Below are positions 1-64,000 of a stretch of 64,000 nucleotides of DNA, in pieces. Numbering within the stretch: position 1 is the first letter of the stretch; each line of letters begins with the position of its first letter. The translations under genes were made by a program, and so were the position numbers. Under the pieces are notes generated by a model. The model was not told the origin of the DNA and did not search any database. It saw only the letters and a program-made list of their open reading frames with translations. This stretch comes from Lachnospiraceae bacterium. GTDB taxonomy: Bacteria; Bacillota; Clostridia; Lachnospirales; Lachnospiraceae. The stretch is taken from the NCBI GenBank assembly GCA_015058015.1, contig SVDM01000004.1, forward strand, positions 105,501 through 169,500. The letters run 5' to 3'.

Positions 1-756
1 GAGAGAGGTAAGCCGGAAGTTGGTTCTATCTGGTTGACAGCTTACCAGGAAGGTAACAACGTTATCATTGAGGTTAAGGATGATGGTAACGGAATCGATG
101 TTGAAAGCGTTAAGCAAAAGGGTATCGAGAGAGGCATCATTACTCCCGAACAGGCAGATACCATGAGTAGCAAGGAAATCATCGACCTCTTATTCCTTCC
201 CAGCTTCTCCATGGCGAAGAAGATATCCGATATCTCCGGTAGAGGTGTTGGACTTGACGTAGTTAAGTCCAAGATTGAATCCTTAAGCGGTGAGGTTGAA
301 GTTAAGAGTGTTCAGGGTGAAGGAAGTAAGTTCACTATTCGTCTTCCTCTTACACTTGCAATCATTCAGGCCCTTATGGTTGAAATCGGAAAAGAAAAAT
401 ACGCTATTTCCCTTGGAAGCATTCAGACCATTGAGGATGTTGCTTACGAGGATATCAAATACGTTGAAGCAAAAGAGGTTATCAACTTACGTGGTACCGT
501 TATTCCTCTTATCAGAATGGATCAGGTACTTGAAGTTGAAAGAACCGATGAAGAGAAACCCGAGAGCTTGACCGTAGTTATCGTTAGAAAGGGCGAGAGA
601 TTTGCCGGACTTATTGTCGATAACCTTATGGGACAGCAGGAAATCGTTATCAAATCATTAGGTAAGTACATTGATAACAACAAAGTCATCAGTGGTGCTA
701 CTATCCTCGGTGATGGTGAAGTTGCACTTATCCTTGATGTTAACGCGTTGATTTAA
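1..756 (+). CDS. cheA: Chemotaxis histidine kinase CheA, C-terminal part (the gene runs off the 5' edge of the window)
   Basis: Frame 1 is open from base 1. The translation shows HATPase-type motifs (DDGNGID, GRGVGLDVV, GEGSKFTIRLPLTLAI) followed by a CheW-like coupling domain. cheW-cheC-cheD follow directly. Confidence 0.9.
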   Translation, partial: ERGKPEVGSIWLTAYQEGNNVIIEVKDDGNGIDVESVKQKGIERGIITPEQADTMSSKEIIDLLFLPSFSMAKKISDISGRGVGLDVVKSKIESLSGEVEVKSVQGEGSKFTIRLPLTLAIIQALMVEIGKEKYAISLGSIQTIEDVAYEDIKYVEAKEVINLRGTVIPLIRMDQVLEVERTDEEKPESLTVVIVRKGERFAGLIVDNLMGQQEIVIKSLGKYIDNNKVISGATILGDGEVALILDVNALI

Positions 757-768
757 GGGGGATTCGAT

Positions 769-1257
769 ATGGAAAATGCAGTTGCTACTACAGAAAAAAA
801 GAAAAAAGTAATTACAGAAGTCGAAATGAAACAATACATCGTTGTCAAAATCGGCAGCGAGCGCTACGGAATTGATATTACATTCATTGATAATATCGTA
901 CGTATGCAGAAGATTACCAGAGTTCCCAAGGCTCAGGATTATTTCAACGGCGTTATTAACTTAAGAGGTGAGGTTGTTCCCGTAATGAGCGTTCGTATCA
1001 GAATGGGACTTGAACCGGATGAATTCACCAACAACTCAAGAATTATCATTATAAAACTGGAACAGCAGGGCTCCATCGGACTTATAGTTGATGAAGTTCA
1101 GGAAGTTGTTACCCTCAATACCAACCAGATTGACAGAATATCCTTTGATAATTCATCAGACAAGACAACATTCATTAATGGTATCGGTAAGCATGAAGAC
1201 CAGCTTATCTCCCTTTTGGAACTCCAGAGTGTTGTTGCTGAAAGAGTAATACAATAA
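769..1257 (+). CDS. cheW: Chemotaxis coupling protein CheW
   Basis: 162 aa with a typical CheW fold signature (GIDITFIDNIV, VINLRGEVVPV, GLIVDEVQEVV). GGGGGA RBS 8 nt upstream. Sits between cheA and cheC. Confidence 0.9.
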   Translation: MENAVATTEKKKKVITEVEMKQYIVVKIGSERYGIDITFIDNIVRMQKITRVPKAQDYFNGVINLRGEVVPVMSVRIRMGLEPDEFTNNSRIIIIKLEQQGSIGLIVDEVQEVVTLNTNQIDRISFDNSSDKTTFINGIGKHEDQLISLLELQSVVAERVIQ

Positions 1258-1269
1258 TTAAAAAGTAAA

Positions 1270-1305
1270 GCGAAAATCATAGCCGGTGCGGGCTGTGATT
1301 TTCGC
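1270..1305 (+). other. Strong intra-operon hairpin between cheW and cheC (15 bp stem, no U-tract)
   Basis: gcgaaaatcatagcc / ggctgtgattttcgc pair with one G-U around a 6-nt loop. The hairpin is followed by ggtttc, not a T-run. Confidence 0.3.
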
Positions 1306-1331
1306 GGTTTCATAGAAAACAGGGGGTTTAT

Positions 1332-1946
1332 ATGATTAACTTAGACGAGATTAATACAGTCTACTTTGATGTATTAAAAGAAATCGGTAATATCGGAGCC
1401 GGTAATGCCACTACGGCCCTTGCTAAGATGCTCGACATGAAGATTGACATGAAGGTGCCTAAGGTAGAGCTCCTTGAATTTGCCGCGCTGGCCGCTGTTA
1501 TCTCTGCTGAAGATGAACCGGTTATGGGTATTCTTCTGGAGGTGCAAAGCGATATAGCCGGAAGTATGATGTTCTTCCTGGAACTTGATTCTGCTTATTA
1601 TCTTTGTAATAAACTTATGGGCAGAGATCCTGATTGGAGAGGAGAATTCACCGAGATGGATCTCTCGGCTCTGAAAGAGATAGGTAATATTATTTCGGGT
1701 TCATATTTGTCAGCCCTTTCTTCACTGACGAATATGACCATTACATCGTCTGTTCCTTATCTTTGTATTGATATGGCCGGAGCAATATTAAGCGTACCTG
1801 CAATTGAATTCGGTAAGTATGGTGACAAAGCTCTGCTTATCCAGACAGAGTTCGGCGATGAGGTAAGAATAAACGGTTACTTTATTCTTCTTCCCGAGCT
1901 TGATTCTTATGAGAAGATTTTGAATTCACTGGGTATAATGATTTAA
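1332..1946 (+). CDS. cheC: CheY-P phosphatase CheC
   Basis: 204 aa with the duplicated CheC/FliY motif (EIGNIGAGNATTALAKML and EIGNIISGSYLSAL). Lies upstream of cheD, as in Firmicute che operons. Confidence 0.85.
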   Translation: MINLDEINTVYFDVLKEIGNIGAGNATTALAKMLDMKIDMKVPKVELLEFAALAAVISAEDEPVMGILLEVQSDIAGSMMFFLELDSAYYLCNKLMGRDPDWRGEFTEMDLSALKEIGNIISGSYLSALSSLTNMTITSSVPYLCIDMAGAILSVPAIEFGKYGDKALLIQTEFGDEVRINGYFILLPELDSYEKILNSLGIMI

Positions 1947-1959
1947 GGAGCAGGATTTT

Positions 1960-2445
1960 ATGGGAAATGTAATAAAGGTAGGCATGGCGGATTTGAACAT
2001 ATGTAAAAGTCCCGATATGATTACTACTTTGGGATTGGGATCATGTGTAGGTATAACCCTCTATGATCCGGTTACAAAGATTGGTGGGTTGGCACATGTA
2101 ATGTTGCCGGACAGCACGCAGATCCGTAATAATTCAAATATAGCCAAGTTTGCGGACACCGGAATAGACGAGCTCCTTAGAAGAGTTGTGGAAGCCGGAG
2201 CCAACAGAAGCAGACTGGTAGCCAAGATTGCAGGCGGAGCCAAGATGTTTGCTGTCAGCGGAACTTCTGATATGGGTCGTATCGGAGATCGTAATGCTGA
2301 AGCTGCCCGTGCCAAATTAAAAGAACTTGGAATTAAACTTCTCGCCGATGAAACAGGTCTTAATTTCGGACGTACTGTTGAACTATATTGCGAGACGGGA
2401 GAATTCCATATAAAAGCGGTTGGAAAACCGGAAAAGATTGTTTAA
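1960..2445 (+). CDS. cheD: Chemoreceptor glutamine deamidase CheD
   Basis: 161 aa. Motifs LGLGSCVGITLYD, GGLAHVMLP and KIAGGAKMF are typical of CheD. Confidence 0.9.
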   Translation: MGNVIKVGMADLNICKSPDMITTLGLGSCVGITLYDPVTKIGGLAHVMLPDSTQIRNNSNIAKFADTGIDELLRRVVEAGANRSRLVAKIAGGAKMFAVSGTSDMGRIGDRNAEAARAKLKELGIKLLADETGLNFGRTVELYCETGEFHIKAVGKPEKIV

Positions 2446-2467
2446 AACATAAACTTAGAGGTTTGAT

Positions 2468-2803
2468 ATGAAGACCAAACATATACCTGTAATGGTGGTG
2501 CTCATTGCCTGCGCCATCACATTGGTGCTGGATATCGTGCAAGGATTCGGTATCGACACCATCTTAAAGGACCTTTTGATTGTATTGGTAATATTCTTTA
2601 TCATAGGCTTTGTGGCCAAGTTCTTCTTGGACAGGGCATTCAATCCACCGGTTCCTGATGAAGAAGAGGGCAATGAGGAAAGAGAAGACTTCCCTGTAGA
2701 AGGAGAAGAGGCGGAAGAAGCTGCCGAAGAAGGGGAGCCTGCTGAAACAGAGGAAGAAGGTACCTCTGAAGAAAGCGAAGAAATGGAAGAGGATTTCTAT
2801 TAA
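2468..2803 (+). CDS. Small membrane protein with a poly-acidic C-terminal tail, unknown function
   Basis: 111 aa with two hydrophobic helices, then an E/D-rich tail (EEEGNEEREDFPVEGEEAEEAAEEGEPAETEEEGTSEESEEMEEDFY). RBS gaggt upstream. Inserted between cheD and fliA. Confidence 0.6.
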   Translation: MKTKHIPVMVVLIACAITLVLDIVQGFGIDTILKDLLIVLVIFFIIGFVAKFFLDRAFNPPVPDEEEGNEEREDFPVEGEEAEEAAEEGEPAETEEEGTSEESEEMEEDFY

Positions 2804-2825
2804 TTAATCTTCCCGGAGGGTAGAC

Positions 2826-3590
2826 ATGAACGACGCAGAGAAAAAGGCTTTATGGGAAAAGTACAGCAAGACCAGAGCGGCTGATATCAGGGAGAAGCTT
2901 ATTATTGAATATGTCCCCCTGGTTAAGGTTGTGGCAGGACGACTAAGCATGTATCTCGGTCATAACGTGGAGTATGACGATCTTGTAGGTTACGGTGTAT
3001 TCGGACTCATTGACGCCATCGACAAATTCGAGGTGGGCAAGGAGGTACGTTTTGAGACATATGCCAGCCTTAGAATAAGAGGAGCCATCTTAGACCAGAT
3101 AAGAAAGATGGACTGGATTCCCAGAACTCTTCGTCAGAAACAGAAGAATATAGAAGCCGCCATTAAGGAAGTTGAATCAATGACCGGCAAATCCGCGACG
3201 GATGAAGAAATTGCGGATCAGCTCCAGATATCCGTTGATGAGTTAAATGATTGGCAGAATCAGATGAAGGCCATGAACGTTATCTCATTGAACGAGTATG
3301 TTGACACGGTGGGCGAACCGGTTATGGATGCATCAAGGAATTCACATTTTGAGCAGCCTCACAACGTAGTTGAAAAAGAGGAATTAAAGAAGATGCTCAT
3401 GGAATCCTTAAGTGCCCTGACAGAGAAAGAGAAAAAGGTTATACTGCTTTACTATTATGAGGAGTTAACTCTAAAAGAAATAAGTAACGTTATGGAGGTT
3501 TCGGAATCTCGTGTTTCCCAGCTCCACACCAAGGCGCTGCAGAAGATGAAGAAGAAGATGGGACCTTACATGAATATTTTGGTTGAATAA
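2826..3590 (+). CDS. fliA: Flagellar sigma-28 factor FliA/SigD
   Basis: 254 aa with sigma-70 regions 2, 3 and 4 (DDLVGYGVFGLIDAIDKF, YASLRIRGAILD, LTLKEISNVMEVSESRVSQLHTKAL). Located at the end of the che genes. Confidence 0.9.
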   Translation: MNDAEKKALWEKYSKTRAADIREKLIIEYVPLVKVVAGRLSMYLGHNVEYDDLVGYGVFGLIDAIDKFEVGKEVRFETYASLRIRGAILDQIRKMDWIPRTLRQKQKNIEAAIKEVESMTGKSATDEEIADQLQISVDELNDWQNQMKAMNVISLNEYVDTVGEPVMDASRNSHFEQPHNVVEKEELKKMLMESLSALTEKEKKVILLYYYEELTLKEISNVMEVSESRVSQLHTKALQKMKKKMGPYMNILVE

Positions 3591-3614
3591 AGAAGAGTAT
3601 TTCGGGGGATAACA

Positions 3615-5219
3615 ATGGCTAACGGATATTTTCAAGCAGATTTGAGATCTGATGCATCCTATATTGTCCTTCATCCGGCAACGGAGGGTGGGCAACCTAT
3701 CCGATTTGATGAATTGGAGAGGTACCTGATATCTAACAAATTAACAGAGTATAAAAAGATAGATTTAAAAGAGGCCTGTGATAAGGTGGAGGCAGAAGGC
3801 AAGCCGGCCATGGTAAGGGTTGGAGGAGCACTTCCTTATAAGATTAGAGAGGAAATGCTGATTTTTTTGTCTGAGGACAAGATGAGACTTACTGCCAGAT
3901 TCTATCCGCCCTGTGTTAAGGGCGAGACTATGGATCCCGACGAGATGATTCGTCAGATTCAGGCCAACGGTATCAAATACGGTATCGATAATGCAGCCAT
4001 TAAAGATTACGTCACCAACAGACGTTTCTGTACCGACCTTATATTTGCCAAAGGCAAACCGCCTGTTGCGGGACATGATGCCAAGATAGAGTATTTTTTC
4101 AATACCAACACATCTCTAAAACCTGCCATGAATGAGGACGGTACCGTAGACTATAAGAACTTGGACAATATCTCTCATGTAACAGAAGACCAGCTTTTGG
4201 CCCGTATTACACCGGAAGATCCGGGTATTCCGGGCATGGATCTGTTCGCCAATCTTATTCGTCCGCCCCAGGTTAAGGGTCGTAAGCTCAATACCGGTAA
4301 CAATATCAGGATGAGTGAGGATGGCCTTGAGATTTACTCCACCGTTATGGGACATGCAAGCCTCGTAGGAGGTCAGGTCTTTGTCTCCGACATTTACGAG
4401 ATTCCTGCTGACGTGGATAACTCCACGGGAGATATCAAGTATTCCGGAACAGTACATGTAAAGGGTAATGTCAAAACCGGATTTACCATTGATACCCAAG
4501 GGGATATAATTGTTGATGGTGTAGTTGAGGGAGCCACCCTAAAGGCCGGGGGACAGATAGTCCTAAAACGTGGTGTTCAGGGTATGCAGAAGGCATATCT
4601 CGAGTCGGGCAGCAACCTTATTGCCAAGTTTATAGAGGGCGCCAGTGTTATAAGCGGTGGATATATAGAGACGGAATCCATTATGCACAGTAATGTTGTG
4701 GCCAAGACAGAGATTAATGTTACAGGTAAGAAGGGCTTTGTCACCGGTGGAAGAATTCAGGCAGGAAGCAAGCTTTGCGCCAAGAAAATCGGTTCTCCCA
4801 TGGGTGCCCATACAGTTGTTGAAGTGGGAATGAGCCATGAGACCAAGCAAAGATATAATGAATTAAAGACAGAACTTATGTCTCTGCAAAAAGAACTTAG
4901 TAAAGCATATCCCATCTTGCAGACCTTTATGGCCAAGATAAAAGAGGGAGAAAAGCTACCTCCCAAGAATATGCTTTATTTAAAACAGTTAGCAGCCCAG
5001 ACCAAGGATATGGAAGGTAAGATAAAAGCCCGCAAGCAGGAATATGAACTGCTTGAAGCTGAGATGGCTCTTAATGTTGGAGCTTCCGTGGAAGTACAGG
5101 GTATTATCTATCCCGGTGTGGAGATTAACATCGCCAACTGCAGAACCTTGACAGAGTCTGAGCGAAACTACTGCAAGTTTACCGTTGTGGATGGAGACAT
5201 TAAGTGCAGTAATCTTTAA
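3615..5219 (+). CDS. FapA/DUF342 family protein (flagellar-assembly associated)
   Basis: 534 aa. The central region is a repetitive G-x-V/I beta-helix-like segment (GNVKTGFTIDTQGDIIVDGVVEGATLKAGGQIVLKRGV...) and the C-terminus is coiled-coil. The position after sigD is typical for Clostridia. Confidence 0.75.
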   Translation: MANGYFQADLRSDASYIVLHPATEGGQPIRFDELERYLISNKLTEYKKIDLKEACDKVEAEGKPAMVRVGGALPYKIREEMLIFLSEDKMRLTARFYPPCVKGETMDPDEMIRQIQANGIKYGIDNAAIKDYVTNRRFCTDLIFAKGKPPVAGHDAKIEYFFNTNTSLKPAMNEDGTVDYKNLDNISHVTEDQLLARITPEDPGIPGMDLFANLIRPPQVKGRKLNTGNNIRMSEDGLEIYSTVMGHASLVGGQVFVSDIYEIPADVDNSTGDIKYSGTVHVKGNVKTGFTIDTQGDIIVDGVVEGATLKAGGQIVLKRGVQGMQKAYLESGSNLIAKFIEGASVISGGYIETESIMHSNVVAKTEINVTGKKGFVTGGRIQAGSKLCAKKIGSPMGAHTVVEVGMSHETKQRYNELKTELMSLQKELSKAYPILQTFMAKIKEGEKLPPKNMLYLKQLAAQTKDMEGKIKARKQEYELLEAEMALNVGASVEVQGIIYPGVEINIANCRTLTESERNYCKFTVVDGDIKCSNL

Positions 5220-5242
5220 GGTAACCTGAAAGGGTGGTATAT

Positions 5243-5554
5243 ATGGCACTTGGACCTATTGAGATGAACGGAATGATTTCCAGAACTCAGGACGTGACCA
5301 CAATCAAGCAAAACATTGACAACAAAGGAATGGTTGATCAGGCCAACATCAAGAATGTGGTTAATGAGGAAATCGACCAGGCCATGCACCAAGTCCATGA
5401 TGCGGATGACTCCAGAAACTCGGAGGGTGAATTTGATGCCAGAAGAGAAGGGCGGAACAAGTATATGAAGACTTCCACCAAGAAGAAAGGGAAGCCCAAG
5501 ACCGAAGGCAGAGTTGTGGTAAAGGATAATAAAGGATTTGATATAAAGATTTAG
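5243..5554 (+). CDS. Hypothetical small basic protein
   Basis: ATG at 5243 lies 8-9 nt after gaaaggg. The track start at 5234 is a GTG with no better RBS. I recognise no domain. Co-directional with the flagellar genes. Confidence 0.5.
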   Translation: MALGPIEMNGMISRTQDVTTIKQNIDNKGMVDQANIKNVVNEEIDQAMHQVHDADDSRNSEGEFDARREGRNKYMKTSTKKKGKPKTEGRVVVKDNKGFDIKI

Positions 5555-5567
5555 CGGGAGATATACT

Positions 5568-6281
5568 ATGACACCATTGCATATATGTCTGTTAATCGTG
5601 GGAGTGATTCTTATGGTGGGCAGTTTCTTCGTGGCGGAGAAGCTCACGGATAAAGAGGTGGATGAGCTTTCACGATTAAGTTCTGCTCAATTGCAAAGAG
5701 TAGTGGACAAAGAGTTAGAAAGTGTAGAAGATCGTGTGGCGGATATCGTCAGCGAGGCGGTTGATAAGACTGTAGAAGAGACAAAAAGGCCCATGGAGCA
5801 GCTCTCCAATGAGAAGATAATGGCCATTAACGAGTACTCCGATACGGTTATTGATCAGATTAATAAAAGCCACAGTGAGATTATCTTTCTGTACAATATG
5901 TTAAATGACAAGCAGGAAGAGATTAAAACAATAGTAGCGGGAATCGACAGAGATAAGGCCAGACTAAAAGAGATGACGGCGGAAGTAGATCTCTTGGAGA
6001 ACAAGATGACCCTTACGCCTTCCATCGGAGATGCGGTAGAGTCTATTGATGTGACTGAGGGTACTATCGAGGAAAAGGAAGAACCGGATGAGAGACTGGG
6101 ATTTATCTTCAGTGATTCCGAGAAGAAGAAAGAAGATAAGGGTAAACTTCACGACGAAATCATCGCGTTATATGACGAAGGGCTTCCTATTGTAGAGATA
6201 GGACGTCGCTTAAAATGCGGAGTAGGTGAAGTAAAACTTGTAATAGACCTTGCTAATCACGGAGGCAGCAATGAAGCTTAA
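5568..6281 (+). CDS. Hypothetical membrane-anchored coiled-coil protein with an HTH-like C-terminus
   Basis: 237 aa: N-terminal TM helix, long charged helical region, and a C-terminal segment DEIIALYDEGLPIVEIGRRLKCGVGEVKLVIDL that resembles a helix-turn-helix. Confidence 0.6.
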   Translation: MTPLHICLLIVGVILMVGSFFVAEKLTDKEVDELSRLSSAQLQRVVDKELESVEDRVADIVSEAVDKTVEETKRPMEQLSNEKIMAINEYSDTVIDQINKSHSEIIFLYNMLNDKQEEIKTIVAGIDRDKARLKEMTAEVDLLENKMTLTPSIGDAVESIDVTEGTIEEKEEPDERLGFIFSDSEKKKEDKGKLHDEIIALYDEGLPIVEIGRRLKCGVGEVKLVIDLANHGGSNEA

Positions 6282-6801
6282 ATACTACCTCAGAGGACTG
6301 GGGATAGGAATCATCATTTCGGTGCTTATTCTATCCCTAAGCGGTAGCACAGCCAGGATGAGTGATTCGGAAGTAATCAAACGAGCCGAAGAACTGGGAT
6401 ATACCAAGTCCAATGAGAATTCGGATAAGATAAAAGATCATATGAACGAGAACAGTTCCTCTGCACCGGAGGAATCTTCTGCCGCGCCTGAAGAACAGAC
6501 TTCCGTAGAACAACCTGCAGAGCCTTCTTCGGCAGAACCTGCAACAGTGGAACCTGCACCTGAGCCGGCAACCACCACTACTTCTGACACAAGTATTACT
6601 ATTACTATAGCCGACGGCGAGTATTCAGATGTTATTGCCAGCAGACTCGCCGCTGCCGGCGCCGTATCTGATGCGGATGATTTTAACAAATATCTCATTT
6701 CTAAGGGCTATGACAGACTAATCTACAAGGGTCAATGCATTATCCCTCCGGGGGCCGATTACGAGCAGATCGCTCAGATTCTCATATCAAAGGACAAATA
6801 A
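6271..6801 (+). CDS. Hypothetical membrane protein with a P/E/A/S-rich linker
   Basis: ATG at 6271 is preceded by ggagg at 6261-6265, so it is preferred over the TTG at 6250. It overlaps the previous stop by 11 nt. One TM helix, a low-complexity linker, and a small C-terminal globular domain. Confidence 0.55.
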   Translation: MKLKYYLRGLGIGIIISVLILSLSGSTARMSDSEVIKRAEELGYTKSNENSDKIKDHMNENSSSAPEESSAAPEEQTSVEQPAEPSSAEPATVEPAPEPATTTTSDTSITITIADGEYSDVIASRLAAAGAVSDADDFNKYLISKGYDRLIYKGQCIIPPGADYEQIAQILISKDK

Positions 6802-6805
6802 CATA

Positions 6806-6834
6806 TTGCAATAGACCGTGGCATATGCTATAAT
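6806..6834 (+). promoter_or_regulatory. Sigma-A type promoter for rpsB-tsf
   Basis: TTGCAA (6806-6811), 17 nt spacer, TATAAT (6829-6834). Lies about 110 nt upstream of the rpsB ATG. Confidence 0.6.
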
Positions 6835-6943
6835 ATGCGACGTATGTAAACATTAAACACGCTTTGCTGTAGGCGAATCGGTGCCGCTTATGCGGTTATT
6901 CGTGTTTTAAGGCAGGCGGAAGTTCAAACCGGGAGGAATTAAA

Positions 6944-7693
6944 ATGAGCGTAATTTCAATGAAACAGTTACTTGAAGCAGGTGTACATTTCGGACATCAG
7001 ACAAGAAGATGGAACCCTAAGATGGCTCCTTACATCTTCACAGAGCGTAACGGAATCTACATCATTGACTTACAGAAGTCTGTAGGAAAAGTAGATGAGG
7101 CATACAAAGCTGTAGCCGACATCGTAGCAGACGGAGGTACAATTCTTTTCGTTGGTACCAAGAAGCAGGCTCAGGATGCTATTAAGACAGAGGCAGAGCG
7201 TTGCGGAATGTACTACGTTAACGAGAGATGGCTTGGTGGAATGCTCACCAACTTCAAGACAATCAGAAGCAGAATCGACAGACTTAAAGAAATCGAGGCT
7301 ATGGAAGCAGACGGAACATTCGATGTACTTCCCAAGAAAGAAGTTATTGGTCTCAAGAAGGAGCAGGCTAAGTTAGAGAAGAACCTCGGCGGAATCAAAG
7401 ATATGAAGAGAATCCCCGATGCAATCTTCGTAGTAGATCCCAAGAAGGAAAGAATCTGTATCCAGGAAGCACATATCCTTGGCATTCCCCTTATCGGTAT
7501 CGCTGATACTAACTGCGATCCTGAGGAACTTGACTATGTTATTCCGGGTAACGATGATGCAATAAGAGCCGTTAAGCTTATCGTAGCTAAGATGGCTGAC
7601 GCAGTAATCGAGGCTAATCAGGGTGCAGCTGATGCTGACGAGGAATATGATGAATATGACGAGGAAGCTGCAGACGAGGCTGTAGAAGAGTAA
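6944..7693 (+). CDS. rpsB: 30S ribosomal protein S2
   Basis: 249 aa. [22 protein letters not shown] is the canonical S2 N-terminus. Acidic C-terminal tail. Confidence 0.97.
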
Positions 7694-7705
7694 TATAAAT
7701 ACATA

Positions 7706-7731
7706 AAGGAATCCGTTAGGATTCCTTTTTT
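7706..7731 (+). terminator. Rho-independent terminator or attenuator after rpsB
   Basis: ggaatcc-gtta-ggattcc hairpin followed by TTTTTT. Confidence 0.65.
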
Positions 7732-7769
7732 ACCTAATTAACGTTATTAAAGACATGGAGGAAATAATT

Positions 7770-8846
7770 ATGGCAATTACCGCATCAATGGTAAAAGAAT
7801 TAAGAGAAATGACCGGCGCAGGAATGATGGACTGCAAGAAGGCACTTACAGAAACTGACGGTGATATGGATGCAGCAGTAGAAGTACTTCGTAAGAGCGG
7901 TGCAGCCAAAGCTGAGAAGAAAGCAAGCAGAATTGCAGCTGAAGGTATTACAAGAGTTGCAGTTGATGGTAACAAGGCGGTTGTAGTAGAAGTTAACTCA
8001 GAGACTGACTTCGTTGCTAAGAATGAAGTATTCCAGACTTTTGTTCAGTCTGTAGCAGATAAGGCTCTTGCTTCAGGCTTACAGGGTGGCAAAGATGGTG
8101 AAGATATTGAAGCTCTCTTAGAGACTGACATAAAAGACGACTTAGTTGAGAAGATTGCAACAATCGGTGAGAAATTATCTATCAGAAGATTTGAGAAGAT
8201 CACAGGTGATATTGTTGTATCATATTTACACGGTGGCGGAAGAATCGGTGTATTGGTAGCCGGTGAAGGCGCTACAGATGATGCAGCCAAAGAAGCACTT
8301 ACTAACATTGCTATGCAGGTTGCAGCACTTAATCCTGAGTATATCTCAAGAGCAGATATCTCACAGGCAACACTTGACAAGATGAAAGAGATCACAATTG
8401 ATGCAGCAATCAATGATCCTGCTACTCTTCCTAAGCCAATCCTTAATGGAATCTTTGATACAGCGTTAGCAGAGAACAAGTTATCACCAGAGGACACAGC
8501 TATTCTTAACGAGAAGAGAAATGACAAGTACCTCTTTAACTTCTTCTCAGAAGCAGCTAAACCGGCTCTTGCTGCCATTGGTATGGCTGACAAGGCTAAT
8601 ATCGTGGAGAACAAGATTTTCAAAGGATTAGTTGAAGGACGTATTTCTAAGCAGATAAAAGACATAAGCCTTATGGATCAGGTATATGTTAAGGCAGAAG
8701 ACGGCAAGCAGAACGTTGCTAAATATCTTGAGTCTGTTAACAAGAATCTTAAAGTTGTTAAGTTCATTCGTTTTGAAGTTGGCGAAGGAATGGAGAAGAA
8801 GCAGGAAGATTTCGCTGCAGAAGTTGCAAAGCAGATGGGACAGTAG
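7770..8846 (+). CDS. tsf: Elongation factor Ts
   Basis: MAITASMVKELREMTGAGMMDCKKAL is the canonical EF-Ts N-terminus. ATG 7770 lies 8 nt after ggagg, so it is preferred over ATG 7755. Confidence 0.95.
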   Translation: MAITASMVKELREMTGAGMMDCKKALTETDGDMDAAVEVLRKSGAAKAEKKASRIAAEGITRVAVDGNKAVVVEVNSETDFVAKNEVFQTFVQSVADKALASGLQGGKDGEDIEALLETDIKDDLVEKIATIGEKLSIRRFEKITGDIVVSYLHGGGRIGVLVAGEGATDDAAKEALTNIAMQVAALNPEYISRADISQATLDKMKEITIDAAINDPATLPKPILNGIFDTALAENKLSPEDTAILNEKRNDKYLFNFFSEAAKPALAAIGMADKANIVENKIFKGLVEGRISKQIKDISLMDQVYVKAEDGKQNVAKYLESVNKNLKVVKFIRFEVGEGMEKKQEDFAAEVAKQMGQ

Positions 8847-8892
8847 AGCGAGTTTATAATCTGTTTATAAATTTTATAATTTGTTTATACGA

Positions 8893-8926
8893 AGTAGACC
8901 GAATACATATCGGTCTACTTTTTTTG
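8893..8926 (+). terminator. Rho-independent terminator after tsf
   Basis: agtagaccga / tcggtctact stem with a 7-nt loop, followed by a run of 7 T. Confidence 0.8.
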
Positions 8927-8987
8927 CATATTTGGTAAATTATTATTAACTAAATATAAAAAATATAAAAAAGAATTAAATATATCA

Positions 8988-9016
8988 TTGAATTACACCT
9001 TGAATTTTGCTATATT
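8988..9016 (+). promoter_or_regulatory. Candidate sigma-A promoter for adhesin 1
   Basis: TTGAAT, 17 nt spacer, TATATT. The spacer ends in ttttgc, like the candidate promoter of adhesin 2. Confidence 0.4.
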
Positions 9017-9073
9017 AGTGGAAGTGTTTTTTGGGGGGAAATAAAGAGAAAACAAGTATCTTTGGAGGCTATC

Positions 9074-12000
9074 ATGAAGAGACAATTGAAGAAAGGTCTG
9101 GCCCTATTGCTCACCCTGGCAATTGTGCTAACGTTTGGCGGTATATCCGGTTTAGTAAATGCTGCCATACCGGTGGGCTTCGACGAAGACTGGAGCGACC
9201 GATTTGAGGTCGTTGTTCGTGTTGGTTCGGGAACGGGAGATTTGCTTAAAGACGGCGATACCATTTCCTTAAAAGACACGTTGCATGTTGAAGGTACCAT
9301 CACACTCCCCCAAAAAGTAGCTGATGGTGCAATATTAGGTGGTTCTAATATTACCAACAACTATGCAGGAAAGAAATTCTATCTTGGAACAGTAACGGAT
9401 TTATTCAAATTAAATGGTTATAAGATTGAAATCTTTGATGAATCGGATACTGTTTGTTATGGCACGGCTACCATTGACAATGGTGCTATCTATTTTGAAT
9501 TTGACTCATCCACGGAACCGGGACATATCGCATGCGCCGAGTATGAGGATGAGATTCTGGGCAATATCGTATTCTCCTATGCGGCAGCATTCAGAGACGA
9601 TGTCAAAGACACCCTTAATGCAGAAACAGAGATTTGTTTTGCTGATAAGCCAAGCGGTAAATTTAGTGTTAAGATTGATGAGATACAGCCTAAGCCTGTT
9701 GAAGTTGAGAAGAACAATGTGACTTACAGCATTGAGAATAAAGAGGCTACCTGGAGCATTAAATTAACCAATAGGGGACAGGATAACGGTGGCGATGTAT
9801 TCTCGGTAACGGATATATATGACCCTGCTATTCCTCTTATTGAAGGAACCCTTACAGCTGACAAGGGAACCATAAGCGATGTAAACGTTGATACGGATAA
9901 TAATAAGTTTACCTTTACTTATACCGCTGACGCTGATTTTAACGGTAAGACTGCGGAGAATAAGACAAGGGTAATTACATATAAGACAAAGCTTAATATT
10001 AATACGGCAGCATATCTTGGACTTGAGGGAGAGAAGGCGCAGGTTATTACCAACTATGCGGACGTGAAGAATGTAACCAAAGGGGATGAATTCCCTAGAA
10101 AAGAAGCAACCATAGAAGTAAAGGGAGATCCTAAGGAGCTTATTACCAAGTCCGGTAACGGAGATGTAAGTATAGACGACGACGCTGATACAGCAACTGC
10201 TGGTTGGACTATTAATGTTAAGACCTTTAACATGTTTAGCAGGATGATGAATGCTCGCGTAGAAGACAAGCTTCAGAAACCTATTAAGTATGTACCGGGA
10301 ACCCTGGAGATTACAGTAGGTGGCAAGACTGTGAACTACGCAGAAGCAACCGGCGAAGATATCTCCTTCGGACCAAAGACAGGAGAGTCTTCGAATTATT
10401 CATTTGCAAGCATAGACCTTAAGAAGGTGGCTACCCTTGCAGGAGTAGATGCGGATGAGAGCAATGTAGACTTTACAATAAAGTATAAGACTGTATTGGA
10501 GAATTATACGAACTATGTTACAACCTTTAAAAATCAAAGTGTTGCACTTGGTAACAGTGCGAGATTTCTCTTTGATATAGAAGATTATCGCGGACCGGGA
10601 ACGGGAGTTGCTCCTGTGGCAACAGGCTGGGCTGATAAGACTCAGAAGTTTGTAAGAGCGGGTATCACAAAGGACGTAACGGCAAAGAGCATTGAAGAAG
10701 GGTCAGTTACCTGGAAGGTAGTTGTAGAACCCACCACATCAGGTAATATTTCCGTAGTTGACTTTCTTCCTGACGGAATGAAGTTTGATCCTGAAAGGGC
10801 TGAGCTTTCCGTTAAAAAGATTGCAGCAGGCGGCACCACGGAGCAGGATATTGAAAATGATGAGTATGTGGTAACCGCTAATGTGGCACCGGGGGCTTCC
10901 ACGTCTGACAAGTTTACCTTTAAGATTGTTAAAGACGGAGATGAAGCCAATCTTCTTACAGACAAAATAGTAATTCGCTTCAAGACATTCTGCACAGATC
11001 CTAACTTCTATGCCAAGAATGTGAAGGATAAGGCCTTTAACAATAACGTTACATTGTATTACGGTGATAAGGCCATGACAAGTGCAAGAGCTACGGCTAA
11101 ACTCACCAGTAACGTAATAAATAAGAAGGCTGTTACAGATACCAAGAAGGCGCCTAAGGGAATCAATTATTCTGAAAACCTTATTAACTGGTCAATTAAT
11201 GTTAATGAGAACGGAATGAAGATGGGCACCGATGCTAAGCCGGTGAAGGTAGTAGACTACATTCCCTGCGGAACAAAGCTTGATGAAGAAAGTCTTACAT
11301 ATACATTAAAGAAGTATAATAAGGCAAACGACCATTCTGCATCCACTAAGGTAAGCACTGCCAAGGCAGCGGATTTAAACTACACATATACTGAACCTAA
11401 GGGCAATACACCGGGAAAGTTGGAGATAGTACTTCCGAGCTTTACTGAGATGGGATATTGGGGAAACCTAACATATGCTACAAAGATTGATACCGATGAT
11501 TCCTTCTGGAGCAAGTGCTTTATGGAAGGAAAAGGTGCTGTAGAGATTAAGAATGAAGCAATATTGGAGAATGAGCATGAGGTTACCAAGGCACCGGCTG
11601 CTGAAGCCGGAGTTAAATATGAATACTCAACAGTTAAAAAGCTTGGTGAGATCATAGATTCCGAGACTTTGCAATATGGCATCGCTCTTAACAGTGCCAA
11701 GGTATTGTTGCCGAAGGGCACAGCTTTTAAGGATCAGATGTCTGCCGGTATGAACTACAAGCAGCGTGCTCTTGAACTATATGTGGCTGATGTAAATACC
11801 AAAGGCGAAGTTTATAAGCCAAAGGATGCCACCAAGCTTGAAAAGGGTAAGGATTATTCGGTAGACTTTAAGACTGATGAGTCAGGAAGCGAATATATGA
11901 TTATTACCTTCCTTCGGGATATCAAGGATGCCATCTACTTTGAATATACTGTAATGGTTCCCGACTCCAATGTTGCCGAAGAATACACCAACTCCATCTA

Positions 12001-12628
12001 TCAGGGAGAAAAGAAATTCGGCAACGAAGGAGAGGTTAGATTCGAGAGAAGTGCCATCCAGAAGGCTAAGGGAAGTTCAACGCGTGGAGCGGCCTACAGG
12101 GTTGAGCTTACCAAGACTGCTACAACTGACGAGAATGCCCTGCTTGAAGGTGCTGAGTACGGAATCTATTCTGACGAATCATGCACACAGCTTATTGAGA
12201 GCAACAAAACCAACGGATTCGGAAAGATTACCTTCTGGGATCTGGATCAGAATACAACCTACTATATTAAAGAACTGAAAGCTCCGGAAGGATACAAGTT
12301 AGATGAGAATGTACATCAGGTAAATACCTTAGCCAAGAAGACAGAAGCGGCAGTTACTGACGAAGAGGTTCTGGGGGAAGAATTCGGTAACCAAAAGAAA
12401 GACCCGGGATTGAATAATGGCGATAACGGGGAAACTCTCGGTGAGAATTCACAGGTTGTAAAAGAAGAACTTGTGTCTTCTTCAGAAAGCTCTACAGAAG
12501 AGGTTTTGAATCAGGAAATAGTTAAGGCCCAAACCGGGGACAAGAATAAGATAACAATCTTTATTATTCTTGGCTTAGCAAGTATATGTGTAATCGCAGG
12601 TTTCTTTTTCTTGACAAAGAAAAAATGA
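9074..12628 (+). CDS. Large cell-surface adhesin with repeated collagen-binding-type (Cna A-like) domains, one CnaB-type domain and a C-terminal wall-sorting-like signal
   Basis: ATG 9074 lies 5 nt after GGAGG; the track start at 9062 is a TTG inside the RBS. Signal peptide MKRQLKKGLALLLTLAIVLTFGG. Recurrent x-W-x-I-x-V/L-N modules (ATWSIKLTN, AGWTINVKT, VTWKVVVEP, INWSINVNE). CnaB-like segment LLEGAEYGIYSDESCTQL...TYYIKELKAPEGYKLD. The C-terminus is AQTGD, a hydrophobic helix, then KKK. Confidence 0.85.
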   Translation: MKRQLKKGLALLLTLAIVLTFGGISGLVNAAIPVGFDEDWSDRFEVVVRVGSGTGDLLKDGDTISLKDTLHVEGTITLPQKVADGAILGGSNITNNYAGKKFYLGTVTDLFKLNGYKIEIFDESDTVCYGTATIDNGAIYFEFDSSTEPGHIACAEYEDEILGNIVFSYAAAFRDDVKDTLNAETEICFADKPSGKFSVKIDEIQPKPVEVEKNNVTYSIENKEATWSIKLTNRGQDNGGDVFSVTDIYDPAIPLIEGTLTADKGTISDVNVDTDNNKFTFTYTADADFNGKTAENKTRVITYKTKLNINTAAYLGLEGEKAQVITNYADVKNVTKGDEFPRKEATIEVKGDPKELITKSGNGDVSIDDDADTATAGWTINVKTFNMFSRMMNARVEDKLQKPIKYVPGTLEITVGGKTVNYAEATGEDISFGPKTGESSNYSFASIDLKKVATLAGVDADESNVDFTIKYKTVLENYTNYVTTFKNQSVALGNSARFLFDIEDYRGPGTGVAPVATGWADKTQKFVRAGITKDVTAKSIEEGSVTWKVVVEPTTSGNISVVDFLPDGMKFDPERAELSVKKIAAGGTTEQDIENDEYVVTANVAPGASTSDKFTFKIVKDGDEANLLTDKIVIRFKTFCTDPNFYAKNVKDKAFNNNVTLYYGDKAMTSARATAKLTSNVINKKAVTDTKKAPKGINYSENLINWSINVNENGMKMGTDAKPVKVVDYIPCGTKLDEESLTYTLKKYNKANDHSASTKVSTAKAADLNYTYTEPKGNTPGKLEIVLPSFTEMGYWGNLTYATKIDTDDSFWSKCFMEGKGAVEIKNEAILENEHEVTKAPAAEAGVKYEYSTVKKLGEIIDSETLQYGIALNSAKVLLPKGTAFKDQMSAGMNYKQRALELYVADVNTKGEVYKPKDATKLEKGKDYSVDFKTDESGSEYMIITFLRDIKDAIYFEYTVMVPDSNVAEEYTNSIYQGEKKFGNEGEVRFERSAIQKAKGSSTRGAAYRVELTKTATTDENALLEGAEYGIYSDESCTQLIESNKTNGFGKITFWDLDQNTTYYIKELKAPEGYKLDENVHQVNTLAKKTEAAVTDEEVLGEEFGNQKKDPGLNNGDNGETLGENSQVVKEELVSSSESSTEEVLNQEIVKAQTGDKNKITIFIILGLASICVIAGFFFLTKKK

Positions 12629-12715
12629 TGTGATAAAAATGACACATTAGGTAATAATAGTAAAAAGTAATATTTCTTTTAAAATCAGTTGGATATTTTA
12701 TGAGTATAACTTTTG

Positions 12716-12748
12716 AAACAGACCGATACCTTAATCGGTCTGTTTTTT
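12716..12748 (+). terminator. Rho-independent terminator after adhesin 1
   Basis: acagaccgat / atcggtctgt stem followed by TTTTTT. Confidence 0.8.
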
Positions 12749-12813
12749 ATGCCTTTATAGAACTTAAGTATTATTTTTTTACAAAAAAAGTTGAATTTTT
12801 TTCCAAAAACCTA

Positions 12814-12842
12814 TTGCATGTAGGGTACTTTTTTGCTATTTT
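12814..12842 (+). promoter_or_regulatory. Candidate sigma-A promoter for adhesin 2
   Basis: TTGCAT, 17 nt spacer, TATTTT. Confidence 0.4.
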
Positions 12843-12888
12843 AAAGTTAGGGTTTTGATATTTTGCGGACAACTATTTATGGGAGGTT

Positions 12889-15800
12889 ATGATGCAAGGA
12901 AAATTTAAAAAATTGAAGAAAGGTCTTGCTGCACTGCTTTCATTAGCAATGGTACTTGGTTTCAGCGGTTTGTCCGGGACTGCAAACGCTGCTAAACCTG
13001 ACGGCTATGACGAGGACTGGAGTGATCGATATGAGGTTGAGATCAGACAGGGCTCAAGCACCGGTAAGGTATTGGATCCGGGTGATGTGGTTGATGTAGA
13101 AGAGGATTTCTACGTAACCGGAACAATTAAGTTTCCTACAGTTACTACAGACCCCAATGCTGTAATGGGTGGTAGCAACATCGCTAATAATTATGCGGGC
13201 AAGAAATGTTACGTGGCAACTATCAGTAACAATCTTATCTTTGAAGATTATCAGGTAAAGGTTACTGACAGAACAGAGACGGTAAGCTATGGAACTATTT
13301 CTATCTCCAAGGCAACAGGAATAATTAGTTTTACCTTTGACCCCAGCACAGAAGAGGGTCATATCGGTAATTCCGCTTATGAAGGTGAGCTGGTTAAGGA
13401 TATTGTCTTTACTTATAAGGCAAAGCTTAACAAGGCTACCATTAAGATTGATGCCCCGGAGTTGGATGTTACTTTCCATGACTATCCGTTTGATACTTTT
13501 AAACTTAAATTTGTAGATGATAAGCCACATCCTGTTGAAGTATCCAAGAAGAATGTTACTTTCAGCGAAGAGGATGGCACAGCTACATGGGCAATTACTT
13601 TAACCAACAAAGGACAACAAAATGGCAATAATGTATTCACTGTAACGGATACATTTGATAAGGAAATACCCCCTCTTGACGGAGCAAATTCTTTCTCGGT
13701 TGATAAGGGTTCTATTTCTGATGTCGTAATTGATGAGGCAAACCATAAGTTTACTCTTAAATATACGGCAGATGCTGATTTTAATGTCGAAAATGAAACC
13801 AGAACAATCACTTATAAATCCAAATTGTATGTACATGATAAGTGCAAGATCGGTTATGAAACACAGAAGACCAATAATACGGTGGATATTGTTAACGAGA
13901 CCACCAAGGATGTGTTGAATAAGGATACGGCAACAATTACGATTTCACATACAAAGGAGAAGATGATTGCTAAGACAGGGGGTACTGTCAAATTCGGAGT
14001 TGATCCCGAAACGGGAAAAACTACAGCAACTTCTGACTGGACAATTACAGCTCATACCAGAGGAATCTACAATCATATGACAGAGCTGTGGATTGAGGAC
14101 AAGCTTAGTCATTCAGACAGTAAGCAGAGACTTGAATACGTGGAAGGCAGCCTCAAGATAACAATCACAGCTGACGGTGTTACTTACAATACCGTTAATT
14201 ATGATAGTGCCGGCTCAGGTAGAAAGGTTTCTTTTGAAACCAGAAACGATAGTTCAAATAAAGAAGCATACATGCAGACAACAGATGCAAACGGAAATGT
14301 TTACAGACCTGTTGTAAAGTATGACTCAAAGAATAATGCTACATATGACAAATATGGCAAGCAGTACTACGGCGGACTTGACCTGATGTATGTAGGTGAG
14401 TTGGCGGGCGTTCCCAAGACTGCTAAGTATGTGGATTTTGTAATCAAGTATGAGACTGTCATGAAGGATTATGACAAGTATCTTACAGATTATAAGCCCA
14501 GTACCGAGAAGTATAGAAATTCTGCGGAGTTACTCTTTGAGATAGAGGATTACAATGGTCCCGGTACAGGAAAGACAGAAGAAGTTGATGCTTGGGTTGA
14601 TTTCGATCAAAGTTTCATTAAGGCCGGAATCAAGAAGACCACTGTAACAGCCAGTCCGGAGGACGGTTATGTAAGATGGGCATTCACGCTAGATCCTACA
14701 ACACAAGGTAACGTTACGGTTGCGGATATCCTTCCGGAAGGTCTTGATTTTATACCGGATAAAGCAAATATCGTTATTAAAAAGGTTGTTAAGAAAACCA
14801 ACAGTGCAGGGAAAGAATATGATTCTGAAGCAAATGTAACCGGTTATACTGTTACACCTAATGTTAATGCAACTGTATCCGGTAACGGAAAGGATGTATC
14901 TGTAACATTCGATATTGTAAAAGGCGATGATAAGACCCAAAAAATTACAGATAAGATAAAGGTATATTATTATACATATCTTAATAATCCTGTACATTAT
15001 AATGACAATAACAGTCATAACTATATTAATACCGCTATCTTGAAGTATGATAATGCAGAGATGGCAAGAGCAAAAGCTCAGGCTACCATTAAGAGCCAGG
15101 TTATTAACAAAAAGGGAATCCATGATACAGCTAACGGAGCTATCAATTGGACCATTGATGTTAACCAGAACAAGGTGAAGATGGGAACTGCAGATGCACC
15201 GGTATATATTGTTGATTATCTTCCTTTGGGTACAGATATCGACTTTAGTACTTTGAAATATGAGTTATGCCATACTGATCCCAATAAGAAAGAAGTAGTG
15301 GACAGCTCTACTATCATTACCAAGACATCCGGCAACCCCGGAACAGATTTGTATTACAATTATGATCCTTCAATCACAGCAGAGGATAAGGATTCCAAGG
15401 GTAATATAACTGCAGAGTACAAGGGTAAGCTTACGGTTTATCTTCCCAATTTCGAAAAGGGATACTACGGTCGCATTACCTATGCAACCAAGATTGATAC
15501 AAGTTCAGATCATTGGAAATGGGATGCCATCTCTTATGATGCTAAGACCGGTAAGTTTAAATCTACAGGAGTAAAAGCTACCAATAAGGCTGAATTCCAT
15601 AATGATGTTATTGTTACGCCGGCACCTACTGTTACATCAACTGTAGAGTTTACCTTCAGAGAAGTTAAGAAGATTGGTAAGATTGTTGATAAGGATATTG
15701 TAGAATACAATATCAACCTTAACTCTGAAAAGAGAACATTGCCTAAGGGAACTGCATACAAGGATCAGATGACCTTCGGTATGAATTACCAGCAGCATAC

Positions 15801-16866
15801 ATTGGATCTCTTTGTCGGTGCTGTTAATGACAAGGGCGAAGTATACCTGCCGGAGAATGCCAAGAAGCTTGAACTCGGGACTGATTACACTACTGAGTTT
15901 GCTACCGACAAAGACAGTAACGGTAAAGACTGTGAGTACATGATATTAAAACTCCAGCATGATATTACCGAAGCTATAGTTGTCAGGTATTATGTAAGAA
16001 TTCCGGATAAGAGCGCTGCAGAATCTTTCTCTAACACCATCTATATGGGTGAAACCAAGTTTGGTGAAGACAGTGAGGAGACATTTACATCTCACGAGAT
16101 TGAGAATGCCAGAGCTTACGCTGATATTCAAACCAGTTACAGAGCACACCTCATTAAGGTGGACGCTGACGATGACAGCCTTCCCGTTGAAGGTGCCGAG
16201 TATGGAATATTCAAAGATGAAGACTGCACACAGCTTGTTGAAAAGAAACTGACTGACAAGTATGGTAATATCACTTTCTGGGATCTTGAGTTAACGGCTA
16301 CATATTATGTTAAGGAGTTAGCTGCTCCCGAAGGATATGAGCTTGATCCGGAAGTACACGAAGTTGTAATTAAGGATAAGGTTAACGAAGTAAGAGTTAC
16401 TGACAAGAAGATTCCTAATACGTTATACAGCGTGGTATTAACCAAAGTATCGGAAAGCGATGAGAATCTCTTCCTTGAAGGAGCAATATTCGGTATCTAC
16501 AGTGATGAAGCTTGTACGCAGCTTATTGCAACTCGTACAACGGGTGAAGACGGTAAGCTTACATTTGACAGCTTAGAGTATGAGACGACATACTACATTC
16601 AGGAGATTGAAGCTCCTCTTGGGTATATCTTAGATACCACAGTAATTCCTGTAACAATCGAGCAGGAAGTTACTGAAATCACAGTAACCAATGAAGAAGA
16701 AGACGTTCTCGGTGAAGAATTTGAGAATGACGAAGAAGTTCTTGGCGAAGAGTTTGTTGCAACAGGCGACAAGGGACAGCTTGGATTGTTCCTCTTACTT
16801 GGAACCATAAGCTTAATGGTTATTACCGGATACGCTTTCTTCTCTAAGAAAAGAGTTTCTAAGTAA
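12889..16866 (+). CDS. Large cell-surface adhesin, paralogue of 9074-12628, with two CnaB-type repeats and a C-terminal wall-sorting-like signal
   Basis: Collinear with adhesin 1: DEDWSDRYEV vs DEDWSDRFEV, GGSNIANNYAGKK vs GGSNITNNYAGKK, EDYNGPGTG vs EDYRGPGTG, LPKGTAYKDQM vs LPKGTAFKDQM. Two CnaB-like repeats (VEGAEYGIFKDEDCTQL..., LEGAIFGIYSDEACTQL...). The C-terminus is VATGD, a hydrophobic helix, then KKRVSK. Confidence 0.85.
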   Translation: MMQGKFKKLKKGLAALLSLAMVLGFSGLSGTANAAKPDGYDEDWSDRYEVEIRQGSSTGKVLDPGDVVDVEEDFYVTGTIKFPTVTTDPNAVMGGSNIANNYAGKKCYVATISNNLIFEDYQVKVTDRTETVSYGTISISKATGIISFTFDPSTEEGHIGNSAYEGELVKDIVFTYKAKLNKATIKIDAPELDVTFHDYPFDTFKLKFVDDKPHPVEVSKKNVTFSEEDGTATWAITLTNKGQQNGNNVFTVTDTFDKEIPPLDGANSFSVDKGSISDVVIDEANHKFTLKYTADADFNVENETRTITYKSKLYVHDKCKIGYETQKTNNTVDIVNETTKDVLNKDTATITISHTKEKMIAKTGGTVKFGVDPETGKTTATSDWTITAHTRGIYNHMTELWIEDKLSHSDSKQRLEYVEGSLKITITADGVTYNTVNYDSAGSGRKVSFETRNDSSNKEAYMQTTDANGNVYRPVVKYDSKNNATYDKYGKQYYGGLDLMYVGELAGVPKTAKYVDFVIKYETVMKDYDKYLTDYKPSTEKYRNSAELLFEIEDYNGPGTGKTEEVDAWVDFDQSFIKAGIKKTTVTASPEDGYVRWAFTLDPTTQGNVTVADILPEGLDFIPDKANIVIKKVVKKTNSAGKEYDSEANVTGYTVTPNVNATVSGNGKDVSVTFDIVKGDDKTQKITDKIKVYYYTYLNNPVHYNDNNSHNYINTAILKYDNAEMARAKAQATIKSQVINKKGIHDTANGAINWTIDVNQNKVKMGTADAPVYIVDYLPLGTDIDFSTLKYELCHTDPNKKEVVDSSTIITKTSGNPGTDLYYNYDPSITAEDKDSKGNITAEYKGKLTVYLPNFEKGYYGRITYATKIDTSSDHWKWDAISYDAKTGKFKSTGVKATNKAEFHNDVIVTPAPTVTSTVEFTFREVKKIGKIVDKDIVEYNINLNSEKRTLPKGTAYKDQMTFGMNYQQHTLDLFVGAVNDKGEVYLPENAKKLELGTDYTTEFATDKDSNGKDCEYMILKLQHDITEAIVVRYYVRIPDKSAAESFSNTIYMGETKFGEDSEETFTSHEIENARAYADIQTSYRAHLIKVDADDDSLPVEGAEYGIFKDEDCTQLVEKKLTDKYGNITFWDLELTATYYVKELAAPEGYELDPEVHEVVIKDKVNEVRVTDKKIPNTLYSVVLTKVSESDENLFLEGAIFGIYSDEACTQLIATRTTGEDGKLTFDSLEYETTYYIQEIEAPLGYILDTTVIPVTIEQEVTEITVTNEEEDVLGEEFENDEEVLGEEFVATGDKGQLGLFLLLGTISLMVITGYAFFSKKRVSK

Positions 16867-16881
16867 AATTTTATAAACATT

Positions 16882-16913
16882 AAACGAGCAGGCATTTGGC
16901 CTGCTCGTTTTTT
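16882..16913. terminator. Bidirectional rho-independent terminator between convergent genes
   Basis: acgagcaggc-atttg-gcctgctcgt hairpin flanked by AAA on the left and TTTTT on the right. Confidence 0.85.
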
Positions 16914-16926
16914 AAATGCTGTAAAA

Positions 16927-17148
16927 CTAATCTACATTAAATTCGTAAACTACTTCAAATCCCCCGCGCTCAAATCTTATTATATAAGATCCGTCATCGT
17001 TTTTCGTAACATCAAGGTCTGCATTAGGCTCTTCAGCTTTAACGAAAGCTACGGGATCGTCGGTCTCGATGGTTCTTATGTCGGCCTTTGATCCTGATTT
17101 GCCGCCGCAAGTGGGTTGCTTTTCATCAATGATTAATTCATACCTCAT
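16927..17148 (-). CDS. Hypothetical small protein (73 aa)
   Basis: ggagg RBS upstream on the - strand (cctcc at 17157-17161). No domain recognised. Distant resemblance to the 78-aa ORF at 38036-38272. Confidence 0.5.
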   Translation of the reverse strand: MRYELIIDEKQPTCGGKSGSKADIRTIETDDPVAFVKAEEPNADLDVTKNDDGSYIIRFERGGFEVVYEFNVD

Positions 17149-17237
17149 AAAACTACCTCCTCTGTGTACTTTTTGTACAAGACCATTTTAGCACCGAAAT
17201 AGTCTGAAATCAATATTGCGAATGTGAAATTTTCCAT

Positions 17238-17265
17238 TTATTGTTAGCGGACAACATGTTATAAT
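17238..17265 (+). promoter_or_regulatory. Candidate extended -10 promoter for the aldo/keto reductase gene
   Basis: TTATTG, 16 nt spacer, then TGtTATAAT (TATAAT at 17260-17265). Confidence 0.35.
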
Positions 17266-17298
17266 AGACGCGAGAATGTATATTGAAAGGGGATTATT

Positions 17299-18450
17299 AT
17301 GTATTACAACGATTTTCAGGGATTAAAACTATCTGCCCTTGGAATGGGCAACATGAGATTGCCGGTTATGGAGGGCAATGACAGTAAGATTGACAAGGCA
17401 AAGACCAAGGAGATGCTGGACTTTTGCTTTGATGCGGGAATCAATTATTTCGATACGGCTTACGGATATCATGCAGGTAATTCGGAGCTTGTAGTAGGAG
17501 AGATATTAGAAGGACACGACAGAAACACTTTCTATCTGGCATCAAAGTTTCCCGGATATGATTCAAGCAATATGTCAAAGGTTAAGGAAATATTTGAAGA
17601 ACAGCTTAAAAAATGCCGGGTTGACTATTTCGATTTTTATCTCTTCCACAACGTGTGCGAAGCCAATATTGACGGCTACTTAGACCCCAAATTCGGAATA
17701 TTTGATTATCTGATGGAACAAAAGAAGAAAGGACGCATTAAGCACTTAGGCTTTTCTACCCACGGAAGCCATGATACCATTAAGCGCTTCCTGGATGCTT
17801 ACGGCAAGGACATGGAGTTTTGCCAGATTGAGCTAAACTATTATGACTGGACCTTCCAGGATGCCAAAGGCACTGTGGAGATGCTTGATAAATGGAATAT
17901 TCCCGTTTGGGTTATGGAACCGGTAAGGGGCGGCCAGCTTGCTACATTACCGGAAGAAGCCGCGGCTAAGCTTAAAGCTGCAAGGCCAAATGAGGATGTC
18001 CCGGCCTGGGCATTCAGGTTCCTTCAGGGAATTAAGAGCGTAACCATGATTTTATCCGGAATGTCCAATATGGACCAGCTTAAAGCAAATGTGGCCACCT
18101 TTGATGAGAGAAAGCCCCTTAACAAGGAGGAGGAAGAGCTTATCTTAGGTATTGCTGAGGACATGATTAAAAAGACTACGGTTCACTGTACCGCTTGTCA
18201 TTATTGTGTATCAAAATGCCCCCAGGAGCTTGATATTCCTCACCTCTTGAAGCTTTATAATGAGGCTATGGTTGAAGGATCCGGTAATTTCATCTCAGCA
18301 ATGGGAATATCAGTTTTACCGGAGGATAAGAGACCGGACAAATGCGTAGCTTGCGAGTCCTGTATGGAGGTTTGCCCCCAGAATATTGAGATTCCCAAGC
18401 ACCTGGCCGATTTTGCAGAGAAATTACAGCATAATCCCATGGCAGGATAA
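17299..18450 (+). CDS. Aldo/keto reductase fused to a C-terminal 2x[4Fe-4S] ferredoxin-like domain
   Basis: 383 aa. The AKR core carries GMGNMRLP, INYFDTAYGYH and GFSTHG. The C-terminus has two CxxCxxCxxxCP motifs (CTACHYCVSKCP, CVACESCMEVCP). Confidence 0.85.
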   Translation: MYYNDFQGLKLSALGMGNMRLPVMEGNDSKIDKAKTKEMLDFCFDAGINYFDTAYGYHAGNSELVVGEILEGHDRNTFYLASKFPGYDSSNMSKVKEIFEEQLKKCRVDYFDFYLFHNVCEANIDGYLDPKFGIFDYLMEQKKKGRIKHLGFSTHGSHDTIKRFLDAYGKDMEFCQIELNYYDWTFQDAKGTVEMLDKWNIPVWVMEPVRGGQLATLPEEAAAKLKAARPNEDVPAWAFRFLQGIKSVTMILSGMSNMDQLKANVATFDERKPLNKEEEELILGIAEDMIKKTTVHCTACHYCVSKCPQELDIPHLLKLYNEAMVEGSGNFISAMGISVLPEDKRPDKCVACESCMEVCPQNIEIPKHLADFAEKLQHNPMAG

Positions 18451-18478
18451 GACTATGAACCGGAAAAAATTTGAAGTT

Positions 18479-18512
18479 GGGGAGGTCGCCTAAAGGGCGG
18501 CCTCCATTTTTT
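18479..18512 (+). terminator. Rho-independent terminator after the aldo/keto reductase gene
   Basis: ggaggtcgcc-taaa-gggcggcctcc hairpin followed by ATTTTTT. Confidence 0.75.
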
Positions 18513-18636
18513 GTCTAAAAAAGATACGTAAAAATTAACAAAAAAACCCCCTTCACGAGGGAGAACTTGTTCAAAAGATAGTAATTGCATTTTCAAGGGA
18601 TAAAGGATTAGACAGGGGTAGTTTAATATGTTTAAA

Positions 18637-18653
18637 TTATCCCATAGGGATAA
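18637..18653 (+). promoter_or_regulatory. Perfect 17-bp palindrome TTATCCC-ATA-GGGATAA in the fhs upstream region or leader
   Basis: Read directly from the sequence. It lies 24 nt upstream of the fhs ATG. A second GGGATAA half-site is at 18598-18604. A related motif sits in the acs promoter at 38338-38375. Confidence 0.35.
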
Positions 18654-18676
18654 AACAAAAGGAGGAAAGAAGCGGG

Positions 18677-20353
18677 ATGGAATTTAAATCGGATATTGAG
18701 ATTGCTCAGGAAACTAAGATGGAGAACATTAAAACCATAGCTGACAAAATAGGGATTGACGGCAAGTATCTTGAGTATTACGGTTATTATAAGGCAAAGA
18801 TTGATTATAATATTTTAACTGAGAAGAAAGATAAGAAAAACGGCAAGCTGATTCTGGTAACAGCTATTTCACCTACTCCGGCAGGAGAGGGAAAGACCAC
18901 AACCACTATAGGTCTGGGAGATGCTATGCGTAAGATCGGTAAGAATGCTATTCTTGCCATAAGGGAGCCTTCTATGGGACCTGTATTCGGTGTAAAAGGC
19001 GGTGCTGCCGGTGGCGGATATGCCCAGGTGGTGCCTATGGAAGATATCAATCTTCACTTCACCGGAGATATGCATGCCATAAGTGCAGCCCAGAATCTTA
19101 TTGCGGCTATGCTGGATAATCACATCTACCAGGGCAACAAGCTAAGGATTGACCCTGAGAGGATTACCTGGCGCCGATGTGTTGATATGAACGACCGTCA
19201 GCTCCGCTTTGTAAGGGATGGCCTGGGTGGCAAGACCAATGGGGTCCCCAGAGATGACGGATATGATATCACTGTTGCCACTGAGATTATGGCTATTTTG
19301 TGCCTTGCACGAGATATTCCCGATTTGAAGGAACGTCTTGCAAATATCACTCTTGGATATACATATGAGGGAAAACCTGTCTTCGTTCGAGACATAAAGG
19401 GACAGGGTGCGGCAGCGGCCCTCTTAAAAGATGCCCTTAAGCCAAACCTTGTGCAGACTTTAGAGCATACTCCGGCATTTGTCCATGGAGGACCCTTTGC
19501 CAATATCGCCCATGGTTGCAATTCGGTCATGTCCACTAAGATAGCCTTAAAACTTGGGGATTACGTGGTGACAGAAGCGGGATTCGGTGCAGATCTTGGA
19601 GCAGAGAAGTTCCTGGATATTAAGTGTCGTATGGCAGGACTAAAACCCGATGCGGTTGTTATGGTTGCCACGGTTCGAGCCTTAAAACATCACGGCGGTG
19701 TAGCAAAAGAAGACTTGGGCAAGGAGAATCTGGAGGCTCTTGATAAGGGACTACCAAACCTTTTACAGCATGTGGAGAATATAACTAAGGTTTATAAGCT
19801 TCCCTGCGTTGTTGCCATTAACGCATTTCCCACTGATACCAAAGCAGAGCTTGACTTGGTGGAGAAGCGATGCGGAGAGCTTGGAGTAAAGGTTGCCTTA
19901 TCCGAAGTATGGGCAAAAGGCGGCGAAGGCGGCAAGGCTTTGGCAGAAGAAGTTGTAAAACTTTGCGATAATTCAAATGATTTTTCCTATTCTTACTCAG
20001 ATGATGATACAATAGAACAAAAGATTATAAATGTGGCAGGGAAGGTTTACCGGGCTGACGGTGTAGCGTTTGAACCGGAAGCAGCACAGCAGATTAAAGA
20101 ATTAGAGGCAGAAGGGTATGGCAGTCTTCTTGTATGTATTGCCAAGACCCAGTACAGCTTTTCTGATAATCCGGCTCTTCTTGGAGCACCTAAAGGTTTT
20201 GACATTACCGTTCGTAAGGTAAAGGTATCTTCAGGTGCGGGATTTGTAGTAGTATATACAGGGGATATTCTTACAATGCCCGGTCTTCCGCCGATTCCCG
20301 CTGCGGAGAACATTGACGTGGATGAGACGGGTAAGATATCGGGGTTGTTTTAA
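18677..20353 (+). CDS. fhs: Formate--tetrahydrofolate ligase
   Basis: 558 aa with hallmark segments ([42 protein letters not shown]). Confidence 0.97.
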
Positions 20354-20396
20354 ATACCCCGGCTTAGAACAAAATTAAATAAGGGGGAGCAGTTTT

Positions 20397-21026
20397 ATGG
20401 GAATGTATCAAATGTCATGTACCGATTTTGCCAGTGCTCTTGCATCTGAGGAAGCGGTTCCAGGTGGGGGTGGTGCAGCAGCAATGGCCGGAGCTTTCGG
20501 AGTGGCCCTTGGAAGTATGGTAGCTAATCTCACCATAGGCAAGGAGAAGTATGCCGATATTCAAGACGACATAATAAGAATTAAGGGTAAGGCAGAGGAT
20601 ATCTTAGCGTCATTCCTGCTTCTTGTGCAGGAGGATGCGGAAAACTGCGAGCCGTTAGCCCTTGCATACAGACTTGAAGCGGACACGGACGAAGAGAAGT
20701 TCCAGAAGATAATGATGATGGAGGAGGCTTTGAAGAAAGCCAGCGAGACTCCGCTTGATATTATGAAAATGTGCGGTGAAGCAATAGCTCTTCATGAAGA
20801 GTTAGCCAAGAAAGGTTCGGCCCTGGCCAAATGCGATGTAGGCGTGGGCGTGGAGCTTTGTCTTGCAGCTCTTAGAGGGGCTGCCTTCAACGTATTCATT
20901 AATACAAAAATGATGAGAGAAAGAGACTATGCCGAAGATCTTAATGCCCAGGCCGAAGAGATGCTTGCGGAATACGGCAAGAAGGCAGAAGAAGTATCAA
21001 GGATGGTCAGAGAATCTCTCAAATAA
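20397..21026 (+). CDS. fchA: Cyclodeaminase/cyclohydrolase family protein (putative methenyl-THF cyclohydrolase FchA)
   Basis: 209 aa. The FTCD C-terminal-domain-like N-terminus is FASALASEEAVPGGGGAAAMAGAFGVALGSMVANLT. Immediately downstream of fhs. Confidence 0.8.
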   Translation: MGMYQMSCTDFASALASEEAVPGGGGAAAMAGAFGVALGSMVANLTIGKEKYADIQDDIIRIKGKAEDILASFLLLVQEDAENCEPLALAYRLEADTDEEKFQKIMMMEEALKKASETPLDIMKMCGEAIALHEELAKKGSALAKCDVGVGVELCLAALRGAAFNVFINTKMMRERDYAEDLNAQAEEMLAEYGKKAEEVSRMVRESLK

Positions 21027-21051
21027 GCAAAATTAAAGAGGAGGAGAGAAT

Positions 21052-21420
21052 ATGGAGTACCCTGCAAGTTTGAGGTATAGCGAAAGTCATGTGTGGGCGA
21101 AGAAAGAGGGAGATACCGTTAAACTCGGTGTAACGGATTATGCCCAGGATCAGTTGGGAGATGTATTGTTTGTAGATCTTCCGGAAGTGGGGGCAGAATT
21201 CAGCGTAGGAGATGCATTCACTGAGATCGAATCTTCCAAGACAGCCACAGAGGTTGAGATTCCTGTATCAGGAGAGGTTGTTGCGGTGAATAACGACCTG
21301 GATGATTCACCGGAGCTTATTAATGAATCACCCTATGACGCGTGGATTATTGAGATTAACACCGACGATGATGTAGATGCCTTAATGACCGCCGCCGAGT
21401 ATAAAGACCATCTTGACTAG
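21052..21420 (+). CDS. gcvH: Glycine cleavage system H protein (lipoyl carrier)
   Basis: 122 aa. SHVWAKKEGDTVKLGVTDYAQDQLGDVLFVDLPEVG. The lipoyl-lysine context is EIESSKTATEVEIPVSGEV. Confidence 0.9.
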   Translation: MEYPASLRYSESHVWAKKEGDTVKLGVTDYAQDQLGDVLFVDLPEVGAEFSVGDAFTEIESSKTATEVEIPVSGEVVAVNNDLDDSPELINESPYDAWIIEINTDDDVDALMTAAEYKDHLD

Positions 21421-21453
21421 TCAAGACTATACGCATTGTAAATAAAATGCTTA

Positions 21454-21492
21454 GAAAAATAACGCACCTGTTGTAATAACAGGTGCATTTAT
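21454..21492. terminator. Bidirectional terminator between gcvH and the convergent lipoprotein gene
   Basis: gcacctgtt-gtaat-aacaggtgc hairpin flanked by an A-run on the left and T-rich sequence on the right. Confidence 0.7.
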
Positions 21493-22722
21493 TTACTCTT
21501 TAAATAATACTTTCAAGACTTGGGAGGGTTTCATGGACCGCATTCCATCCGGGTCTGTCAGACCCGCAGAGGAGATATGCCAGGAAAACAATCCTGCAGT
21601 GGTATTGTCCGTATCAAAGAATAATACCGGATTGTTAAGATATACATTATATCTGGCATACCAGTCCGGATAATACCTGGCCATGTATTTTTTGGCCAGA
21701 GTGTATGCTTCGCAATTTCTTGAACTTCCTATGGCGGCTATCTGAACTCCTGCCCCGGGTTTGGAATTTCTGCTGGAGGTAAAATCGGAATTCACCATAA
21801 GGGTACTGCCGTCAGAGCAGGTGCCAAGGGATATCCAGACATGTTCGGTGGTGCTTATTATATCGCCGGGATAGGTAATTTTATTACCGTTTTTGTCCGT
21901 GGCAATGGTCTTGGAATAAGTGCCAAGGCCCTTATCCGCCAAGGATTTGGCCATGGTGGTAGCCTTTGTCACATAGGATTCTTTCATATCCTCTTTTTCC
22001 AAGGTGTTATATAATACCCAGCCCACGAAGCCTGAGCAATCAAGGCCTGCGTAATGGTACTGATTGAAACCGCCGTAAGGATAGTAGCTGTCGTAAGGCC
22101 TGCTATCGTCCTTAAAGGTGTAATCCTCGTTATGTTCTTTAAAGAAGCGAACCCAGTCAGTAGAAAACCCAATGGTTCTTGAACTGTAGGAACCGGAATC
22201 GTCCTGCCAGTTCCAACCTCCGCCGTATACATAGAGGGCGGTGCCCACCGGCATCATGGCGGTCTTTAGGAAGTTGGTTATGGTTCGAACTCCCGCCTCA
22301 CCGGATACCACCGGTTTTGCATCTGTATATTCCTTACTGTCAATAACTTCCGCCTTGGTAACGGCCCCGTCTTTAACCACAATATTATATTGGTAGCCTA
22401 CTTTTAGGGTGTTTTGAATAGAATAATCAGGCTCCGTACTTATTGTATAGGTCTTCTCGGCATCGCCTACCTTAAACCGATACTTGAAAGATGCCGCATT
22501 GGATTTAACAATTCCCGGATTCCCGTATCCGTAGACCCCAAGGAAGGTGGCCTTTACCGTTTGCTTTGCTTCCTCCGAGGAAGCTGCCGGCGGCACCGGA
22601 TCCGGCACTGAATCTGCGGCGCTTGTTAAAAAATCGCCGCCGGTCTCAGACTTCTGACAGCCTCCCGAGACTACGCATAATGCTATTGTCAAAACTATCG
22701 CTATGGCTCGTTTTAATTTCAT
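21493..22722 (-). CDS. Lipoprotein with a C-terminal NlpC/P60 (C40)-like cysteine peptidase domain
   Basis: 409 aa. Signal peptide with lipobox VVSGGC. Catalytic-type motifs GLDCSGFVGWVLYN and GDIISTTEHVWISLG. Confidence 0.7.
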   Translation of the reverse strand: MKLKRAIAIVLTIALCVVSGGCQKSETGGDFLTSAADSVPDPVPPAASSEEAKQTVKATFLGVYGYGNPGIVKSNAASFKYRFKVGDAEKTYTISTEPDYSIQNTLKVGYQYNIVVKDGAVTKAEVIDSKEYTDAKPVVSGEAGVRTITNFLKTAMMPVGTALYVYGGGWNWQDDSGSYSSRTIGFSTDWVRFFKEHNEDYTFKDDSRPYDSYYPYGGFNQYHYAGLDCSGFVGWVLYNTLEKEDMKESYVTKATTMAKSLADKGLGTYSKTIATDKNGNKITYPGDIISTTEHVWISLGTCSDGSTLMVNSDFTSSRNSKPGAGVQIAAIGSSRNCEAYTLAKKYMARYYPDWYARYNVYLNNPVLFFDTDNTTAGLFSWHISSAGLTDPDGMRSMKPSQVLKVLFKE

Positions 22723-22725
22723 ATT

Positions 22726-23304
22726 CTACTTGGGCAGTAAAGTCTTGGTAGGCGTTACCACCATATCAACTTTATAGTCGTGGGGCTCTGTCGGCAGAGA
22801 GTCCACAATCTGAAAATCATAGGTAATAGCCACTTTGGTAAAGAGCACATCCGGGTGATTGGACAGATACTTATCATAATATCCTCCACCGTAACCGATG
22901 CGGTTAAGGTCAGGGTCAAAAGCCACACCCGGCATAATAATTAAGACTCTCGGGTCCTTGGCAACCTCGTTGGAAGCGGGAGGCTCCGGAATATTAAAGC
23001 CGCTAAGCTCAAAATGGTCTAAATCCTTGATATATAAGAATTCCATGTAATCATCAAAGACTCTGGGAGCGGCAACCTTCTTGCCCTGCTTGAAAGCGTC
23101 TTCGATAATCTCTGTAGTTATAACTTCCTGGTTATAAGCAATGTAAGGATAGATAACATCCGCAGACTTGTAGTAATCGCTTTCTATAATACGCTTGGCG
23201 ATCTCGTGACTGAGCTCTTCAACCTGTTTAGGAGAGAGCTCCTCCTTAAGCGCTTTGATTCTGCGACGAATCTCTTTCTTTTTTTGCATCATTTCTTTAT
23301 CCAT
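22726..23304 (-). CDS. 5-formyltetrahydrofolate cyclo-ligase
   Basis: 192 aa. The C-terminal motif PGVAFDPDLNRIGYGGGYYDKYL is typical of the MTHFS family. Confidence 0.85.
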   Translation of the reverse strand: MDKEMMQKKKEIRRRIKALKEELSPKQVEELSHEIAKRIIESDYYKSADVIYPYIAYNQEVITTEIIEDAFKQGKKVAAPRVFDDYMEFLYIKDLDHFELSGFNIPEPPASNEVAKDPRVLIIMPGVAFDPDLNRIGYGGGYYDKYLSNHPDVLFTKVAITYDFQIVDSLPTEPHDYKVDMVVTPTKTLLPK

Positions 23305-23481
23305 AGATAATACCCCCTGTCATTATTGAGAGCCACGACAACCTGAATCTGCCAAGCAGATGTCGTGGCCTACGTAGTATAAAGTTTTCATAGAAAACTT
23401 TACACTACCTTGTATAATGTTGTTTAAAAATCTTCTCACAGACAAAATTATAACATATATATACGTTGGTAAACCAAAATA

Positions 23482-24447
23482 TTAATTAAAGTCCAAAGTA
23501 GTTACAAAATCAGCCACATCCCCGGCCTGTAATTTCGATACTATGGAATCTTTTGTGGCTTCGCAGCCTTCAAAGCATTTTTCCAAAGCGTCAATGTAAT
23601 CCGGGTCCAGGGAATCCGAGTAGATGCGGCAAACGGAGATAACTCCATTGTCCACCGCCAGGTTTAAGTCAAAATCTCCCCAGGAAAATCTGGTTTTAAA
23701 CCTGTGGGTAAATGCCGTCGCCCGTCCCATCAACCATTCCTTGGAACTGAGATGTCTATAGATTTCCTGTACTCCTGCTGTCTTGGAAAGCTGATTTAGG
23801 TCTATAATCGTACAGTCTTTGCCGGAGCATCTTTCCTTCCATGCATCAGACAAAGCCTTTGCCATGGAATCCGCGGTAATAGCGGGATTGAGAGATGAAA
23901 GATTAACGGTCCTTGATTTTACGGAAGCGACCCCTTTTGATTGAAGCTTCTCCTTAGATGGCGTCAGATACTTGCCAAGGGCCGCGGAATCCACATTAAT
24001 CATAATGGTGCCATGATGAAGAAAGCCGGTTTTTGTGCGTAAAAAAGCATTGCCGGAGATCTTCCTGCCATCCACGGTGATGTCGTTACGTCCCGTGGCT
24101 TTTGCCTCAATGCCAAATTGTTTGCAGGCATCGATAATAAAGTCTAAGTTGCCTCTGATATTTTCATCATCCTTGTGGCAGATAAATGAAAAATTTAAGT
24201 TTCCACGATCGTGAAACACGGCTCCTCCGCCGGTGTAGCGCCTTGCAAGAAAGACACCGTCACTTTCCATGGCAGCCAGGTTGCATTCTCCCTCTGCGTT
24301 TTGGTTACGGCCGATAACCACCGTGGGGTCATTCTGCCATACAAAAAAAATATGCTCGTTCTTATTGACGTTATCAAGCATATATTTTTCCAGGCTTAAG
24401 TTGAGATGGGGATTATAGAATACCCCCGTTGCAAAATTAAATTTCAT
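23482..24447 (-). CDS. lplA: Lipoate--protein ligase A
   Basis: 321 aa. VVIGRNQN, RRYTGGGAVFHDRGNLNFSF and KISGNAF are typical of LplA. Confidence 0.9.
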   Translation of the reverse strand: MKFNFATGVFYNPHLNLSLEKYMLDNVNKNEHIFFVWQNDPTVVIGRNQNAEGECNLAAMESDGVFLARRYTGGGAVFHDRGNLNFSFICHKDDENIRGNLDFIIDACKQFGIEAKATGRNDITVDGRKISGNAFLRTKTGFLHHGTIMINVDSAALGKYLTPSKEKLQSKGVASVKSRTVNLSSLNPAITADSMAKALSDAWKERCSGKDCTIIDLNQLSKTAGVQEIYRHLSSKEWLMGRATAFTHRFKTRFSWGDFDLNLAVDNGVISVCRIYSDSLDPDYIDALEKCFEGCEATKDSIVSKLQAGDVADFVTTLDFN

Positions 24448-24609
24448 ACCTTAGTTCTCCTTTTTCTCCTAAATTTTACCTGTTTATCATTCTACCACAG
24501 AAAAATTAAACCGAATATAAATTATTGAGAAAATAAGAATTTTTTAATGCATTTTGTTCTAAATATGGTAAACTAATTACGAGATTGATTTAGATATTGG
24601 GGGAGACTA

Positions 24610-25575
24610 ATGGATACTAGCAGTAATTCAGAGAAAGAGTATCGCCAGCAGCGTAAGGCGAGAGTTCAGAGGATGAAGAGGACTCTTATTATTGTTTGCG
24701 CGATTTTACTTATAGTGCCCACTGTGGCATGTATTTTTTTGGCCGTAAAAGTGGGATCTTTACAGAAACAGATTGATTACTTATACGAGGCGAAGTTCGG
24801 CAATGGCAGTATAGAAGCCGGGGGAGAAGTGGTCAGGATGGCAGATTCCAAATCGGATTATGCCATTGTTGAAGAAGGCACCAAGCTCCTTGAAGGCAAG
24901 ATCTCGGGAGAGAACAACACCAAGCCGGAGAATACGGGACGCAGAAAGGTCTACCTCACCTTTGATGACGGCCCCAGCAAATATACAGAGGATATTTTAA
25001 AGATTCTTAAGGATAATAATGTTAAGGCCACCTTCTTTGTGGTTGGCAAGACCGACGATTCCCTTGTTCCTCTTTACAAGAAGATAGTGGATTCGGGCAA
25101 TACATTGGGACTTCATTCATACAGTCACCAATACAGCGTGATTTATAATTCTTTGGATGCTTTTAAAGAAGACTTCTATAAGATTCAGAATTACGTAAAG
25201 GATTTGACAGGATATAAGTCTACATTATATCGTTTCCCGGGAGGCAGCAGCAATCAGGTAAGCAACACAGATATGGCGGAGTTTATCAGGTTCCTGAATT
25301 CCGAGAAGGTCACCTACTTTGACTGGAACGCAGCCAACGGAGATGCCACCACCAAGCAGTATACAGTCAGCGAACTGGTAAGCAATGTTATTAACGGCTT
25401 GGAGAAGGAAGGCGACACAGTTGTGCTTATGCATGACACCAACACTAAGGGAACAACAGTAGAAGCATTACCCATTCTTATTAAGAAACTAAAAGCAATG
25501 GATGTAGATATTGTTCCGATAGATTCGAACACTGAACCTGTTCAGCATATTAAGGCTGAGACGGTTACGAACTAA
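24610..25575 (+). CDS. Membrane-anchored polysaccharide deacetylase (NodB family)
   Basis: 321 aa with an N-terminal TM helix. NodB motifs are KVYLTFDDGPS, LGLHSYSH and YRFPGGS. Confidence 0.85.
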   Translation: MDTSSNSEKEYRQQRKARVQRMKRTLIIVCAILLIVPTVACIFLAVKVGSLQKQIDYLYEAKFGNGSIEAGGEVVRMADSKSDYAIVEEGTKLLEGKISGENNTKPENTGRRKVYLTFDDGPSKYTEDILKILKDNNVKATFFVVGKTDDSLVPLYKKIVDSGNTLGLHSYSHQYSVIYNSLDAFKEDFYKIQNYVKDLTGYKSTLYRFPGGSSNQVSNTDMAEFIRFLNSEKVTYFDWNAANGDATTKQYTVSELVSNVINGLEKEGDTVVLMHDTNTKGTTVEALPILIKKLKAMDVDIVPIDSNTEPVQHIKAETVTN

Positions 25576-25594
25576 TAATTGGAGGAAAGAGTTT

Positions 25595-26419
25595 ATGAGT
25601 TTTTTCAAGGATTTCAAAGAGGATTTATCCCAGGCAGTTAACGAACTTATGCCGGAAGAGGAATTCGATTCTGATTTCGAAGAAGAAGAGATGGTTAACA
25701 CCTTAGAGGAAGAAGACGGGGAAGTAAGCGATGAGTTAGATCAGCTTAACGGTTTCCTTGACAATATGGAGGCTAAAGAAGAAGCCCCCGAATTTGAGGA
25801 GATTACCATGGAGGAGCCCCAGGCTCCCGCAGAGCCCGAGTTCGAGACAATTAAGGTAGAAGAGCCAGAACCGGCACCGGCTGCACCTGTTGCAGAACCC
25901 GCATACACAGAGACTATTGCAAAAGAGGAGAAGACAGTGGACACAACTAACAGTATGGGACTTGGTGTGGCTTCAGATACCATCACCACAATCACAAAAG
26001 GAACAAGAATTATCGGAAGCATTGAGTCAGAAGGCTCAGTTGAAATAGCAGGTATTGTAGAAGGCAATGTATTATGTAACGGCAAGATTACCATTACAGG
26101 AGCAGTTAAGGGTGATACAACATCTTCTGAGTTCTTTGCTGATTCAGCAAGACTTGAGGGAGAGGTTAGAAGCTCAGGAACAGTTAAGGTTGGACTGGGC
26201 TCTGTTATCGTAGGTAATGTGGAAGCTACATCTGCTGTTATTGCAGGAGCCGTTAAGGGTGATATTGATGTTCAGGGACCTGTAGTTGTTGATACTTCAG
26301 CAGTAGTTATGGGTAATATCAAGTCACGTTCCGTACAGATTAACAACGGTGCGGTTATCGAAGGTTTCTGTTCACAGTGCTACGCAGATATCGATGTTAA
26401 GGGAATTTTCGGAGAATAA
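25595..26419 (+). CDS. Bactofilin-family cytoskeletal protein with an acidic N-terminal extension
   Basis: 274 aa. E/P-rich N-terminal half, then repetitive beta-helix segments (IIGSIESEGSVEIAGIVEGNVLCNGKITITGAVKGD...). Confidence 0.75.
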   Translation: MSFFKDFKEDLSQAVNELMPEEEFDSDFEEEEMVNTLEEEDGEVSDELDQLNGFLDNMEAKEEAPEFEEITMEEPQAPAEPEFETIKVEEPEPAPAAPVAEPAYTETIAKEEKTVDTTNSMGLGVASDTITTITKGTRIIGSIESEGSVEIAGIVEGNVLCNGKITITGAVKGDTTSSEFFADSARLEGEVRSSGTVKVGLGSVIVGNVEATSAVIAGAVKGDIDVQGPVVVDTSAVVMGNIKSRSVQINNGAVIEGFCSQCYADIDVKGIFGE

Positions 26420-26422
26420 TTC

Positions 26423-27118
26423 ATGAGCAGATATTTACTTAAATTAAGCGGAGAGGCTCTTGCCGGAGATAATAAGACAGGACTTGATGAGGCAACGGCA
26501 CTTATGGTTGCCAAGCAGGTTAAGCAGCTTATTGATAAAGGAGAGCAGGTGGCTGTTGTAATAGGCGGCGGTAACTTCTGGAGAGGAAGAACCAGCAAGA
26601 ATATTGACAGAACCAAGGCAGACCAGATAGGAATGCTTGCCACCGTTATGAACTGCATATATGTATCGGAGATATTCCGCTCCGTGGGTATGAAGACTCA
26701 GATACTTACCCCCTTTGAAGTAGGAACATTCACCAAGCCCTTTTCCAAGGATAGGGCAATGAAGTACTTCCAGAAGGGAATGGTAGTATTCTTTGCAGGT
26801 GGAACGGGTCATCCTTATTTTTCCACCGACACCACCACGGTGCTTAGAGCCATTGAGATAGAGGCTGATGAGATACTCCTTGCCAAGAATATTGACGGTG
26901 TATATGATTCAGACCCGGCGGTTAATCCTAAGGCTGTGAAGTATGATACATTATCTATTCAGGAAGTTGTAGACAAACAGCTTGGTGTTATTGACCTTAC
27001 TGCCTCCATTATGTGTATGGTGAATAAAGTCCCCATGAGGGTATTCGGACTTAAAGGTGAGGATTCTATAGTTAATGCCCTGTACGGTAAGTTTACAGGA
27101 ACAATGATTACTGTGTAA
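26423..27118 (+). CDS. pyrH: UMP kinase
   Basis: 231 aa. LLKLSGEAL, VVIGGGNFWRG and FFAGGTGHPYFSTDT are present. Conserved pyrH-frr context. Confidence 0.95.
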   Translation: MSRYLLKLSGEALAGDNKTGLDEATALMVAKQVKQLIDKGEQVAVVIGGGNFWRGRTSKNIDRTKADQIGMLATVMNCIYVSEIFRSVGMKTQILTPFEVGTFTKPFSKDRAMKYFQKGMVVFFAGGTGHPYFSTDTTTVLRAIEIEADEILLAKNIDGVYDSDPAVNPKAVKYDTLSIQEVVDKQLGVIDLTASIMCMVNKVPMRVFGLKGEDSIVNALYGKFTGTMITV

Positions 27119-27137
27119 TTACGGAGAGGATAAGAAC

Positions 27138-27692
27138 ATGAATGAGAAATTAGCTGTATATGAAGACAAGATGCAGAAATCACTTAACAATCTTTTGGAC
27201 GAATATGCAACAATAAGAGCAGGTCGTGCCAATCCTCATATATTAGACAAGCTTCGCGTAGATTATTACGGAACACCTACACCTATCCAGCAGGTTGCCA
27301 ATGTTAGCATCCCCGAGGCAAGAATGATTCAGATTCAGCCCTGGGAGCCTGCCATGGTTAAGGAGATTGAAAAAGCTATCATGACATCTGAAATCGGTAT
27401 TAATCCGGTTAACGACGGCAAGATGATTCGTCTTGTATTCCCGGAACTTACAGAGGACCGTCGTAAGGAACTGGTTAAAGATGTTAAGAAAAAAGGTGAG
27501 CAGTGCAAGGTTGCTATCCGTAACATCAGAAGAGATGCCAACGATGCGTTTAAGAAGCAGATTAAGGCAAACGAGATTTCTGAGGACGAAGAGAAGCAGC
27601 TTCTTGATGAAGCACAGAAGCTTACTGACAAATTTGTTGCTGAGGTAGATAAGACTATTGACGATAAGTCTAAAGAAATCCTTACTGTATAG
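27138..27692 (+). CDS. frr: Ribosome recycling factor
   Basis: 184 aa. IRAGRANPHILD, LTEDRRKELVK and IRNIRRDAND are present. Confidence 0.95.
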   Translation: MNEKLAVYEDKMQKSLNNLLDEYATIRAGRANPHILDKLRVDYYGTPTPIQQVANVSIPEARMIQIQPWEPAMVKEIEKAIMTSEIGINPVNDGKMIRLVFPELTEDRRKELVKDVKKKGEQCKVAIRNIRRDANDAFKKQIKANEISEDEEKQLLDEAQKLTDKFVAEVDKTIDDKSKEILTV

Positions 27693-27726
27693 GATTGATA
27701 CATCGGCATAAAACAACGTACAGTAT

Positions 27727-27763
27727 ATGGGAGCATGGCCGAGTGTGCTGTGCTCCCATTTTA
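27727..27763 (+). terminator. Hairpin with a short T-run after frr (weak terminator or attenuator)
   Basis: atgggagca ... tgctcccat stem followed by TTTTA. Confidence 0.45.
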
Positions 27764-27793
27764 GTTTAAGTCGGAAGGTCAGGAGAATACATT

Positions 27794-28501
27794 ATGAAGG
27801 TTCCCAATCATATAGCAATTATCTTAGACGGTAACGGAAGATGGGCCAAGGCTAAGGGCATGCCAAGAGCCTTAGGTCACAAGCAGGGAAGCAAGAATGT
27901 GGAAGATATGTGCGAGATTATGGATGATATCGGAGTTAAGTATTTCACCGTCTACGCATTCTCTACTGAGAACTGGAACAGGCCGGACAAGGAAGTTACA
28001 GGCATAATGTCCCTCCTTCGCAACTACCTTAAAACAGGTATAAAGCGTGCCAATAAGAACAATATGAGAATACGAATTCTCGGAGACATCTCAAGACTTG
28101 ACGAAGACTTACAAGAGAGTATAGTAGAAACCGAGAAGGCGACTGCAGCCAATACGGGTCTGCAGTTTCAGATGGCCCTAAACTACGGTTCGAGAGATGA
28201 AATAAGAAGGGCCGTTACCAAGATTGCCGAGAAGGTGGAAGCAGGAGACCTTAAGGCGACAGATATCACAGAAGATACTATAAGCGCCTCCCTTGATACT
28301 GCAGGGATTCCCGACCCGGATTTGCTTATTCGTACCAGCGGTGAGCAACGATTGTCCAACTACCTGTTATGGCAGTGCGCTTATACGGAGTTTTATTTTA
28401 CGGACAAGCATTGGCCTGATTTCAATAAAGAGGAATTACTTAAGGCAATTGATAGTTATAATAACAGAGACAGAAGATACGGAAAGGTTACGGAAGAGTA
28501 A
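27794..28501 (+). CDS. uppS: Isoprenyl transferase (undecaprenyl diphosphate synthase)
   Basis: 235 aa. HIAIILDGNGRWA, FSTENWNRP and IRTSGEQRLSNYLLWQ are present. Confidence 0.95.
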   Translation: MKVPNHIAIILDGNGRWAKAKGMPRALGHKQGSKNVEDMCEIMDDIGVKYFTVYAFSTENWNRPDKEVTGIMSLLRNYLKTGIKRANKNNMRIRILGDISRLDEDLQESIVETEKATAANTGLQFQMALNYGSRDEIRRAVTKIAEKVEAGDLKATDITEDTISASLDTAGIPDPDLLIRTSGEQRLSNYLLWQCAYTEFYFTDKHWPDFNKEELLKAIDSYNNRDRRYGKVTEE

Positions 28502-29325
28502 TGAAATCATTTGTTACCAGACTGGTAAGCGGCATTATTCTGGTGCTGGTTGCATTATTTACAATTGTTAAAGGCGGAGAGATTCTTTTTGCCATGGTAC
28601 TCATACTTTCTCTTGTGGGATTGTATGAATTCTACAGGGTATTTAAGGTTCATAACAGACTCCCGGGTATTATGGGATATCTGGCCACATTGGGTTATTA
28701 CGCATTGATGTACTTCAGACTGGTGGAGGGTTATGTGCCACTGGCTCTGGGATTTATAGTGCTTCTTATGTTTGCCTTTGTATTCACTTATCCCAGATAT
28801 AATGTGGAACAGGTCATGAGTGTATTCTTTGGTCTGTTTTACGTTGTTGTTATGCTGTCCTATATCTACCATACCAGAATGCTTCCTGACGGAGCCTTTA
28901 TCGTATGGCTTATATTTATCGCTTCCTGGGGATCGGATACAGGCGCATACTGTATAGGTATGCTTTTCGGTAAGCACAAGATGACACCGGAGCTTAGTCC
29001 TAAGAAATCCGTGGAGGGAGCCATCGGTGGCGTGGTATTCGCCGTACTTATCGGCACAGCTTACGCGTGGATTGCCCAGTACGGTCTTGGGTATACTGAC
29101 AGAACCAAGGTTATTCTTGCGGTAATCTGCGGACTGGGTTCAGTATTATCCCAGTTGGGTGACTTGGCGGCATCAGCCATCAAACGTAATAAGGATATTA
29201 AGGATTTCGGTGATATAATACCGGGTCACGGCGGCGTATTAGATCGTTTTGACAGTGTTATAATTACCGCACCTATTATATATTATCTGGCATTTTTCTT
29301 CGGAAAGATGACCGGACTTATGTAG
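28501..29325 (+). CDS. cdsA: Phosphatidate cytidylyltransferase
   Basis: 274 aa polytopic membrane protein. The C-terminal signature is SAIKRNKDIKDFGDIIPGHGGVLDRFDS. Confidence 0.9.
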   Translation: MKSFVTRLVSGIILVLVALFTIVKGGEILFAMVLILSLVGLYEFYRVFKVHNRLPGIMGYLATLGYYALMYFRLVEGYVPLALGFIVLLMFAFVFTYPRYNVEQVMSVFFGLFYVVVMLSYIYHTRMLPDGAFIVWLIFIASWGSDTGAYCIGMLFGKHKMTPELSPKKSVEGAIGGVVFAVLIGTAYAWIAQYGLGYTDRTKVILAVICGLGSVLSQLGDLAASAIKRNKDIKDFGDIIPGHGGVLDRFDSVIITAPIIYYLAFFFGKMTGLM

Positions 29326-29334
29326 GAGGAGAAT

Positions 29335-30480
29335 ATGATAAACCTAACGATTCTTGGTTCTACGGGATCCATCGGTACACAAGCTTTGGATGTAGCAAGA
29401 TACAACAAGGATATAACTATTGTCGGCCTGGCAGCAGGGAGCAATGTCTCGGCTTTGGAACAACAGATAAGAGAGTTCTCTCCCCGGGCCGTTTGTTTAT
29501 ATGACGAGAAAGCGGCAGACGACTTAAGAAGCCGGGTGGCAGATTTGGATACTAAAGTTTTATCCGGCATGGAAGGCCTGCTGACCATCGCCTCTCTTGA
29601 AGGTGCTGATACTGTTTTGGCATCTGTGGTGGGGATGATTGGTATACAGCCGGCCATTGCGGCAATTAAGGCGGGCAAACGACTTGCCCTTGCAAATAAA
29701 GAGACCCTGGTTTGTGCCGGGCATATTATTATGCCCTTAGCGGCAAAGTGTGGAGTTCCCATTCTGCCGGTGGACAGTGAGCACAGCGCTATCTTTCAGT
29801 GCTTAAACGGTGAGGACAGAGGCAGTATTGCCAAGATTCTTCTTACTGCATCGGGAGGCCCCTTTAGAGGAAAGAAAAGGGACGAACTGTTAGATATTAA
29901 GCCGGAGGATGCCTTAAAGCACCCTAACTGGTCCATGGGCAGGAAGATTACCATTGATTCTTCTACTCTGGTTAACAAGGGACTTGAGGTTATGGAAGCC
30001 AAGTGGCTCTTTGGGGTGGAGACTAAAGACATTCAGGTGGTGGTTCAGCCTAAGAGTGTTATTCACTCCATGGTGGAATTTGCTGATGGGGCTGTTATGG
30101 CCCAGCTGGGACTCCCTGATATGAAGCTGCCTATTCAGTATGCCTTATATTACCCGGAGAGAAGATATATGCCCGGGGAACGCCTTGATTTTGCTGCGAT
30201 TAAACAGATTGCTTTTGAGGAACCGGATACGAAGACTTTCAAAGGACTCCCTTTGGCTTATAATGCAATGGAGCGGGGCGGCAATATTCCCACCGTTTAT
30301 AATGCGGCCAACGAAGAAGCAGTTGCCATGTTCTTAGACGGCAAGATTGCTTATCCGGATATTACCGATACCATAGAAGAGTGCATGGAGTCAGGTAGGT
30401 TTATAGCAGATCCTACGGTAGATGATATTCTGGATACGGAAAGAGAGATTCGTGACCGTATCAAAAGCAAATATAACTGA
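29335..30480 (+). CDS. dxr: 1-deoxy-D-xylulose 5-phosphate reductoisomerase
   Basis: 381 aa. ILGSTGSIGTQALDV, LANKETLV, PVDSEHSAIFQC and HPNWSMG are present. Confidence 0.95.
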   Translation: MINLTILGSTGSIGTQALDVARYNKDITIVGLAAGSNVSALEQQIREFSPRAVCLYDEKAADDLRSRVADLDTKVLSGMEGLLTIASLEGADTVLASVVGMIGIQPAIAAIKAGKRLALANKETLVCAGHIIMPLAAKCGVPILPVDSEHSAIFQCLNGEDRGSIAKILLTASGGPFRGKKRDELLDIKPEDALKHPNWSMGRKITIDSSTLVNKGLEVMEAKWLFGVETKDIQVVVQPKSVIHSMVEFADGAVMAQLGLPDMKLPIQYALYYPERRYMPGERLDFAAIKQIAFEEPDTKTFKGLPLAYNAMERGGNIPTVYNAANEEAVAMFLDGKIAYPDITDTIEECMESGRFIADPTVDDILDTEREIRDRIKSKYN

Positions 30481-30495
30481 CAGGAAGTATAGTCT

Positions 30496-31545
30496 ATGAA
30501 GATTATTATAGGAATATTGGTCTTTAGCATCATAATTATTATTCATGAGCTGGGGCATTTTATTCTGGCCAAGAAAAACAATATATTGGTTAAGGAATTC
30601 TGTATCGGCTTTGGCCCTACAATTGTGGGTTTTACCAAGGGTGAGACCAAGTACTCCATTAAGCTGCTTCCCCTTGGCGGAGCATGCATGATGCTAGGTG
30701 AGGATGACGAGGACGGAGAGTTTGACAATGACCCCAGGTCCTTCGGAGCACAGTCGGTGGCAGCAAGAATCAGCGTGGTTTTGGCAGGCCCTGTATTTAA
30801 CCTTATACTGGCCTTCCTCTTGTCCCTTATCGTTATGGGAACTGTAGGCTATGATGCGCCTATTGTTAAGACTCTTACGGAGAATGGACCTGCCCAGGCT
30901 GCAGGAATTAAGCCGGGTGATGAGATCCTTACCATCAACGGCGGGGCGGTAACTTTATTCAGAGAGATTGACAATGCCTCCGTATTTATTAGAGGCAATG
31001 AGATAGATGTGACCTACAAGCGGGACGGAGAGGTTCTTTCCACCCATATAGTAGGTAATGTTTTGGAAGGCTCCAACCAGGTTGACTACGGATTCGGAAG
31101 AGGTGTAGGCCGTGTAAAGACGGATTTTTGGGGTACCATCAAGTATTCCTTTAACGAGGTCAGATTCTGGATTGATACCACTGTTAAAAGCTTGTGGACA
31201 TTGATTACGGGGCGGGCATCCTTTAATGATATGCAGGGCCCGGTGGGAATCGTCAAAGCCATAGGCAATACTTACGACAGAAGCAAGCGAGACGGTATAT
31301 TCTACGTCTTTATTAATATGGTTAATATCGCCATTCTCCTTACAGCCAACTTAGGAATTATGAATCTGATTCCTATTCCGGCTTTAGACGGAGGAAGGTT
31401 CGTATTCCTTGTGATTGAGGGAATAAGACGTAAGCGTTTTAACCCCAAGATAGAAACAGCCATCAACATGGTAAGCTTTGTGGCTCTTTTAGGCCTTATG
31501 GTTGTTATCATGTTTAATGATATTCGAAAGATAATTTTTCCTTAG
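30496..31545 (+). CDS. rseP: RIP site-2 metalloprotease RseP/RasP family
   Basis: 349 aa. HELGH zinc motif in TM1, a central PDZ-like segment, and NLIPIPALDGG near the C-terminus. Confidence 0.85.
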   Translation: MKIIIGILVFSIIIIIHELGHFILAKKNNILVKEFCIGFGPTIVGFTKGETKYSIKLLPLGGACMMLGEDDEDGEFDNDPRSFGAQSVAARISVVLAGPVFNLILAFLLSLIVMGTVGYDAPIVKTLTENGPAQAAGIKPGDEILTINGGAVTLFREIDNASVFIRGNEIDVTYKRDGEVLSTHIVGNVLEGSNQVDYGFGRGVGRVKTDFWGTIKYSFNEVRFWIDTTVKSLWTLITGRASFNDMQGPVGIVKAIGNTYDRSKRDGIFYVFINMVNIAILLTANLGIMNLIPIPALDGGRFVFLVIEGIRRKRFNPKIETAINMVSFVALLGLMVVIMFNDIRKIIFP

Positions 31546-31684
31546 AACGGATAGAATTTTAGCGACCTTCGGATGAATATCAATACCCCCGGAGATATTA
31601 TATTCATCTCGAGGGTAAGTAACATTATGTCTTCATACAATCAAGGATTTGTATACGAGTATAGATTATACGAGGAGAGTGCCT

Positions 31685-32740
31685 ATGAATAGGAATAACA
31701 CTAAGGTTGTACATATAGGTGACAAGATGATAGGCGGGGGCAACCCCATACTCATACAATCAATGACTAATACGCTCACTGAGGATGTGGAGGCGACCGT
31801 AGCCCAGATTAACCGCCTTGAGGCGGTGGGCTGTGATATCATCAGATGTGCGGTGCCCACCAAAGAGGCGGCTCTTGCCTTGGGGGAGATAAAAAAGCAG
31901 ATTAGCATTCCACTGGTGGCGGATATCCATTTTGATTACAAGCTGGCCATTGCTGCAATGGAGAATGGCGCCGACAAGATTCGTATTAATCCCGGCAATA
32001 TCGGCTCCGAGGATAGAATTCGTGCTGTTGTGGATTGCGCCAAAGAGAGAAATATCCCCATTAGAGTAGGAGTTAACAGCGGTTCCTTAGAGAAGGAGCT
32101 TGTGGAAAAATACAAAGGTGTTACTGCCCAGGGATTGGTGGAAAGCGCCTTAGACAAGGCCCATCTGATAGAGGATATGGGCTATGATAATCTGGTTATA
32201 AGCATTAAGTCTGCTGATGTTATGATGTGTGTTGCGGCCCACAAACTAATAGCAGACAAGACAACCCATCCTCTTCATGTTGGAATTACAGAATCCGGAA
32301 CCGTAATAAGCGGTAATATCAAATCATCCATTGGATTAGGCCTTATATTAGATGCCGGAATCGGTGATACAATAAGGGTTTCTCTTACTGGAGACCCGGC
32401 AGAAGAGATTAAGTCAGCAAAGATTATTCTTCGTACCCTCGGACTTCGTAAAGGGGGTATTGAAGTAGTATCATGCCCAACCTGCGGACGTACCAAGATA
32501 GACCTTATAGGTCTGGCAACAAAAGTAGAGAATATGGTAGCTGACATCCCTCTTGATATTAAAGTTGCTGTTATGGGTTGCATCGTTAACGGCCCGGGAG
32601 AGGCCAAGGAAGCGGATATAGGCATTGCCGGGGGCAAGGGTGAAGGAATTCTCATTAAACACGGAGAAACTGTAGGCAAATACCCTGAAGACAAGCTTTT
32701 ATCTGTACTTAGAGAAGAATTGGAAAACTGGAGAGTGTAG
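31685..32740 (+). CDS. ispG: 4-hydroxy-3-methylbut-2-enyl diphosphate synthase
   Basis: ATG 31685 is preceded by gaggagag; the track start at 31649 is a TTG with no RBS. IQSMTNT, RINPGNIG and VSCPTCGRT are present. Confidence 0.93.
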   Translation: MNRNNTKVVHIGDKMIGGGNPILIQSMTNTLTEDVEATVAQINRLEAVGCDIIRCAVPTKEAALALGEIKKQISIPLVADIHFDYKLAIAAMENGADKIRINPGNIGSEDRIRAVVDCAKERNIPIRVGVNSGSLEKELVEKYKGVTAQGLVESALDKAHLIEDMGYDNLVISIKSADVMMCVAAHKLIADKTTHPLHVGITESGTVISGNIKSSIGLGLILDAGIGDTIRVSLTGDPAEEIKSAKIILRTLGLRKGGIEVVSCPTCGRTKIDLIGLATKVENMVADIPLDIKVAVMGCIVNGPGEAKEADIGIAGGKGEGILIKHGETVGKYPEDKLLSVLREELENWRV

Positions 32741-32745
32741 TAAGA

Positions 32746-35700
32746 ATGGGAAAAGGGTTTTTTGAGGCATTTCCAACTTTACAATTAGATAAAAACCTGC
32801 ATGATCTCTTTGACGGATCAGTGGTAAGCAAAGTAACCACGTCAAAGAGTAAGGGCAGGGTTTCGGTCTATGTGACTTCACAGAGGCTGTTGCACAAATC
32901 CGATGTTTTCAAGATGGAACAAGAGATTAAGCAACAGCTTTTTTCGGATATAGTTATATCCGTACGAATAGTGGAATCCTTTGAATTGTCGGCCCAGTAC
33001 AATCCCGAGAATCTGTGGGAGGCTTACAGGGAGAGTCTGGCCTTTGAGATAAGGCAAAAAGACCCCATTATGTACAATGCCTTTGCTGAGGCAGATATTA
33101 ATGTCAGCGGTGACACCTTTAACATAACCATGGTAAGGGATGTCTTCGGGCGAGCTGCTTCAGATGGATTGGTGGCATTTATCAAGGATGTATTCGAGAA
33201 CAGATGTCACATGCAGGTGCAGGTGGTGCCGGAATTCGTGGAGAAGACTAATTTCAGATATGTAAAAGAAGGGGAAGATCTGATTGCAAAAAAGGTAGCC
33301 TCCGTTATGGACCGCCTTGCATCAGATACTGAAGAGCCTGCCAAAGAAGAGACTATTATCGGCAAAAGTGCGGCCAAAAAGCCTGAAGGGAAGGCAGCGG
33401 AAGGCAAAGAGTCTGCCCTTACAAAGGGTGGGAAGAAAGCACCTTCCGGCAAGAAAGAGTCTTCCTGGAAAAGGAATCTGGCTAAGAAGAAGGCTCCTGA
33501 CCTTATCTATGGCAGGAACTTTGGAGATGATGAGCCGATTATGCGACTTGATGAGGTCCTTGGAGAAATCGGCAGTGTTATAGTAAGGGGTTGCATTTCC
33601 GAAGAAGAGATAAAAGAGATTCGTGAGGATTTATCACTTATTTCATTTGTTATAACGGATTATACCGACAGTATATCCTGCAAGATATTCGTAAAAAACG
33701 ACGCTCTTCTTGATGCCAAGGAAGCCATCAAGATAGGTGAGTTCGTTAAGATAATGGGTGTGGTTACCTACGACACCTTCGAAAAAGATGTTGTGCTTTC
33801 CGCTAAGGGTATAAAGAAGATTCCTGACTTTACGGTTAAGAGGATGGACATGGCCACGAGAAAGAGAGTGGAGCTTCATTGCCATACCAAGATGAGCAAT
33901 ATGGATGCGGTATCCGATTGTACGGAGCTTCTTAAAAGAGCTGAGAAATGGGGACATCCTGCCATTGCCATCACGGATCACGGTGTGGTACAAAGCTTCC
34001 CGGATGCATATCATGCGGTATGCGGAGGCAAGTATTCCGGTAAGGTAATATACGGCTGTGAGATATACTTAGCAGACGACCTTCGAAGCATAGTGGAGAA
34101 TTCCAAGGGCCAATCCTTAAAGTCTGACTATGTGGTCTTCGATATTGAAACCACGGGTTTCTCCTCGGAAAAAGACAAGATTATTGAAATCGGCGCTGTC
34201 AAAGTAAGCGGCGGTAATATTGTGGACAGGTTTTCTACATTTGTTAATCCTGAAAGACCCATTCCCTTCAGAATTGAGCAGCTTACATCCATCAATGATT
34301 CAATGGTGATTGACGCGCCTGTTATTGAAGAAGTTCTGCCAAAGTTTTTGGACTTTGTGGGAGACTGTGTTTTGGTTGCCCATAATGCAGGCTTTGATGT
34401 GGGATTTATCAGGAAGAACGCAAGAGATCTGGGAATCCAAACGGACTTCACGGTTGTTGATACCGTGGGGCTTTCAAGAATGCTTCTTCCCAAACTTGCC
34501 AAGTACAAATTAGACAGTGTTGCCAAGGCTCTTAAGGTAAGCCTTGACCATCACCACAGGGCTGTGGATGATGCTGAATGTACGGCAATGATATTTGTCA
34601 AAGAGATAGAGATGCTGGAAGAAAGGGGCATTCCGGACCTTGATACCCTTAGTACAAAGGGTGTGCTGTCGAAGGAAAGTATCAGAAAGCTTCCCACCTT
34701 CCATGCTATTGTGTTATGTAAAAACGATGTGGGAAGGGTGAACCTGTACCGCCTGGTTTCCATGTCCCACCTGGATTATTTCCACAGACATCCGGTTGTT
34801 CCAAAGAGCAAGCTTAATGAGCTAAGAGATGGCTTGATTCTAGGCTCTGCCTGCGAGGCGGGAGAATTATACAGAGCTATCCATGACGGCAGGTCTGAGG
34901 AGATTATTGCAGAGATAGTTGATTATTATGATTATTTGGAGATTCAGCCCATTGGCAACAACCGTTTTATGATTGATTCGGACAAGAGCTGGGTTACTTC
35001 AGATGAAGATTTGATAGAGATAAACAAGAAGATTGTAAGACTTGGGGATGCGGCAGGTAAGCCTGTGGTGGCTACTTGTGATGTGCATTTTCTTGACCCG
35101 GAGGACGAGGTGTATCGTAGAATCATCCAGAAGGGTAATGGATACGACGACGCGGATAATCAGGCGCCCTTGTATTTCCGTACTACAGAGGAGATGCTGG
35201 ATGAGTTTGCTTACCTGGGAAGTGACAGAGCCATGGAAGTGGTGGTTGACAATACCAATAAGATTGCTGACATGTGTGAGGTTATCTCACCTGTTCGTCC
35301 GGACAAATGCCCTCCTGTTATTGAAGACTCCGACAAGCAGTTGACGGAGATCTGCTATAAGAGAGCAAGAGAGGTGTATGGTGAGGATTTGCCAAAACCC
35401 GTTGAGGAAAGGCTTGAACGTGAGCTTAACTCTATTATATCCAACGGTTATGCTGTAATGTATATTATCGCACAAAAGCTGGTATGGAAGTCAGTTGAAG
35501 ACGGATATCTGGTAGGTTCAAGAGGATCTGTCGGGTCTTCTTTCGTGGCAACCATGGCGGAGATAACGGAGGTTAATCCCTTAAGTCCCCACTATTATTG
35601 CCCTAAGTGTCACTATTCGGATTTTGAATCCGATGAGGTGAAGGCCTATGCCGGCAGGGGAGGCTGCGATATGCCCGACAAGAAGTGCCCTGTTTGCGGT

Positions 35701-37221
35701 GCCGATTTAAAGAAGGACGGATTTGATATACCCTTTGAGACCTTCCTTGGATTTAAAGGAGATAAGGAGCCAGATATCGACCTGAACTTTTCCGGAGAGT
35801 ACCAGGCCAAAGCCCACAAGTATACAGAGGTTCTCTTTGGAGAAGGACACACCTTCAAAGCGGGAACCATAGGTACCCTGGCGGACAAGACGGTATACGG
35901 CTATGTGAAGAAATACTTCGAAGAAAAGGGAATACAGAAACGTAAATGTGAGATTAACCGACTGGTTAAGGGATGCCTGGGAGTAAGACGTACCACGGGT
36001 CAGCACCCCGGCGGTATAGTTGTACTGCCCCACGGTGAGGAGATTAACTCCTTTACACCGGTTCAGCACCCGGCGGATGATAACGATACGGATATCATTA
36101 CTACCCATTTTGATTATCACTCCATTGATCACAACCTGTTAAAACTTGATATATTGGGACACGATGATCCCACCATGATAAAAGTCCTTGAAGACTTAAC
36201 GGGTATTAACGCCAGAGAGATACCCCTAGACGATCCCGGGGTTATGTCCCTTTTTGAGTCTACTGCGGCTTTGGGAATTACGCCGGAGGATATCGACGGA
36301 TGTCCCGTGGGCTCTTTGGGTATACCTGAGTTTGGAACCAAATTCGTAATAGATATGCTTCTTGATGCCAAGCCCAAGTGCTTCACAGACCTGGTACGTA
36401 TAGCAGGTCTCGGACACGGAACCGATGTATGGCTGGGCAACGCCCAGGAGCTTATACGTTCCGGCAAAGCCACCATATCAACAGCCATTTGTACCCGTGA
36501 CGACATAATGACCTACCTGATTAACAAGGGACTTGAGCCGGCGGATGCATTTTCCATAATGGAAAATGTCCGTAAGGGCAAGGTGGCTTCAGGGGGTTGC
36601 GATAAATGGCCGGGCTGGAAAGAGGATATGCTTGCTCATGACGTGCCTGACTGGTATATTTGGTCTTGTGAGAAGATAAAGTACATGTTCCCCAAGGCCC
36701 ATGCGGCGGCTTACGTTATGATGGCCTGGAGAATAGCTTACTTCAAGATTAACTATCCCCTGGCTTACTATGCCGCATATTTTGGTGTAAGAGCAAAGGG
36801 ATTCGACTATGAGATGATGTGCTTCGGACCGGAAAAGCTGGATGCCATGGTAAACAGGCTGAAACACCAGGCAGTCCTTACCGCCAACGAAGAAAACGTC
36901 CTAAAGACTTCTGCCATCGTAAAAGAGATGTATGCCAGGGGTATAGAATTTGCCCCCATAGACTTAACAAAAGCCAAAGCCGACCGCTTTATCATAGACG
37001 AGGGCAGGATAATGCCATCATTTTTAAGCATCGCCGGCATGGGTGACAAGGCGGCAGAGATGGTGGAGATAGAGGCGTCCAAAGGACCTTTCCTTTCCAA
37101 GGATGACTTCAGAGACCGCACCAAGGTCAGCAAGACCATTACGGATTTGATGTGCAGACTGGGAGTACTCCATGATATACCGGAGACCAATCAGCTTAGT
37201 TTGTTTGATCTGATTAATTAA
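32746..37221 (+). CDS. polC: DNA polymerase III PolC-type (Gram-positive replicative polymerase with an intrinsic 3'-5' exonuclease)
   Basis: 1491 aa. PHP domain (VELHCHTKMSNMDA), DEDDh exonuclease (VVFDIETTGFS, VAHNAGFDVGF, HHRAVDDA), a zinc finger (CPKCHY...CPVCG) and the polymerase core. Confidence 0.97.
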   Translation: MGKGFFEAFPTLQLDKNLHDLFDGSVVSKVTTSKSKGRVSVYVTSQRLLHKSDVFKMEQEIKQQLFSDIVISVRIVESFELSAQYNPENLWEAYRESLAFEIRQKDPIMYNAFAEADINVSGDTFNITMVRDVFGRAASDGLVAFIKDVFENRCHMQVQVVPEFVEKTNFRYVKEGEDLIAKKVASVMDRLASDTEEPAKEETIIGKSAAKKPEGKAAEGKESALTKGGKKAPSGKKESSWKRNLAKKKAPDLIYGRNFGDDEPIMRLDEVLGEIGSVIVRGCISEEEIKEIREDLSLISFVITDYTDSISCKIFVKNDALLDAKEAIKIGEFVKIMGVVTYDTFEKDVVLSAKGIKKIPDFTVKRMDMATRKRVELHCHTKMSNMDAVSDCTELLKRAEKWGHPAIAITDHGVVQSFPDAYHAVCGGKYSGKVIYGCEIYLADDLRSIVENSKGQSLKSDYVVFDIETTGFSSEKDKIIEIGAVKVSGGNIVDRFSTFVNPERPIPFRIEQLTSINDSMVIDAPVIEEVLPKFLDFVGDCVLVAHNAGFDVGFIRKNARDLGIQTDFTVVDTVGLSRMLLPKLAKYKLDSVAKALKVSLDHHHRAVDDAECTAMIFVKEIEMLEERGIPDLDTLSTKGVLSKESIRKLPTFHAIVLCKNDVGRVNLYRLVSMSHLDYFHRHPVVPKSKLNELRDGLILGSACEAGELYRAIHDGRSEEIIAEIVDYYDYLEIQPIGNNRFMIDSDKSWVTSDEDLIEINKKIVRLGDAAGKPVVATCDVHFLDPEDEVYRRIIQKGNGYDDADNQAPLYFRTTEEMLDEFAYLGSDRAMEVVVDNTNKIADMCEVISPVRPDKCPPVIEDSDKQLTEICYKRAREVYGEDLPKPVEERLERELNSIISNGYAVMYIIAQKLVWKSVEDGYLVGSRGSVGSSFVATMAEITEVNPLSPHYYCPKCHYSDFESDEVKAYAGRGGCDMPDKKCPVCGADLKKDGFDIPFETFLGFKGDKEPDIDLNFSGEYQAKAHKYTEVLFGEGHTFKAGTIGTLADKTVYGYVKKYFEEKGIQKRKCEINRLVKGCLGVRRTTGQHPGGIVVLPHGEEINSFTPVQHPADDNDTDIITTHFDYHSIDHNLLKLDILGHDDPTMIKVLEDLTGINAREIPLDDPGVMSLFESTAALGITPEDIDGCPVGSLGIPEFGTKFVIDMLLDAKPKCFTDLVRIAGLGHGTDVWLGNAQELIRSGKATISTAICTRDDIMTYLINKGLEPADAFSIMENVRKGKVASGGCDKWPGWKEDMLAHDVPDWYIWSCEKIKYMFPKAHAAAYVMMAWRIAYFKINYPLAYYAAYFGVRAKGFDYEMMCFGPEKLDAMVNRLKHQAVLTANEENVLKTSAIVKEMYARGIEFAPIDLTKAKADRFIIDEGRIMPSFLSIAGMGDKAAEMVEIEASKGPFLSKDDFRDRTKVSKTITDLMCRLGVLHDIPETNQLSLFDLIN

Positions 37222-37249
37222 GAATAGAATTAAAAATAGGGAGATAATT

Positions 37250-37843
37250 ATGAATACAGGAGATAAACTGGTAGAAGGATACAAGATGATAGAGGGAGGA
37301 AAACCTGAGGGTGCCTACCTCTATTTGGAGGCCGTAGCCGAGATGTTTATAAATGACGAGATAGAAGATATAATCTACGGCAATCTTTTACACTATGTGG
37401 CCTCCATGGACTTAAAGGGCAAGACGGAGCCTGACCAGTGGCTGAAACTTGTGCTTTTGGATGCCCGTTACGGAAAGCTGATGTTAGAACCGGGAGATTT
37501 ATTGGAAAACTTAAGAAAGAATCTGAATGAGAAGGAACTCCACAGTGACGAGTATGTAATCCAAAGCATGTTAGACGGTTCCATCGGCAAGATAAAGTAT
37601 ATAGACGGAGCGTACATAACTGTAAAAATCGACTACGAGAAAAATCTGCGCTATCTGGTTCGAATAGCGGGTAACGAGATGGAACCCTTGGACTTTGACG
37701 TGGAGGATTTTCGTATTAACAGACTTGCCAAAAGAGTAGAGTTTAACTACGTTAGAGGCAATAAGAAAGTAATGAGTATTAACCCTGACGGCAGCGATAA
37801 AAGAGAGCTTGACAGAATCAAGCTCTATCCGGAGGAATCTTAA
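37250..37843 (+). CDS. Hypothetical protein (197 aa)
   Basis: RBS gggag upstream and clean coding frame. No domain recognised. Confidence 0.55.
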   Translation: MNTGDKLVEGYKMIEGGKPEGAYLYLEAVAEMFINDEIEDIIYGNLLHYVASMDLKGKTEPDQWLKLVLLDARYGKLMLEPGDLLENLRKNLNEKELHSDEYVIQSMLDGSIGKIKYIDGAYITVKIDYEKNLRYLVRIAGNEMEPLDFDVEDFRINRLAKRVEFNYVRGNKKVMSINPDGSDKRELDRIKLYPEES

Positions 37844-38035
37844 ATCTCGGGTAATAAGTAATAAGAAATGAAAAAGGGGCATTTGTGATAACATTACAAT
37901 ACAAAATTATGATGTAAATATTTACATTGTTAAAAGTGCACAAAAACCCGCCTTTGGAATTAGACAAAAATAACGAGGAAATTTTAGCACGATAAATTGA
38001 CTGACAATTAGCGGAAAAAGGGGGACAACAGACCT

Positions 38036-38272
38036 ATGGAATACGAAATCATCTACGAGATATTCAACAGCTGTTCAGGCAATCAAATGAGGGACATTTT
38101 TTTCGAAGAACGAGAGTTTTCAAGCCCTGACGAGATCGAACCCTATATACGGGAAAAGCACAAAAACACTATAGGTGACATTGACAAAACAGAGCTTGAA
38201 GATGGTGTGACAATTTTCGATTTCACCGTGGGAAATGTACCCCAGAGATACACATTTACCCCTATTGGATAA
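38036..38272 (+). CDS. Hypothetical small protein (78 aa)
   Basis: RBS ggggga 8-9 nt upstream. No domain recognised. Distant resemblance to 16927-17148. Confidence 0.45.
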   Translation: MEYEIIYEIFNSCSGNQMRDIFFEEREFSSPDEIEPYIREKHKNTIGDIDKTELEDGVTIFDFTVGNVPQRYTFTPIG

Positions 38273-38331
38273 AAAGTGCAAAATGCAAAAATAACAAGCC
38301 AAAATGTTTGGAGATATTGCATAAAATGGAC

Positions 38332-38360
38332 TTGACATATCCCATATAGGGGGATATAAT
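38332..38360 (+). promoter_or_regulatory. Consensus sigma-A promoter for the cooC-acsA-cooC-acsB unit
   Basis: TTGACA (38332-38337), 17 nt spacer, TATAAT (38355-38360). Lies about 100 nt upstream of the cooC ATG. Confidence 0.6.
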
Positions 38361-38375
38361 TTCCCTATATATGGG
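38338..38375 (+). promoter_or_regulatory. Inverted CCC-(AT)n-GGG repeats overlapping the acs promoter (candidate operator)
   Basis: CCCATATAGGG (38341-38351) lies in the promoter spacer. CCCTATATATGGG (38363-38375) lies at about +1. The flanking TATCCCATA is shared with the fhs palindrome. Confidence 0.35.
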
Positions 38376-38460
38376 CGCGCGCAAGAGGGGTAGTGTGCCT
38401 TGGGAGAGGAACTTTTCTGTTGTGATTAACAACTCACAAACGGACGGAGGAATATTTATT

Positions 38461-39231
38461 ATGTCGAAGACTATTGCTGTAGCAGGAAAAGGTGGCGTGG
38501 GCAAAACCACCACATGTGGTCTGCTTATTGATTACTTAATCAGACACAACAAGAAACCGGTATTGGCAGTGGATGCAGATGCCAACTCCAACCTTAACGA
38601 GGTTCTCGGTGTAGAGGTAGAAGCTACCCTCGGAGAGATCAGAGAAGAAATCGCCAATGCGGAGATTGCACTTGATAATCCTATTCCCCTCGGAATGTCG
38701 AAACAGGATTATGCAAATTGGAAGTTTAACAGTGCTCTTATTGAAGAAGACGACTTTGACATGCTTGTTATGGGAAGAACCCAGGGCAAGGGCTGTTATT
38801 GTTACGTTAACGGAGTACTTCAATCCCAGATTCAGAAGTTCGCCGGCAATTACCAGTATGTGGTAGTTGATAATGAGGCGGGCATGGAGCATATCAGCAG
38901 AGGACTTCTACCCCATGTTGATATAGTTATTCTTGTAAGCGACTGTTCAAGAAGAGGCATACAAGCTGTTGGAAGAATAGCCAAGCTTATCAAAGAAATC
39001 GAACTTAATCCCAGTGAAGTAAAATTGATTGTTAACAGAGCACCGGGAGGCAAGTTAAATGATGGAATTCTTGAGGAAATCAAGATTCAGGAGCTTGACC
39101 TTGCAGGCGTGCTTCCTCATGATGAGGATGTATACGAGTTTGACTGCGAAGGAAAGCCTACGATTCAATTGCCTGCGGGTTCTGCCATGAGAGTTGAGCT
39201 TGAAAAGGTACTTGACGGTCTCAACCTGTAA
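38461..39231 (+). CDS. cooC: CODH nickel-insertion accessory ATPase CooC (copy 1)
   Basis: ATG 38461 is preceded by acggagga; the upstream extension to 38371 has no RBS. P-loop AVAGKGGVGKTT and Ni-binding CxC (GKGCYCYVN). Confidence 0.85.
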   Translation: MSKTIAVAGKGGVGKTTTCGLLIDYLIRHNKKPVLAVDADANSNLNEVLGVEVEATLGEIREEIANAEIALDNPIPLGMSKQDYANWKFNSALIEEDDFDMLVMGRTQGKGCYCYVNGVLQSQIQKFAGNYQYVVVDNEAGMEHISRGLLPHVDIVILVSDCSRRGIQAVGRIAKLIKEIELNPSEVKLIVNRAPGGKLNDGILEEIKIQELDLAGVLPHDEDVYEFDCEGKPTIQLPAGSAMRVELEKVLDGLNL

Positions 39232-39340
39232 TTTTATACGTTTCACTTACGGTCGAATTTTTCGAGGGGGCGAGTGGGCAACCTTGGAATTAAGATAAAA
39301 ATGTTTTCAAAAGAGACATAAGATATTAAAGGAGGTCTAT

Positions 39341-41239
39341 ATGGAAGAATTCAAATTAACAACTATTGAGGAGTTTGAAGCGGAAACTAATAAACTTCTC
39401 GAGACAGGCGCTAAAGTTGGCGCTGATTCATGGCAGCAGAGAGCTGCTAATCAGACACCTCACTGTAAGTTTGGTGAGCAGGGTGTTTGCTGTAGAATCT
39501 GTTCTATGGGACCCTGTCGTATTACACCTAAGGCACCCCGTGGAATCTGCGGATGTGATGCTGATGGTATCGTAGCAAGAAACTTCCTTCGTTTTACAGC
39601 GGGTGGTACAGCTACTCACTCAGACCACGGTCGTGAAATTGCTTACACACTTATGGAAGCAAGCCCGGATGGTCCTTACGAAGTAAAGGATCCCGAGAAA
39701 CTTCTTGTTATTGCCAAGGAGTGGGGCGTTGAGACAGAAGGCAGAGACATCTATGATGTTGCTCATGAAGTAGCAGAATTAGGTGTTATGGAATATGGTA
39801 AGGTAAGAGGATTCCAGAGATGGATTAAGAGAGCTACTCCCGAGCGTCAGAAGACATGGGAAGAGCAGGGCGTTGCACCAAGAGCTATCGACCGTGAGGT
39901 TGTTACAGCTATGCATATGACACATATGGGTAACTCCTCATTACCTGAAGCACTTATCAGACAGTCTATCCGTTGCGGTCTTTCCGATGGATGGGGCGGT
40001 TCCATGATGGGAACAGAGTTCTCCGATGTACTTTTCGGTACACCTCACGAGGTGGAGACAGAGGCTAACCTCGGTGTTATGAAAGAGGATATGGTTAATA
40101 TCGTAGTACACGGACATGACCCCTCACTTTCAGAAATGATCGTTAAATATTCAGAGACTCCGGAGATGGTAGCATATGCTAAAGAGCAGGGTGCTAACGG
40201 AATTCAGATTTCCGGTGTTTGCTGTACATCAAACGAAGTAACAATGCGTCACGGAATTCCTATGGCAGGTAACTTTCTTGCACAGGAGAACGTCGTACTT
40301 ACAGGTGCTTGCGAGGCTATCGTAGTAGACGTTCAGTGTATTTTCCCTGCATTAGGACCCTTAAGCAAGTGCTTCCATACAAAGTTCATCACAACATCTG
40401 ACATTTGCCGTCAGCCGGATTCAGAGTTCATTCACTTTGACGCACACAATGCAAAAGAGAATGCTATCGCAATCATTAAGATGGCTTGTGAGAACTTCAA
40501 GAACAGAAAGAAAGAGCTTGTTTACATCCCGCAGATGAAGCAGAAGGCAGTTGTTGGATACTCATGCGAGCAGATTATTAAGAAACTTGACGGTGTTACC
40601 AACTCTAACGTTGATGAGATGGGAACATACAAGCCACTCGTAGAGTGCGTTAACTCAGGTGTTCTTCGTGGTGCTGTTGCTATGGTTGGATGTAACAACC
40701 CGAAACAGAGAGCAGACTTTATGCATGTTGAGCTTATGAAGAAGCTCATTGCTAATGATATTATTCTTGTATTATCAGGATGTTCAGCACAGGCTGCTGC
40801 AAAAGCAGGTCTTATGGATCCAAGAGCTAAAGAGTTCTGTGGACAGGGACTTAAGCGTGTATGTGAGCTTGTTGGTATTCCTCCTGTACTTCACATGGGA
40901 TCATGCGTTGATATCAGCCGTATGATGCGTCTTGTATGTGATCTTGCAAAAGATATGGGCTGCGAGACATACGAACTTCCTGTAGTAGGATGCGCTCCTG
41001 AGTGGATGTCAGAGAAGGCTGTATCAATCGGTAACTATGTTATCGGTACAGGTATTGATACATTCCTTGGAATCAATCCTTACACTTCAGGTTCAGAAAA
41101 AGTTGAAGGAATCCTTAAGGGAAGCATTTCTGAAATGATTGGTGCTAAGTATTTCGAGGAACATGATCTTGACAAATTAGCACAGATGATGATTGACAGA
41201 ATCGAAGAGAAGAGAGCTGCATTAGCAAGCTGTAACTAA
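39341..41239 (+). CDS. acsA: Anaerobic carbon monoxide dehydrogenase catalytic subunit (CooS/AcsA)
   Basis: 632 aa. N-terminal Cys clusters (CKFGEQGVCCRICSMGPCRI, GICGCDADG) and C-cluster region motifs (VHGHDP, SGVCCTSNE, MVGCNNP, HMGSCVD). Confidence 0.95.
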   Translation: MEEFKLTTIEEFEAETNKLLETGAKVGADSWQQRAANQTPHCKFGEQGVCCRICSMGPCRITPKAPRGICGCDADGIVARNFLRFTAGGTATHSDHGREIAYTLMEASPDGPYEVKDPEKLLVIAKEWGVETEGRDIYDVAHEVAELGVMEYGKVRGFQRWIKRATPERQKTWEEQGVAPRAIDREVVTAMHMTHMGNSSLPEALIRQSIRCGLSDGWGGSMMGTEFSDVLFGTPHEVETEANLGVMKEDMVNIVVHGHDPSLSEMIVKYSETPEMVAYAKEQGANGIQISGVCCTSNEVTMRHGIPMAGNFLAQENVVLTGACEAIVVDVQCIFPALGPLSKCFHTKFITTSDICRQPDSEFIHFDAHNAKENAIAIIKMACENFKNRKKELVYIPQMKQKAVVGYSCEQIIKKLDGVTNSNVDEMGTYKPLVECVNSGVLRGAVAMVGCNNPKQRADFMHVELMKKLIANDIILVLSGCSAQAAAKAGLMDPRAKEFCGQGLKRVCELVGIPPVLHMGSCVDISRMMRLVCDLAKDMGCETYELPVVGCAPEWMSEKAVSIGNYVIGTGIDTFLGINPYTSGSEKVEGILKGSISEMIGAKYFEEHDLDKLAQMMIDRIEEKRAALASCN

Positions 41240-41286
41240 AGCATGTTGGAACTCTTCTAATAAAATCAGAAAGGTTGTGACCTTTA

Positions 41287-42066
41287 ATGAAAATTGCTGT
41301 TACAGGCAAGGGCGGGGTAGGAAAGACTACTTTGTCATCAACACTGGCAAGATTATATGCCGAAGAAAACCGTAGTGTTCTTGCTGCGGATGTTGACCCG
41401 GATGCTAACTTAGGCTTGGCTCTCGGATTTACGGAAGAGGAGCTTGATTCTATAGTTCCTATTTCCAAGATGCGAGAGTTGGTTGAAGAAAGAACCGGCG
41501 CAAGTTCCGATGGATTGGGACAATTCTTCAGGCTTAATCCCAAGGTTGATGATATACCGGAGAAATTCGCTAAAGAATGCAACGGTGTAAAGCTTCTTGT
41601 GCTAGGAACGGTAGAGACGGCAAACAGCGGATGTGTCTGCCCGGAGCATGTAATGCTTAAGCGGATAATCTCCCACCTCTTGGTTCAGGATAAGGATGTT
41701 GTTATCCTGGATATGGAAGCAGGGTTAGAGCATCTGGGACGAGGTACTACGGAAGATATGGACCAGTTCATAGTAGTAATAGAGCCCGGAGCCAGAAGCG
41801 TACAGACATACAAGAACGTGAAGAGGCTTGCTAACGAGCTGGGAATTGAACGGGTGAGCGTTGTAGCCAACAAGGTCAGAAACGAAGCTGACGAAGAATT
41901 CATTAAGGATCATATTCCGGCAGAAGATTTACTTGGATTCATCCATTACAATGAAGAAGTGATTGATGCGGACAGACAGGGCAAATCACCATATGATATG
42001 AGTGAAGAAGCCGTTGCCGAGATTCGCACAATCAAGGACAAAATAGATAACATGTTCAATAAATAA
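41287..42066 (+). CDS. cooC: CODH/ACS nickel-insertion accessory ATPase CooC/AcsF (copy 2)
   Basis: 259 aa. P-loop AVTGKGGVGKTT and CxC motif (NSGCVCPEH). Confidence 0.85.
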   Translation: MKIAVTGKGGVGKTTLSSTLARLYAEENRSVLAADVDPDANLGLALGFTEEELDSIVPISKMRELVEERTGASSDGLGQFFRLNPKVDDIPEKFAKECNGVKLLVLGTVETANSGCVCPEHVMLKRIISHLLVQDKDVVILDMEAGLEHLGRGTTEDMDQFIVVIEPGARSVQTYKNVKRLANELGIERVSVVANKVRNEADEEFIKDHIPAEDLLGFIHYNEEVIDADRQGKSPYDMSEEAVAEIRTIKDKIDNMFNK

Positions 42067-42093
42067 TATGTTTATTCGATAGGAGGAAATACA

Positions 42094-44220
42094 TTGAGAT
42101 TACTTGACAGAGTTTTTAATGGTGCAACAACCATTTACGAACAAACAGTAAAAGCTGTTGACGAAGCAATTGCAAAATACGGTGCAGATCAGGCAGTTTC
42201 ACTTCCCGACACAGCATTTGCTCTTCCCTGCTACTATGCAGTAACAGGTGTTAAAGTTACAACACTTGGAGAGATGAAAGAAGCTTGTGAATTCCTTAAG
42301 AATTCCAACACAAGAGAGCAGCGTCTTGCTGATGGTTTCACATCAGGTATCGCTACAGCAATCGGTGCAGAGTTCACCGAGGCAATCAAATATATTGAAG
42401 GCAATCCTTACGAAGAGCCAATCGTAGCTCACTTCTCAGATGCTATGGTTCGTGAGCTCGGACTTCCCCTGGTTACAGAGGATATCCCCGGTGTTGCAGT
42501 ATTCATCGGTGAGGCTCCTTCAACACAGGAACTTTGCGATTTAATTAAACAGTATCAGTCACAGGGTATCTTCGTTGCACTTGTTGGTAAGTGTATCGAC
42601 CAGGCTGTAGAAGGAAATGCTAAGTTAGGATTCAACGTACGTTGTACACCTCTCGGATATCACATCGAGTCAGTAGTACATATCGTATCTGTTGCTCTAA
42701 GAGCAGGTCTTATCTTCGGTAACATTACACCGGGACACAACGAAGAACTTAAAGCATACACAATGAAGAGAGTTAAGGCATTCGTTAATGCTTACGCTCC
42801 TGTAGATGATGTAACAGTTGCATTTGGTGCAGGCGCAATCGCTTACGGTTTCCCTGTTATCTCTAACGATACCAATGACCTTAAGCCGGTTCCTAAGAGC
42901 ATCGTTATCCAGCCGGATACAACTAAGTTCAATGCTACATCAATCGAGGCAAGAGATGTCAGAGTTAAGATTTCTAACGTTGATATTCCTGTACCTTACG
43001 GCTCAGCTTTCGAGGGTGAGATTATCCGTAAGGGTGATATGAAAATCGAAGTTGATGGTTCCAGAATGGACTGCTTCGAGCTTGTTCAGTCCAAACCTCT
43101 TGCAGAAGTTGAAGACCACAAGATTGAAGTATTCGGAGATGACTTCGACAAATATGAAGACGGAACAAAGATTTCTATGGCTATCATCGCTGAAGTTGCC
43201 GGTAAGAGCATGCAGTCAGACTTCGAGTCAGTTATGGAAAGAAAGTTCCATGCATTTATCAACTGCGCTGAAGGTATCATGCATACAGGACAGCGTGATA
43301 TGATTCGTATCCGTGTAAGCAAAGATGCTTTCAATGAAGGATTCAGAGCTAAACACTTCGGTGAAATCCTTTACGCTAAGTTAAAGAGCGAGTACGATGC
43401 AGTTGTTGACAAATGTCAGATTAAGATTTACATCGGTGAGGAGACAACGAGACTTCGTAACGAACTTGCTACTCCTACCTTTGATCACAGAGATGAGAGA
43501 CTTGGTTCTCTTACAGATGAGAGCGTTGACGAATTCTACACATGTATTCTTTGTCAGGCATTCTCACCCAGCCATGTATGTATCGTAACACCTGAGAGAC
43601 TTGGACTTTGCGGTGCTGTTTCATGGTTAGATGCTAAGGCAACACATGAGCTTGATCCTAACGGACCTTGCCAGATCGTTAAGAAAGAACACGTTATCGA
43701 CGAGAGAGTTGGACGTATCGAAGAAGTTAACGAGGCAGTTAAGAAGTACTCACAGGGTGCTCTTGAAGAAGTTACACTTTACTCAATCATGGAAGATCCT
43801 ATGACATCATGCGGATGTTTCGAGTGTATCTGTGGTATCGAGCCTATGTCAAACGGTGTTGTTATCGTTAACCGTGAGCATACAGGAATCACACCTGTTG
43901 GTATGACATTCTCAGAGCTCGCAGCTATGACCGGTGGTGGAGTTCAGACTCCCGGATTCATGGGACATGGTAAGCATTTCATCGCTTCTAAGAAGTTCAT
44001 GAAGGCTGAAGGCGGAATCCAGAGAATCGTTTGGTTACCCAAGGCTCTTAAGGAGCAGGTAGCTGACAAGCTTAACGCTACAGCAAAAGAACTTTACGGA
44101 ATCGACAACTTCACAGACATGATCGCTGATGAGACAATCGTTGAGGGCGATCCTGAAGCATTAATGAACTTCTTAACAGAGAAGAATCATCCTGCTTTAA
44201 GCTTAGAGCCGATGATGTAA
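42094..44220 (+). CDS. acsB: Acetyl-CoA synthase subunit AcsB, copy 1
   Basis: TTG start 7 nt after AGGAGG. 708 aa. The A-cluster region has CILCQAFSPSHVC, LGLCGAVSW and SCGCFEC. Confidence 0.95.
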   Translation: MRLLDRVFNGATTIYEQTVKAVDEAIAKYGADQAVSLPDTAFALPCYYAVTGVKVTTLGEMKEACEFLKNSNTREQRLADGFTSGIATAIGAEFTEAIKYIEGNPYEEPIVAHFSDAMVRELGLPLVTEDIPGVAVFIGEAPSTQELCDLIKQYQSQGIFVALVGKCIDQAVEGNAKLGFNVRCTPLGYHIESVVHIVSVALRAGLIFGNITPGHNEELKAYTMKRVKAFVNAYAPVDDVTVAFGAGAIAYGFPVISNDTNDLKPVPKSIVIQPDTTKFNATSIEARDVRVKISNVDIPVPYGSAFEGEIIRKGDMKIEVDGSRMDCFELVQSKPLAEVEDHKIEVFGDDFDKYEDGTKISMAIIAEVAGKSMQSDFESVMERKFHAFINCAEGIMHTGQRDMIRIRVSKDAFNEGFRAKHFGEILYAKLKSEYDAVVDKCQIKIYIGEETTRLRNELATPTFDHRDERLGSLTDESVDEFYTCILCQAFSPSHVCIVTPERLGLCGAVSWLDAKATHELDPNGPCQIVKKEHVIDERVGRIEEVNEAVKKYSQGALEEVTLYSIMEDPMTSCGCFECICGIEPMSNGVVIVNREHTGITPVGMTFSELAAMTGGGVQTPGFMGHGKHFIASKKFMKAEGGIQRIVWLPKALKEQVADKLNATAKELYGIDNFTDMIADETIVEGDPEALMNFLTEKNHPALSLEPMM

Positions 44221-44243
44221 TTCAATATTATTTAATTAATATA

Positions 44244-44276
44244 CATAAGCCTCGCACAAAATGTGCGAGGCTTATG
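44244..44276 (+). terminator. Perfect 15-bp hairpin after acsB copy 1 (terminator-like, no U-tract)
   Basis: cataagcctcgcaca-aaa-tgtgcgaggcttatg, followed by cccttaattg. Confidence 0.45.
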
Positions 44277-44485
44277 CCCTTAATTGTTATGTAAACTATT
44301 ACATGGACTATTATGCAAGTAATACAAAAACAGAAAGATTGTTAAAAAATTATCCTTGTTGAAAAGTAACATATCATTCGAATTCATTAAAACGTATAAT
44401 GTTGTTAACACTGGGTTTTCCCGACAATAATGCATGGGCAGACTCTGTTAAAAAATATATATACTTATACTGGAGGTAGGTTTTA

Positions 44486-46615
44486 ATGACACTTTATGAA
44501 AGAATTTTTGCAGGTTCAGATGCAGTCTATGGATTGACCTGCGGAGCAATCGATGATGCCATCGCCAAATATGGCGCTGACAAGGCAATTTCATTCCCCG
44601 AAACAGCTTATTGCCTTCCCTGTTACTACGCAGTTACAGGACAGAAGATTAAGACTCTTGCAGAATTAAAGCAGGGATGTGAGACATTAAAGTCTCTTAA
44701 TTCCGCTGAGACAAGAGAAGCCAACCCCTTACTCTCAGGTGTAGCTACAGCTCTTGGTGCAGAGTTCTTGGAAGCATTGAAGTATATTGACGGTTCAACC
44801 CCCTATGCAGAACCCTATTATGGTCATTTACCCGATGCTATTATTCGTGAGCTGGGAGTACCTCTTGTAACGGGAGATATTCCCGGAGTTGCTGTTATTA
44901 TCGGAGAAGCACCCACAGCACAGGAAGGCGTAGATCTTATTAAGAGTTATCAGGCACAGGGTATCCTTGTTACTCTTGTGGGCAAGATTGTTGAGCAGGC
45001 ACAGAGTCTTAACTACAATATGGGATACGGCGTAAGAGTTGTTCCCTTGGGAACTGACATCACATCAGTAATCCATGTGGTTTCAGTTGCTTTAAGAGCA
45101 GCCCTTATCTTTGGTAATGTGACACCCGGAGATGCAGCCGGTCTTATGAAGTACACAGCAGAAAGAGTACCTGCATTTGTTAATGCATTTAAGCCTATTG
45201 ATGATGTTGTTCTTTCAGCAGGAGCAGGCGCTATTGCCCTTGGATTCCCGGTAATCACCAACGAAACAGAGAATGTTACAGAGGTTCCCAAGGCACTTCT
45301 TTCACAGCCTGACGTATCAAAGTTTAATCAGTTATCACTTGAAACAAGAGAAATCAAAATCAAGATTACCAAGATTGATATTCCCGTTGCTTATGCATCA
45401 GCATTTGAAGGCGAGATAATAAGAAAAGCCGATATGAAGATTGAGGCAGACGGATCAAGAGTCGATTGCTTCGAGCTTGTACAGGCAAAAGGTCTTGACG
45501 AGATTGAAGATCATAAGATTGAGGTTATCGGCAAAGACATTGATGAGTTTGAAGACGGAGAGAAGATCCAGATGGCTCTTATCGCTGAAGTCGCAGGTAA
45601 ATCAATGCAGACTGACTTTGAGTCTGTTATGGAAAGAAAATTCCATGCATTCATCAACTGCATCGAAGGCGTAATGCATACAGGACAGCGTGATATGATA
45701 CGTATCCGTGTAAGCAAAGATGCTTTTAATGCAGGTTTTCGAGCAAAACACTTTGGTGAAGTTCTTTATGCTAAGTTAAAGAGCGAATACGAAGCAGTAG
45801 TAGACAAATGTCAGATTAAGATCATAACTGATCCTGACAAATGTAGCGATCTTCGTCATAACCTTGCTATTCCCACATTTGATCATAGAGACGAAAGACT
45901 CGGCTCCATGACTGATGAGAGTGTAGACGAATTCTATACATGTATTCTTTGCCAAGCATTCTCACCAAGCCACGTATGTATCATCACACCAGAAAGACTC
46001 GGTCTTTGCGGTGCTGTTTCATGGCTTGATGCCAAGGCTACCAATGAGCTTGATCCCAACGGACCTTGCCAGATTGTTAAGAAAGAGCATGTAATTGATG
46101 AGAGAGTAGGAAGATATGAAGAAGTAGATGAAGCTGTTAAGAAGTATTCTCAGGGTGCATTAGAGCATGTTACACTCTACTCTATTATGGAAGACCCCAT
46201 GACATCCTGCGGATGTTTCGAGTGTATCTGCGGTATCGAGCCTATGTCAAATGGCGTAGTTATCGTTAACCGTGAGCATACCGGTGTTACACCTATCGGT
46301 ATGACCTTCTCAGAACTTGCTTCCATGACCGGCGGTGGAGTTCAGACTCCGGGATTTATGGGACACGGAAAGCATTTCATTGCTTCCAAGAAGTTTATGA
46401 AGGCAGAAGGCGGAATCGAAAGAATAGTATGGCTTCCCAAGGCATTAAAGGAGCAGATAGCTGACAAGCTTAACGCTACAGCCAAGGATTTATATGGAAT
46501 TGACAACTTCACAGATATGGTAGCTGACGAGACCATTGCAGAAGATGCAGAAACTCTGATGAACTTCTTAACAGAGAAGAATCATCCTGCATTAAAGTTA
46601 GAACCCATGATGTAA
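44486..46615 (+). CDS. acsB: Acetyl-CoA synthase subunit AcsB, copy 2 (tandem paralogue)
   Basis: 709 aa with a ggagg RBS. It has the same A-cluster motifs as copy 1. The N-terminal ~300 aa are clearly more diverged than the rest. Confidence 0.95.
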   Translation: MTLYERIFAGSDAVYGLTCGAIDDAIAKYGADKAISFPETAYCLPCYYAVTGQKIKTLAELKQGCETLKSLNSAETREANPLLSGVATALGAEFLEALKYIDGSTPYAEPYYGHLPDAIIRELGVPLVTGDIPGVAVIIGEAPTAQEGVDLIKSYQAQGILVTLVGKIVEQAQSLNYNMGYGVRVVPLGTDITSVIHVVSVALRAALIFGNVTPGDAAGLMKYTAERVPAFVNAFKPIDDVVLSAGAGAIALGFPVITNETENVTEVPKALLSQPDVSKFNQLSLETREIKIKITKIDIPVAYASAFEGEIIRKADMKIEADGSRVDCFELVQAKGLDEIEDHKIEVIGKDIDEFEDGEKIQMALIAEVAGKSMQTDFESVMERKFHAFINCIEGVMHTGQRDMIRIRVSKDAFNAGFRAKHFGEVLYAKLKSEYEAVVDKCQIKIITDPDKCSDLRHNLAIPTFDHRDERLGSMTDESVDEFYTCILCQAFSPSHVCIITPERLGLCGAVSWLDAKATNELDPNGPCQIVKKEHVIDERVGRYEEVDEAVKKYSQGALEHVTLYSIMEDPMTSCGCFECICGIEPMSNGVVIVNREHTGVTPIGMTFSELASMTGGGVQTPGFMGHGKHFIASKKFMKAEGGIERIVWLPKALKEQIADKLNATAKDLYGIDNFTDMVADETIAEDAETLMNFLTEKNHPALKLEPMM

Positions 46616-46620
46616 ATGAT

Positions 46621-46846
46621 ATAGACTCTCAAAGTCACCCGGCTCGTGCTTGCACGGAAGCCGGAGTGACCTTGAGAGGCTAACAAATATGAGCATGCAG
46701 CCCGATAGGGCGGAATGCGAATATTTGTAGAAACGCAAGAGCTGCGAAGCGGCGAGCGTTTCGTATATCATTTAGAAATGAAAGCGGAATGCGAATATTT
46801 GTAGAAACGCAAGAGCTGCGAAGCGGCGAGCGTTTCGTATATCATT
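46621..46846 (+). repeat. Unclassified structured intergenic element, locus A: long hairpin, conserved linker, then a hairpin module duplicated in tandem
   Basis: Hairpin 46626-46678 has a CUUG apical loop. The 40-nt linker 46689-46728 is 36/40 identical to 55431-55470. A 63-nt unit is repeated exactly at 46710-46772 and 46784-46846. Confidence 0.5.
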
Positions 46847-46963
46847 ATTAAAAACTTGCTAATTGTGAAGTGTGCATAATGATTTTTTTAATTCCTTATG
46901 CATTTGTATAAAAAAATATCCTAAAATTTTTACACAAATGATAAGATTTTAACAAGGAATAAA

Positions 46964-46992
46964 TTGACATGCCCGTCAATTCTGTGTATAAT
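46964..46992 (+). promoter_or_regulatory. Consensus sigma-A promoter for acsD-acsC-acsE
   Basis: TTGACA (46964-46969), 17 nt spacer, TATAAT (46987-46992). The -35 lies within TTGACatgcccGTCAA. Confidence 0.65.
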
Positions 46993-47122
46993 ATTTTACG
47001 GTGCTTACACAGATTTGTACCATTTTTAAAAATGTGCTTAGGGGTATATGTATAAGCTGATTACATATACGTTGCTTATAAACTATGATGTTACTTAAGC
47101 GAAACAAAAAGGAGGATAAAAA

Positions 47123-48064
47123 ATGGCTTTTAAACCCGCATCACAGAAATTTAATGCTACTATCAACCAAGTTGAAATCGGTAGCGGAGACAAGAAAATT
47201 ACTCTCGGAGGAGAATGCACATTACCATTCTACACCTTCGACGCAGAGATCCCCAATGCTCCCAAGGTAGGCGTTGAGCTTACAGACCTTGGAATCGATG
47301 AGACATTACCGGGACTCAAGGAATTCTACGCTGGTGCAGCAACTGTTGCTGAGCAGGCTGCTAAGGCTGCTACAATGGAAGGTGCTGACTTCATCTCAAT
47401 CAGATTTGAAGGTGCTGATCCCAACGGTGAGAATAAGTCTGTTGACGAGTGTGTTGAAATCGCCAAGGCAGTTGCAGACGCAACAGATATGCCTTTAGTA
47501 ATCTGCGGATGTAAGAACGCAGAGAAGGATGCCGATCTTTTCAACAAGATTGCTGAAGCATTGGCAGGAAAGAATGTATTATTCCTTGCAGCTAAGGAAG
47601 AAAACTATAAGACAGTAGGTGCATCTGCAGGTCTTGCTTACAACCAGAAGGTTGGAGCAGAGTCAGCAGTTGATATCAACCTTGCTAAACAGCTCAACGT
47701 AGTACTTGGACAGCTCGGCGTTAAGAACGAGACAATCGTTATGAACGTTGGTACAGCTACAGCAGGATACGGTTTTGAGTATGTTGTTTCTACAATGGAC
47801 AGAGTTAAAGCAGCTGCTCTTTCACAGAACGATGCAGCTCTTCAGATGCCTATTATGACACCTATCGCTTCTGAAACTTACAACGTAAAAGAGGCTATTG
47901 TTTCTGAGGAAGATTTCCCTGAGTGGGGCGACCGTGAGACAAGAGCTATCGACATGGAAATTACAACTGCAGCAGCTTGCCTTGCTTCAGGATCAAACGC
48001 TGTTATCTTAAAGCATCCGGCTTCAGTTGCAACAATTTCTAAAATGATTAAAGAATTAGTTTAA
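47123..48064 (+). CDS. acsD: Corrinoid iron-sulfur protein small subunit (AcsD)
   Basis: 313 aa with an aaggagg RBS. The N-terminus QKFNATINQVEIGSGDKKITLGGE and TIM-barrel-like body are typical of AcsD/CdhD. Adjacent to acsC. Confidence 0.9.
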   Translation: MAFKPASQKFNATINQVEIGSGDKKITLGGECTLPFYTFDAEIPNAPKVGVELTDLGIDETLPGLKEFYAGAATVAEQAAKAATMEGADFISIRFEGADPNGENKSVDECVEIAKAVADATDMPLVICGCKNAEKDADLFNKIAEALAGKNVLFLAAKEENYKTVGASAGLAYNQKVGAESAVDINLAKQLNVVLGQLGVKNETIVMNVGTATAGYGFEYVVSTMDRVKAAALSQNDAALQMPIMTPIASETYNVKEAIVSEEDFPEWGDRETRAIDMEITTAAACLASGSNAVILKHPASVATISKMIKELV

Positions 48065-48090
48065 TTAGTTGACTGAAGGAGGATTATAAA

Positions 48091-49419
48091 ATGGCATTAA
48101 AAGGTCTTGATATTTTTAAATTAACACCAAAAACAAACTGTAAAGAGTGCGGAAACCCAACATGTATGGCTTTCTCAATGAAGGTTGCTCAGGGTGCCGC
48201 TCAGTTGGACGCATGTCCCCATATTACCGATGACGTAAAGGCTCAGCTCGCTGAGGCTACAGCTCCCCCAATGAAGACCATCAAGGTTGGCGAGCATCAG
48301 CTCGGTGGAGAGACTGTTCTCTGCAGACATGAGAAGACATTCGTAAGCAAGACATTATATGCAGTAGCAATTAATGATGCTATGGATGATGCAACTGTAG
48401 ACGCTAAATTAGAAGGCGTTAAGAAAGTTGATTACGACCGTATCGGTGAGAGAATGTATGTTGAGTTCTTATATGTTAAGCATGAGGACGGAGTTGACGG
48501 AGCTAAGTTCGTTGACCTCGTTAAGAAAGCAGCAGGACTCAGCAGAAACCTTATCCTTGAAGTAGAGGATGCAGACCTTGCTAAGCAGGCAGCTGCAGTA
48601 GCAGGCGGAGATTGCATCATCAACGGTGCTACACCGGCTAACTTTGAGGCTATGAGTGCAGCAGCAACAGAAGCTAAGGCTGTACTTGGCGTTAAGGCTG
48701 GAAGCCTTGATGAATTATATGATACAGTAGCAGCTATCGAGAAGCTTGGTAACAAGAACCTTGTTCTTGATGCTACAGCAGATACAATCAAAGCTACATT
48801 CGAGAACGTAGTTCAGATCAGAAGAGCAGCTTTGAAGAACAACGACAGAACATTCGGATATCCTACAATCGTTAAGGTTGGTAAGCTTGCTAAGGATGAT
48901 GACAAGATGCAGATGGCACTTGCTTCATTATTCACAGTTAAGTATGGTTCAATCGTTGTTATGCAGGATATGACTTACGCTCAGGCTTTACCGGTATTCG
49001 GTTTAAGACAGAACGTATTCACAGATCCTCAGAAGCCGATGACAGTAGAGCCGGGTATCTACCCGATCAACGGTGCTACACCGGACGACATCTGCGCAAC
49101 AACAGTAGACTTCGCACTTACATACTTCGTAGTATCAGGAGAGTTAGAGCGCTCAGGAAAGCCTGTTAACCTTCTTATTTCTGATGCCGGCGGAATGTCA
49201 GTTCTTACTGCTTGGGCAGCTGGTAAGCTCAGTGCTTCTACCATCGCAAAATTCTTCGAGGAGCAGGATATTGCAGGCAAGATTAACAACAGAAAGCTTA
49301 TTATCCCCGGAAAAGTTGCAGTACTTAAGGGTGAGATTGAGGCTAAGCTTCCTGATTGGGAAATCATTGTTGCTCCTAACGAAGCAGTACAGCTTGTTAA
49401 ATTCATGAAGGATTTATAA
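48091..49419 (+). CDS. acsC: Corrinoid iron-sulfur protein large subunit (AcsC)
   Basis: 442 aa. N-terminal [4Fe-4S] motif CKECGNPTCMAFSMKV...C. The C-terminal corrinoid-binding region follows. Confidence 0.92.
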   Translation: MALKGLDIFKLTPKTNCKECGNPTCMAFSMKVAQGAAQLDACPHITDDVKAQLAEATAPPMKTIKVGEHQLGGETVLCRHEKTFVSKTLYAVAINDAMDDATVDAKLEGVKKVDYDRIGERMYVEFLYVKHEDGVDGAKFVDLVKKAAGLSRNLILEVEDADLAKQAAAVAGGDCIINGATPANFEAMSAAATEAKAVLGVKAGSLDELYDTVAAIEKLGNKNLVLDATADTIKATFENVVQIRRAALKNNDRTFGYPTIVKVGKLAKDDDKMQMALASLFTVKYGSIVVMQDMTYAQALPVFGLRQNVFTDPQKPMTVEPGIYPINGATPDDICATTVDFALTYFVVSGELERSGKPVNLLISDAGGMSVLTAWAAGKLSASTIAKFFEEQDIAGKINNRKLIIPGKVAVLKGEIEAKLPDWEIIVAPNEAVQLVKFMKDL

Positions 49420-49448
49420 AATAAACACATATTGAGAGGAGAGTTTCA

Positions 49449-50240
49449 ATGGCAAAATTTATCGTAATTGGAGAAAGAATTTCTACAACAGCTCCATCAA
49501 TCAACAAGGCTTTAACAGAGAGAGATCCTGAGCCTATCGTAAAGAGAGCTAAAGAGCAGATCGCAGCAGGAGCAGCTTACATCGATGTTAACATCGGACC
49601 TGCTGAATCAGATGGTGAGGAGAGAATGAAATGGGCAGTACAGCTCATTCAGTCAGAGTGTGACAACATCCCCCTTGCTCTTGACACATCAAACGCTAAG
49701 GCAATCGAGGCTGGTATCTCTGTTTACAACAGATCAAAAGGAAAACCAATCGTTAACTCTGCAGATGCAGGCGACAGAATTGGTTATATTGATCTTGCAG
49801 CAGCTAACGATGCAATCTGTATCGCACTTTGCTCAAAGGGTGTAGTTGCAGCAGATAATGACGAGCGTATGGCTTTCTTACAGGAGATGCTCGAGAGAGG
49901 ACTTGGACTTGGTATGGAAGCTGAAGACCTCTGGTTTGACCCCTTATTCCTTGTAATCAAAGGAATGCAGGATAAGCAGATGGATATTCTTGAGGCAATC
50001 AAGATGATCAGCGACATGGGACTTAACACAACAGGTGGTCTTTCAAACAATTCAAACGGTATGCCCAAGGAGCTCAGACAGATCTTCGATTCTAACCTCT
50101 TAGCTATGGCTATCATGAACGGATTTACATCTGCTATCGTTAATCCTAACGACAAGAGACTTATGGAGACAGTTCGTGTAACTGATATCATCAGAAACGA
50201 AGTACTCTATGCAGATTCTTGTTTAGATGACTTAAACTAA
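49449..50240 (+). CDS. acsE: Methyltetrahydrofolate:corrinoid/iron-sulfur protein methyltransferase (AcsE)
   Basis: 263 aa pterin-binding barrel (IGERIS, YIDVNIGP, LALDTSN, VNSA). Position follows acsC. Confidence 0.9.
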   Translation: MAKFIVIGERISTTAPSINKALTERDPEPIVKRAKEQIAAGAAYIDVNIGPAESDGEERMKWAVQLIQSECDNIPLALDTSNAKAIEAGISVYNRSKGKPIVNSADAGDRIGYIDLAAANDAICIALCSKGVVAADNDERMAFLQEMLERGLGLGMEAEDLWFDPLFLVIKGMQDKQMDILEAIKMISDMGLNTTGGLSNNSNGMPKELRQIFDSNLLAMAIMNGFTSAIVNPNDKRLMETVRVTDIIRNEVLYADSCLDDLN

Positions 50241-50256
50241 TTAAAGTTTAAATTTA

Positions 50257-50290
50257 GGGCGGGAATGAATATTTCATTCCCGCCTTTTTG
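50257..50290 (+). terminator. Rho-independent terminator after acsE
   Basis: ggcgggaatgaa-tatt-tcattcccgcc hairpin followed by TTTTTG. Confidence 0.85.
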
Positions 50291-50319
50291 TTGGTTTACG
50301 CTATAAAATATGCTATAAT
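50291..50319 (+). promoter_or_regulatory. Candidate extended -10 promoter for DUF3786-RACo
   Basis: TTGGTT, 17 nt spacer ending in TGc, then TATAAT (50314-50319). Confidence 0.5.
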
Positions 50320-50360
50320 CGAACGGTACGAACGATATTAGAAAATGAGGTTAACATTAT

Positions 50361-50999
50361 ATGAACGTTGATGAAAAGAATAACAAAGATCGACTCCCCT
50401 TTGAACATTACAAAGGTCTTTACGAGAAGATGGACCCGGAAGAAGCGGCTGCTCGTTGCAGAGTTCCTTATGATCCTGAGACTCACGAATTTACAATAAC
50501 ACTTATGAACAAGAAATATAAGGTATCGCACCCCGATTACGTCATTACTCCCGTGGAGGATGACGGAACTTATCATGCCCTTACTTCTTACAATCCGGCA
50601 GAGATTCTGATTCTTCGTTATCTCCTTGAAGGTGTTAACAAGGATTGTACCGGAGAGAAGAAGGCTTATGCAGATATGCCTTGGGGCGAGGTGTATTTGC
50701 AGCAGTTTTCAGGGAGATGTCTCGCGAGACTTGCTTACGGTTTCGGATATAAGTTAGACAAGTTTGCAGAGGCTATGGAAAAGATGGGAGCAGAGAAGGT
50801 TGATATGGGAGATGTAGCTTATAAGCTTGAATTCCTTAACAATCTTTACCTCTATTTTATTCTTTGGGGTCCGGATGATGAGTTTCCACCTTCATCCCAG
50901 ATACTTTTTTCAGATAACTTTGAATGTGCATTTAAGGCAGAGGATATGGCGGTTGTGGGCGACATATCTATCGGAGCTATGAAGCAGGTATCACAATAA
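50361..50999 (+). CDS. DUF3786-like protein commonly linked to acs clusters
   Basis: 212 aa. The call rests on position between acsE and the RACo gene and on general resemblance to this family. No catalytic motif recognised. Confidence 0.65.
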   Translation: MNVDEKNNKDRLPFEHYKGLYEKMDPEEAAARCRVPYDPETHEFTITLMNKKYKVSHPDYVITPVEDDGTYHALTSYNPAEILILRYLLEGVNKDCTGEKKAYADMPWGEVYLQQFSGRCLARLAYGFGYKLDKFAEAMEKMGAEKVDMGDVAYKLEFLNNLYLYFILWGPDDEFPPSSQILFSDNFECAFKAEDMAVVGDISIGAMKQVSQ

Positions 51000-51048
51000 C
51001 AGCTGTCATAGCACATGGGAAGAGTAATTGATTTTAGGAGGAACTGAT

Positions 51049-52848
51049 ATGGGGTTTACAATTAAGTTTATTCCAAACAATGTTACCGTTACTGTAGATG
51101 ACGGAACTACCATTCTTGACGCTCAGATTAAAGCGGGTCTTGTGCCGGACGCACCATGCGGAGGCAAGGGCACTTGCGGCAAGTGTCTGGTTAACGTTAC
51201 CGAGAGCAAGGAAATCTCAGGTATAGTTAAAGCGTGTCAGATCAAGATTCACGAGGACATGACAGTGGATCTTATTAACGTGCCTAAAGGGTATAACTTA
51301 CTTACCCAGGGTGTAGAAAGAGAGATTGACATCAATCCCGGACTTAAATCTGTTGATGTTACGGTTAAAGAATGCATTATCGGCGATAATCGCTCTGATT
51401 GGGAAAGACTGAAAGATGCGGTGGCTGAACGTGTCGCCATTAATGAGAAAGCAATCCCGCCTAACATTAGGGTGGTAGCAGATTTATACAATGTTTTGCA
51501 GGATAATGATTACAAGGTAAATGTCATTGTTTTCAATGATGAGATCCTTGAAGTAAGAGCGGAGAACAAGCCTATATATATTGTGGCTTTTGATATCGGA
51601 ACTACCTCTGTAGTCGGATATTTACTGGATGCTGCAACCGGCAAGGAGCTTGCTGTTGCCAGCATGTTAAATCCCCAGGCTCAGTTTGGAGCAGACGTTA
51701 TTCAGCGTTCAAACTATGCTATAGAGCATGGCACTAAAGAATTGGCTGATGCTATTAGGGGAGCACTTAATCAGCTTATTGAAAAGGTATGCAAGAAGGC
51801 AAAGATTGATGTTACTGATGTTTACGCAGTAAACCTGGTAGGTAATACCTGTATGAATCATCTCTTCTTTGGCATTACACCGGGAGCTCTGGTTCATTCA
51901 CCTTACAATCCGTCCTTAAGTGAGACTGTTCACTGCAATGCCGGTCATGTGGGAATTAAGATTAACCCGGTGGGTAAGCTTACCTTCTTATCCAACATTG
52001 CAGGATTTGTAGGCGCTGACACGGTGGGTGTTCTTCTGGCGACGGGATTTGACGAGATAGAGCCCATCACTTTAGCCATCGATATCGGTACAAACGGAGA
52101 GCTGGTACTTGGCAATAAAGACAGGGCTATTACATGTTCTACTGCAGCCGGTCCTGCTTTTGAAGGGGCTAAAATTGAATGTGGTATGAGAGGCTCTGAG
52201 GGAGCAATTGACCATTTACAGGTTAACGGAACCAATCTGGAGATGTCGGTTATTGGAGATAAGAAGCCCATTGGAATATGCGGTTCCGGTCTGATGGATA
52301 TAATATGCATTATGATTGAAACCGGTATCGTGGACGAGGGCGGAAGAATCGTTGATGAGGACGAACTTACAACTGATTTTGCCAAGGCAAATGCAGGCAG
52401 AATCACTGAGATTGACGGCAAGAAGGCCTTCGTTCTTGCGGATAAAGATGCAAGTGGCAACGGTGAGCCGGTGTTCATCGGTCAAAAAGATGTGCGAGAA
52501 GTACAACTTGCCAAGGGCGCTATGGCTGCAGGTATTGAACTTATGTCTAAACAGTTGGGAATTCAGACTGAAGATATTAAGCAGGTTATGATAGCGGGAG
52601 CCTTTGGTAATTACATGGATCCCCACAGTGCTTGTGCTATAGGACTCATTCCTAGGGAACTGGAAGATCGAATAATTCCTATTGGTAACGCTGCGGGTGA
52701 GGGCTCAAAGATTGCGGCTCTTTCCAGAAAAGAATGTGAGCGTTCACAGCGGATGGCAAAGCATACGGAGTTTCTTGAACTGGCCACGGATCCTGATTTT
52801 CAGGATTGCTTTGTAGACCAATTAGAGTTTCCTGAACAGGACCAATAA
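51049..52848 (+). CDS. Corrinoid activation/regeneration protein (RACo/AcsV type: [2Fe-2S] ferredoxin domain plus ASKHA ATPase domain)
   Basis: ATG 51049 follows AGGAGG. Plant-type ferredoxin motif CGGKGTCGKC...C. ASKHA-like segments are VAFDIGTTSV, LAIDIGTNGE and GICGSG. Confidence 0.85.
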   Translation: MGFTIKFIPNNVTVTVDDGTTILDAQIKAGLVPDAPCGGKGTCGKCLVNVTESKEISGIVKACQIKIHEDMTVDLINVPKGYNLLTQGVEREIDINPGLKSVDVTVKECIIGDNRSDWERLKDAVAERVAINEKAIPPNIRVVADLYNVLQDNDYKVNVIVFNDEILEVRAENKPIYIVAFDIGTTSVVGYLLDAATGKELAVASMLNPQAQFGADVIQRSNYAIEHGTKELADAIRGALNQLIEKVCKKAKIDVTDVYAVNLVGNTCMNHLFFGITPGALVHSPYNPSLSETVHCNAGHVGIKINPVGKLTFLSNIAGFVGADTVGVLLATGFDEIEPITLAIDIGTNGELVLGNKDRAITCSTAAGPAFEGAKIECGMRGSEGAIDHLQVNGTNLEMSVIGDKKPIGICGSGLMDIICIMIETGIVDEGGRIVDEDELTTDFAKANAGRITEIDGKKAFVLADKDASGNGEPVFIGQKDVREVQLAKGAMAAGIELMSKQLGIQTEDIKQVMIAGAFGNYMDPHSACAIGLIPRELEDRIIPIGNAAGEGSKIAALSRKECERSQRMAKHTEFLELATDPDFQDCFVDQLEFPEQDQ

Positions 52849-52895
52849 TGTAAAATATTATATGGTACGAGAGTACAAAAATTAAGTCATTTATC

Positions 52896-52912
52896 GGTTG
52901 AATTGTTCAACC
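52896..52912 (+). promoter_or_regulatory. Perfect 17-bp palindrome GGTTGAA-TTG-TTCAACC immediately upstream of a promoter (candidate operator)
   Basis: Read directly from the sequence. It ends 8 nt before the -35 hexamer at 52920. Confidence 0.35.
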
Positions 52913-52919
52913 AATTTCA

Positions 52920-52948
52920 TTGACATTTGCATTTCTATGCCTTAAAAT
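52920..52948 (+). promoter_or_regulatory. Candidate sigma-A promoter for the methyltransferase/corrinoid protein pair
   Basis: TTGACA, 17 nt spacer, TAAAAT. Confidence 0.5.
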
Positions 52949-53054
52949 AATTAAGGTAAGACCATAGAATAGTATGGTTATGTGGTTTTTCTAAGATCTA
53001 TTTTTATTTAAAATGATAATTAAAGATAGAAGTGAAACAAGGAGGATATTTTAA

Positions 53055-53861
53055 ATGATTATCATTGGAGAGAAAATTAACGGTTCTATTCCTTCAGTAG
53101 CTAAAGCTATTGCTGAGAAAGACGGAGATTTCATCAAGAACCTCGCAAAGATCCAGACAGAGGCTAATGCAACATACATCGACGTTTGTGCATCAGTTGA
53201 AGAGGACATCGAGGTTGAGACTATGAAATGGCTCATTGACTTAGTACAGGAGGTTACTGACACACCTATCGCAGTAGATAGCCCAAGTGCTAAGGTTTGC
53301 GTAGAAGCGATGAAATTCTGTAATAAGCCCGGACTTATTAACTCAGTATCAATGGAAGGCGATAAGGTTGAGACAGTATTCCCTGTTATCGCTGATACAG
53401 AGTGGGAGTGCTGTGCATTACTTTGTGACGACACAGGAATTCCTCAGACAGCAGAGAAGCGTTTATCAGTATTCGCTGACTTAATGGCTAAGGCTAAGGA
53501 ATATAACATTGACCCCAGCCGTCTTCACATCGATCCCCTTATCGAGATGCTTTGTACAGCAGAAGATGGAATTAACATGGTAACAAGTGTTATGGAAGAG
53601 ATTAAGAGACAGTATCCTACAATCCATATTACAGGTGCAGTATCAAATATTTCTTTCAACCTTCCTGTTAGAAAGATTCTTAACCAGGCATTCACAGTTC
53701 TTTCAATGAATTCCGGTCTTGATAGTGCAATCTTCGATCCTACCAACAGAGATCTTATCGGTCTTATCTATGCTACAGAGGCTATGCTTGGTATGGATGA
53801 TTACTGCATGGAGTACATCAGTGCTTATCGTGACGGACTTTTCGGACCCGTACAGAAATAA
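53055..53861 (+). CDS. Pterin-binding methyltransferase (methylcorrinoid:tetrahydrofolate methyltransferase type, AcsE/MtrH-like paralogue)
   Basis: 268 aa. IGEKINGSIPSV, YIDVCASV, IAVDSPS and INSVS are collinear with AcsE at 49449. Confidence 0.85.
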   Translation: MIIIGEKINGSIPSVAKAIAEKDGDFIKNLAKIQTEANATYIDVCASVEEDIEVETMKWLIDLVQEVTDTPIAVDSPSAKVCVEAMKFCNKPGLINSVSMEGDKVETVFPVIADTEWECCALLCDDTGIPQTAEKRLSVFADLMAKAKEYNIDPSRLHIDPLIEMLCTAEDGINMVTSVMEEIKRQYPTIHITGAVSNISFNLPVRKILNQAFTVLSMNSGLDSAIFDPTNRDLIGLIYATEAMLGMDDYCMEYISAYRDGLFGPVQK

Positions 53862-53904
53862 TTTAATAAATAATTGATTTAAGATTTTTACATTACGTAA
53901 GATA

Positions 53905-53945
53905 CCTATGCTGCTGTTTCGCCAAATAGCAGCGGCATAGTTTTC
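53905..53945 (+). terminator. Hairpin with a short T-run between the methyltransferase and corrinoid protein genes (attenuator or partial terminator)
   Basis: ctatgctgctg / cagcggcatag stem (one G-U) followed by TTTTC. Confidence 0.4.
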
Positions 53946-53998
53946 TTAAATAAAAACCTATAAGGGAATTATTTAACTAAACAAAGGAGGACAATAAT

Positions 53999-54631
53999 AT
54001 GTCAAAAATTGATGAAATCGCTGCTGCTGTAGAAGCAGGAAAAGCAAAAATCGTAGGCGGACTTGTAGAGGAAGCTATCAAAGAGGGATGCGATCCCACA
54101 GAAATCCTTAACGTTGGTATGATCGACGCTATGGGTGTTGTAGGTGATAAGTTCAAGAAAAACGAGATCTTCGTACCTGAGATGCTTGTTGCAGCTCGTG
54201 CTATGAAGAAGGGTGTTGAGGTTCTTAAGCCCCATTTGGCAGGAGATAGCTCAGCTACAATCGGAAAATACATCATCGGAACAGTTGCAGGTGACCTTCA
54301 TGATATCGGAAAGAACCTTGTAGCTATGATGATCGAGTCTGCAGGCTTCGAAGTAATCGACCTTGGTGTTGATGTACCTGCTGAGAAGTTTGTTGAGGCT
54401 ATCAAAGAAAACCCAGATTGTAAGGTAGTTGGTGTATCTGCACTTCTTACAACAACAATGCCTGCTATGAAGGATACTGTTAAGGCTATCATCGATGCAG
54501 GATTACAGAGCCAGGTTAAGATCATGGTTGGTGGAGCTCCTATTACTCAGGAGTTCGCTGATGAGATCGGCGCTGACGCTTATACACAGGACGCAGCTTC
54601 AGCAGCTCAGGTTGCTAAGACTTTAGTATAA
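53999..54631 (+). CDS. Cobalamin-binding corrinoid protein (B12-binding domain with N-terminal helical cap)
   Basis: 210 aa. DxHxxG motif (GDLHDIGKN), plus SALLTTT and MVGGAP. Confidence 0.9.
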   Translation: MSKIDEIAAAVEAGKAKIVGGLVEEAIKEGCDPTEILNVGMIDAMGVVGDKFKKNEIFVPEMLVAARAMKKGVEVLKPHLAGDSSATIGKYIIGTVAGDLHDIGKNLVAMMIESAGFEVIDLGVDVPAEKFVEAIKENPDCKVVGVSALLTTTMPAMKDTVKAIIDAGLQSQVKIMVGGAPITQEFADEIGADAYTQDAASAAQVAKTLV

Positions 54632-54657
54632 TCTGTGTAGATTAATCAGTATTTCTA

Positions 54658-54695
54658 AGAACCGGGGAAGTTTTCCCCGGTTCTTTTGCTTTTTG
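54658..54695 (+). terminator. Rho-independent terminator after the corrinoid protein gene
   Basis: agaaccgggga-agtt-tccccggttct hairpin followed by TTTGCTTTTT. Confidence 0.85.
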
Positions 54696-54848
54696 GGCGC
54701 ATAAGTATACAGTGTAAAATAAATCAAAAATGAGATTAAACATTGTATAAAAAACGTTTATTTATTAGAGATTACGTGCTATAATAACATGGTATGTTTT
54801 TGGAATAAATATGCATAATTTTTGTAAAGTGTAAGAGGGGATGAGCAG

Positions 54849-55355
54849 ATGACAACGGAGCACAAACATGAGCATGGACATGAGCATGAGCATGAACACG
54901 GTCACGACCATGGACATGTACACAGCCACGAACATTCCCATTACCACGAGCATAGTCATGAACATGAACACGATCACGGACATTCACATAGCCATGAGGA
55001 GATGTGTGATCACAGCCATGGAGAGGGTGAGGCACATACACATGTATTAGAGGATGGTACAATTATTACCCATACTCATCACGGACATCACCATTCAAAG
55101 GACCATATCAAGGCTGTATCCAACAGATTGGCGAGAGCTATCGGTCATCTTGAGTCCGTTAAGAGAATGGTTGAGGATGACAGAGATTGCTCAGAAGTAC
55201 TTATACAGCTGGCCGCTGTTAAGTCGGCAATTAATAATACAGGTAAGGTTATTCTTCAGGAGCATATTAAACATTGCGTTATTGATGCGGTGGAGCATGA
55301 TGATGATGAATCTCTTGAAGAATTATACAAGGCAATAGATAAGTTTATGAAGTGA
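54849..55355 (+). CDS. CsoR/RcnR/InrS-family metal-sensing repressor (DUF156 core) with a ~80-residue His-rich N-terminal extension
   Basis: 168 aa. Residues 1-82 are dominated by HEH/HGH/HSH repeats. The core NRLARAIGHLESVKRMVEDDRDCSEVLIQLAAVKSAINNTGKVILQEHIKHC has Cys114, His139 and Cys143 (spacing C-25-H-4-C). Confidence 0.8.
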   Translation: MTTEHKHEHGHEHEHEHGHDHGHVHSHEHSHYHEHSHEHEHDHGHSHSHEEMCDHSHGEGEAHTHVLEDGTIITHTHHGHHHSKDHIKAVSNRLARAIGHLESVKRMVEDDRDCSEVLIQLAAVKSAINNTGKVILQEHIKHCVIDAVEHDDDESLEELYKAIDKFMK

Positions 55356-55361
55356 GCGATA

Positions 55362-55520
55362 TGGGGACGAAAGGTCTTACAGCGATTGTGCTTGCACAAA
55401 GAGATGAAAGACTTTTCGGGCCTAACGTACATGAGCATGTAGCCCGATAGGGCGGAATGTGAATGTATGTCGAATCGTGAGAGTTGTATGCAACGGAACG
55501 ATTCGAAGTATCGCGATAGG
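55362..55520 (+). repeat. Unclassified structured intergenic element, locus B (same family as 46621-46846)
   Basis: Outer stem cgaaaggtctt / aagacttttcg. Apical tgtg-CTTG-caca. The conserved linker 55431-55470 is 36/40 identical to locus A. 3' hairpin tcgaatcg ... cgattcga with inner gttg-tatg-caac. Confidence 0.5.
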
Positions 55521-55559
55521 GAACGCATATCAACAATATTTATAAAGGAGGTACCCCAT

Positions 55560-55877
55560 ATGTGCGAAGGCAATAGAATTACCAGCAACTGTGAGGCGGC
55601 AGGCCATGACTGCAGTCATTGCGCAGACAGCGACGGTGCAGGTGGATGTGCACATTCAACCAATGATGCTCCGGCTCAAAGAACCATGGAAGATTACCTG
55701 GACCTTACTTATAAGCAGAATCAGGTAATAGCGCTTAAACTTGATGCATATGCCAAGGACCTTCGTAAAGCAGGAAGGAACGATGTGGCAGATCAGTTAA
55801 CCAGAGCCATTCCTGAGTTCGAAAAGGGGAATATGTATATTAATCTTGCAAAGTCAATGTTGCAGGAGAGATTTTAG
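55560..55877 (+). CDS. Small Cys/His-rich putative metal-binding protein
   Basis: ATG 55560 lies 7-8 nt after aaggagg; the track ORF start at 55467 lies inside the structured element and has no RBS. The N-terminus is MCEGNRITSNCEAAGHDCSHCADSDGAGGCAH. The C-terminal helical part resembles that of the next protein. Confidence 0.55.
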   Translation: MCEGNRITSNCEAAGHDCSHCADSDGAGGCAHSTNDAPAQRTMEDYLDLTYKQNQVIALKLDAYAKDLRKAGRNDVADQLTRAIPEFEKGNMYINLAKSMLQERF

Positions 55878-55928
55878 ATTGAGAGAATAACTGTTCAGGG
55901 AACAGATAAAGTATAAGGAGGCTTTACT

Positions 55929-56459
55929 ATGAGCGAGCACAATCACGACCATGAATGCTGCCATGAGCATTCACACGAACACACACATGAGCACGGACAT
56001 TGTCACGAGCATACACATGAGCACGGACATACCCATGATCATGAGCATACCCACGATCATGAACACCTTCATACACATGAGCATACACATGCAGATGGAA
56101 CAACACATGAGCACGGACATGTACATCATCACACCCATGAGCACACAGGTGACCATGATCATGTAGATGCAGGACATGCACATACACATGACGGTGAACA
56201 TGGACATGACCATGAGCACGGACATCCACATACACATGATCATTCTCATGGAGAGAAGAAGGATTCTAATGTGGCGCTTCTTGCTTATATGTTAGATCAT
56301 AATGAGCACCATGCCGAAGAGCTGGTTGGAGTAGCTGACAAGTTGAAAGAAGCAGGATTCGACGTTCCCGCGGGCGAAATAATGGAAGGCGTTGAGTTCT
56401 TTAAGCAGGGCAATGCAAAGCTTGCAAAGGCTTTGGAAGTAATAAAAGCGCACAACTAA
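55929..56459 (+). CDS. Histidine-rich putative nickel/cobalt-binding protein (His-rich N-terminus plus helical C-terminal domain)
   Basis: 176 aa with an aaggagg RBS. About 110 residues of HEH/HTH/HDH repeats including a CC and a further C, then a non-repetitive helical domain (LLAYMLDHNEHHAEELVGVADKLKEAG...GNAKLAKALEVIK). Confidence 0.7.
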   Translation: MSEHNHDHECCHEHSHEHTHEHGHCHEHTHEHGHTHDHEHTHDHEHLHTHEHTHADGTTHEHGHVHHHTHEHTGDHDHVDAGHAHTHDGEHGHDHEHGHPHTHDHSHGEKKDSNVALLAYMLDHNEHHAEELVGVADKLKEAGFDVPAGEIMEGVEFFKQGNAKLAKALEVIKAHN

Positions 56460-56486
56460 GATTCACACTAATCGGAGGTGGCAAAT

Positions 56487-56675
56487 ATGTGTTTAGCAAC
56501 AGCTTATAAGAATAAAGAGACAAAAGAGCAGATTATTTGCGAGAATATTACTAAGATTCTTATCGACGGAGATAATATTACAATGCTTGATATTTTAGGT
56601 GATGAGATAAAGGTTGAAGGAAAGATTTCAATGGTAGACCTTACCAAGAGTGTTGTTATTATCGATGCGGCTTAA
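56487..56675 (+). CDS. cooT: CooT-family small nickel-binding protein
   Basis: ATG 56487 lies 8 nt after ggagg and gives a 62-aa protein starting MCLA. Cys2 is the Ni ligand in characterised CooT. The size and alternating beta-strand pattern fit CooT. Confidence 0.65.
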   Translation: MCLATAYKNKETKEQIICENITKILIDGDNITMLDILGDEIKVEGKISMVDLTKSVVIIDAA

Positions 56676-56704
56676 GAATATTTATTTAATGGAGATGAAG
56701 AATT

Positions 56705-57517
56705 ATGAAAGCTATTAAGAAGATTTTATCATTAGCACTTGTATGCGCAATGGTTGTAGCCCTTGGAGCATGCGGACAGAAAACAGAAGAAAAGAAGGCA
56801 GCTTCTATCACAGGACCTAAGGACTTAAACGGCAAGAAGGTTGGAGTTCAGACAGGAACCACAGGAGATATCTTTATATCGGATGATAAAGAATTACCGG
56901 ATGTTAAAGTGGAGCGTTTCAGCAAGGGTGCTGAAGCAGTACAGGCACTTTCACAGGGTAAACTTGATGCAGTTGTAATCGATAACGAACCTGCTAAGGC
57001 ATTTGTTAAAGAAGTAAAGGGACTTAAGATTCTTGATACAGAGTATGTTCAGGAAGATTATGCCATTGCAATCAAAAAAGACCGTGCTGACGGACTTAAG
57101 GATAAGATTAATAAGGCTTTGGCAGAGCTTAAAGCTGACGGAACTATAGACAAGATTGTTAGCTATTACATCTATGAAGATGAGAGCAAGCGTGGAGACA
57201 GATATGTACCTTCACAGGAAGCTAAAACCAACGGTAAGCTGGTTATGGCTACCAACGCTGCATTCCCTCCATACGAGTTTGTAGAAAGTCAGGAGATTGT
57301 GGGAATTGACGTTGACATTGCTTTGGCTATTGCTGATAAGCTTGGTATGGAACTTAAGATTGAGGATATGGAATTTGATTCAATCATCAGCGCTGTTCAG
57401 GCCGGAAAAGCTGACATCGGAGTTGCCGGAATGACGGTTACAGAAGACAGAAAGAAGAACGTTGATTTCTCTGATACATATTACACAGGACGTCAGGTAA
57501 TCATCGTTAAAGCGTAG
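56705..57517 (+). CDS. Polar amino-acid ABC transporter substrate-binding lipoprotein with circularly permuted domain order
   Basis: 270 aa with lipobox LGAC. The sequence starts with the segment that is normally C-terminal (LNGKKVGVQTGTTGD...DGTIDKIVSYY). It ends with the segment that is normally N-terminal (KLVMATNAAFPPYEF...GIDVDIALAIADKLG...DFSDTYY). Confidence 0.85.
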   Translation: MKAIKKILSLALVCAMVVALGACGQKTEEKKAASITGPKDLNGKKVGVQTGTTGDIFISDDKELPDVKVERFSKGAEAVQALSQGKLDAVVIDNEPAKAFVKEVKGLKILDTEYVQEDYAIAIKKDRADGLKDKINKALAELKADGTIDKIVSYYIYEDESKRGDRYVPSQEAKTNGKLVMATNAAFPPYEFVESQEIVGIDVDIALAIADKLGMELKIEDMEFDSIISAVQAGKADIGVAGMTVTEDRKKNVDFSDTYYTGRQVIIVKA

Positions 57518-57564
57518 ATTTTAGTCGAAGTTTTGCCCTCGATAAATAAATCGGGGGCATATCT

Positions 57565-58281
57565 TTGTTTATTGAATTGGAGGAAGAGCAAGTGGAACAG
57601 CTAGCAGAGAAATTTGTCCAGAACTTCATAGCCGATAACAGATGGCAGTATCTTGTTAACGGCCTTGGTGTTACATTAAGGGTGACATTTTTTGCATTGA
57701 TAATAGGTATTGTTCTCGGATTCTTAATAGGAGCCATAACGTCTACCAATAAGTTAAACGGCACATTGAAGATTCCCAATGCCATCTGCAAATTATATAT
57801 TACCATTATAAGAGGAACGCCTGTTGTAGTTCAGCTTCTTATAATTTATTTTGTAATATTCGGTGCTGTTGATATTGATAAGGTTACTGTTGCGGTATTG
57901 GCATTCGGTTTTAACTCTGCCGCATATGTTGCGGAGATATTCCGTTCGGGTATCATGTCCATAGACCCGGGTCAGTTCGAAGCGGGACGAAGCCTCGGAT
58001 TCAATTATATTGAGACCATGAGACATATTATTATGCCTCAGGCATTTAAGAATGTACTTCCTGCCCTTGGTAATGAGTTTATTGTATTGCTGAAGGAGAC
58101 TTCCGTTGCAGGCTATATTGCCCTGCAGGACCTTACCAAAGGCGGAGATATTATAAGGAGCCGTACATATGATGCATTTATGCCTCTTATTGCGGTAGCA
58201 CTTATCTACCTTGTTTTGGTTATTATCTTCCAGGCATTGGTTAATCGAATGGAGAGGAGGTTAAGAAGCAGTGACAGGTAG
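57565..58281 (+). CDS. Polar amino-acid ABC transporter permease
   Basis: 238 aa. The His/Glu/Gln/Arg-type permease signature region is [28 protein letters not shown]. The start is uncertain: TTG 57565, or in-frame GTG 57592 preceded by GGAGGA. Confidence 0.85.
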
Positions 58282-59014
58282 TGATGAAGTATTAATAAAG
58301 GTTGAGAATCTCTGCAAGGATTTCGGAGATCTCAAGGTTTTGAAAAATATCAACGAAGAGATCAAAAAGGGCGAGGTTGTGGTTATAGTCGGACCTTCGG
58401 GTTCAGGTAAATCCACCTTTCTTCGTTCATTAAATCTCTTAGAGAAGCCCACAAGCGGTCAGATCTTTTTTGAAGGGGACGACATAACAGATCCTAAGGT
58501 GGATCTTGATCTTCACAGGCAGAAGATGGGAATGGTGTTCCAGCACTTTAACCTTTTCCCGCATATGACCATTAAGAAGAATCTTACCATTGCCCCCATG
58601 AAGCTTTTGAAAAAGACTGAGAAAGAAGCCGAAGAGCGCGCTATGGAACTTTTACGAATGGTAGGGCTTGAGGATAAGGCGGATGGCTATCCGTCCCAGT
58701 TATCCGGTGGACAGAAACAACGTGTTGCAATTGTTCGTTCTCTTGCAATGAATCCGGATGTTATGCTTTTTGATGAGCCTACTTCAGCTTTAGACCCTGA
58801 GATGGTAGGCGAAGTATTGGAGATTATGAAGAAGCTGGCAGCTGACGGAATGACTATGGTTGTAGTAACTCATGAGATGGGATTTGCCAGAGAAGTGGCA
58901 GATAGGGTTTTATTTATGGCTGACGGGGAGATCTGTGAGCAGAATACTCCGGGTGACTTCTTCGACAACCCTCAGAATCCCAGATTACAGGATTTTCTTG
59001 CGAAGGTGTTATAA
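58271..59014 (+). CDS. Polar amino-acid ABC transporter ATP-binding protein
   Basis: 247 aa. GTG start overlaps the permease stop. Walker [10 protein letters not shown], signature [11 protein letters not shown] and Walker [12 protein letters not shown]. Confidence 0.93.
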
Positions 59015-59221
59015 ATGGGAGCTTTTGAAGATGCTTTACAAAACTTCGTAAAAGGATTTGCATACACAGGCGCGGTTAAACATTTGCTTAACCGCGGCTA
59101 TTCTGTTGAGCGCATAATGAAGGAATATGATTATCGCTTAAGCAGGGAAGAAATAGAAAAACTTGCGGAAGAAGTACGTCTTGAAAAAGAAAAAGAGGAC
59201 TCTTCCGATTCAGATAAGTAA
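59015..59221 (+). CDS. Hypothetical small protein (68 aa)
   Basis: The ATG abuts the stop of the ABC ATPase gene. Charged C-terminal tail. No domain recognised. Confidence 0.4.
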   Translation: MGAFEDALQNFVKGFAYTGAVKHLLNRGYSVERIMKEYDYRLSREEIEKLAEEVRLEKEKEDSSDSDK

Positions 59222-59236
59222 TAGGGAGAATTTTTA

Positions 59237-60823
59237 TTGGCTGATTATAAGAAAGAAATAGAAAGAAGAAGGACATTTGCCATCATATCACACCCGGATG
59301 CAGGTAAGACTACCTTGACAGAGAAGTTCCTGCTCTATGGAGGAGCCATTAATCTGGCAGGTTCTGTTAAGGGCAAGGCTACCGCAAGACATGCGGTGTC
59401 TGACTGGATGGAGATAGAAAAGCAGAGAGGTATCTCTGTTACATCCTCGGTTCTTCAGTTTGAATATGACGGATATTGCATTAATATCCTTGATACCCCG
59501 GGACACCAGGATTTCTCGGAGGATACATACAGAACCCTTATGGCTGCCGATTCTGCAGTAATGGTTATTGACGGCTCTAAAGGTGTAGAGGCACAGACCA
59601 GAAAGCTTTTTAAGGTTTGTGTTATGAGACACATCCCCATCTTTACCTTTATCAACAAGATGGATAGGGATGCTAATGACAGTTTTGATCTTTTAGATGA
59701 GATTGAGAATGAACTGGGAATAGCTACATGTCCCGTTAACTGGCCCATAGGCTCAGGTAAGGAGTTTAAGGGGGTTTACGACCGTAACACTAAAAAGGTT
59801 ACCACCTTTTCCGATACGCAAAAAGGTACCAAGGAAGGCGAAACTAAGATAATAGATGTGGACAGCGATGAGCTCTTAGGCGAGATTGGTGAAGAAGCAA
59901 GGGCTAAGCTTTTAGAGGAAATCGAGCTTCTTGACGGCGCTGGTGCCGAGTTTGATCAGGAACTTGTAAGTAAAGGAGAATTATCTCCCGTCTTCTTCGG
60001 TTCGGCTCTTACCAACTTCGGTGTGGAGAATTTCCTGAAGCATTTCCTTCAGATGACCACATCTCCCCTTCCCAGAAAAGCCGATGAGGGAGTGATAGAC
60101 CCCTTTAGCGAAGACTTTTCCGCATTCGTATTCAAGATTCAGGCTAATATGAACAAGGCCCACAGAGACAGAGTTGCATTTATGCGAATCTGCTCCGGGG
60201 TATTTGATCCTGAAAAGGAAGTAAATCATATTCAGGGGGGTAAGAAGATTAAGCTTTCTCAGCCCCAACAGATAATGGCTTCAGAACGTAAGCTCCTTAC
60301 CGAAGCCTATGCGGGAGATATTATCGGAGTGTTTGATCCCGGAATCTTTTCCATAGGAGATACATTATGCGGCGGCAAGCAGAATTTCAAGTTTGAAGGT
60401 ATACCAACCTTTGCTCCTGAACATTTTGCCAGAGTGCGTCAGGTTGATACTATGAAACGTAAGCAGTTTATAAAGGGTATCACCCAGATTGCCCAGGAGG
60501 GTGCAATTCAGATCTTCCAGGAGTATAATACAGGTATGGAAGAAATAATTGTCGGCGTAGTCGGCGTCCTCCAGTTCGACGTATTGAAGTTCCGTTTAGA
60601 GAATGAATACAATGTTGAAATCAAGATGGAGAACCTTCCCTATGAGCATATCAGATGGATTGAAAATGAAGGCATCGACCTTGATAAGATAAGCGGTACT
60701 TCTGATATGAAGAAGATTAAAGACTTAAAGGGCAATCCCTTACTTCTCTTTGTGAATGCATGGAGTGTGGGAATGACATTGGAACGTAACGAAGGACTTG
60801 TTTTATCCGAATTCGGAAGATAG
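59237..60823 (+). CDS. prfC: Peptide chain release factor 3
   Basis: 528 aa with a TTG start after agggaga. Translational GTPase motifs are AIISHPDAGKTT, DTPGHQDF and NKMD. RF3-type C-terminus. Confidence 0.95.
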   Translation: MADYKKEIERRRTFAIISHPDAGKTTLTEKFLLYGGAINLAGSVKGKATARHAVSDWMEIEKQRGISVTSSVLQFEYDGYCINILDTPGHQDFSEDTYRTLMAADSAVMVIDGSKGVEAQTRKLFKVCVMRHIPIFTFINKMDRDANDSFDLLDEIENELGIATCPVNWPIGSGKEFKGVYDRNTKKVTTFSDTQKGTKEGETKIIDVDSDELLGEIGEEARAKLLEEIELLDGAGAEFDQELVSKGELSPVFFGSALTNFGVENFLKHFLQMTTSPLPRKADEGVIDPFSEDFSAFVFKIQANMNKAHRDRVAFMRICSGVFDPEKEVNHIQGGKKIKLSQPQQIMASERKLLTEAYAGDIIGVFDPGIFSIGDTLCGGKQNFKFEGIPTFAPEHFARVRQVDTMKRKQFIKGITQIAQEGAIQIFQEYNTGMEEIIVGVVGVLQFDVLKFRLENEYNVEIKMENLPYEHIRWIENEGIDLDKISGTSDMKKIKDLKGNPLLLFVNAWSVGMTLERNEGLVLSEFGR

Positions 60824-60832
60824 GAGCGGCCT

Positions 60833-60967
60833 ATGGTTTGGAATATTGTAAGGTTAGTATTGTTGATAGCAATCGTTGCAGGGGCATTTATCGTCTTTGC
60901 CTGGTACAATGTCAAGAATAAAGACAGAAATCATGATGATGATATTGATGTGCATGATTTCTCATAA
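60833..60967 (+). CDS. Possible small membrane protein (44 aa, below the ORF-track cutoff)
   Basis: ATG lies 6 nt after GGAG. The translation is MVWNIVRLVLLIAIVAGAFIVFAWYNVKNKDRNHDDDIDVHDFS: one TM helix plus a charged tail. Confidence 0.3.
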   Translation: MVWNIVRLVLLIAIVAGAFIVFAWYNVKNKDRNHDDDIDVHDFS

Positions 60968-61081
60968 ATGGAAGATAATGGTTGAATGGGCGAGGGATAT
61001 GTGATATCATATCCTCGTCCTTATTTTTTGCCGTTTAGTCATTGCATGACGAACAAACTTTCGATTTTTTATAAAAATGTA

Positions 61082-61110
61082 TTGACAGCGTTTTTTAAGT
61101 ATACTATCAT
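61082..61110 (+). promoter_or_regulatory. Sigma-A promoter of recA
   Basis: TTGACA (61082-61087), 17 nt spacer, TATCAT (61105-61110). Confidence 0.6.
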
Positions 61111-61121
61111 AATTTATGGAA

Positions 61122-61135
61122 CGAACATTCGTTCG
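61122..61135 (+). promoter_or_regulatory. LexA (DinR) SOS box
   Basis: CGAACATTCGTTCG matches the Gram-positive consensus CGAAC-N4-GTTCG. It sits just downstream of the -10 of recA. Confidence 0.75.
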
Positions 61136-61163
61136 TTCGACTCGAATACGGAGGAGAATATTT

Positions 61164-62198
61164 ATGGCAAAAGATAATGTTAACGAGGATAAATTAAGAG
61201 CACTGGAGGCTGCAGTCTCCAAGATTGAGAAGGATTTCGGTAAGGGATCCATTATGAAACTGGGAGATGCTTCGGCACATATGAATGTAGAGACTGTTCC
61301 TACAGGTTCCCTTAGCCTTGATGCGGCTTTGGGCATGGGAGGTATCCCCAAGGGAAGAATTATAGAGATATACGGACCGGAGTCTTCAGGTAAGACAACG
61401 GTTGCTCTTCATATGGTGGCAGAGATTCAAAAGAGAGGCGGTATCGCAGGCTTTATTGATGCGGAACATGCATTAGACCCCGCATATGCTAAGAATATCG
61501 GTGTTAATATCGACGAATTGTATATTTCTCAGCCGGATAATGGTGAGCAGGCCCTTGAGATCGCGGATACCATGGTTAGGTCCGGAGCCATCGATATTAT
61601 AATTATAGACTCTGTTGCAGCACTTGTTCCCAAGTCTGAGATTGACGGAGAGATGGGAGATTCCCACATGGGACAGCAGGCAAGACTTATGTCTCAGGCC
61701 CTTAGAAAGATGACGGCTCAGGCTAACAAGTCTGATTGTATCATCATCTTTATCAACCAGTTGCGTGAAAAGATCGGTGTAATGTTCGGTAATCCCGAGA
61801 CCACTACAGGCGGACGCGCGTTGAAGTTCTACGCCTCTATTCGACTTGATGTAAGACGTATCGAATCCTTAAAACAGGGCGGAGAAGTAATCGGCAACAG
61901 GACAAGAATCAAAGTTGTTAAGAATAAGATTGCGCCTCCATTTAAGGAAGCTGAGTTTGATATCATGTTTGGTAAGGGAATCTCAAAAGAGGGAGATTTA
62001 CTTGATCTTGCCTCTGATTACGATATTGTTAATAAGAGCGGAGCCTGGTATGCATACAATGGAGAGAAGATTGGACAGGGCCGCGAGAATGCCAAGAAAT
62101 ATCTGGTGGAGAATCCGGCAGTTGCAGAAGAAATTGATGCAAAGGTTAGAGCCAAACTCGGACTTGTTCCTGAAGAGGCTTCAGAAGCAGAAGAATAG
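61164..62198 (+). CDS. recA: Recombinase RecA
   Basis: ATG 61164 follows ggaggag; the track start at 61116 would read through the SOS box. [20 protein letters not shown] and [11 protein letters not shown] are present. Confidence 0.97.
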
Positions 62199-62251
62199 TG
62201 AAATATTCAATATTTTATATTGAATATTGAGGAATACCCCGTCTACACCGC

Positions 62252-62280
62252 TTGACAGCCCTTTAAAAAAAGTTTAAAAT
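62252..62280 (+). promoter_or_regulatory. Candidate sigma-A promoter of rny
   Basis: TTGACA, 17 nt spacer, TAAAAT. Confidence 0.55.
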
Positions 62281-62327
62281 TTATTTGTTGTAATTGTACA
62301 ATGAAAATAAAATAAGGAGGTGCTCCT

Positions 62328-63887
62328 GTGCCCATAGAAGCAATAATTATTCTCGTAGTTGCGATTATTGCTGTGGTATTGGCGATTCTCATCACCCGAA
62401 GCGCTACCTTGAAGGCTAAAGAAAAGGCTGACAAAGAGAAGGTAGACAGTGCCGAACATAAGGCAAGAGAGATTATAGATGAAGCTCTCAGGGTTGCAGA
62501 GACTAAGAAGCGTGAAGCACTTTTAGAGGCTAAAGAAGAGGCTCTTAAGAATAAAAATGACTTCGATAAAGAAGTTAAAGAACGTCGTAATGAACTTCAG
62601 AAATTCGAAAGACGTGTTCTTCAGAAAGAAGAGAACCTTGATAAGAAGCTTGAGTCTATTGAGAAGCGCGAAGCAGACTTCGCAAGAAGAGAAGAGGAAA
62701 TTAAGAAGCAAAAAGCAGATATTTCCGAATTACATCAGCAGAGAGTACAGGAACTTGAACGAATCTCAGGATTAACCTCCGAACAAGCAAAAGATTATCT
62801 TTTAAAAATTGTTGAAGAAGACATTAAACATGATACCGCAAAGATGATTAAAGAATATGAAGCCCAGGCTAAAGATGAGGCTTCCAAGAAAGCTCGTGAC
62901 TATGTTGTTACAGCTATTCAGAAATGCGCGGCAGATCATGTGGCTGAGACTACTATTTCAGTAGTACAGCTTCCGAATGACGAAATGAAGGGCAGAATTA
63001 TCGGTAGAGAGGGACGTAACATCAGAACTCTTGAGACCATGACCGGCGTAGATCTTATTATTGATGATACTCCGGAAGCAGTTATTCTGTCAGGGTTTGA
63101 TCCCATTAGAAGAGAAGTAGCCAGAATTGCTCTTGAGAAGCTTATCGTTGATGGAAGAATCCATCCGGCAAGAATCGAAGAGATGGTTGAAAAGGCTCAA
63201 AAAGAAGTAGAAGTAATGATGAGGGAAGAAGGAGAAGCCGCTACTCTTGAAGTCGGTGTACACGGCATTCACCCTGAACTTGTAAAATTACTTGGAAAGA
63301 TGAAATTCAGATCAAGCTACGGTCAGAATGCTTTGAAGCATTCTATAGAGGTAGCGCATCTGTCAGGACTGTTGGCTGCAGAAGTCGGTATCGACGTTCG
63401 TACAGCTAAACGTGCCGGATTGTTACATGATATCGGTAAGTCCTTAGACCACGAGATGGAAGGAACGCATATTCAGATTGGTGTTGATCTTTGTCGTAAG
63501 TACAAAGAGTCACCTATCGTTATTAATGCAGTTGAAGCCCATCACGGAGATGTGGATCCCGAGTCCCTGTGCGCATGCATAGTACAGGCTGCAGATACTA
63601 TATCAGCAGCAAGACCCGGTGCAAGAAGAGAGACTTTAGAGACCTATACCAACAGACTTAAACAATTAGAAGAGATAACCAATTCCTATAAGGGAGTTGA
63701 TAAATCATTTGCTATTCAGGCAGGTAGAGAGATTCGTGTTATGGTAGTTCCGGAACAGGTTACTGATGATGACATGGTAATTATGGCAAGAGATATTTCT
63801 AAGCAGATTGAAGCGGAGCTTGAATATCCGGGCCAGATTAAGGTTAATGTAATTAGGGAATCTCGAGCAATCGAGTATGCTAAATAG
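62328..63887 (+). CDS. rny: Ribonuclease Y
   Basis: 519 aa with a GTG start after aaggagg. N-terminal TM helix, coiled coil, KH domain ([12 protein letters not shown]) and HD domain (LLHDIGK, HHGD). Confidence 0.95.
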
Positions 63888-63912
63888 ATTCATTTTAATC
63901 ATTTAAGGAAGA

Positions 63913-63950
63913 AAGCAGCAAGGCGTAATAGTCTTGCTGCTTATTTTTTT
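63913..63950 (+). terminator. Rho-independent terminator after rny
   Basis: aagcagcaag / cttgctgctt stem followed by ATTTTTTT. Confidence 0.85.
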
Positions 63951-64000
63951 CCAAAAAGGAAAAAGAAATGCTTCTTGCTTCAAAATATGAATAATTAAAG

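Follow-up and report, generated by a model that had tools for sequence, protein, structure and literature searches.

The 64-kb stretch of DNA analysed here (the window; from a Lachnospiraceae bacterium) carries two acetyl-CoA synthase (ACS) genes, acsB1 and acsB2, which lie head to tail as intact reading frames of 708 and 709 aa, as the first-pass annotation had noticed. Their intact catalytic and channel residues and the constraint on both genes show that two isoenzymes, predicted to be functional, are encoded. Comparison of the two intact paralogues supports an unusually divergent N-terminal domain joined to a near-identical catalytic part. Our preferred explanation, held with moderate confidence, is that the isoenzymes share a near-identical catalytic module and carry long-diverged N-terminal (A1) modules, the 3' parts of their genes having been homogenised between the tandem copies.

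Both genes belong to one Wood-Ljungdahl core cluster with the order cooC-acsA-cooC-acsB1-acsB2-acsD-acsC-acsE (Table 1). Each ACS matches three ACS Pfam domains (CODH_A_N, CdhC and ACS_CODH_B_C), and the TTG start of acsB1 is preceded at 7-8 nt by an AGGAGG ribosome-binding site. The corrinoid Fe-S protein and methyltransferase genes acsD, acsC and acsE are present in single copies common to both ACS isoforms. The putative promoter upstream of cooC1 likely marks the start of a cooC1-acsA-cooC2-acsB1 transcription unit, and the second consensus suggests that acsD-acsC-acsE form a unit of their own.

Table 1. Features of the acs cluster, in window coordinates.
Feature	Position	Strand	Remarks
Promoter consensus TTGACA-17-TATAAT, 5' of cooC1	38332..38360	+	Perfect sigma-70-type, 12/12; consensus match alone
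cooC1, CooC/AcsF-type P-loop nickel-insertion ATPase	38371..39231	+	Pfam CbiA/AAA_31; position kept in related loci
acsA, Ni-CODH	39341..41239	+	Pfam Prismane/CODH, E = 2e-167
cooC2, second CooC/AcsF-type ATPase	41287..42066	+	Profile match
acsB1, upstream ACS isoform, 708 aa	42094..44220	+	TTG start 27 nt after cooC2
acsB1 N-terminal (A1) domain, residues 1-300	42094..42993	+
Putative acsB1 mosaic breakpoint, residues 295-302, A1/middle domain boundary	42976..42999	+	Maximum chi-square and sliding window
acsB1 middle and C-terminal (A-cluster) domains	42994..44217	+
Perfect 15-bp hairpin, 3-nt loop	44244-44258 / 44262-44276 (stem)	+	In 265-bp acsB1-acsB2 spacer
acsB2, downstream ACS isoform, 709 aa	44486..46615	+	ATG start; GGAGG ribosome-binding site
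Clostridiales-1 RNA element (RF01699)	46616..46771	+	101.7 bits vs gathering score 48
Perfect 63-nt direct repeat of the element's 3' part	46784..46846	+	Other copy 46710-46772
Second perfect promoter consensus, 5' of acsD	46964..46992	+	Consensus match
acsD	47123-48064	+	Pfam CdhD
acsC	48091-49419	+	Pfam CdhD+FeS
acsE	49449-50240	+	Pfam Pterin_bind
Terminator-like site 3' of acsE	50256-50286

The two proteins are identical at 531 of 710 positions (75%, BLASTP). Compared domain by domain, as had been proposed, they share 58% of their amino acids in the N-terminal domain (residues 2-300; 62% nt identity), 79% in the middle domain (residues 301-465) and 93% in the A-cluster domain (residue 466 to the end; 83% nt identity, dN 0.047). 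The middle and C-terminal domains of acsB1 together are 87.5% identical to acsB2, and dN between the paralogues falls from 0.35 in the N-domain to 0.05-0.08 elsewhere. The long identical runs and the one divergent patch described earlier were both found in the translations, the patch at B1 residues 446-460 (YIGEETTRLRNELAT in B1 vs ITDPDKCSDLRHNLAI in B2). Synonymous sites are saturated in all parts (dS 1.3-1.8); thus, the earlier statement that the conserved part differs at many synonymous sites is correct.

Both copies are under strong constraint. Compared with its orthologue in the sister species, MAG RGIG8000 (L001), which is the window's closest relative, dN/dS is 0.023/0.037/0.037 for B1 and 0.030/0.062/0.044 for B2, with slower evolution in the N-domain than in the remaining parts. 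This between-species range of 0.02-0.06, together with the saturated dS, supports the initial view that purifying selection and not recency underlies the conservation. Both copies are also codon-optimised like acsA, acsC and acsE: ENC is 36.0 for acsB1 and 40.6 for acsB2, with 36-40 for acsA, acsC, acsD and acsE and 44-58 for neighbouring genes. We give practically no credence to one copy being redundant, decaying or an assembly duplication, an explanation that is effectively refuted. The upstream copy is broken by runs of N in two metagenome contigs (L082 and L083), indicating that the similar 3' parts are hard to assemble, but these interruptions are scaffold gaps, not mutations. Moreover, the copies of the window are only 62-83% identical at the nucleotide level with saturated synonymous sites, neither frame is disrupted in the window or in L001, and constraint and codon bias are strong in both. 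Since the same tandem pair recurs in MAG RGIG8000 and, independently, on three metagenome contigs (L082-L084), it is not an assembly artefact, in line with the first-pass annotation.

All A-cluster ligands were found in both copies, as annotated: C484/C487/C496/C506 plus C573-G-C575 in B1 (codons at 43543-43611 and 43810-43818) and the same set, shifted two positions later, in B2. In solved CODH/ACS structures, A1 is the domain docked on CODH; most of the CO channel runs through it, and the gating helix and the CO alcove are part of it. The role in docking and CO passage that the annotation had given to the N-domain agrees with this literature (PMC11474084). Both isoforms keep all five CO-alcove positions and the gating helix, in the form R-x-L-G-[VL]-P-L-V seen in the ACS of C. 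autoethanogenum, as well as Arg142, G145, V149, F229 and F512 (Moorella numbering; roles from PMC11321310 and PMC11474084). The N-domain of B1 carries derived bulky residues, namely L124 in the alcove (Moorella I146), F244 (Moorella A265 position), F114, F137, F160 and Y251, and that of B2 is more canonical (70-76% identity with the single-copy ACS examined from Lachnospiraceae). The isoforms may plausibly differ in CODH docking or in the CO channel.

A more radical difference in partners, an idea of the first-pass annotation, was also considered. One isoform, most plausibly acsB2 or its alpha-type relatives, would work away from AcsA, either as a free-standing monomeric ACS on dissolved CO, as described for C. 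hydrogenoformans ACS, or paired with a CODH whose gene lies elsewhere. Among named relatives, B2 is closest to Acetitomaculum ruminis P0009, an orphan acsB that has no acs or CODH gene within 8 kb, and the strong hairpin and 265-bp spacer part acsB2 from acsA-cooC-acsB1. A monomeric ACS also has precedent in 1RU3, which is among the PDB matches and is cited in PMC12289521. However, the gating helix, Arg142 and the alcove positions that both isoforms retain are relevant only to the closed, channel-fed state. The N-domain of B2 is nearest to single-copy ACSs encoded beside acsA, which must dock on AcsA, and B2 is also nearest to the complexed C. autoethanogenum ACS. Apart from acsA, no CODH gene was found among the scanned ORFs of the window. 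We consider this possibility unlikely.

The pair had originally been explained by duplication and drift of the N-domain. Two intact paralogues are indeed present, but simple drift does not hold, since the domain-wise phylogenies, calculated by NJ and by home-made ML placement (BLOSUM62-derived rates plus gamma) rather than full ML or Bayesian inference, disagree. In the acsB phylogeny that had been suggested as a check, the C-part unites B1 and B2 (100% bootstrap, NJ), whereas the N-domain tree does not pair them and sets all downstream copies apart from the others at 86%. The trees thus show apparently discordant domain histories: the N-domains would be old separate lineages, and the middle and C-terminal domains fall with those of the same genome, which fits domain-limited gene conversion or recombination. 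The C-part of B1 is sister to, or within, the B2/Acetitomaculum clade; its best ML placement is inside that clade (sister to L016 is 40 lnL worse), and 17 of its 31 derived states are common to B2. The best placement of the B1 N-domain is sister to L016/L024 (sister to B2 is 27 lnL worse). The breakpoint was located by maximum chi-square (permutation p = 0.002), and the sliding-window best match of B1 changes near residue 301. Orthologue pairs whose C-parts are 85-90% identical typically match at ~80% in the N-domain, compared with 58% for B1/B2.

Of 80 related Lachnospiraceae loci, 11 have the same gene order, among them those of Blautia glucerasea and a Lactonifactor species, and in these 11 the upstream acsB carries the more derived N-domain. 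In relatives of this architecture, the domain boundary is unambiguously a site of recombination or gene conversion. The N-domain of L054_1 groups with L070_1 (own partner 219 lnL worse) and its C-part with its own partner (L070_1 175 lnL worse); informative sites favour own partner over L070_1 by 12:86 before the breakpoint and 59:12 after it. The evidence for recombination is unequivocal in relatives (ΔlnL ~175-220) and weaker in the window (ΔlnL 27-40, with a long-branch caveat), where we infer gene conversion in the lineage itself. No nucleotide-level conversion tract was seen in the window pair (longest identical run, 32 nt), and the fraction of identical codons is 0.61 in the C-part versus 0.53 in the N-domain (p = 0.09).

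These data also leave room for a tandem duplication within the lineage after its split from the Acetitomaculum-like lineage, with a short burst of N-domain change in the upstream copy by neo- or subfunctionalisation, followed by renewed strong constraint and no gene conversion; this is a real possibility, although we lean against it. The tie of the B1 N-domain to fast-evolving N-domains would then be long-branch attraction or parallel adaptive change. The branch leading to the B1 N-domain is long (0.37-0.55 substitutions per site), and when the other fast-evolving N-domains were dropped from the backbone, this domain fell with Acetitomaculum/B2, all other positions being at least 14 lnL worse; with L016/L024 in the backbone, however, B1 as sister to B2 was always 15-27 lnL worse. 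Left of the breakpoint, maximum chi-square gives parity and not a flip, B1 being about equidistant (37 sites like B2, 46 like L016). Derived states of this domain common to B2/Acetitomaculum number 7 and 6, and those common to the L016/L026/T1 groups 6, 9 and 4. B1 and B2 share the lineage-specific states C65, E66, N72 and G91, plus L68 (ancestral-state method), but many motif states of B1 are common to L016, L026 and T1, such as loss of the conserved Pro of RVPAFVN, GILV to GIFV, GFNVR, HF and QPDT. By their synonymous sites, the two parts do not clearly differ in age. Nevertheless, a burst would need a transient, N-only acceleration of ~4-5-fold (from ML branch lengths) and then a dN/dS of 0.02, and gene order, polarity and breakpoint recur in relatives with unambiguous recombination.

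According to the gene-conversion model that we prefer, the two A1 types would be old and kept distinct by selection, and the 3' two-thirds of the acsB genes would have been homogenised as the tandem copies recombined or underwent gene conversion with each other. This would have predated the split from the sister species, the synonymous sites having become saturated again since. The near-identical module comprises the middle and A-cluster domains, with the Ni-Ni-[4Fe-4S] site and the contact with the single corrinoid protein. As a working model, both isoforms would dock on one AcsA dimer, alone or mixed, yielding CODH/ACS variants of equal chemistry that may differ in docking, channel or gating. 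acsB1 would be expressed together with acsA, and acsB2, behind a structured spacer, may be tuned separately. The perfect hairpin reported between the copies is present (MFE -28.3 kcal/mol in 80-nt context, z = -7.35; single occurrence within the window), but the accompanying idea of hairpin-based differential expression is weakened: no U-tract lies beside it on the coding (+) strand, and it is not conserved in L001, which has a Clostridiales-1 RNA element in its place. In the window, such an element, aligned with three other copies, begins directly after the acsB2 stop codon.

The tandem arrangement is a recurrent cluster type, already published from gut acetogens, and not peculiar to this genome. 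A 2014 study described a second acsB within the cluster of Blautia hydrogenotrophica, R. obeum and isolate TWA4 (BMC Microbiol, PMC4275979), where the extra copy was noted without domain analysis; the different histories of the N-domain and the remaining domains seem to be a new point. Like the window, those clusters contain cooC, acsA, acsB, acsD, acsC and acsE with a second acsB inside, a likeness that rests on the published description of the three genomes. The window differs in belonging to a separate, deep-branching rumen lineage of Lachnospiraceae; MAG RGIG8000 apart, its flanking acs genes are only 67-80% (mostly 67-76%) identical to those of all other loci.

Among solved structures, the best match is the CODH/ACS of C. 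autoethanogenum (6YTT, a 'class 2' bacterial complex), to which B1 aligns over its full length with 841 bits and B2 with 913; its cluster has one acsB whereas the window has two, likened to class 2 by sequence alone. Class 1 enzymes score lower (C. hydrogenoformans ~646-653 bits, Moorella 621-626 bits). The monomeric C. hydrogenoformans ACS (1RU3) belongs to the same three-domain family and is a precedent for ACS acting without bound CODH, but there a single gene product occurs both free and complexed, and no isoform is set aside for the free role.

In bacteria, conversion between paralogues is known to cause concerted evolution of part of a gene, for example in tufA/tufB. As in such cases, paralogues of the same genome are closer to each other than to orthologues over one segment with a sharp breakpoint, and the window pair would represent an old event with no identical nucleotide tracts left. 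Unlike in general concerted evolution, homogenisation here appears to end where one protein domain meets the next, and many genomes keep the other domain distinct.

The tandem pair described in the first-pass annotation consists of two full-length acsB genes, whose products of 708 and 709 aa (B1, encoded upstream by acsB1, and B2, encoded downstream by acsB2) are 75% identical (531/710). Both proteins align end to end with 6YTT, 7ZKJ and 1OAO, and all three ACS domains (PF18537, PF03598 and PF19436) scored above cut-off in each. The A-cluster cysteines are kept, as had been claimed. In B1 they are C484/C487/C496/C506 and C573-G-C575, and the B2 equivalents lie two positions later, the ligand pattern of both being Cys-x2-Cys-x8-Cys-x9-Cys plus Cys-Gly-Cys. 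By their domains, ligands, alcove and gating residues and gene context, both genes are classed as bacterial CO-methylating AcsB, with predicted activity.

Domain-wise identity and dN/dS were calculated, and the proposed contrast between a divergent N-terminal domain and a near-identical A-cluster domain held. Residues 2-300 are 58% identical (dN 0.35, dS 1.7), residues 301-465 are 79% identical (dN 0.14, dS 1.8), and the part from residue 466 to the end is 93% identical (dN 0.047, dS 1.3). The short divergent patch that had been noticed corresponds to B1 residues 446-460, in the linker joining the middle and C-terminal domains. Since the nucleotide identity of the two genes is only 62-83%, both a recent duplication and an assembly artefact can be dismissed, in agreement with the earlier view. 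The original observation is confirmed, and its reading of the sequence was correct.

The two genes belong to a Wood-Ljungdahl core cluster encoded on the + strand, in which acsB is associated with acsA, cooC, acsC, acsD and acsE. The cluster is embedded in chromosomal housekeeping genes, with pyrH, frr, uppS, cdsA, dxr, rseP and ispG on its upstream side and prfC, recA and rny on its downstream side. A scan of the window ORFs revealed no second CODH gene in the 64 kb. The RACo-type activator has only ~30% identity to RACo of other loci, and the DUF3786-RACo order is the reverse of that found there; in a related metagenome contig (L082), DUF3786 is flanked by two RACo paralogues.

Coordinates of the features in the window and, where a locus is named, in related loci
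Feature	Position	Strand	Remarks
Promoter consensus site	38332		perfect; before cooC1
cooC1	38371-39231	+	
acsA (Ni-CODH)	39341-41239	+	
cooC2	41287-42066	+	
acsB1	42094-44220	+	TTG start; AGGAGG 7-8 nt upstream; 27 nt 3' of cooC2
Spacer hairpin	44244-44258 / 44262-44276		perfect 15-bp stem
Promoter-like site	44402-44431		weak, 9/12 matches; acsB1-acsB2 spacer
acsB2	44486-46615	+	ATG start behind GGAGG
Clostridiales-1 RNA (RF01699)	46616-46771		after acsB2
Direct duplication	46710-46772 / 46784-46846		perfect, 63 nt, 74-nt period; 3' part of the Clostridiales-1 element after acsB2
Promoter consensus site	46964		perfect; before acsD
acsD	47123-48064	+	
acsC	48091-49419	+	
acsE	49449-50240	+	
DUF3786 gene	50361-50999	+	
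RACo-type activator gene	51028-52848	+	
Genes downstream of the cluster	53055-55355		second pterin-binding (AcsE/MtrH-like) methyltransferase; B12-binding protein; CsoR/RcnR-type metal-sensing repressor (168 aa, N-terminal extension ~85 aa)
Clostridiales-1 RNA (RF01699)	55357-55513		after the CsoR-like repressor gene
Clostridiales-1 RNA, L001	12129-12282; 14625-14785		after each of the two acsB
Upstream acsB with N runs, L082; L083	4600-6900; 1200-3600		100 and 10 N
Distant second acsB, L009; L011; L044	18974-21110; 18845-20981; 16709-18884		after acsE
Orphan acsB, L081	8001-10130		Acetitomaculum ruminis DSM 5522
~240-aa protein gene, L045	9143-9881		between cooC2 and acsB

The tandem pair is also present in L001 (sister MAG RGIG8000, from water-buffalo rumen), the closest genome in the species collection, where the B1 orthologue is 97% identical. 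It recurs in three independent metagenome contigs (L082-L084), in which the upstream copy is broken only by scaffold Ns. Compared with L001, dN/dS was 0.023 (N-terminal), 0.037 (middle) and 0.037 (C-terminal domain) for B1, and 0.030, 0.062 and 0.044 for B2. As its value is the lowest, the divergent N-terminal domain of B1 is the most constrained part of either gene today. Both acsB match the other catalytic acs genes in strength of codon bias, with an ENC of 36.0 for acsB1, 40.6 for acsB2 and 36-40 for acsA, acsC, acsD and acsE, compared with 44-58 for accessory and housekeeping neighbours. Both copies are predicted to be functional genes. Between the window and L001, dS was 0.64-0.98 for acsB1 and 1.1-1.3 for acsB2, that is ~1.2-1.8 times lower for acsB1, depending on the domain; this is consistent with a stronger codon bias, and perhaps a higher expression, of acsB1. 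In L082 and L083, short-read assembly was apparently disrupted by the 3' parts in which the paralogues resemble each other, and two-acsB clusters could be under-reported in MAGs owing to such breaks.

Adjacent acsB pairs in the identical slot and order were found in 11 of the 80 best-matching species loci, all Lachnospiraceae-like, among them Blautia glucerasea and a Lactonifactor species. Scored against B2, the upstream member of each adjacent pair came out below its downstream partner. The four pairs examined in detail depart from otherwise conserved positions of the A1 domain (residues 1-300, hereafter N-domain) at 34-46 sites in the upstream and 13-26 in the downstream copy, the upstream N-domain being the more derived one in each. 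Within the 11 pairs and the window pair, identity is 58-75% in the N-domain and 83-94% in the rest (residue 301 onward, the C-part). For ordinary orthologues whose C-parts are 85-90% identical, N-domain identity is ~80%.

In the relatives, different histories of the two gene parts are firmly established. The N-domain of the upstream copy of locus L054 groups with another genome's upstream copy (own partner 219 lnL worse), and its C-part groups with its own partner (alternative 175 lnL worse). Informative sites shared with the own partner and with the upstream copy of L070 number 12:86 before the breakpoint and 59:12 after it. Nucleotide tracts that are more alike than expected, also at synonymous sites, are present in the L054 and L070 pairs (p ~6e-4).

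The case for different histories is weaker for the window pair than for these relatives. No ACS compared, B2 included, is outside a range of 57-63% identity to the B1 N-domain, and the B1 C-part is closer to B2 (87%) than to any sequence beyond the B1 and B2 orthologue groups. In NJ trees without outgroups, the C-parts of B1 and B2 were joined at 100% bootstrap, and the N-domains of all downstream copies were split from those of all single or upstream copies at 86%. With outgroups added (C. autoethanogenum and C. hydrogenoformans), a 100% clade united the C-parts of B1, B2, Acetitomaculum and the comparison sequence P0006, and the B2 N-domain grouped with Acetitomaculum (80%). For the B1 N-domain, likelihood placement with our own pruning code (BLOSUM62-derived rates plus gamma) chose the single-copy ACS of the L016/L024 group as sister, and B2 as sister was 27 lnL worse. 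For the B1 C-part it chose a position within the B2/Acetitomaculum clade, and L016 as sister was 40 lnL worse.

The sliding best-match profile of B1 switches at ~residue 301, and the maximum chi-square breakpoint falls at residues 295-302 (p = 0.002), which is the boundary between the A1 and middle domains. This test reacts to domain-specific rate shifts, and for the window pair it serves only as supporting evidence because the controls P0006 and Acetitomaculum also show a 'breakpoint' near residue 300. In the N-domain, B1 has motifs in common with L016, L026 and T1, the upstream acsB of relatives (loss of the conserved Pro in RVPAFVN, GIFV for GILV, GFNVR, HF and QPDT). From 'EGEIIRK...IE[A/V]DGSR' onward its states match B2, Acetitomaculum and P0006. 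Bootstrap, ML placement and maximum chi-square agree on different phylogenies either side of the breakpoint, with the caveat of the long N-domain branch.

We think it fairly probable that the pair combines old N-domain types with a homogenised catalytic part. A local duplication followed by a burst of change in the N-domain is, in our view, rather unlikely. The case for a mosaic is limited by the B1 N-domain, which forms a long branch and was placed with Acetitomaculum/B2 once other fast-evolving N-domains had been removed. Left of the breakpoint B1 is equidistant rather than flipped (37 sites like B2, 46 like L016), and it has derived states in common with both camps. Relative rates favour two gene parts of different age in the window pair, as the N-domain is the slower part between orthologues, yet it is 4-7 times more changed between paralogues.

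The synonymous sites are too saturated for the two parts of the window pair to be dated separately. The identical-codon fraction was 0.53 in the N-domain and 0.61 in the C-part (p = 0.09 for the synonymous excess), and the window pair contains no nucleotide tracts of unexpectedly high identity (longest identical run 32 nt). A 54-nt identical run in L001 was rejected as a recent conversion tract, the amino acids there being invariant and ~70% of conserved codons identical anyway. A search with the B1 N-domain alone returned only fragments of <=62% identity and no closer relative of this domain, and consensus-based quartet counts had too few informative sites to place it. AcsA, AcsC, AcsD and AcsE of the window had no special affinity to any sampled lineage; therefore, the flanking acs genes are unusable as a species-tree proxy.

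In both known bacterial complex types, the A1 domain is the CODH-binding part of ACS, holds most of the CO channel, and supplies the gating helix alpha-A and four of the five CO-alcove residues (PMC11474084; PMC12289521; PMC11321310). B1 and B2 both keep Arg142, G145, V149, F229 and F512 (Moorella numbering). The I146 position is Leu in B1 and Val in B2 and all relatives compared, the reported range being Ile/Leu/Val/Thr (PMC11321310; PMC12289521). Because the alcove and gating residues are kept, both proteins look built for a closed, channel-fed state, and these residues argue against a copy having abandoned CODH coupling.

B1 has gained bulky hydrophobic residues (F114, F137, F160, F244 and Y251). 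Position 244 aligns with Moorella A265, which we take to be a tunnel-lining position used for tunnel-blocking mutants; B2 and the outgroups have Ala there, the single-copy and T1 proteins Cys. The tunnel mutants of Tan et al. in 2005 were reportedly A110C/A222L/A265M. The N-domains of the relatives' upstream copies contain 28-31 aromatic residues and those of their partners 17-19 (25 in B1, 22 in B2); N-domain charge and pI did not consistently distinguish the upstream from the downstream copies. In the class 2 (C. autoethanogenum-type) complex, A1 docks where CODH Rossmann fold 2 begins, on a loop and a helix, and the gas channel is re-routed; membership of this class is favoured for the window proteins by sequence similarity only. 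The defining paper for class 2 is said to be that of Lemaire and Wagner in 2021.

As a working model, we infer two CODH/ACS isoenzymes that would have the CODH, the corrinoid protein and the catalytic core in common and would differ in docking, channel or gating. A more speculative extension, which we consider distinctly improbable, is that A1 domains are interchangeable 'front ends' that make two machines from one CODH and one catalytic ACS core. The upstream isoform's hydrophobic CO channel would then be remodelled (narrower, partly plugged or re-routed), with F244, the alcove Leu and the additional aromatics as its marks, a trend that is more pronounced in the relatives; the downstream isoform would retain the ancestral channel. 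As either isoform has to work with the single corrinoid protein, gene conversion would hold their catalytic modules identical. If so, the cell could balance tight channelling of CO2-derived CO against letting free CO be used or released and easing CO self-inhibition.

The hairpin between the copies, from which different expression had been suggested, was recovered with its perfect stem (z = -7.35 vs shuffles). It is unique in the window, and its arm has no other copy there. The stem-loop is G+C-rich, as in an intrinsic terminator, and lacks a U-run 3' of the stem on the coding strand: the tail after the stem is CCCTTAATTG, and the terminator scan reported a site on the minus strand only. In L001 the acsB1-acsB2 spacer carries a Clostridiales-1 RNA element in place of the simple hairpin. 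Perfect promoter sites are seen before cooC1 and acsD and a weak one in the spacer, and acsB1 follows cooC2 closely. Separate tuning of acsB2 is possible but unsupported. Over the full RF01699 model, the window's two Clostridiales-1 elements scored 101.7 and 99.9 bits and those of L001 scored 121 and 118 bits (Rfam gathering threshold 48). All four start 1-5 nt past stop codons, suggesting an element that is either associated with 3' ends or mobile and intergenic.

CODH/ACS is the key enzyme of the Wood-Ljungdahl pathway, and Lachnospiraceae acetogens of gut and rumen are studied as hydrogen sinks in competition with methanogens. A conserved second ACS isoform that differs almost only in the CODH-docking and CO-channel domain is a natural domain-swap experiment. 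Comparing the isoforms could show how A1 sets CO channelling, leakage and inhibition, questions now approached with engineered tunnel mutants. Moreover, acsB is a widely used marker gene, and where a genome holds two copies of mosaic history, diversity can be overestimated and acsB trees confused.

Other arrangements were seen among the related loci. Three further loci of the 80, among them Anaerosacchariphilus hominis and Laedolimicola intestinihominis, have a second, distant, C. autoethanogenum-like acsB after acsE, which clusters with C. autoethanogenum and C. hydrogenoformans and not with Lachnospiraceae ACS. Acetitomaculum ruminis, which has the closest named relative of acsB2, carries it as an orphan gene with MarR, MatE, DUF445 and creatinase-like peptidase genes next to it and no acs or CODH gene within 8 kb. 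In eight loci (L045, L048, L052, L065, L069, L073, L076 and L078), the gene between cooC2 and acsB encodes a ~240-aa protein that matches only the C-terminal third of CODH (AcsA residues ~398-628), presumably the Rossmann-2 region. According to Biester et al. (2024), the A1 domain of ACS and Rossmann fold 2 of CODH are structural homologues.

A 2025 rumen survey collected 102 acsB sequences from MAGs of putative acetogens and analysed the AcsB of 75 genomes (PMC12449052). Our literature search found no domain-by-domain analysis of paired acsB copies. A two-acsB group was defined earlier by gene order (Gagen 2014, PMC4275979): its core cluster contains an additional acsB that lies after cooC/acsB and before acsD, as reported for Blautia hydrogenotrophica, R. 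obeum and isolate TWA4. The window fits this group, its second acsB lying inside the core cluster, and the pair is a further member of an already published cluster type, to which the present analysis adds domain-limited concerted evolution and the testable hypothesis of isoforms differing in their CO channel.

Follow-up and report, generated by a model that had tools for sequence, protein, structure and literature searches.

Clostridiales-1 RNA copies beside acsB2 and a metal repressor gene in a Lachnospiraceae genome: fold, gene-end position and MITE descent

Two structured elements in a 64,000-nucleotide stretch of a Lachnospiraceae genome (contig SVDM01000004.1, positions 105,501 to 169,500 of the forward strand, hereafter the window), one downstream of acsB2 (locus A) and the other downstream of a CsoR/RcnR-type repressor gene (locus B), belong to the Clostridiales-1 RNA family (Rfam RF01699), which is catalogued and already known and for which no function has been assigned. 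Clostridiales-1 is a repeat with four stems that is dispersed and strand-specific and occurs in gut Lachnospiraceae, and our analysis adds context to its description from 2010, namely the anchoring of copies at stop codons, their retention at orthologous sites, an extra 3' half at locus A and the descent from a MITE.

Identity and fold of loci A and B

The assignment to RF01699 is based on full-length matches in cmscan, which reached 101.7 bits (E 7e-22, model positions 1-166 of 166) for locus A at 46616-46771 and 99.9 bits, again over model positions 1-166 of 166, for locus B at 55357-55513, with a curated gathering score of 48 bits for the family. At both loci no other Rfam family came near its threshold and the riboswitch families, including the metal-responsive ones, gave no match even at E<=10. 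An earlier note on this DNA knew of no corresponding riboswitch, the NiCo/czcD motif included. The same note had called the element unclassified, a label that has to be replaced by RF01699 in view of scores of about 100 bits. The copies in the window share with the family the four-stem architecture, the conserved loop and junction nucleotides and the host group (gut Clostridiales/Lachnospiraceae), and nothing sets them apart from it. The motif was described by Weinberg et al. (2010; Genome Biol 11:R31, PMC2864571), who found significant covariation and judged it to be probably RNA, and who scored it as not cis-regulatory and "not a switch". Rfam classes the family as 'Gene; sRNA', and the papers we found that name the motif assign no function to it.

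All genes and elements of loci A and B discussed here are located on the plus strand of the window. Locus A lies directly 3' of the stop codon of acsB2 (44486-46615; Pfam PF19436, PF03598 and PF18537), which encodes the beta subunit of ACS/CODH. In the RNAfold prediction, the stop codon UAA of acsB2 (46613-46615) is itself part of the 5' arm of the closing stem P1 (46613-46623), an arm that pairs with 46764-46774 to give 11 bp in both the MFE and the centroid structure. The remaining stems, which RNAfold and the RF01699 model agree on, are P2 (46626-46678), an extended, imperfectly paired hairpin whose CUUG tetraloop is enclosed by CGUG/CACG, P3 (46683-46728), a AUGAGCAUG-AGC..GAUA..GCGGAAUGCGAAU stem with purine-rich internal loops, and P4 (46730-46762), with GAAACGC...GCGUUUC around an inner hairpin at 46741-46753. 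Locus B begins 2 nt past the stop codon of the gene for the His-rich repressor (54849-55355; Pfam PF02583), with 46 nt between its 3' end and the following start codon, and its RNAfold helices are P1 (55356-55362 with 55508-55514), P2 (55363-55423), P3 (55425-55470) and P4 (55471-55505). Both loci have the same four-stem structure and differ by compensatory changes, and at both of them P1 and the three hairpins appear independently in the MFE and centroid predictions and match the structure line of RF01699. The predicted folds are far more stable than those of shuffled sequences, with an MFE of -81.6 kcal/mol (z -10.5) for locus A and of -69.3 kcal/mol (z -7.9) for locus B and with 0 of 200 shuffles as good in either case.

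The three parts of locus A that had been recognized from the letters alone, a long imperfect hairpin, a 40-nt linker and a terminal GAAACGC hairpin, are all present at their positions, and the reading as a structured, RNA-type element holds, as the stems covary and the loops are conserved. Of the linker, which had been described as conserved and single-stranded, the conservation is confirmed (36 of 40 positions are identical between 46689-46728 and 55431-55470), but the sequence is not single-stranded and makes up most of stem P3, the most conserved part of the whole family. The closing stem P1 had been overlooked, and it is this stem that makes locus A a four-way junction. Nucleotides that are conserved in unpaired or apical positions are found at both loci as well: GCUUGC at the apex of P2, AUGAG...GCGGAAUxCGAAU in P3 and the GGGAG/CGGAG loop of P4 all correspond to columns with at least 90% conservation in an alignment of 36 copies. 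Further downstream of locus A, a consensus promoter (TTGACA-17-TATAAT, 46964-46992, 12 of 12 consensus positions) precedes a cdhD-like gene, and its TTGACAT/TATAAT elements are kept in the ortholog of the sister species. Due to this separate promoter on its 3' side, locus A belongs to the end of the transcription unit of acsB2, i.e. to its 3' UTR, and is not a leader of the downstream gene.

The stretch 46621-46846 had been regarded as one element, which turned out to be too long. A repeat search revealed that in the assembled sequence its last part, 46784-46846, duplicates the 3' half of locus A exactly, comprising the 3' strand of P3, P4 and the 3' arm of P1, with 100% identity over 63 nt to 46710-46772. 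A spacer of 11 nt, TAGAAATGAAA, separates the two. The arrangement differs from a simple tandem duplication, with unlike 11-nt sequences on the 3' side of each 63-nt copy (TAGAAATGAAA versus ATTAAAAACTT). The extra half is absent from the orthologous locus in the sister species, where a copy downstream of acsB1 carries an analogous, diverged extra 3' half that starts at the same point in P3. Furthermore, a short repeat of the 5' end of the element, CGATAGGGAACG, follows locus B, and downstream of the copy in the trpE leader the 5' part recurs. Taking these several partial second copies together with the tandem copies, we regard partial and tandem copies as a trait of the family. A search of metagenomes for strain variants of the 3' junction of locus A (GCGAGCGTTTCGTATATCATT) gave 0 matches.

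Gene context, stop codons and conservation of the fold

In the 2.57-Mb assembly of this genome (G000) we found ten matches to RF01699, nine of them above the cut-off. Besides locus A, between acsB2 and the cdhD-like gene, and locus B, between the repressor gene and genes for small Cys/His-rich proteins, copies are located at an SPFH/zinc-ribbon gene pair (copy C16), between cheR and a convergent RNase-H-like gene, between the genes for RNase R and SmpB, between those for ribosomal proteins S8 and L6, and between those for GroEL and IMP dehydrogenase. Two weaker and shorter variants are found between a T-box leader and trpE or pheS, and the tenth copy (C7) is in antisense orientation, 6 nt upstream of the 5' end of the 16S rRNA and downstream of a tRNA gene. 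Nine of the ten are co-oriented with local transcription. The pairwise identity among the copies ranges from 25 to 72%, so that none of them is recent. A promoter-like box of its own was found at none of the copies in this genome. The terminator test gave weak consensus matches only, on P4 with the tail TATCATTTAG, and an intrinsic or SPRITE-like terminator was rejected, as copies are situated inside operons that need read-through (rpsH-rplF, rnr-smpB).

In this genus the copies are anchored at stop codons. Seven of the eight strong copies in this genome and all five copies in the sister species (G001) have their start at -9 to +2 nt relative to the stop of an upstream gene in the same orientation. 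Under a simple null model that allows starts anywhere between genes and on both strands, the expectation is 0.044 per copy, which gives P about 2e-9 for seven out of eight. In four copies of this genome (at the SPFH gene, cheR and the genes for RNase R and S8) the first bases of the element are the gene's own stop codon, supplied by TGA, TAA or TAG within the TGATA(A/T)TAG at the 5' end of the element. In four operonic cases of this genome the next start codon follows 23-46 nt past the element; there RNA polymerase must read through and these copies cannot be terminators. In other genera the anchoring is weaker, with about 5 of 17 copies in the relative G004, and many copies are located 5-7 nt after TATAAT-like boxes or just after the T-runs of terminators, a placement that fits a preference for A/T-rich targets. 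It is therefore possible that the anchoring reflects the choice of A/T-rich targets in combination with purifying selection and not a function.

The proximity of both copies in the window to genes related to nickel had led to the suggestion of a metal-responsive or Ni-enzyme-linked RNA, that is, a cis-regulatory RNA responding to Ni/Co or serving acs and nickel-handling genes. Two of the ten copies are indeed located beside acsB2, which encodes a subunit of a Ni enzyme, and beside the gene of a CsoR/RcnR-type metal repressor that is followed by His/Cys-rich proteins; the eight other copies, however, flank unrelated housekeeping genes. Among 41 related genomes seven contain acsB, those with the highest numbers of the element (40 and 17 copies) lack it, and outside this genus no RF01699 copy adjoins acsB. 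Moreover, locus A follows its gene and precedes a separate consensus promoter, no riboswitch model matches at E<=10, and the motif has been scored as "not a switch" (Weinberg et al., 2010; PMC2864571). The NiCo (czcD) riboswitch resembles the element only in that two copies here neighbor metal-related genes; it differs in its fold, in the location of locus A 3' of its gene and in that most Clostridiales-1 copies are beside non-metal genes. We regard a metal-linked regulator as extremely improbable and as close to refuted, and a false lead is thereby removed, since the acs and nickel clusters are not under the control of a shared new RNA switch. The earlier note had named a confident Rfam match and many copies irrespective of gene context as findings that would speak against its interpretation, and both were obtained; a lack of covariation, which it had named as well, was not observed, as covariation is present.

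We also compared this genome with the sister species. Orthologous copies are present in G001 at locus A, at locus B and at the SPFH locus. An additional copy in G001 directly follows acsB1, and the corresponding position in G000 is occupied by a hairpin of 15-16 bp at 44243-44277; conversely, after cheR G000 has the element and G001 a different, G+C-rich hairpin. What is left in the sister species between rnr and smpB are the initial ~13 nt of the element and a P4-like fragment, and between rpsH and rplF just the initial 14 nt. Since these remnants look like deletions, most of the insertions seem to predate the split of the two species. Clean empty sites in G001 were obtained at none of the three loci cheR, rnr-smpB and rpsH-rplF, and no RF01699 match was found near the smpB and rpsH sites in 24 relatives of other genera. 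That the element is missing or reduced to a remnant at three sites of G001 indicates that its loss is tolerated.

Where the element was retained, its fold was retained with it. The three orthologous pairs have diverged by 26-38%, and the adjoining genes by 43-62% at their four-fold sites. Between G000 and G001 we counted 22 two-sided compensatory changes (6 at locus A, 10 at locus B and 6 at C16) together with 8 one-sided changes that preserve pairing, and all pairs of the shared structure remain intact; these counts use RNAalifold consensus pairs, which favor pairs that hold in both sequences, and the compensatory count is therefore generous. Across 36 copies from 12 genomes, two-sided compensatory changes are present at 26 of 27 RNAalifold consensus pairs. 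In each of the 36 copies the fold of the sense strand is more stable than that of the antisense strand, with a mean difference of 9.5 kcal/mol, and this in combination with the co-orientation of nine of the ten copies suggests that it is the transcribed strand, i.e. RNA, which is under constraint. A GCAU/AUGC helix in P3 that is common to loci A and B and absent from both orthologs is derived, and a part of the covariation in P3 may thus be gene conversion between copies. Such conversion would also account for the near-identical "linker" in copies that otherwise differ.

MITE units in relatives and core-only copies in this genus

The number of copies in 24 genomes of the same bacterial family ranges from 0 to 40, and some of the relatives contain tandem arrays with units that overlap by ~8 nt, or copies at the ends of contigs. 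In the relatives G004, G008, G010 and G019 the Rfam motif represents the left ~165 nt of a unit of 183-196 bp, the right end of which is an inverted copy of the first ~18 nt (TGATRCCAGGGTCAAAAG, or TGAGCCAAGGGACAAATG in a second subfamily). Perfect, A/T-rich target duplications of 5 bp flank 6 of 11 units that bear these terminal inverted repeats (TATAA, TTATA, TGAAA, TAATA, TTATA and TTTAA), and at two more of the 11 the duplication matches at 4 of 5 positions. Units from two different genera are identical at 174 of 196 positions. Inverted repeats and 5-bp duplications are hallmarks of MITEs, and the Clostridiales-1 fold is the core of a MITE in these relatives. Dispersal in the manner of a MITE is evident as well, with many copies and a presence or absence that differs between related genomes. 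We found no paper on MITEs of Lachnospiraceae.

The copies of G000 and G001 lack an outer 3' inverted repeat, and those of G000 have only the P1 stem of 7-11 bp. Locus A is flanked by TA on both sides, a palindromic sequence that could equally extend P1, and no target duplication was found at the other copies of G000. A TA target duplication of the IS630/mariner type was considered for core-only copies, since many copies have TA at their flanks, but it could not be proven and was rejected, given that TA is its own complement and would lengthen P1 just as well; the near-identical G004 copies L051 and L055 have no TA on the 5' side. Regarding a helper, the G000 assembly contains no DDE_3 (PF13358) or DDE_Tnp_1 (PF01609) transposases. 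A search for an autonomous partner of the G004 subfamily gave nine matches to its 3' end, which were all MITE copies, and none of ten DDE_Tnp_1 loci in G004, G006, G008 and G019 has matching ends. A faint end match with 4 mismatches (L086) was rejected, as it is part of an insertion sequence with unrelated ends. The genus of G000 and G001 hence keeps only old, diverged, core-only descendants of the MITE, for which neither an outer 3' repeat nor a helper transposase was found.

Possible roles and comparison with known repeats

Taken together, we lean towards the view that the copies in this genus are co-transcribed, self-closing RNA modules of 3' UTRs and intercistronic regions, which descend from a MITE and have a generic role in cis. 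Judging from their position, the copies would be transcribed within ordinary mRNAs, in the 3' UTR or between cistrons, since element and stop codon are too close for a terminator to fit in between, and they would then form the tail or spacer of the upstream mRNA. In such a transcript P1 would draw both flanks together and pack the insert into a compact four-way junction, and selection would maintain this fold at fixed sites. The element might cap the upstream cistron against 3'-to-5' decay and/or tune translation near the site of termination, with transcription presumably continuing into the next gene, and its role would be generic and in cis rather than that of a sensor specific to acs or nickel genes. 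The exchange between the element and a plain hairpin at two orthologous sites (acsB1 and cheR) fits a structural role at gene ends. Several observations count against an mRNA module, namely the antisense copy C7, the three sites of G001 at which the element is lost or a remnant, the weaker anchoring in other genera and the failure to find an autonomous partner.

It is less probable, yet to be taken seriously, that the copies are selfish or neutral relics only, i.e. defunct MITE remnants that have no role for the host. The conserved fold would then go back to a past need of transposition, such as the recognition of folded single-stranded DNA or of the ends, or to gene conversion, and the anchoring to an A/T-rich (TNNNA-like) target and to a TGA-TA(A/T)-TAG start that is harmless within the last codons of a gene. 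The MITE hallmarks in relatives, the patchy copy number of 0-40, the lost or remnant copies in the sister species, the single antisense copy and the derived P3 haplotype common to loci A and B, which suggests conversion, are all in line with relics, and so is a 5' end that gives stops in two of three frames and provides the gene's stop codon in four copies of G000. On the other hand, the three orthologous copies have kept their whole fold through many two-sided changes at a four-fold-site divergence of 43-62%, and selection at the level of the element cannot act on copies that are immobile, as the lack of a detectable helper transposase suggests for these. The higher stability of the sense strand in 36 of 36 copies and the co-orientation of nine of the ten moreover argue for a constraint at the level of RNA and not of double-stranded DNA.

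A trans-acting sRNA or protein-binding RNA, for which the junction of ~155 nt would be cut from host mRNAs or transcribed from promoter-like boxes of the kind found in relatives, to act elsewhere, seems quite improbable to us. One could think of a protein that binds the repeated GGA-containing internal loops (CGGAAU, GGGAG, CGGAG), and the high conservation of unpaired nucleotides across genera, the start of several G004 copies 5-7 nt after a TATAAT box, the classification as 'Gene; sRNA' in Rfam and the judgement as not cis-regulatory (Weinberg et al., 2010; PMC2864571) would agree with an RNA of this kind. Against it stand the lack of a promoter-like box at the copies of this genome, the start of the strong copies inside or at the stop codons of upstream genes, and stems P1, P2 and P4 that differ greatly between copies with 25-72% identity.

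Coming back to a generic module in cis, a more specific version is conceivable, which we consider doubtful: the Clostridiales-1 fold might have been domesticated in this genus as a gene-end device that may couple termination on the upstream gene to the fate of the mRNA. With the stop codon in or against P1, each terminating ribosome would have to melt the junction. This could lead to REP-like stalling with turnover by tmRNA and RNase R, or to protection from 3' exonucleases, and the downstream ribosome-binding site could come to lie next to the terminating ribosome. If this were true, it would be the first function for an orphan and very abundant RNA motif of gut bacteria; few orphan RNA motifs of the human gut are as abundant as Clostridiales-1. 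The MITE core in relatives, the immobile copies here that lack the outer repeat, and the anchoring at stop codons with a fold kept between species thus frame a testable question, namely whether the RNA fold of a transposon was recruited as a module for general use at gene ends or between cistrons.

Known repeats offer two points of comparison. Correia elements of Neisseria, ERIC/IRU of enterobacteria and RUP, BOX and SPRITE of Streptococcus pneumoniae are co-transcribed MITEs that fold as RNA (Croucher et al., 2011, PMC3049150; review PMC10969869). Like these, Clostridiales-1 is short, non-coding and multi-copy, is located in intergenic regions or inside operons, occurs in tandem or nested copies and has a stable RNA fold, and the terminal inverted repeats and target duplications are seen in the forms present in relatives. 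In contrast, its interior is a conserved four-way junction that covaries across genera and not just a long inverted-repeat hairpin, the copies of this genome have no outer repeat, and no parent insertion sequence was found. The position at gene ends is shared with SPRITE, which has a U-tract terminator that the Clostridiales-1 copies lack.

The second comparison is with the REP/BIME sequences of Proteobacteria, which are unrelated in sequence and fold and much shorter (about 35 nt for a REP versus 155 nt for Clostridiales-1), and no RAYT-type transposase is involved in the case of Clostridiales-1. Liang, Rudd and Deutscher are said to have described in 2015 (Mol Cell) that REPs of E. coli within 15 nt of a stop codon lower the translation of the upstream gene, reportedly through ribosome stalling and trans-translation. 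Common to REP/BIME and Clostridiales-1 are a stable structure at or just after stop codons, the occurrence inside operons and the sense orientation, and the alternation of Clostridiales-1 with plain hairpins at orthologous sites adds to this likeness. The cis effects that may be proposed for both would also be similar, concerning mRNA decay and translation in the vicinity of the termination site.

Gene ends and promoter in the acs region

The tandem acsB paralogues of the window (acsB1, 42094-44220; acsB2, 44486-46615) share 75% identity at the protein level, their DNA identity reaches up to 85% at the 3' ends, and both are kept in the sister species (G001). Between them lies a perfect hairpin of 15-16 bp without a U-tract (44243-44277), and the corresponding position in the sister species is occupied by a copy of the Clostridiales-1 RNA repeat with a diverged extra 3' half (G001:C2:52925-53145). 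A comparison of the elements revealed that the one 3' of acsB2 in the window is closer to the acsB1-downstream element of the sister species than to its own ortholog, which suggests an exchange between the two acsB gene ends.

Further downstream, a sigma-70-type promoter with the perfect consensus TTGACA-17-TATAAT was found at 46964-46992, 130 nt ahead of the cdhD-like gene, and its boxes TTGACAT and TATAAT are conserved in G001. With this promoter between them, acsB2 and the acs genes further downstream form separate transcription units.

His-rich genes flanking locus B

Two very His-rich coding regions (54849-55355 and 55929-56459), which show up as 16 overlapping CAT/CAC-rich repeat copies, are located around the Clostridiales-1 copy at locus B. 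In the first one, the His-rich stretch lies within the N-terminal part of a repressor of the CsoR/RcnR type (PF02583). The second encodes a His-rich 176-aa protein without a Pfam match, and the Cys/His-rich 105-aa ORF between both genes (55560-55877) also has no match in Pfam.

Clostridiales-1 copies next to other genes

The copy downstream of GroEL (C5:16789-16949, L008:1493-1653) is devoid of stem P4 and has a closing stem P1 of 16 bp, which is lengthened by 8 bp through pairing of the last GroEL codons (ATGATGTA) with the 3' flank (TACATCAT). Both acsB1 and acsB2 terminate with the same ATGATGTAA, a sequence similar to the usual Clostridiales-1 5' end, ATGATATAG.

Only one copy in this genome is oriented against the direction of local transcription (C7:173627-173783, L005:1501-1657, minus strand, 96.9 bits). 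Situated at a contig end, this antisense copy is separated by 6 nt from the 5' end of the 16S rRNA gene that follows, and a tRNA gene lies about 240 nt upstream of the copy. Through this copy, the pre-rRNA leader would carry the reverse complement of the Clostridiales-1 fold.

Short variants of about 124 nt with weaker scores and 72% identity to each other are present in the leaders of trpE (L009:1225-1625, 50.3 bits) and pheS (L010:1258-1624, 42.6 bits). Both are positioned 19-30 nt 3' of T-box leaders and ahead of the start codons; a direct repeat of the first ~42 nt of the trpE-leader copy stands 3' of that copy.

Mobile form in two genera

Two MITE-form copies from different genera, L011 (G010:C1:108921-109116) and L049 (G004:C32:22554-22748), are identical at 174 of 196 positions, and each has its own 5-bp flanking repeat (TATAA and CACCA/CGCCA, respectively). 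The similarity across genera and the separate flanking repeats suggest that the mobile Clostridiales-1 form has been active recently or has spread horizontally.

Follow-up and report, generated by a model that had tools for sequence, protein, structure and literature searches.

The host of the DNA described here is a gut or rumen acetogen that carries a CsoR/InrS-type metal-sensing repressor, in which a conserved hairpin of histidines is combined with a histidine tail of unusual length. The repressor gene shares with a CODH/ACS cluster (39341-50240) a stretch of 64,000 nucleotides from a Lachnospiraceae bacterium; this whole stretch was analysed and is hereafter called the window. We give roughly even chances to the repressor being an InrS-like sensor of Ni(II), possibly of Co(II), that would derepress genes of the Wood-Ljungdahl (WL) pathway. 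Its most likely DNA targets, judged from promoter sequences, are boxes at the core promoter of cooC-acsA and ahead of fhs, and not its own promoter. CsoR-type boxes at these two sites are a new observation, and the histidine hairpin is a previously undescribed module.

The regulation of the WL pathway and the supply of nickel to CODH/ACS in acetogens are poorly understood. A pair consisting of the His-rich protein 'hp' and CooT is kept beside acetogen WL clusters, and its role is still undefined (PMC10230548). The locus described here offers a sensor, a hairpin module, natural variants with roughly 4 to 35 tail His, and, from six genera, candidate operators at the CODH/ACS promoter.

The repressor and its histidine-rich extension

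The repressor ORF starts with ATG and is preceded by the ribosome-binding site GAGGGG 8-9 nt upstream (Table 1). A first-pass annotation, made from the DNA letters alone, had assigned its C-terminal half to the CsoR (DUF156) family. This assignment is borne out by an HMM search, in which the PF02583 profile matched residues 88-165 with 96.9 bits (cut-off 22.8; E 9.1e-28; profile positions 3-78 of 78). The best sequence match in the PDB was InrS (5fmn, E 1.3e-19). InrS was also the top Foldseek match of the AF2 model (TM 0.84, normalised to the target), and every Foldseek match at E < 0.03 belonged to the CsoR/RcnR family. In the model, the core is a three-helix protomer (helices 84-109, 114-149, and 153-167; pLDDT 84-98).

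The same annotation had noted Cys114, His139, and Cys143 at the spacing C-25-H-4-C, plus a His about 32 residues earlier. Both the sequence and the alignments agree with it: the ligands are H82, C114, H139, and C143, and His82 stands 32 residues ahead of Cys114. These residues align with His21/Cys53/His78/Cys82 of InrS in the HMMER alignment to 5fmn, and the MAFFT alignment with characterised members agrees. The W-X-Y-Z positions, which the annotation had proposed to score, thus read H-C-H-C, as in InrS. All four residues are invariant in 62 subfamily sequences; one orthologue (G282) lacks His139 and Cys143. The second shell was scored against the InrS-type pattern, in which A is not Tyr, B is Glu, and C is Glu/Asp (Foster 2014). 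In the MAFFT alignment the repressor has Asp113 at A, Glu158 at B, and Ser155 at C, with Glu154 and Asp153 adjoining C.

The N-terminal half had been described as a polyhistidine domain of about 80 residues. It is His-rich, with 34 His among the first 87 residues, an enrichment far from chance composition: at least 9 His within 30 residues occur in only about 9 of 10,072 genome ORFs, three of which are antisense or spurious frames. It is not one domain, as it consists of a variable, lineage-specific (HX)n tract followed by a conserved hairpin. In the tract, His occupies all odd positions from 5 to 49 (23 consecutive HX dipeptides). AF2 pLDDT is below 50 over residues 1-59, and the underlying DNA has an imperfect periodicity of 6/12/18/24 nt. 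Tract length is variable: there are orthologues with 19-35 His, and a 98%-identical relative has one additional HE unit. Absence from all orthologues, which the first-pass annotation had named as evidence against its reading, was not the pattern found. Most subfamily members, among them a CODH-linked orthologue (G005), have a short tract or none, and long tracts occur only in orthologues tied to a WL cluster.

The hairpin motif, HTHVLEDGTxxTHTHHGHHHS, is conserved across a large Lachnospiraceae subfamily. H65, D69, G70, H75, and H82 are invariant in the 62 subfamily sequences, and H63, T71, H78, G79, and H80 are nearly so. AF2 places strands at residues 62-66 and 72-76, a predicted beta-hairpin at 62-76. 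Only two of the 10,072 genome ORFs contain the motif H.H..DGT..H.H, namely the repressor and the neighbouring His-rich protein.

Table 1. Features of the repressor locus and the candidate operators, in positions of the window.
Feature	Position	Strand	Basis or remark
Candidate target 2, perfect 17-bp palindrome TTATCCCATAGGGATAA	18637..18653	+	ends 23 nt before the fhs ATG
p78 gene (78 aa)	38036..38272	+	no Pfam match; just upstream of the boxed cooC promoter
Candidate target 1, promoter of cooC-acsA(CODH)-cooC-acsB	38332..38376	+	sequence read; exact match
Target 1, -35 TTGACA	38332-38337		
Target 1, box ATCCCATATAGGGGGAT	38339-38355		fills the 17-nt spacer
Target 1, -10 TATAAT	38355-38360		
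Target 1, second box TTTCCCTATATATGGGCG	38361-38376		
Repressor promoter	54757..54785	+	17-nt spacer
Repressor promoter, -35-like TTTATT	54757-54762		
Repressor promoter, extended -10 TGcTATAAT	54777-54785		
His-tailed CsoR/RcnR-family repressor gene (168 aa)	54849..55355	+	ORF search, PF02583, InrS sequence and fold match
(HX)n low-complexity tract, residues 5-57, one Cys (C53)	54861..55019	+	composition; predicted disordered
Conserved His hairpin, residues 61-86, AHTHVLEDGTIITHTHHGHHHSKDH	55029..55106	+	conservation, AF2
Codon of W-position His82 (in the hairpin)	55092-55094		
Three-helix CsoR/RcnR core, residues 88-168	55110..55352	+	PF02583, InrS alignment, AF2, MAFFT alignment
Codon of Cys114	55188-55190		
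Codon of His139	55263-55265		
Codon of Cys143	55275-55277		
Clostridiales-1 RNA element (RF01699)	55357..55513	+	99.9 bits; between repressor and Cys-rich genes
Downstream genes	55560..56675	+	
Cys-rich DUF8180 gene	55560-55877		
His-rich DUF8180 gene	55929-56459		
CooT gene	56478-56675		PF10133, E 7e-16

Gene neighbourhood and candidate operators

The repressor gene lies directly 3' of corrinoid protein and methyltransferase genes and is followed by genes for a Cys-rich protein (105 aa), a His-rich protein (176 aa), and CooT. This unit lies within the WL cluster, and its genes all point the same way. Gene calls and Pfam confirmed the proximity to CooT, metal-rich proteins, and CODH/ACS that had been claimed from the letters alone. 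The DUF8180 labels are precomputed annotations of orthologues; a pairwise comparison for a shared C-terminal domain of the Cys-rich and His-rich proteins was not significant (E 0.63). The order corrinoid protein, repressor, Cys-rich DUF8180, His-rich DUF8180, and CooT recurs in at least 7 lineages. The RF01699 element occupies the same position in a sister species (G001, 115.8 bits) and is absent from other orthologous lineages, in which the gap is just 14-46 nt.

Other arrangements were found in further relatives. In G005, the order is repressor, His-rich protein, CooT, CODH, CooC, and ACS. The repressor adjoins NikA-like ABC systems in two relatives (G002 and G006) and a CbiO-like ATPase in another (G013). 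In 10 of the 29 genera sampled, the gene for p78, a small CODH-linked protein, is followed by the repressor and then usually by an Mrp ATPase. The associations of the subfamily in about 40 related loci are with CooT, DUF8180, CODH/ACS, and NikA-/CbiO-like genes, and none of these loci places a subfamily member next to copA or copZ. The subfamily is not CODH-specific, because 8 of 11 relatives with a subfamily repressor lack ACS. No Ni exporter was found in the repressor unit or its flanks, and the genome has no NicO/RcnA homologue. A search of the genome for a linked Ni transporter found no CbiM, no NicO, and no dedicated Ni importer; the host's only NikA-like ABC operon sits behind an AdoCbl riboswitch.

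The first-pass annotation had proposed 54700-54848 for EMSA. A terminator (54657-54685) precedes the repressor promoter there, and the sequence scan found no family-type operator; instead, the cooC-acsA and fhs promoters carry the best candidates. In an alignment of 7 orthologous upstream regions, the promoter block CGTTTATTTAT...TGnTATAAT is conserved and a C-tract/G-tract box is absent. The repressor's own promoter was rejected as an operator, since only the promoter block is conserved and the AT-rich inverted repeats vary among the 7 orthologues.

At the cooC-acsA promoter, two candidate boxes overlap the -35/-10 spacer and the +1 region. The palindrome of target 2 stands ahead of fhs (formate-THF ligase, 18677-20353; PF01268, E 1e-269). 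Comparable boxes were found on the CODH-operon promoters of five other genera (G001, G282, G404, G016, and G005), and the cooC box of G001 is degenerate. All five encode a subfamily member, which in G005 is the sole PF02583 gene found. Two ACS clusters from families without a subfamily repressor had no such box. No counterpart of the fhs box was found at the fhs genes of G001, G016, or G005. A loose form of the box motif occurs about 30 times in the genome, mostly within genes. A promoter pattern scan of a set of genome contigs gave more than 118 matches, mostly generic TTGACA-N17-TATAAT, with C/G tracts in about 12; a scan of metagenome contigs with the cooC promoter pattern gave no match.

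Boxes of the TCCC-(AT)n-GGGA type stand at the own operons of five subfamily members (L032, ATAACCCCTATAGGGGGATAT; L036; L042; L178; and L195). The promoters of the other two host paralogues (C2 and C3) each carry a box of a different kind, which leaves the TCCC-(AT)n-GGGA type for the repressor. The use of the box arms (ATCC/GGAT vs TACC/GGTA) as a guide to the metal was rejected. The box type does not identify the metal, since ATCCCC...GGGGAT boxes are likewise found ahead of csoR-copA operons of the Tyr type in MAGs of Patescibacteria and Gammaproteobacteria.

These data bear on a reading in which the protein senses nickel and controls only its own unit (Cys-rich protein, His-rich protein, and CooT), the WL boxes being fortuitous or belonging to another CsoR paralogue. 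The operon-like order and the short gaps in orthologues favor such local control, as do the poor conservation at fhs and in G001 and the abundance of similar short motifs in coding DNA. We consider it unlikely, given the own promoters of the 7 orthologues, which are free of a family-type operator, the distinct box types of the other two paralogues, and the recurrence of CODH-operon boxes in five genera that all have a subfamily repressor.

Metal specificity and proposed mechanism

Nickel (or cobalt) had been suggested as the sensed metal in the first-pass annotation. The InrS-like H-C-H-C set and the lack of Tyr at A are consistent with nickel; however, the ligand fingerprint alone does not predict the metal in the CsoR/RcnR family (Foster et al. 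2014, PMC4235346). A planar Cys2His(2) site as in InrS favors Ni(II) (PMC4235346), and members of the H-C-H-C clusters (InrS and NcrB/NreA) are Ni/Co sensors (PMC8643695).

Another His-preferring divalent metal, Co(II) or Zn(II), could be the signal, in which case the link to CooT and CODH would be incidental. (HX)n tracts are a typical feature of transporters and chaperones for Zn and Co. The WL pathway also requires corrinoid, the gene directly follows those for the corrinoid protein and methyltransferase, and one relative adjoins a CbiO-like ECF ATPase. RcnR, moreover, responds to Ni and Co alike (PMC11672702). This reading is improbable in our view: the commonest context of the subfamily comprises the nickel-handling CooT, CooC/CODH, and His-rich 'hp'-type proteins, and the planar InrS-like site also speaks for Ni(II) (PMC4235346).

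It is still less probable that the repressor is a second Cu(I)-sensing CsoR, whose tail would bind Cu(II)/Cu(I) and which would back up the copA-linked CsoR, for example at the gene for a second P1B ATPase, of the CPC type (C20:41565-43526). The repressor resembles the Cu(I)-CsoRs (those of M. tuberculosis, B. subtilis, and Geobacillus, and the host's copA-linked paralogue) in its fold, C-H-C ligands, and Glu at B. A close structural relative, 6AHX, shares the Asp-Cys motif, is also His-rich at its N-terminus, and was named a copper-sensing CsoR by its depositors; a literature search on 6AHX returned only unrelated papers. The ATPase gene has two CsoR boxes and no adjacent regulator. Nevertheless, Tyr is at A in all six Cu-CsoRs aligned, including the host's copA-linked paralogue, whereas the repressor has Asp113, and Cu(I)-CsoRs adjoin copA or copZ, which the subfamily never does in the loci examined. 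In the host genome, a csoR of the Tyr type already stands immediately before copA and has boxes of its own (ACACCCCCC-T-GGGGTGT), which argues that the repressor is not the copper sensor; Cu(I)-CsoR boxes in this genome are of the ACACCCCC/ATACCCC type. The ATPase gene was rejected as a repressor target, since its boxes match those at the C2 and C3 paralogue promoters, not the WL type, and its substrate class is ambiguous.

Very improbable is a non-metal sensor in which Cys114 and Cys143 would, like those of CstR or FrmR, sense persulfide, redox state, or an electrophile, the His tract being a neutral low-complexity expansion: two Cys are conserved as in CstR, and the tract varies in length, differs by an HE unit between near-identical relatives, and is missing from most subfamily members, but His139 at Y is invariant in the subfamily, unlike in the x-C-x-C clusters of CstR, which have no conserved His there, the N-terminal Pro2 found near the site in FrmR is missing, the His hairpin is invariant, and no sulfur-transferase, sulfur-oxidation, or formaldehyde-detoxification genes lie nearby.

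For the InrS-like nickel sensor, we infer the metal, the oligomeric state, the pairing of paralogues with boxes, and the direction of regulation as follows. By analogy with the family, a metal-free tetramer would occupy the C-tract/G-tract operators. The metal, Ni(II) or perhaps Co(II) as well, would bind between subunits, where Cys114 together with His139 and Cys143 would form a site completed by a His of the N-terminal arm (His82 or hairpin His63/65/75/77). Metal binding would then release the repressor from DNA. The hairpin (HTHVLEDGTxxTHTH-HGHxHS) may be the functional part of the extension, perhaps serving the sensory site as a lid or feeder. The (HX)23 tract may be a disordered, low-affinity, multi-site metal binder; being lineage-specific, it probably tunes the threshold or buffers metal and would not be essential to the family mechanism. 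On this reading, the cell would make the carbonyl branch of the WL pathway, which depends on nickel, and part of the methyl branch only if the metal were available.

A more specific proposal, which we put forward tentatively and hold to be rather less probable than its opposite, is a nickel checkpoint for acetogenesis. In it, an InrS-like repressor with a conserved His hairpin would sit on C-tract/G-tract operators at the core promoters of CODH/ACS and, in this host, also fhs, and would leave only with Ni(II), the 23-unit (HX) metal-buffering tail of this lineage setting the threshold. If true, the repressor would be the first CsoR/RcnR-family sensor gating the synthesis of a metalloenzyme pathway and not an efflux or detoxification gene, as well as a first dedicated transcriptional regulator of WL genes in Lachnospiraceae. 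Confirmation would widen the CsoR/RcnR paradigm from efflux to the control of metalloenzyme supply and make a switch that responds to Ni available for the engineering of acetogens from the gut or used in gas fermentation.

Comparison with known systems

InrS is a Ni(II)-sensing repressor of nrsD and binds Cu and Zn tightly in vitro. InrS of Synechocystis (sll0176; PDB 5FMN) is the closest known system, with 42% core identity and the best sequence and fold match. Both proteins read H-C-H-C at W-X-Y-Z, identically spaced; neither has Tyr at A, both have Glu at B, and the N-terminal arm of each is rich in His, the 'H-S' of the repressor aligning with His21-Ser22 of InrS. Distinct from InrS, which has about six N-terminal His and no hairpin, the repressor has 34 His, and Ser155 takes the place of Glu95 at position C. 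No nrsD-like exporter lies near the repressor, and its candidate targets are metalloenzyme operons (CODH/ACS and fhs) rather than an efflux gene.

NcrB of Leptospirillum ferriphilum and NreA, Ni-responsive members of PF02583, are likewise reported as small His-rich repressors with the same ligand pattern. The NcrB operator is ATCCCCCTGGGGGGGAT, from which Ni causes NcrB to be released (PMC3046157), and it resembles the ATCCC...GGGGGAT box at 38339-38355. NcrB and NreA differ in being 89 aa long, in lacking the hairpin and the (HX)n extension, and in controlling Ni efflux determinants.

Similar to RcnR of E. coli (Ni/Co), the repressor has a His 32 residues ahead of the Cys and an N-terminal arm that would give ligands, and it would obey the efflux-type derepression logic of the family. 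In contrast, RcnR has H-C-H-H with the N-terminal amine and His3, whereas Z is Cys143 and the W His is at residue 82 in the repressor. Core identity is only 22%, and with the NCBIfam RcnR model the repressor reaches 35 bits, below the cut-off of 138.

The extension itself recalls the His-rich Ni accessory proteins (CooJ, the N-terminal tracts of HypB, Hpn, and acetogen 'hp'), which have long His-rich, probably disordered tracts that bind Ni; the HxH-ADGT-xHxH motif is common to the repressor and the His-rich protein encoded nearby. CooJ, HypB, Hpn, and hp are chaperones or storage proteins without a DNA-binding domain, whereas the tract described here is fused to a repressor.

Fold and ligand positions of the repressor

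The repressor is a member of the PF02583 family (metal-sensitive transcriptional repressor, formerly DUF156). The first-pass annotation had placed such a core in the C-terminal half, and the Pfam profile search matched residues 88-165 (96.9 bits, E 9.1e-28). The NCBIfam equivalogs RicR, FrmR, and RcnR all scored far below cut-off. The open reading frame (ORF) is real, with a start codon, a ribosome-binding site, and an upstream terminator all present. Every other factual statement made about it also holds, including the C-25-H-4-C spacing of Cys114, His139, and Cys143 and a His (His82) located 32 residues before Cys114. Residues 1-87 contain 34 His; between positions 5 and 49, each odd-numbered residue is a His.

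A monomer model was built by AlphaFold2 on 62 sequences of the subfamily of hairpin-bearing relatives. Three confident helices (84-109, 114-149, and 153-167), a beta-hairpin (strands 62-66 and 72-76, pLDDT ~60), and a disordered stretch (residues 1-59, pLDDT <50) were predicted. A Foldseek search of the PDB with this model returned CsoR-family structures only, the top one being the Ni sensor InrS (5FMN; target-normalised TM 0.84, 40% identity). InrS was also the best sequence match (E 1.3e-19).

The W-X-Y-Z ligand positions of the family are H82-C114-H139-C143 in the repressor, aligned to H21-C53-H78-C82 of InrS in both the InrS search alignment and a MAFFT alignment with characterised members. 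For four of these members (RcnR, FrmR, and the CsoRs of M. tuberculosis and B. subtilis), the sequences were checked against published ligand numbering. The proposed InrS-like ligand pattern is borne out by the comparison with CsoR, RcnR, InrS, and FrmR. Second-shell position A is Asp113; the six Cu(I)-CsoRs compared all carry Tyr there, InrS has Pro, and RcnR has Glu. Positions B and C are Glu158 and Ser155. InrS, NcrB, and NreA are H-C-H-C Ni/Co sensors (PMC8643695), and among known sensors the repressor would, by its ligand pattern, function most like one of these three.

Features of the window, of other contigs of the source genome (G000), and of related genomes
Feature	Location	Strand	Detail
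p78 gene	38036-38272	+	78 aa, no Pfam match; immediately ahead of cooC-acsA promoter
cooC-acsA(CODH)-cooC-acsB promoter	38332-38376		TTGACA-t-ATCCCATATAGGGGGAT-ATAAT-TTCCCTATATATGGGCG
First cooC, long ORF call	38371-39231	+	call starts inside second operator-like box
Clostridiales-1 RNA (RF01699)	46616-46771 and 55357-55513	+	Rfam
Strong terminator	54657-54685		closes corrinoid-protein gene preceding repressor ORF
Repressor ORF	54849-55355	+	ATG start, GAGGGG ribosome-binding site 8-9 nt upstream, 168 aa
Cys-rich and His-rich neighbours	55560-56459	+
Orphan PF02583 paralogue	C3:181558-181800	-	90 aa
P1B ATPase	C20:41565-43526	-	CPC-type, 628 aa, no HMA domain
NikA/Opp5A-like ABC operon	C10:379587-385360	-	only one in G000
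COG0523-like GTPase	C10:109110-110222	+	strongly His-rich, 19 His within a stretch of 30 residues; by eye, N-terminal sequence
LarC-like protein	C20:10953-12239	-	strongly His-rich; by eye, N-terminal sequence
His/Cys-rich protein	C7:85170-85688	-	172 aa; by eye, N-terminal sequence
Own-operon box, subfamily member	locus L032		ATAACCCCTATAGGGGGATAT
Own-operon box, subfamily member	locus L036		AACCCTATAGGGGGGAT
Own-operon box, subfamily member	locus L042		TTCCCATGGGAA
Own-operon box, subfamily member	locus L178		TTTCCCGGGGGAA
Own-operon box, subfamily member	locus L195		TTATCCCCCGGGTGA
CODH-operon box	genome G001		TTATCCCCCCACAGAGGATAT; same spacer position as in window, degenerate
CODH-operon box	genome G282		ATATCCACTAGGGAGGGATAT; after -10
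CODH-operon box	genome G404		ATAACCCCTAGGGGGGGAT; before -35
CODH-operon box	genome G016		ATCCCCCGTATGGGGTAT; over -10 of His-rich/CooT/MetF/CooC/CODH/CooC/ACS operon
CODH-operon box	genome G005		TATCCCCCCGGGGTGG; 7 nt before -35

His hairpin and (HX)n tract

More than 7,400 relatives were retrieved from a collection of 5.8 billion proteins. The best 120 share a core about 70% identical and are 102-205 aa long. The N-terminal half is His-rich, as first described; the single polyhistidine domain of about 80 residues resolves into two parts, a conserved hairpin and a variable (HX)n tract. N-termini and alignment of the relatives gave the hairpin module H-T-H-V-L-E-D-G-T-x-x-T-H-x-H-(G)-H-G-H-x-H-S, in which five residues (H65, D69, G70, H75, and H82) never vary and five others (H63, T71, H78, G79, and H80) are nearly invariant. 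The unit occurs in two or three tandem copies in some relatives (e.g., proteins P0011 and P0024). Neither the sequence nor the length of the tract ahead of it is conserved. In the closest relatives (70-98% identical) the tract is long, with 19-35 His, and at least seven of them, including the protein in the window, share the same Wood-Ljungdahl context; in 111-115-aa Blautia-type proteins the tract is short or absent. A 98%-identical relative has one HE unit more, and the DNA of the tract shows only imperfect 6-24-nt periodicity. The 93-aa orthologue of G005 lacks both tract and hairpin, yet heads a His-rich/CooT/CODH/CooC/ACS row.

Of the 10,072 ORFs of G000, two contain the motif H.H..DGT..H.H: the repressor and, two genes farther downstream, the His-rich protein. 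His-rich neighbours in the window and at loci L039 and L030 contain one to five HTHADGTTHxH copies, the same hairpin-type unit as HTHVLEDGTxxTHTH of the repressor. This motif, common to the sensor and a putative storage or chaperone protein, may serve as a portable unit for metal binding. Three other strongly His-rich ORFs of G000 are tabulated. In the G282 orthologue (L202, contig C48), hairpin and Cys114 are kept and KEYIENS stands at the H139/C143 positions; two of the four canonical ligands have been lost. Its gene still precedes a Cys-rich DUF8180 gene.

Genomic context, paralogues, and candidate operators

Genes in the relatives were called as ORFs, and kin genomes are not independent samples. 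The sister species (G001) and five metagenomic lineages retain the gene order corrinoid protein, repressor, Cys-rich DUF8180, His-rich DUF8180, CooT, and amino-acid-binding protein. A His-rich 'hp'-CooT pair is known to accompany Wood-Ljungdahl clusters in model acetogens (PMC10230548). Outside this order, the commonest Lachnospiraceae setting is a triad of p78, repressor, and MrpORP-like ATPase. Subfamily repressors also adjoin NikA-like ABC importers in G002 and G006 (the closest NCBIfam model, 'nickel ABC transporter substrate-binding protein', scored below its cut-off), a CbiO-like ECF ATPase in G013, and MATE exporters in G037. ACS was present in just 3 of 11 relatives carrying the repressor; hence, the subfamily is not limited to acetogens. 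An AdoCbl riboswitch (RF01482, 63 bits) lies upstream of the NikA/Opp5A-like operon of G000, and the transporter encoded there may carry cobalt or corrinoid. No CbiM or NicO homologues were found in G000.

In the window's genus, a Clostridiales-1 RNA lies between the repressor gene and the genes for the Cys-rich protein, the His-rich protein, and CooT, and a copy likewise directly follows the repressor gene of G001. RF01699 has 10 copies in the 2.57-Mb G000. Seven of them start -8 to +2 nt from the stop codon of an upstream co-directional gene; examples follow groEL, acsB2, and the repressor gene, and another lies between ribosomal protein genes. The placement suggests an intercistronic or 3'-end element more than an independent sRNA.

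G000 (29 contigs) encodes three PF02583 genes. The C2 paralogue has a Tyr-Cys motif, and its promoter contains two ACACCCCC-type boxes; the gene directly downstream of it is a copA whose product carries an HMA domain. A copper-sensing role for the repressor is unlikely, because copA adjoins this separate paralogue; copA/copZ was absent next to the subfamily repressor at all loci examined. At the C3 orphan, a ATACCCCCTATGGTAT box covers the -10 element of the gene itself. The promoter of the C20 P1B ATPase contains two CsoR boxes, ATATACCCCCAGGGGTATAT and ATACCCCTATGGGTAT; the second nearly equals the orphan's -10 box and the other is of the C2 type. These near-identical boxes suggest that the orphan controls the C20 pump, whose substrate class is ambiguous (Cu and Zn/Cd ATPases score alike).

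Two candidate operators lie in the cooC-acsA promoter: a C3-N5-G5 box filling the 17-nt spacer between consensus -35 and -10 elements, and a C3-N7-G3 box over the start region. The fhs gene has a perfect 17-bp palindrome, TTATCCCATAGGGATAA, ending 23 nt upstream of its start codon. These TCCC-(A/T)n-GGGA boxes are unlike those of the C2 and C3 paralogues and resemble boxes at subfamily members' own operons in other genomes. Family-type boxes also occur on CODH-operon promoters in five other genera (G001, G282, G404, G016, and G005), all of which encode the subfamily repressor; in G005 it is the sole PF02583 gene detected. Such a box was absent from two ACS clusters of other families, in genomes without the repressor, and the fhs box was not found at fhs in G001, G016, and G005. 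Loose forms of the motif number about 30 in G000, mostly inside coding DNA; of about seven sites between genes, three lie in Wood-Ljungdahl promoters, an enrichment argument made post hoc. Box shape gives no indication of the metal, since Tyr-type csoR-copA operons of other phyla also have ATCCCC...GGGGAT upstream. No CsoR-type box was found in any of seven orthologous regions upstream of the repressor, which appears, from these promoters, to lack autoregulation.

Of 400 Lachnospiraceae genera sampled, 44 have homologues of p78 (75-80 aa, no Pfam match). At loci inspected in 29 genera, p78 was followed by the repressor, usually with an Mrp ATPase next, in 10 and by cooC-CODH in three; in others it precedes a further recurrent gene. 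Relatives of the first cooC align only from residue 31 (MSKTIAVAGKGG), which makes the ATG at about 38461 the probable true start; the 5' leader would then be roughly 95 nt long.

Proposed mechanism and comparison with known sensors

Members of the family bind DNA as apo-tetramers and are released by inducer (PMC11672702, PMC4235346, PMC3046157). By analogy, an apo-tetramer of the repressor would occupy the candidate operators until inducer freed the DNA. Ni(II), possibly Co(II), would be bound at Cys114'/His139/Cys143 plus one arm His, and metal binding would derepress the CODH/ACS and fhs operons. The predicted structure puts His63/65 and His75/77 on adjacent strands, and the conserved hairpin would be a likely lid or feeder of the sensory site. 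Ahead of it, the lineage-specific (HX)23 tract probably buffers metal or tunes the threshold.

Four features are new here: a conserved hairpin module, a tail of extreme length, recurrent linkage to CODH accessory genes, and family-type candidate operators on CODH/ACS promoters. The repressor does not fit the defining features of Cu-CsoR, RcnR, or CstR. It departs from InrS in lacking a linked exporter and in position C, and its His-rich tail is extreme, whereas that of InrS is short. Such tails are familiar from the Ni proteins CooJ, HypB, and Hpn.
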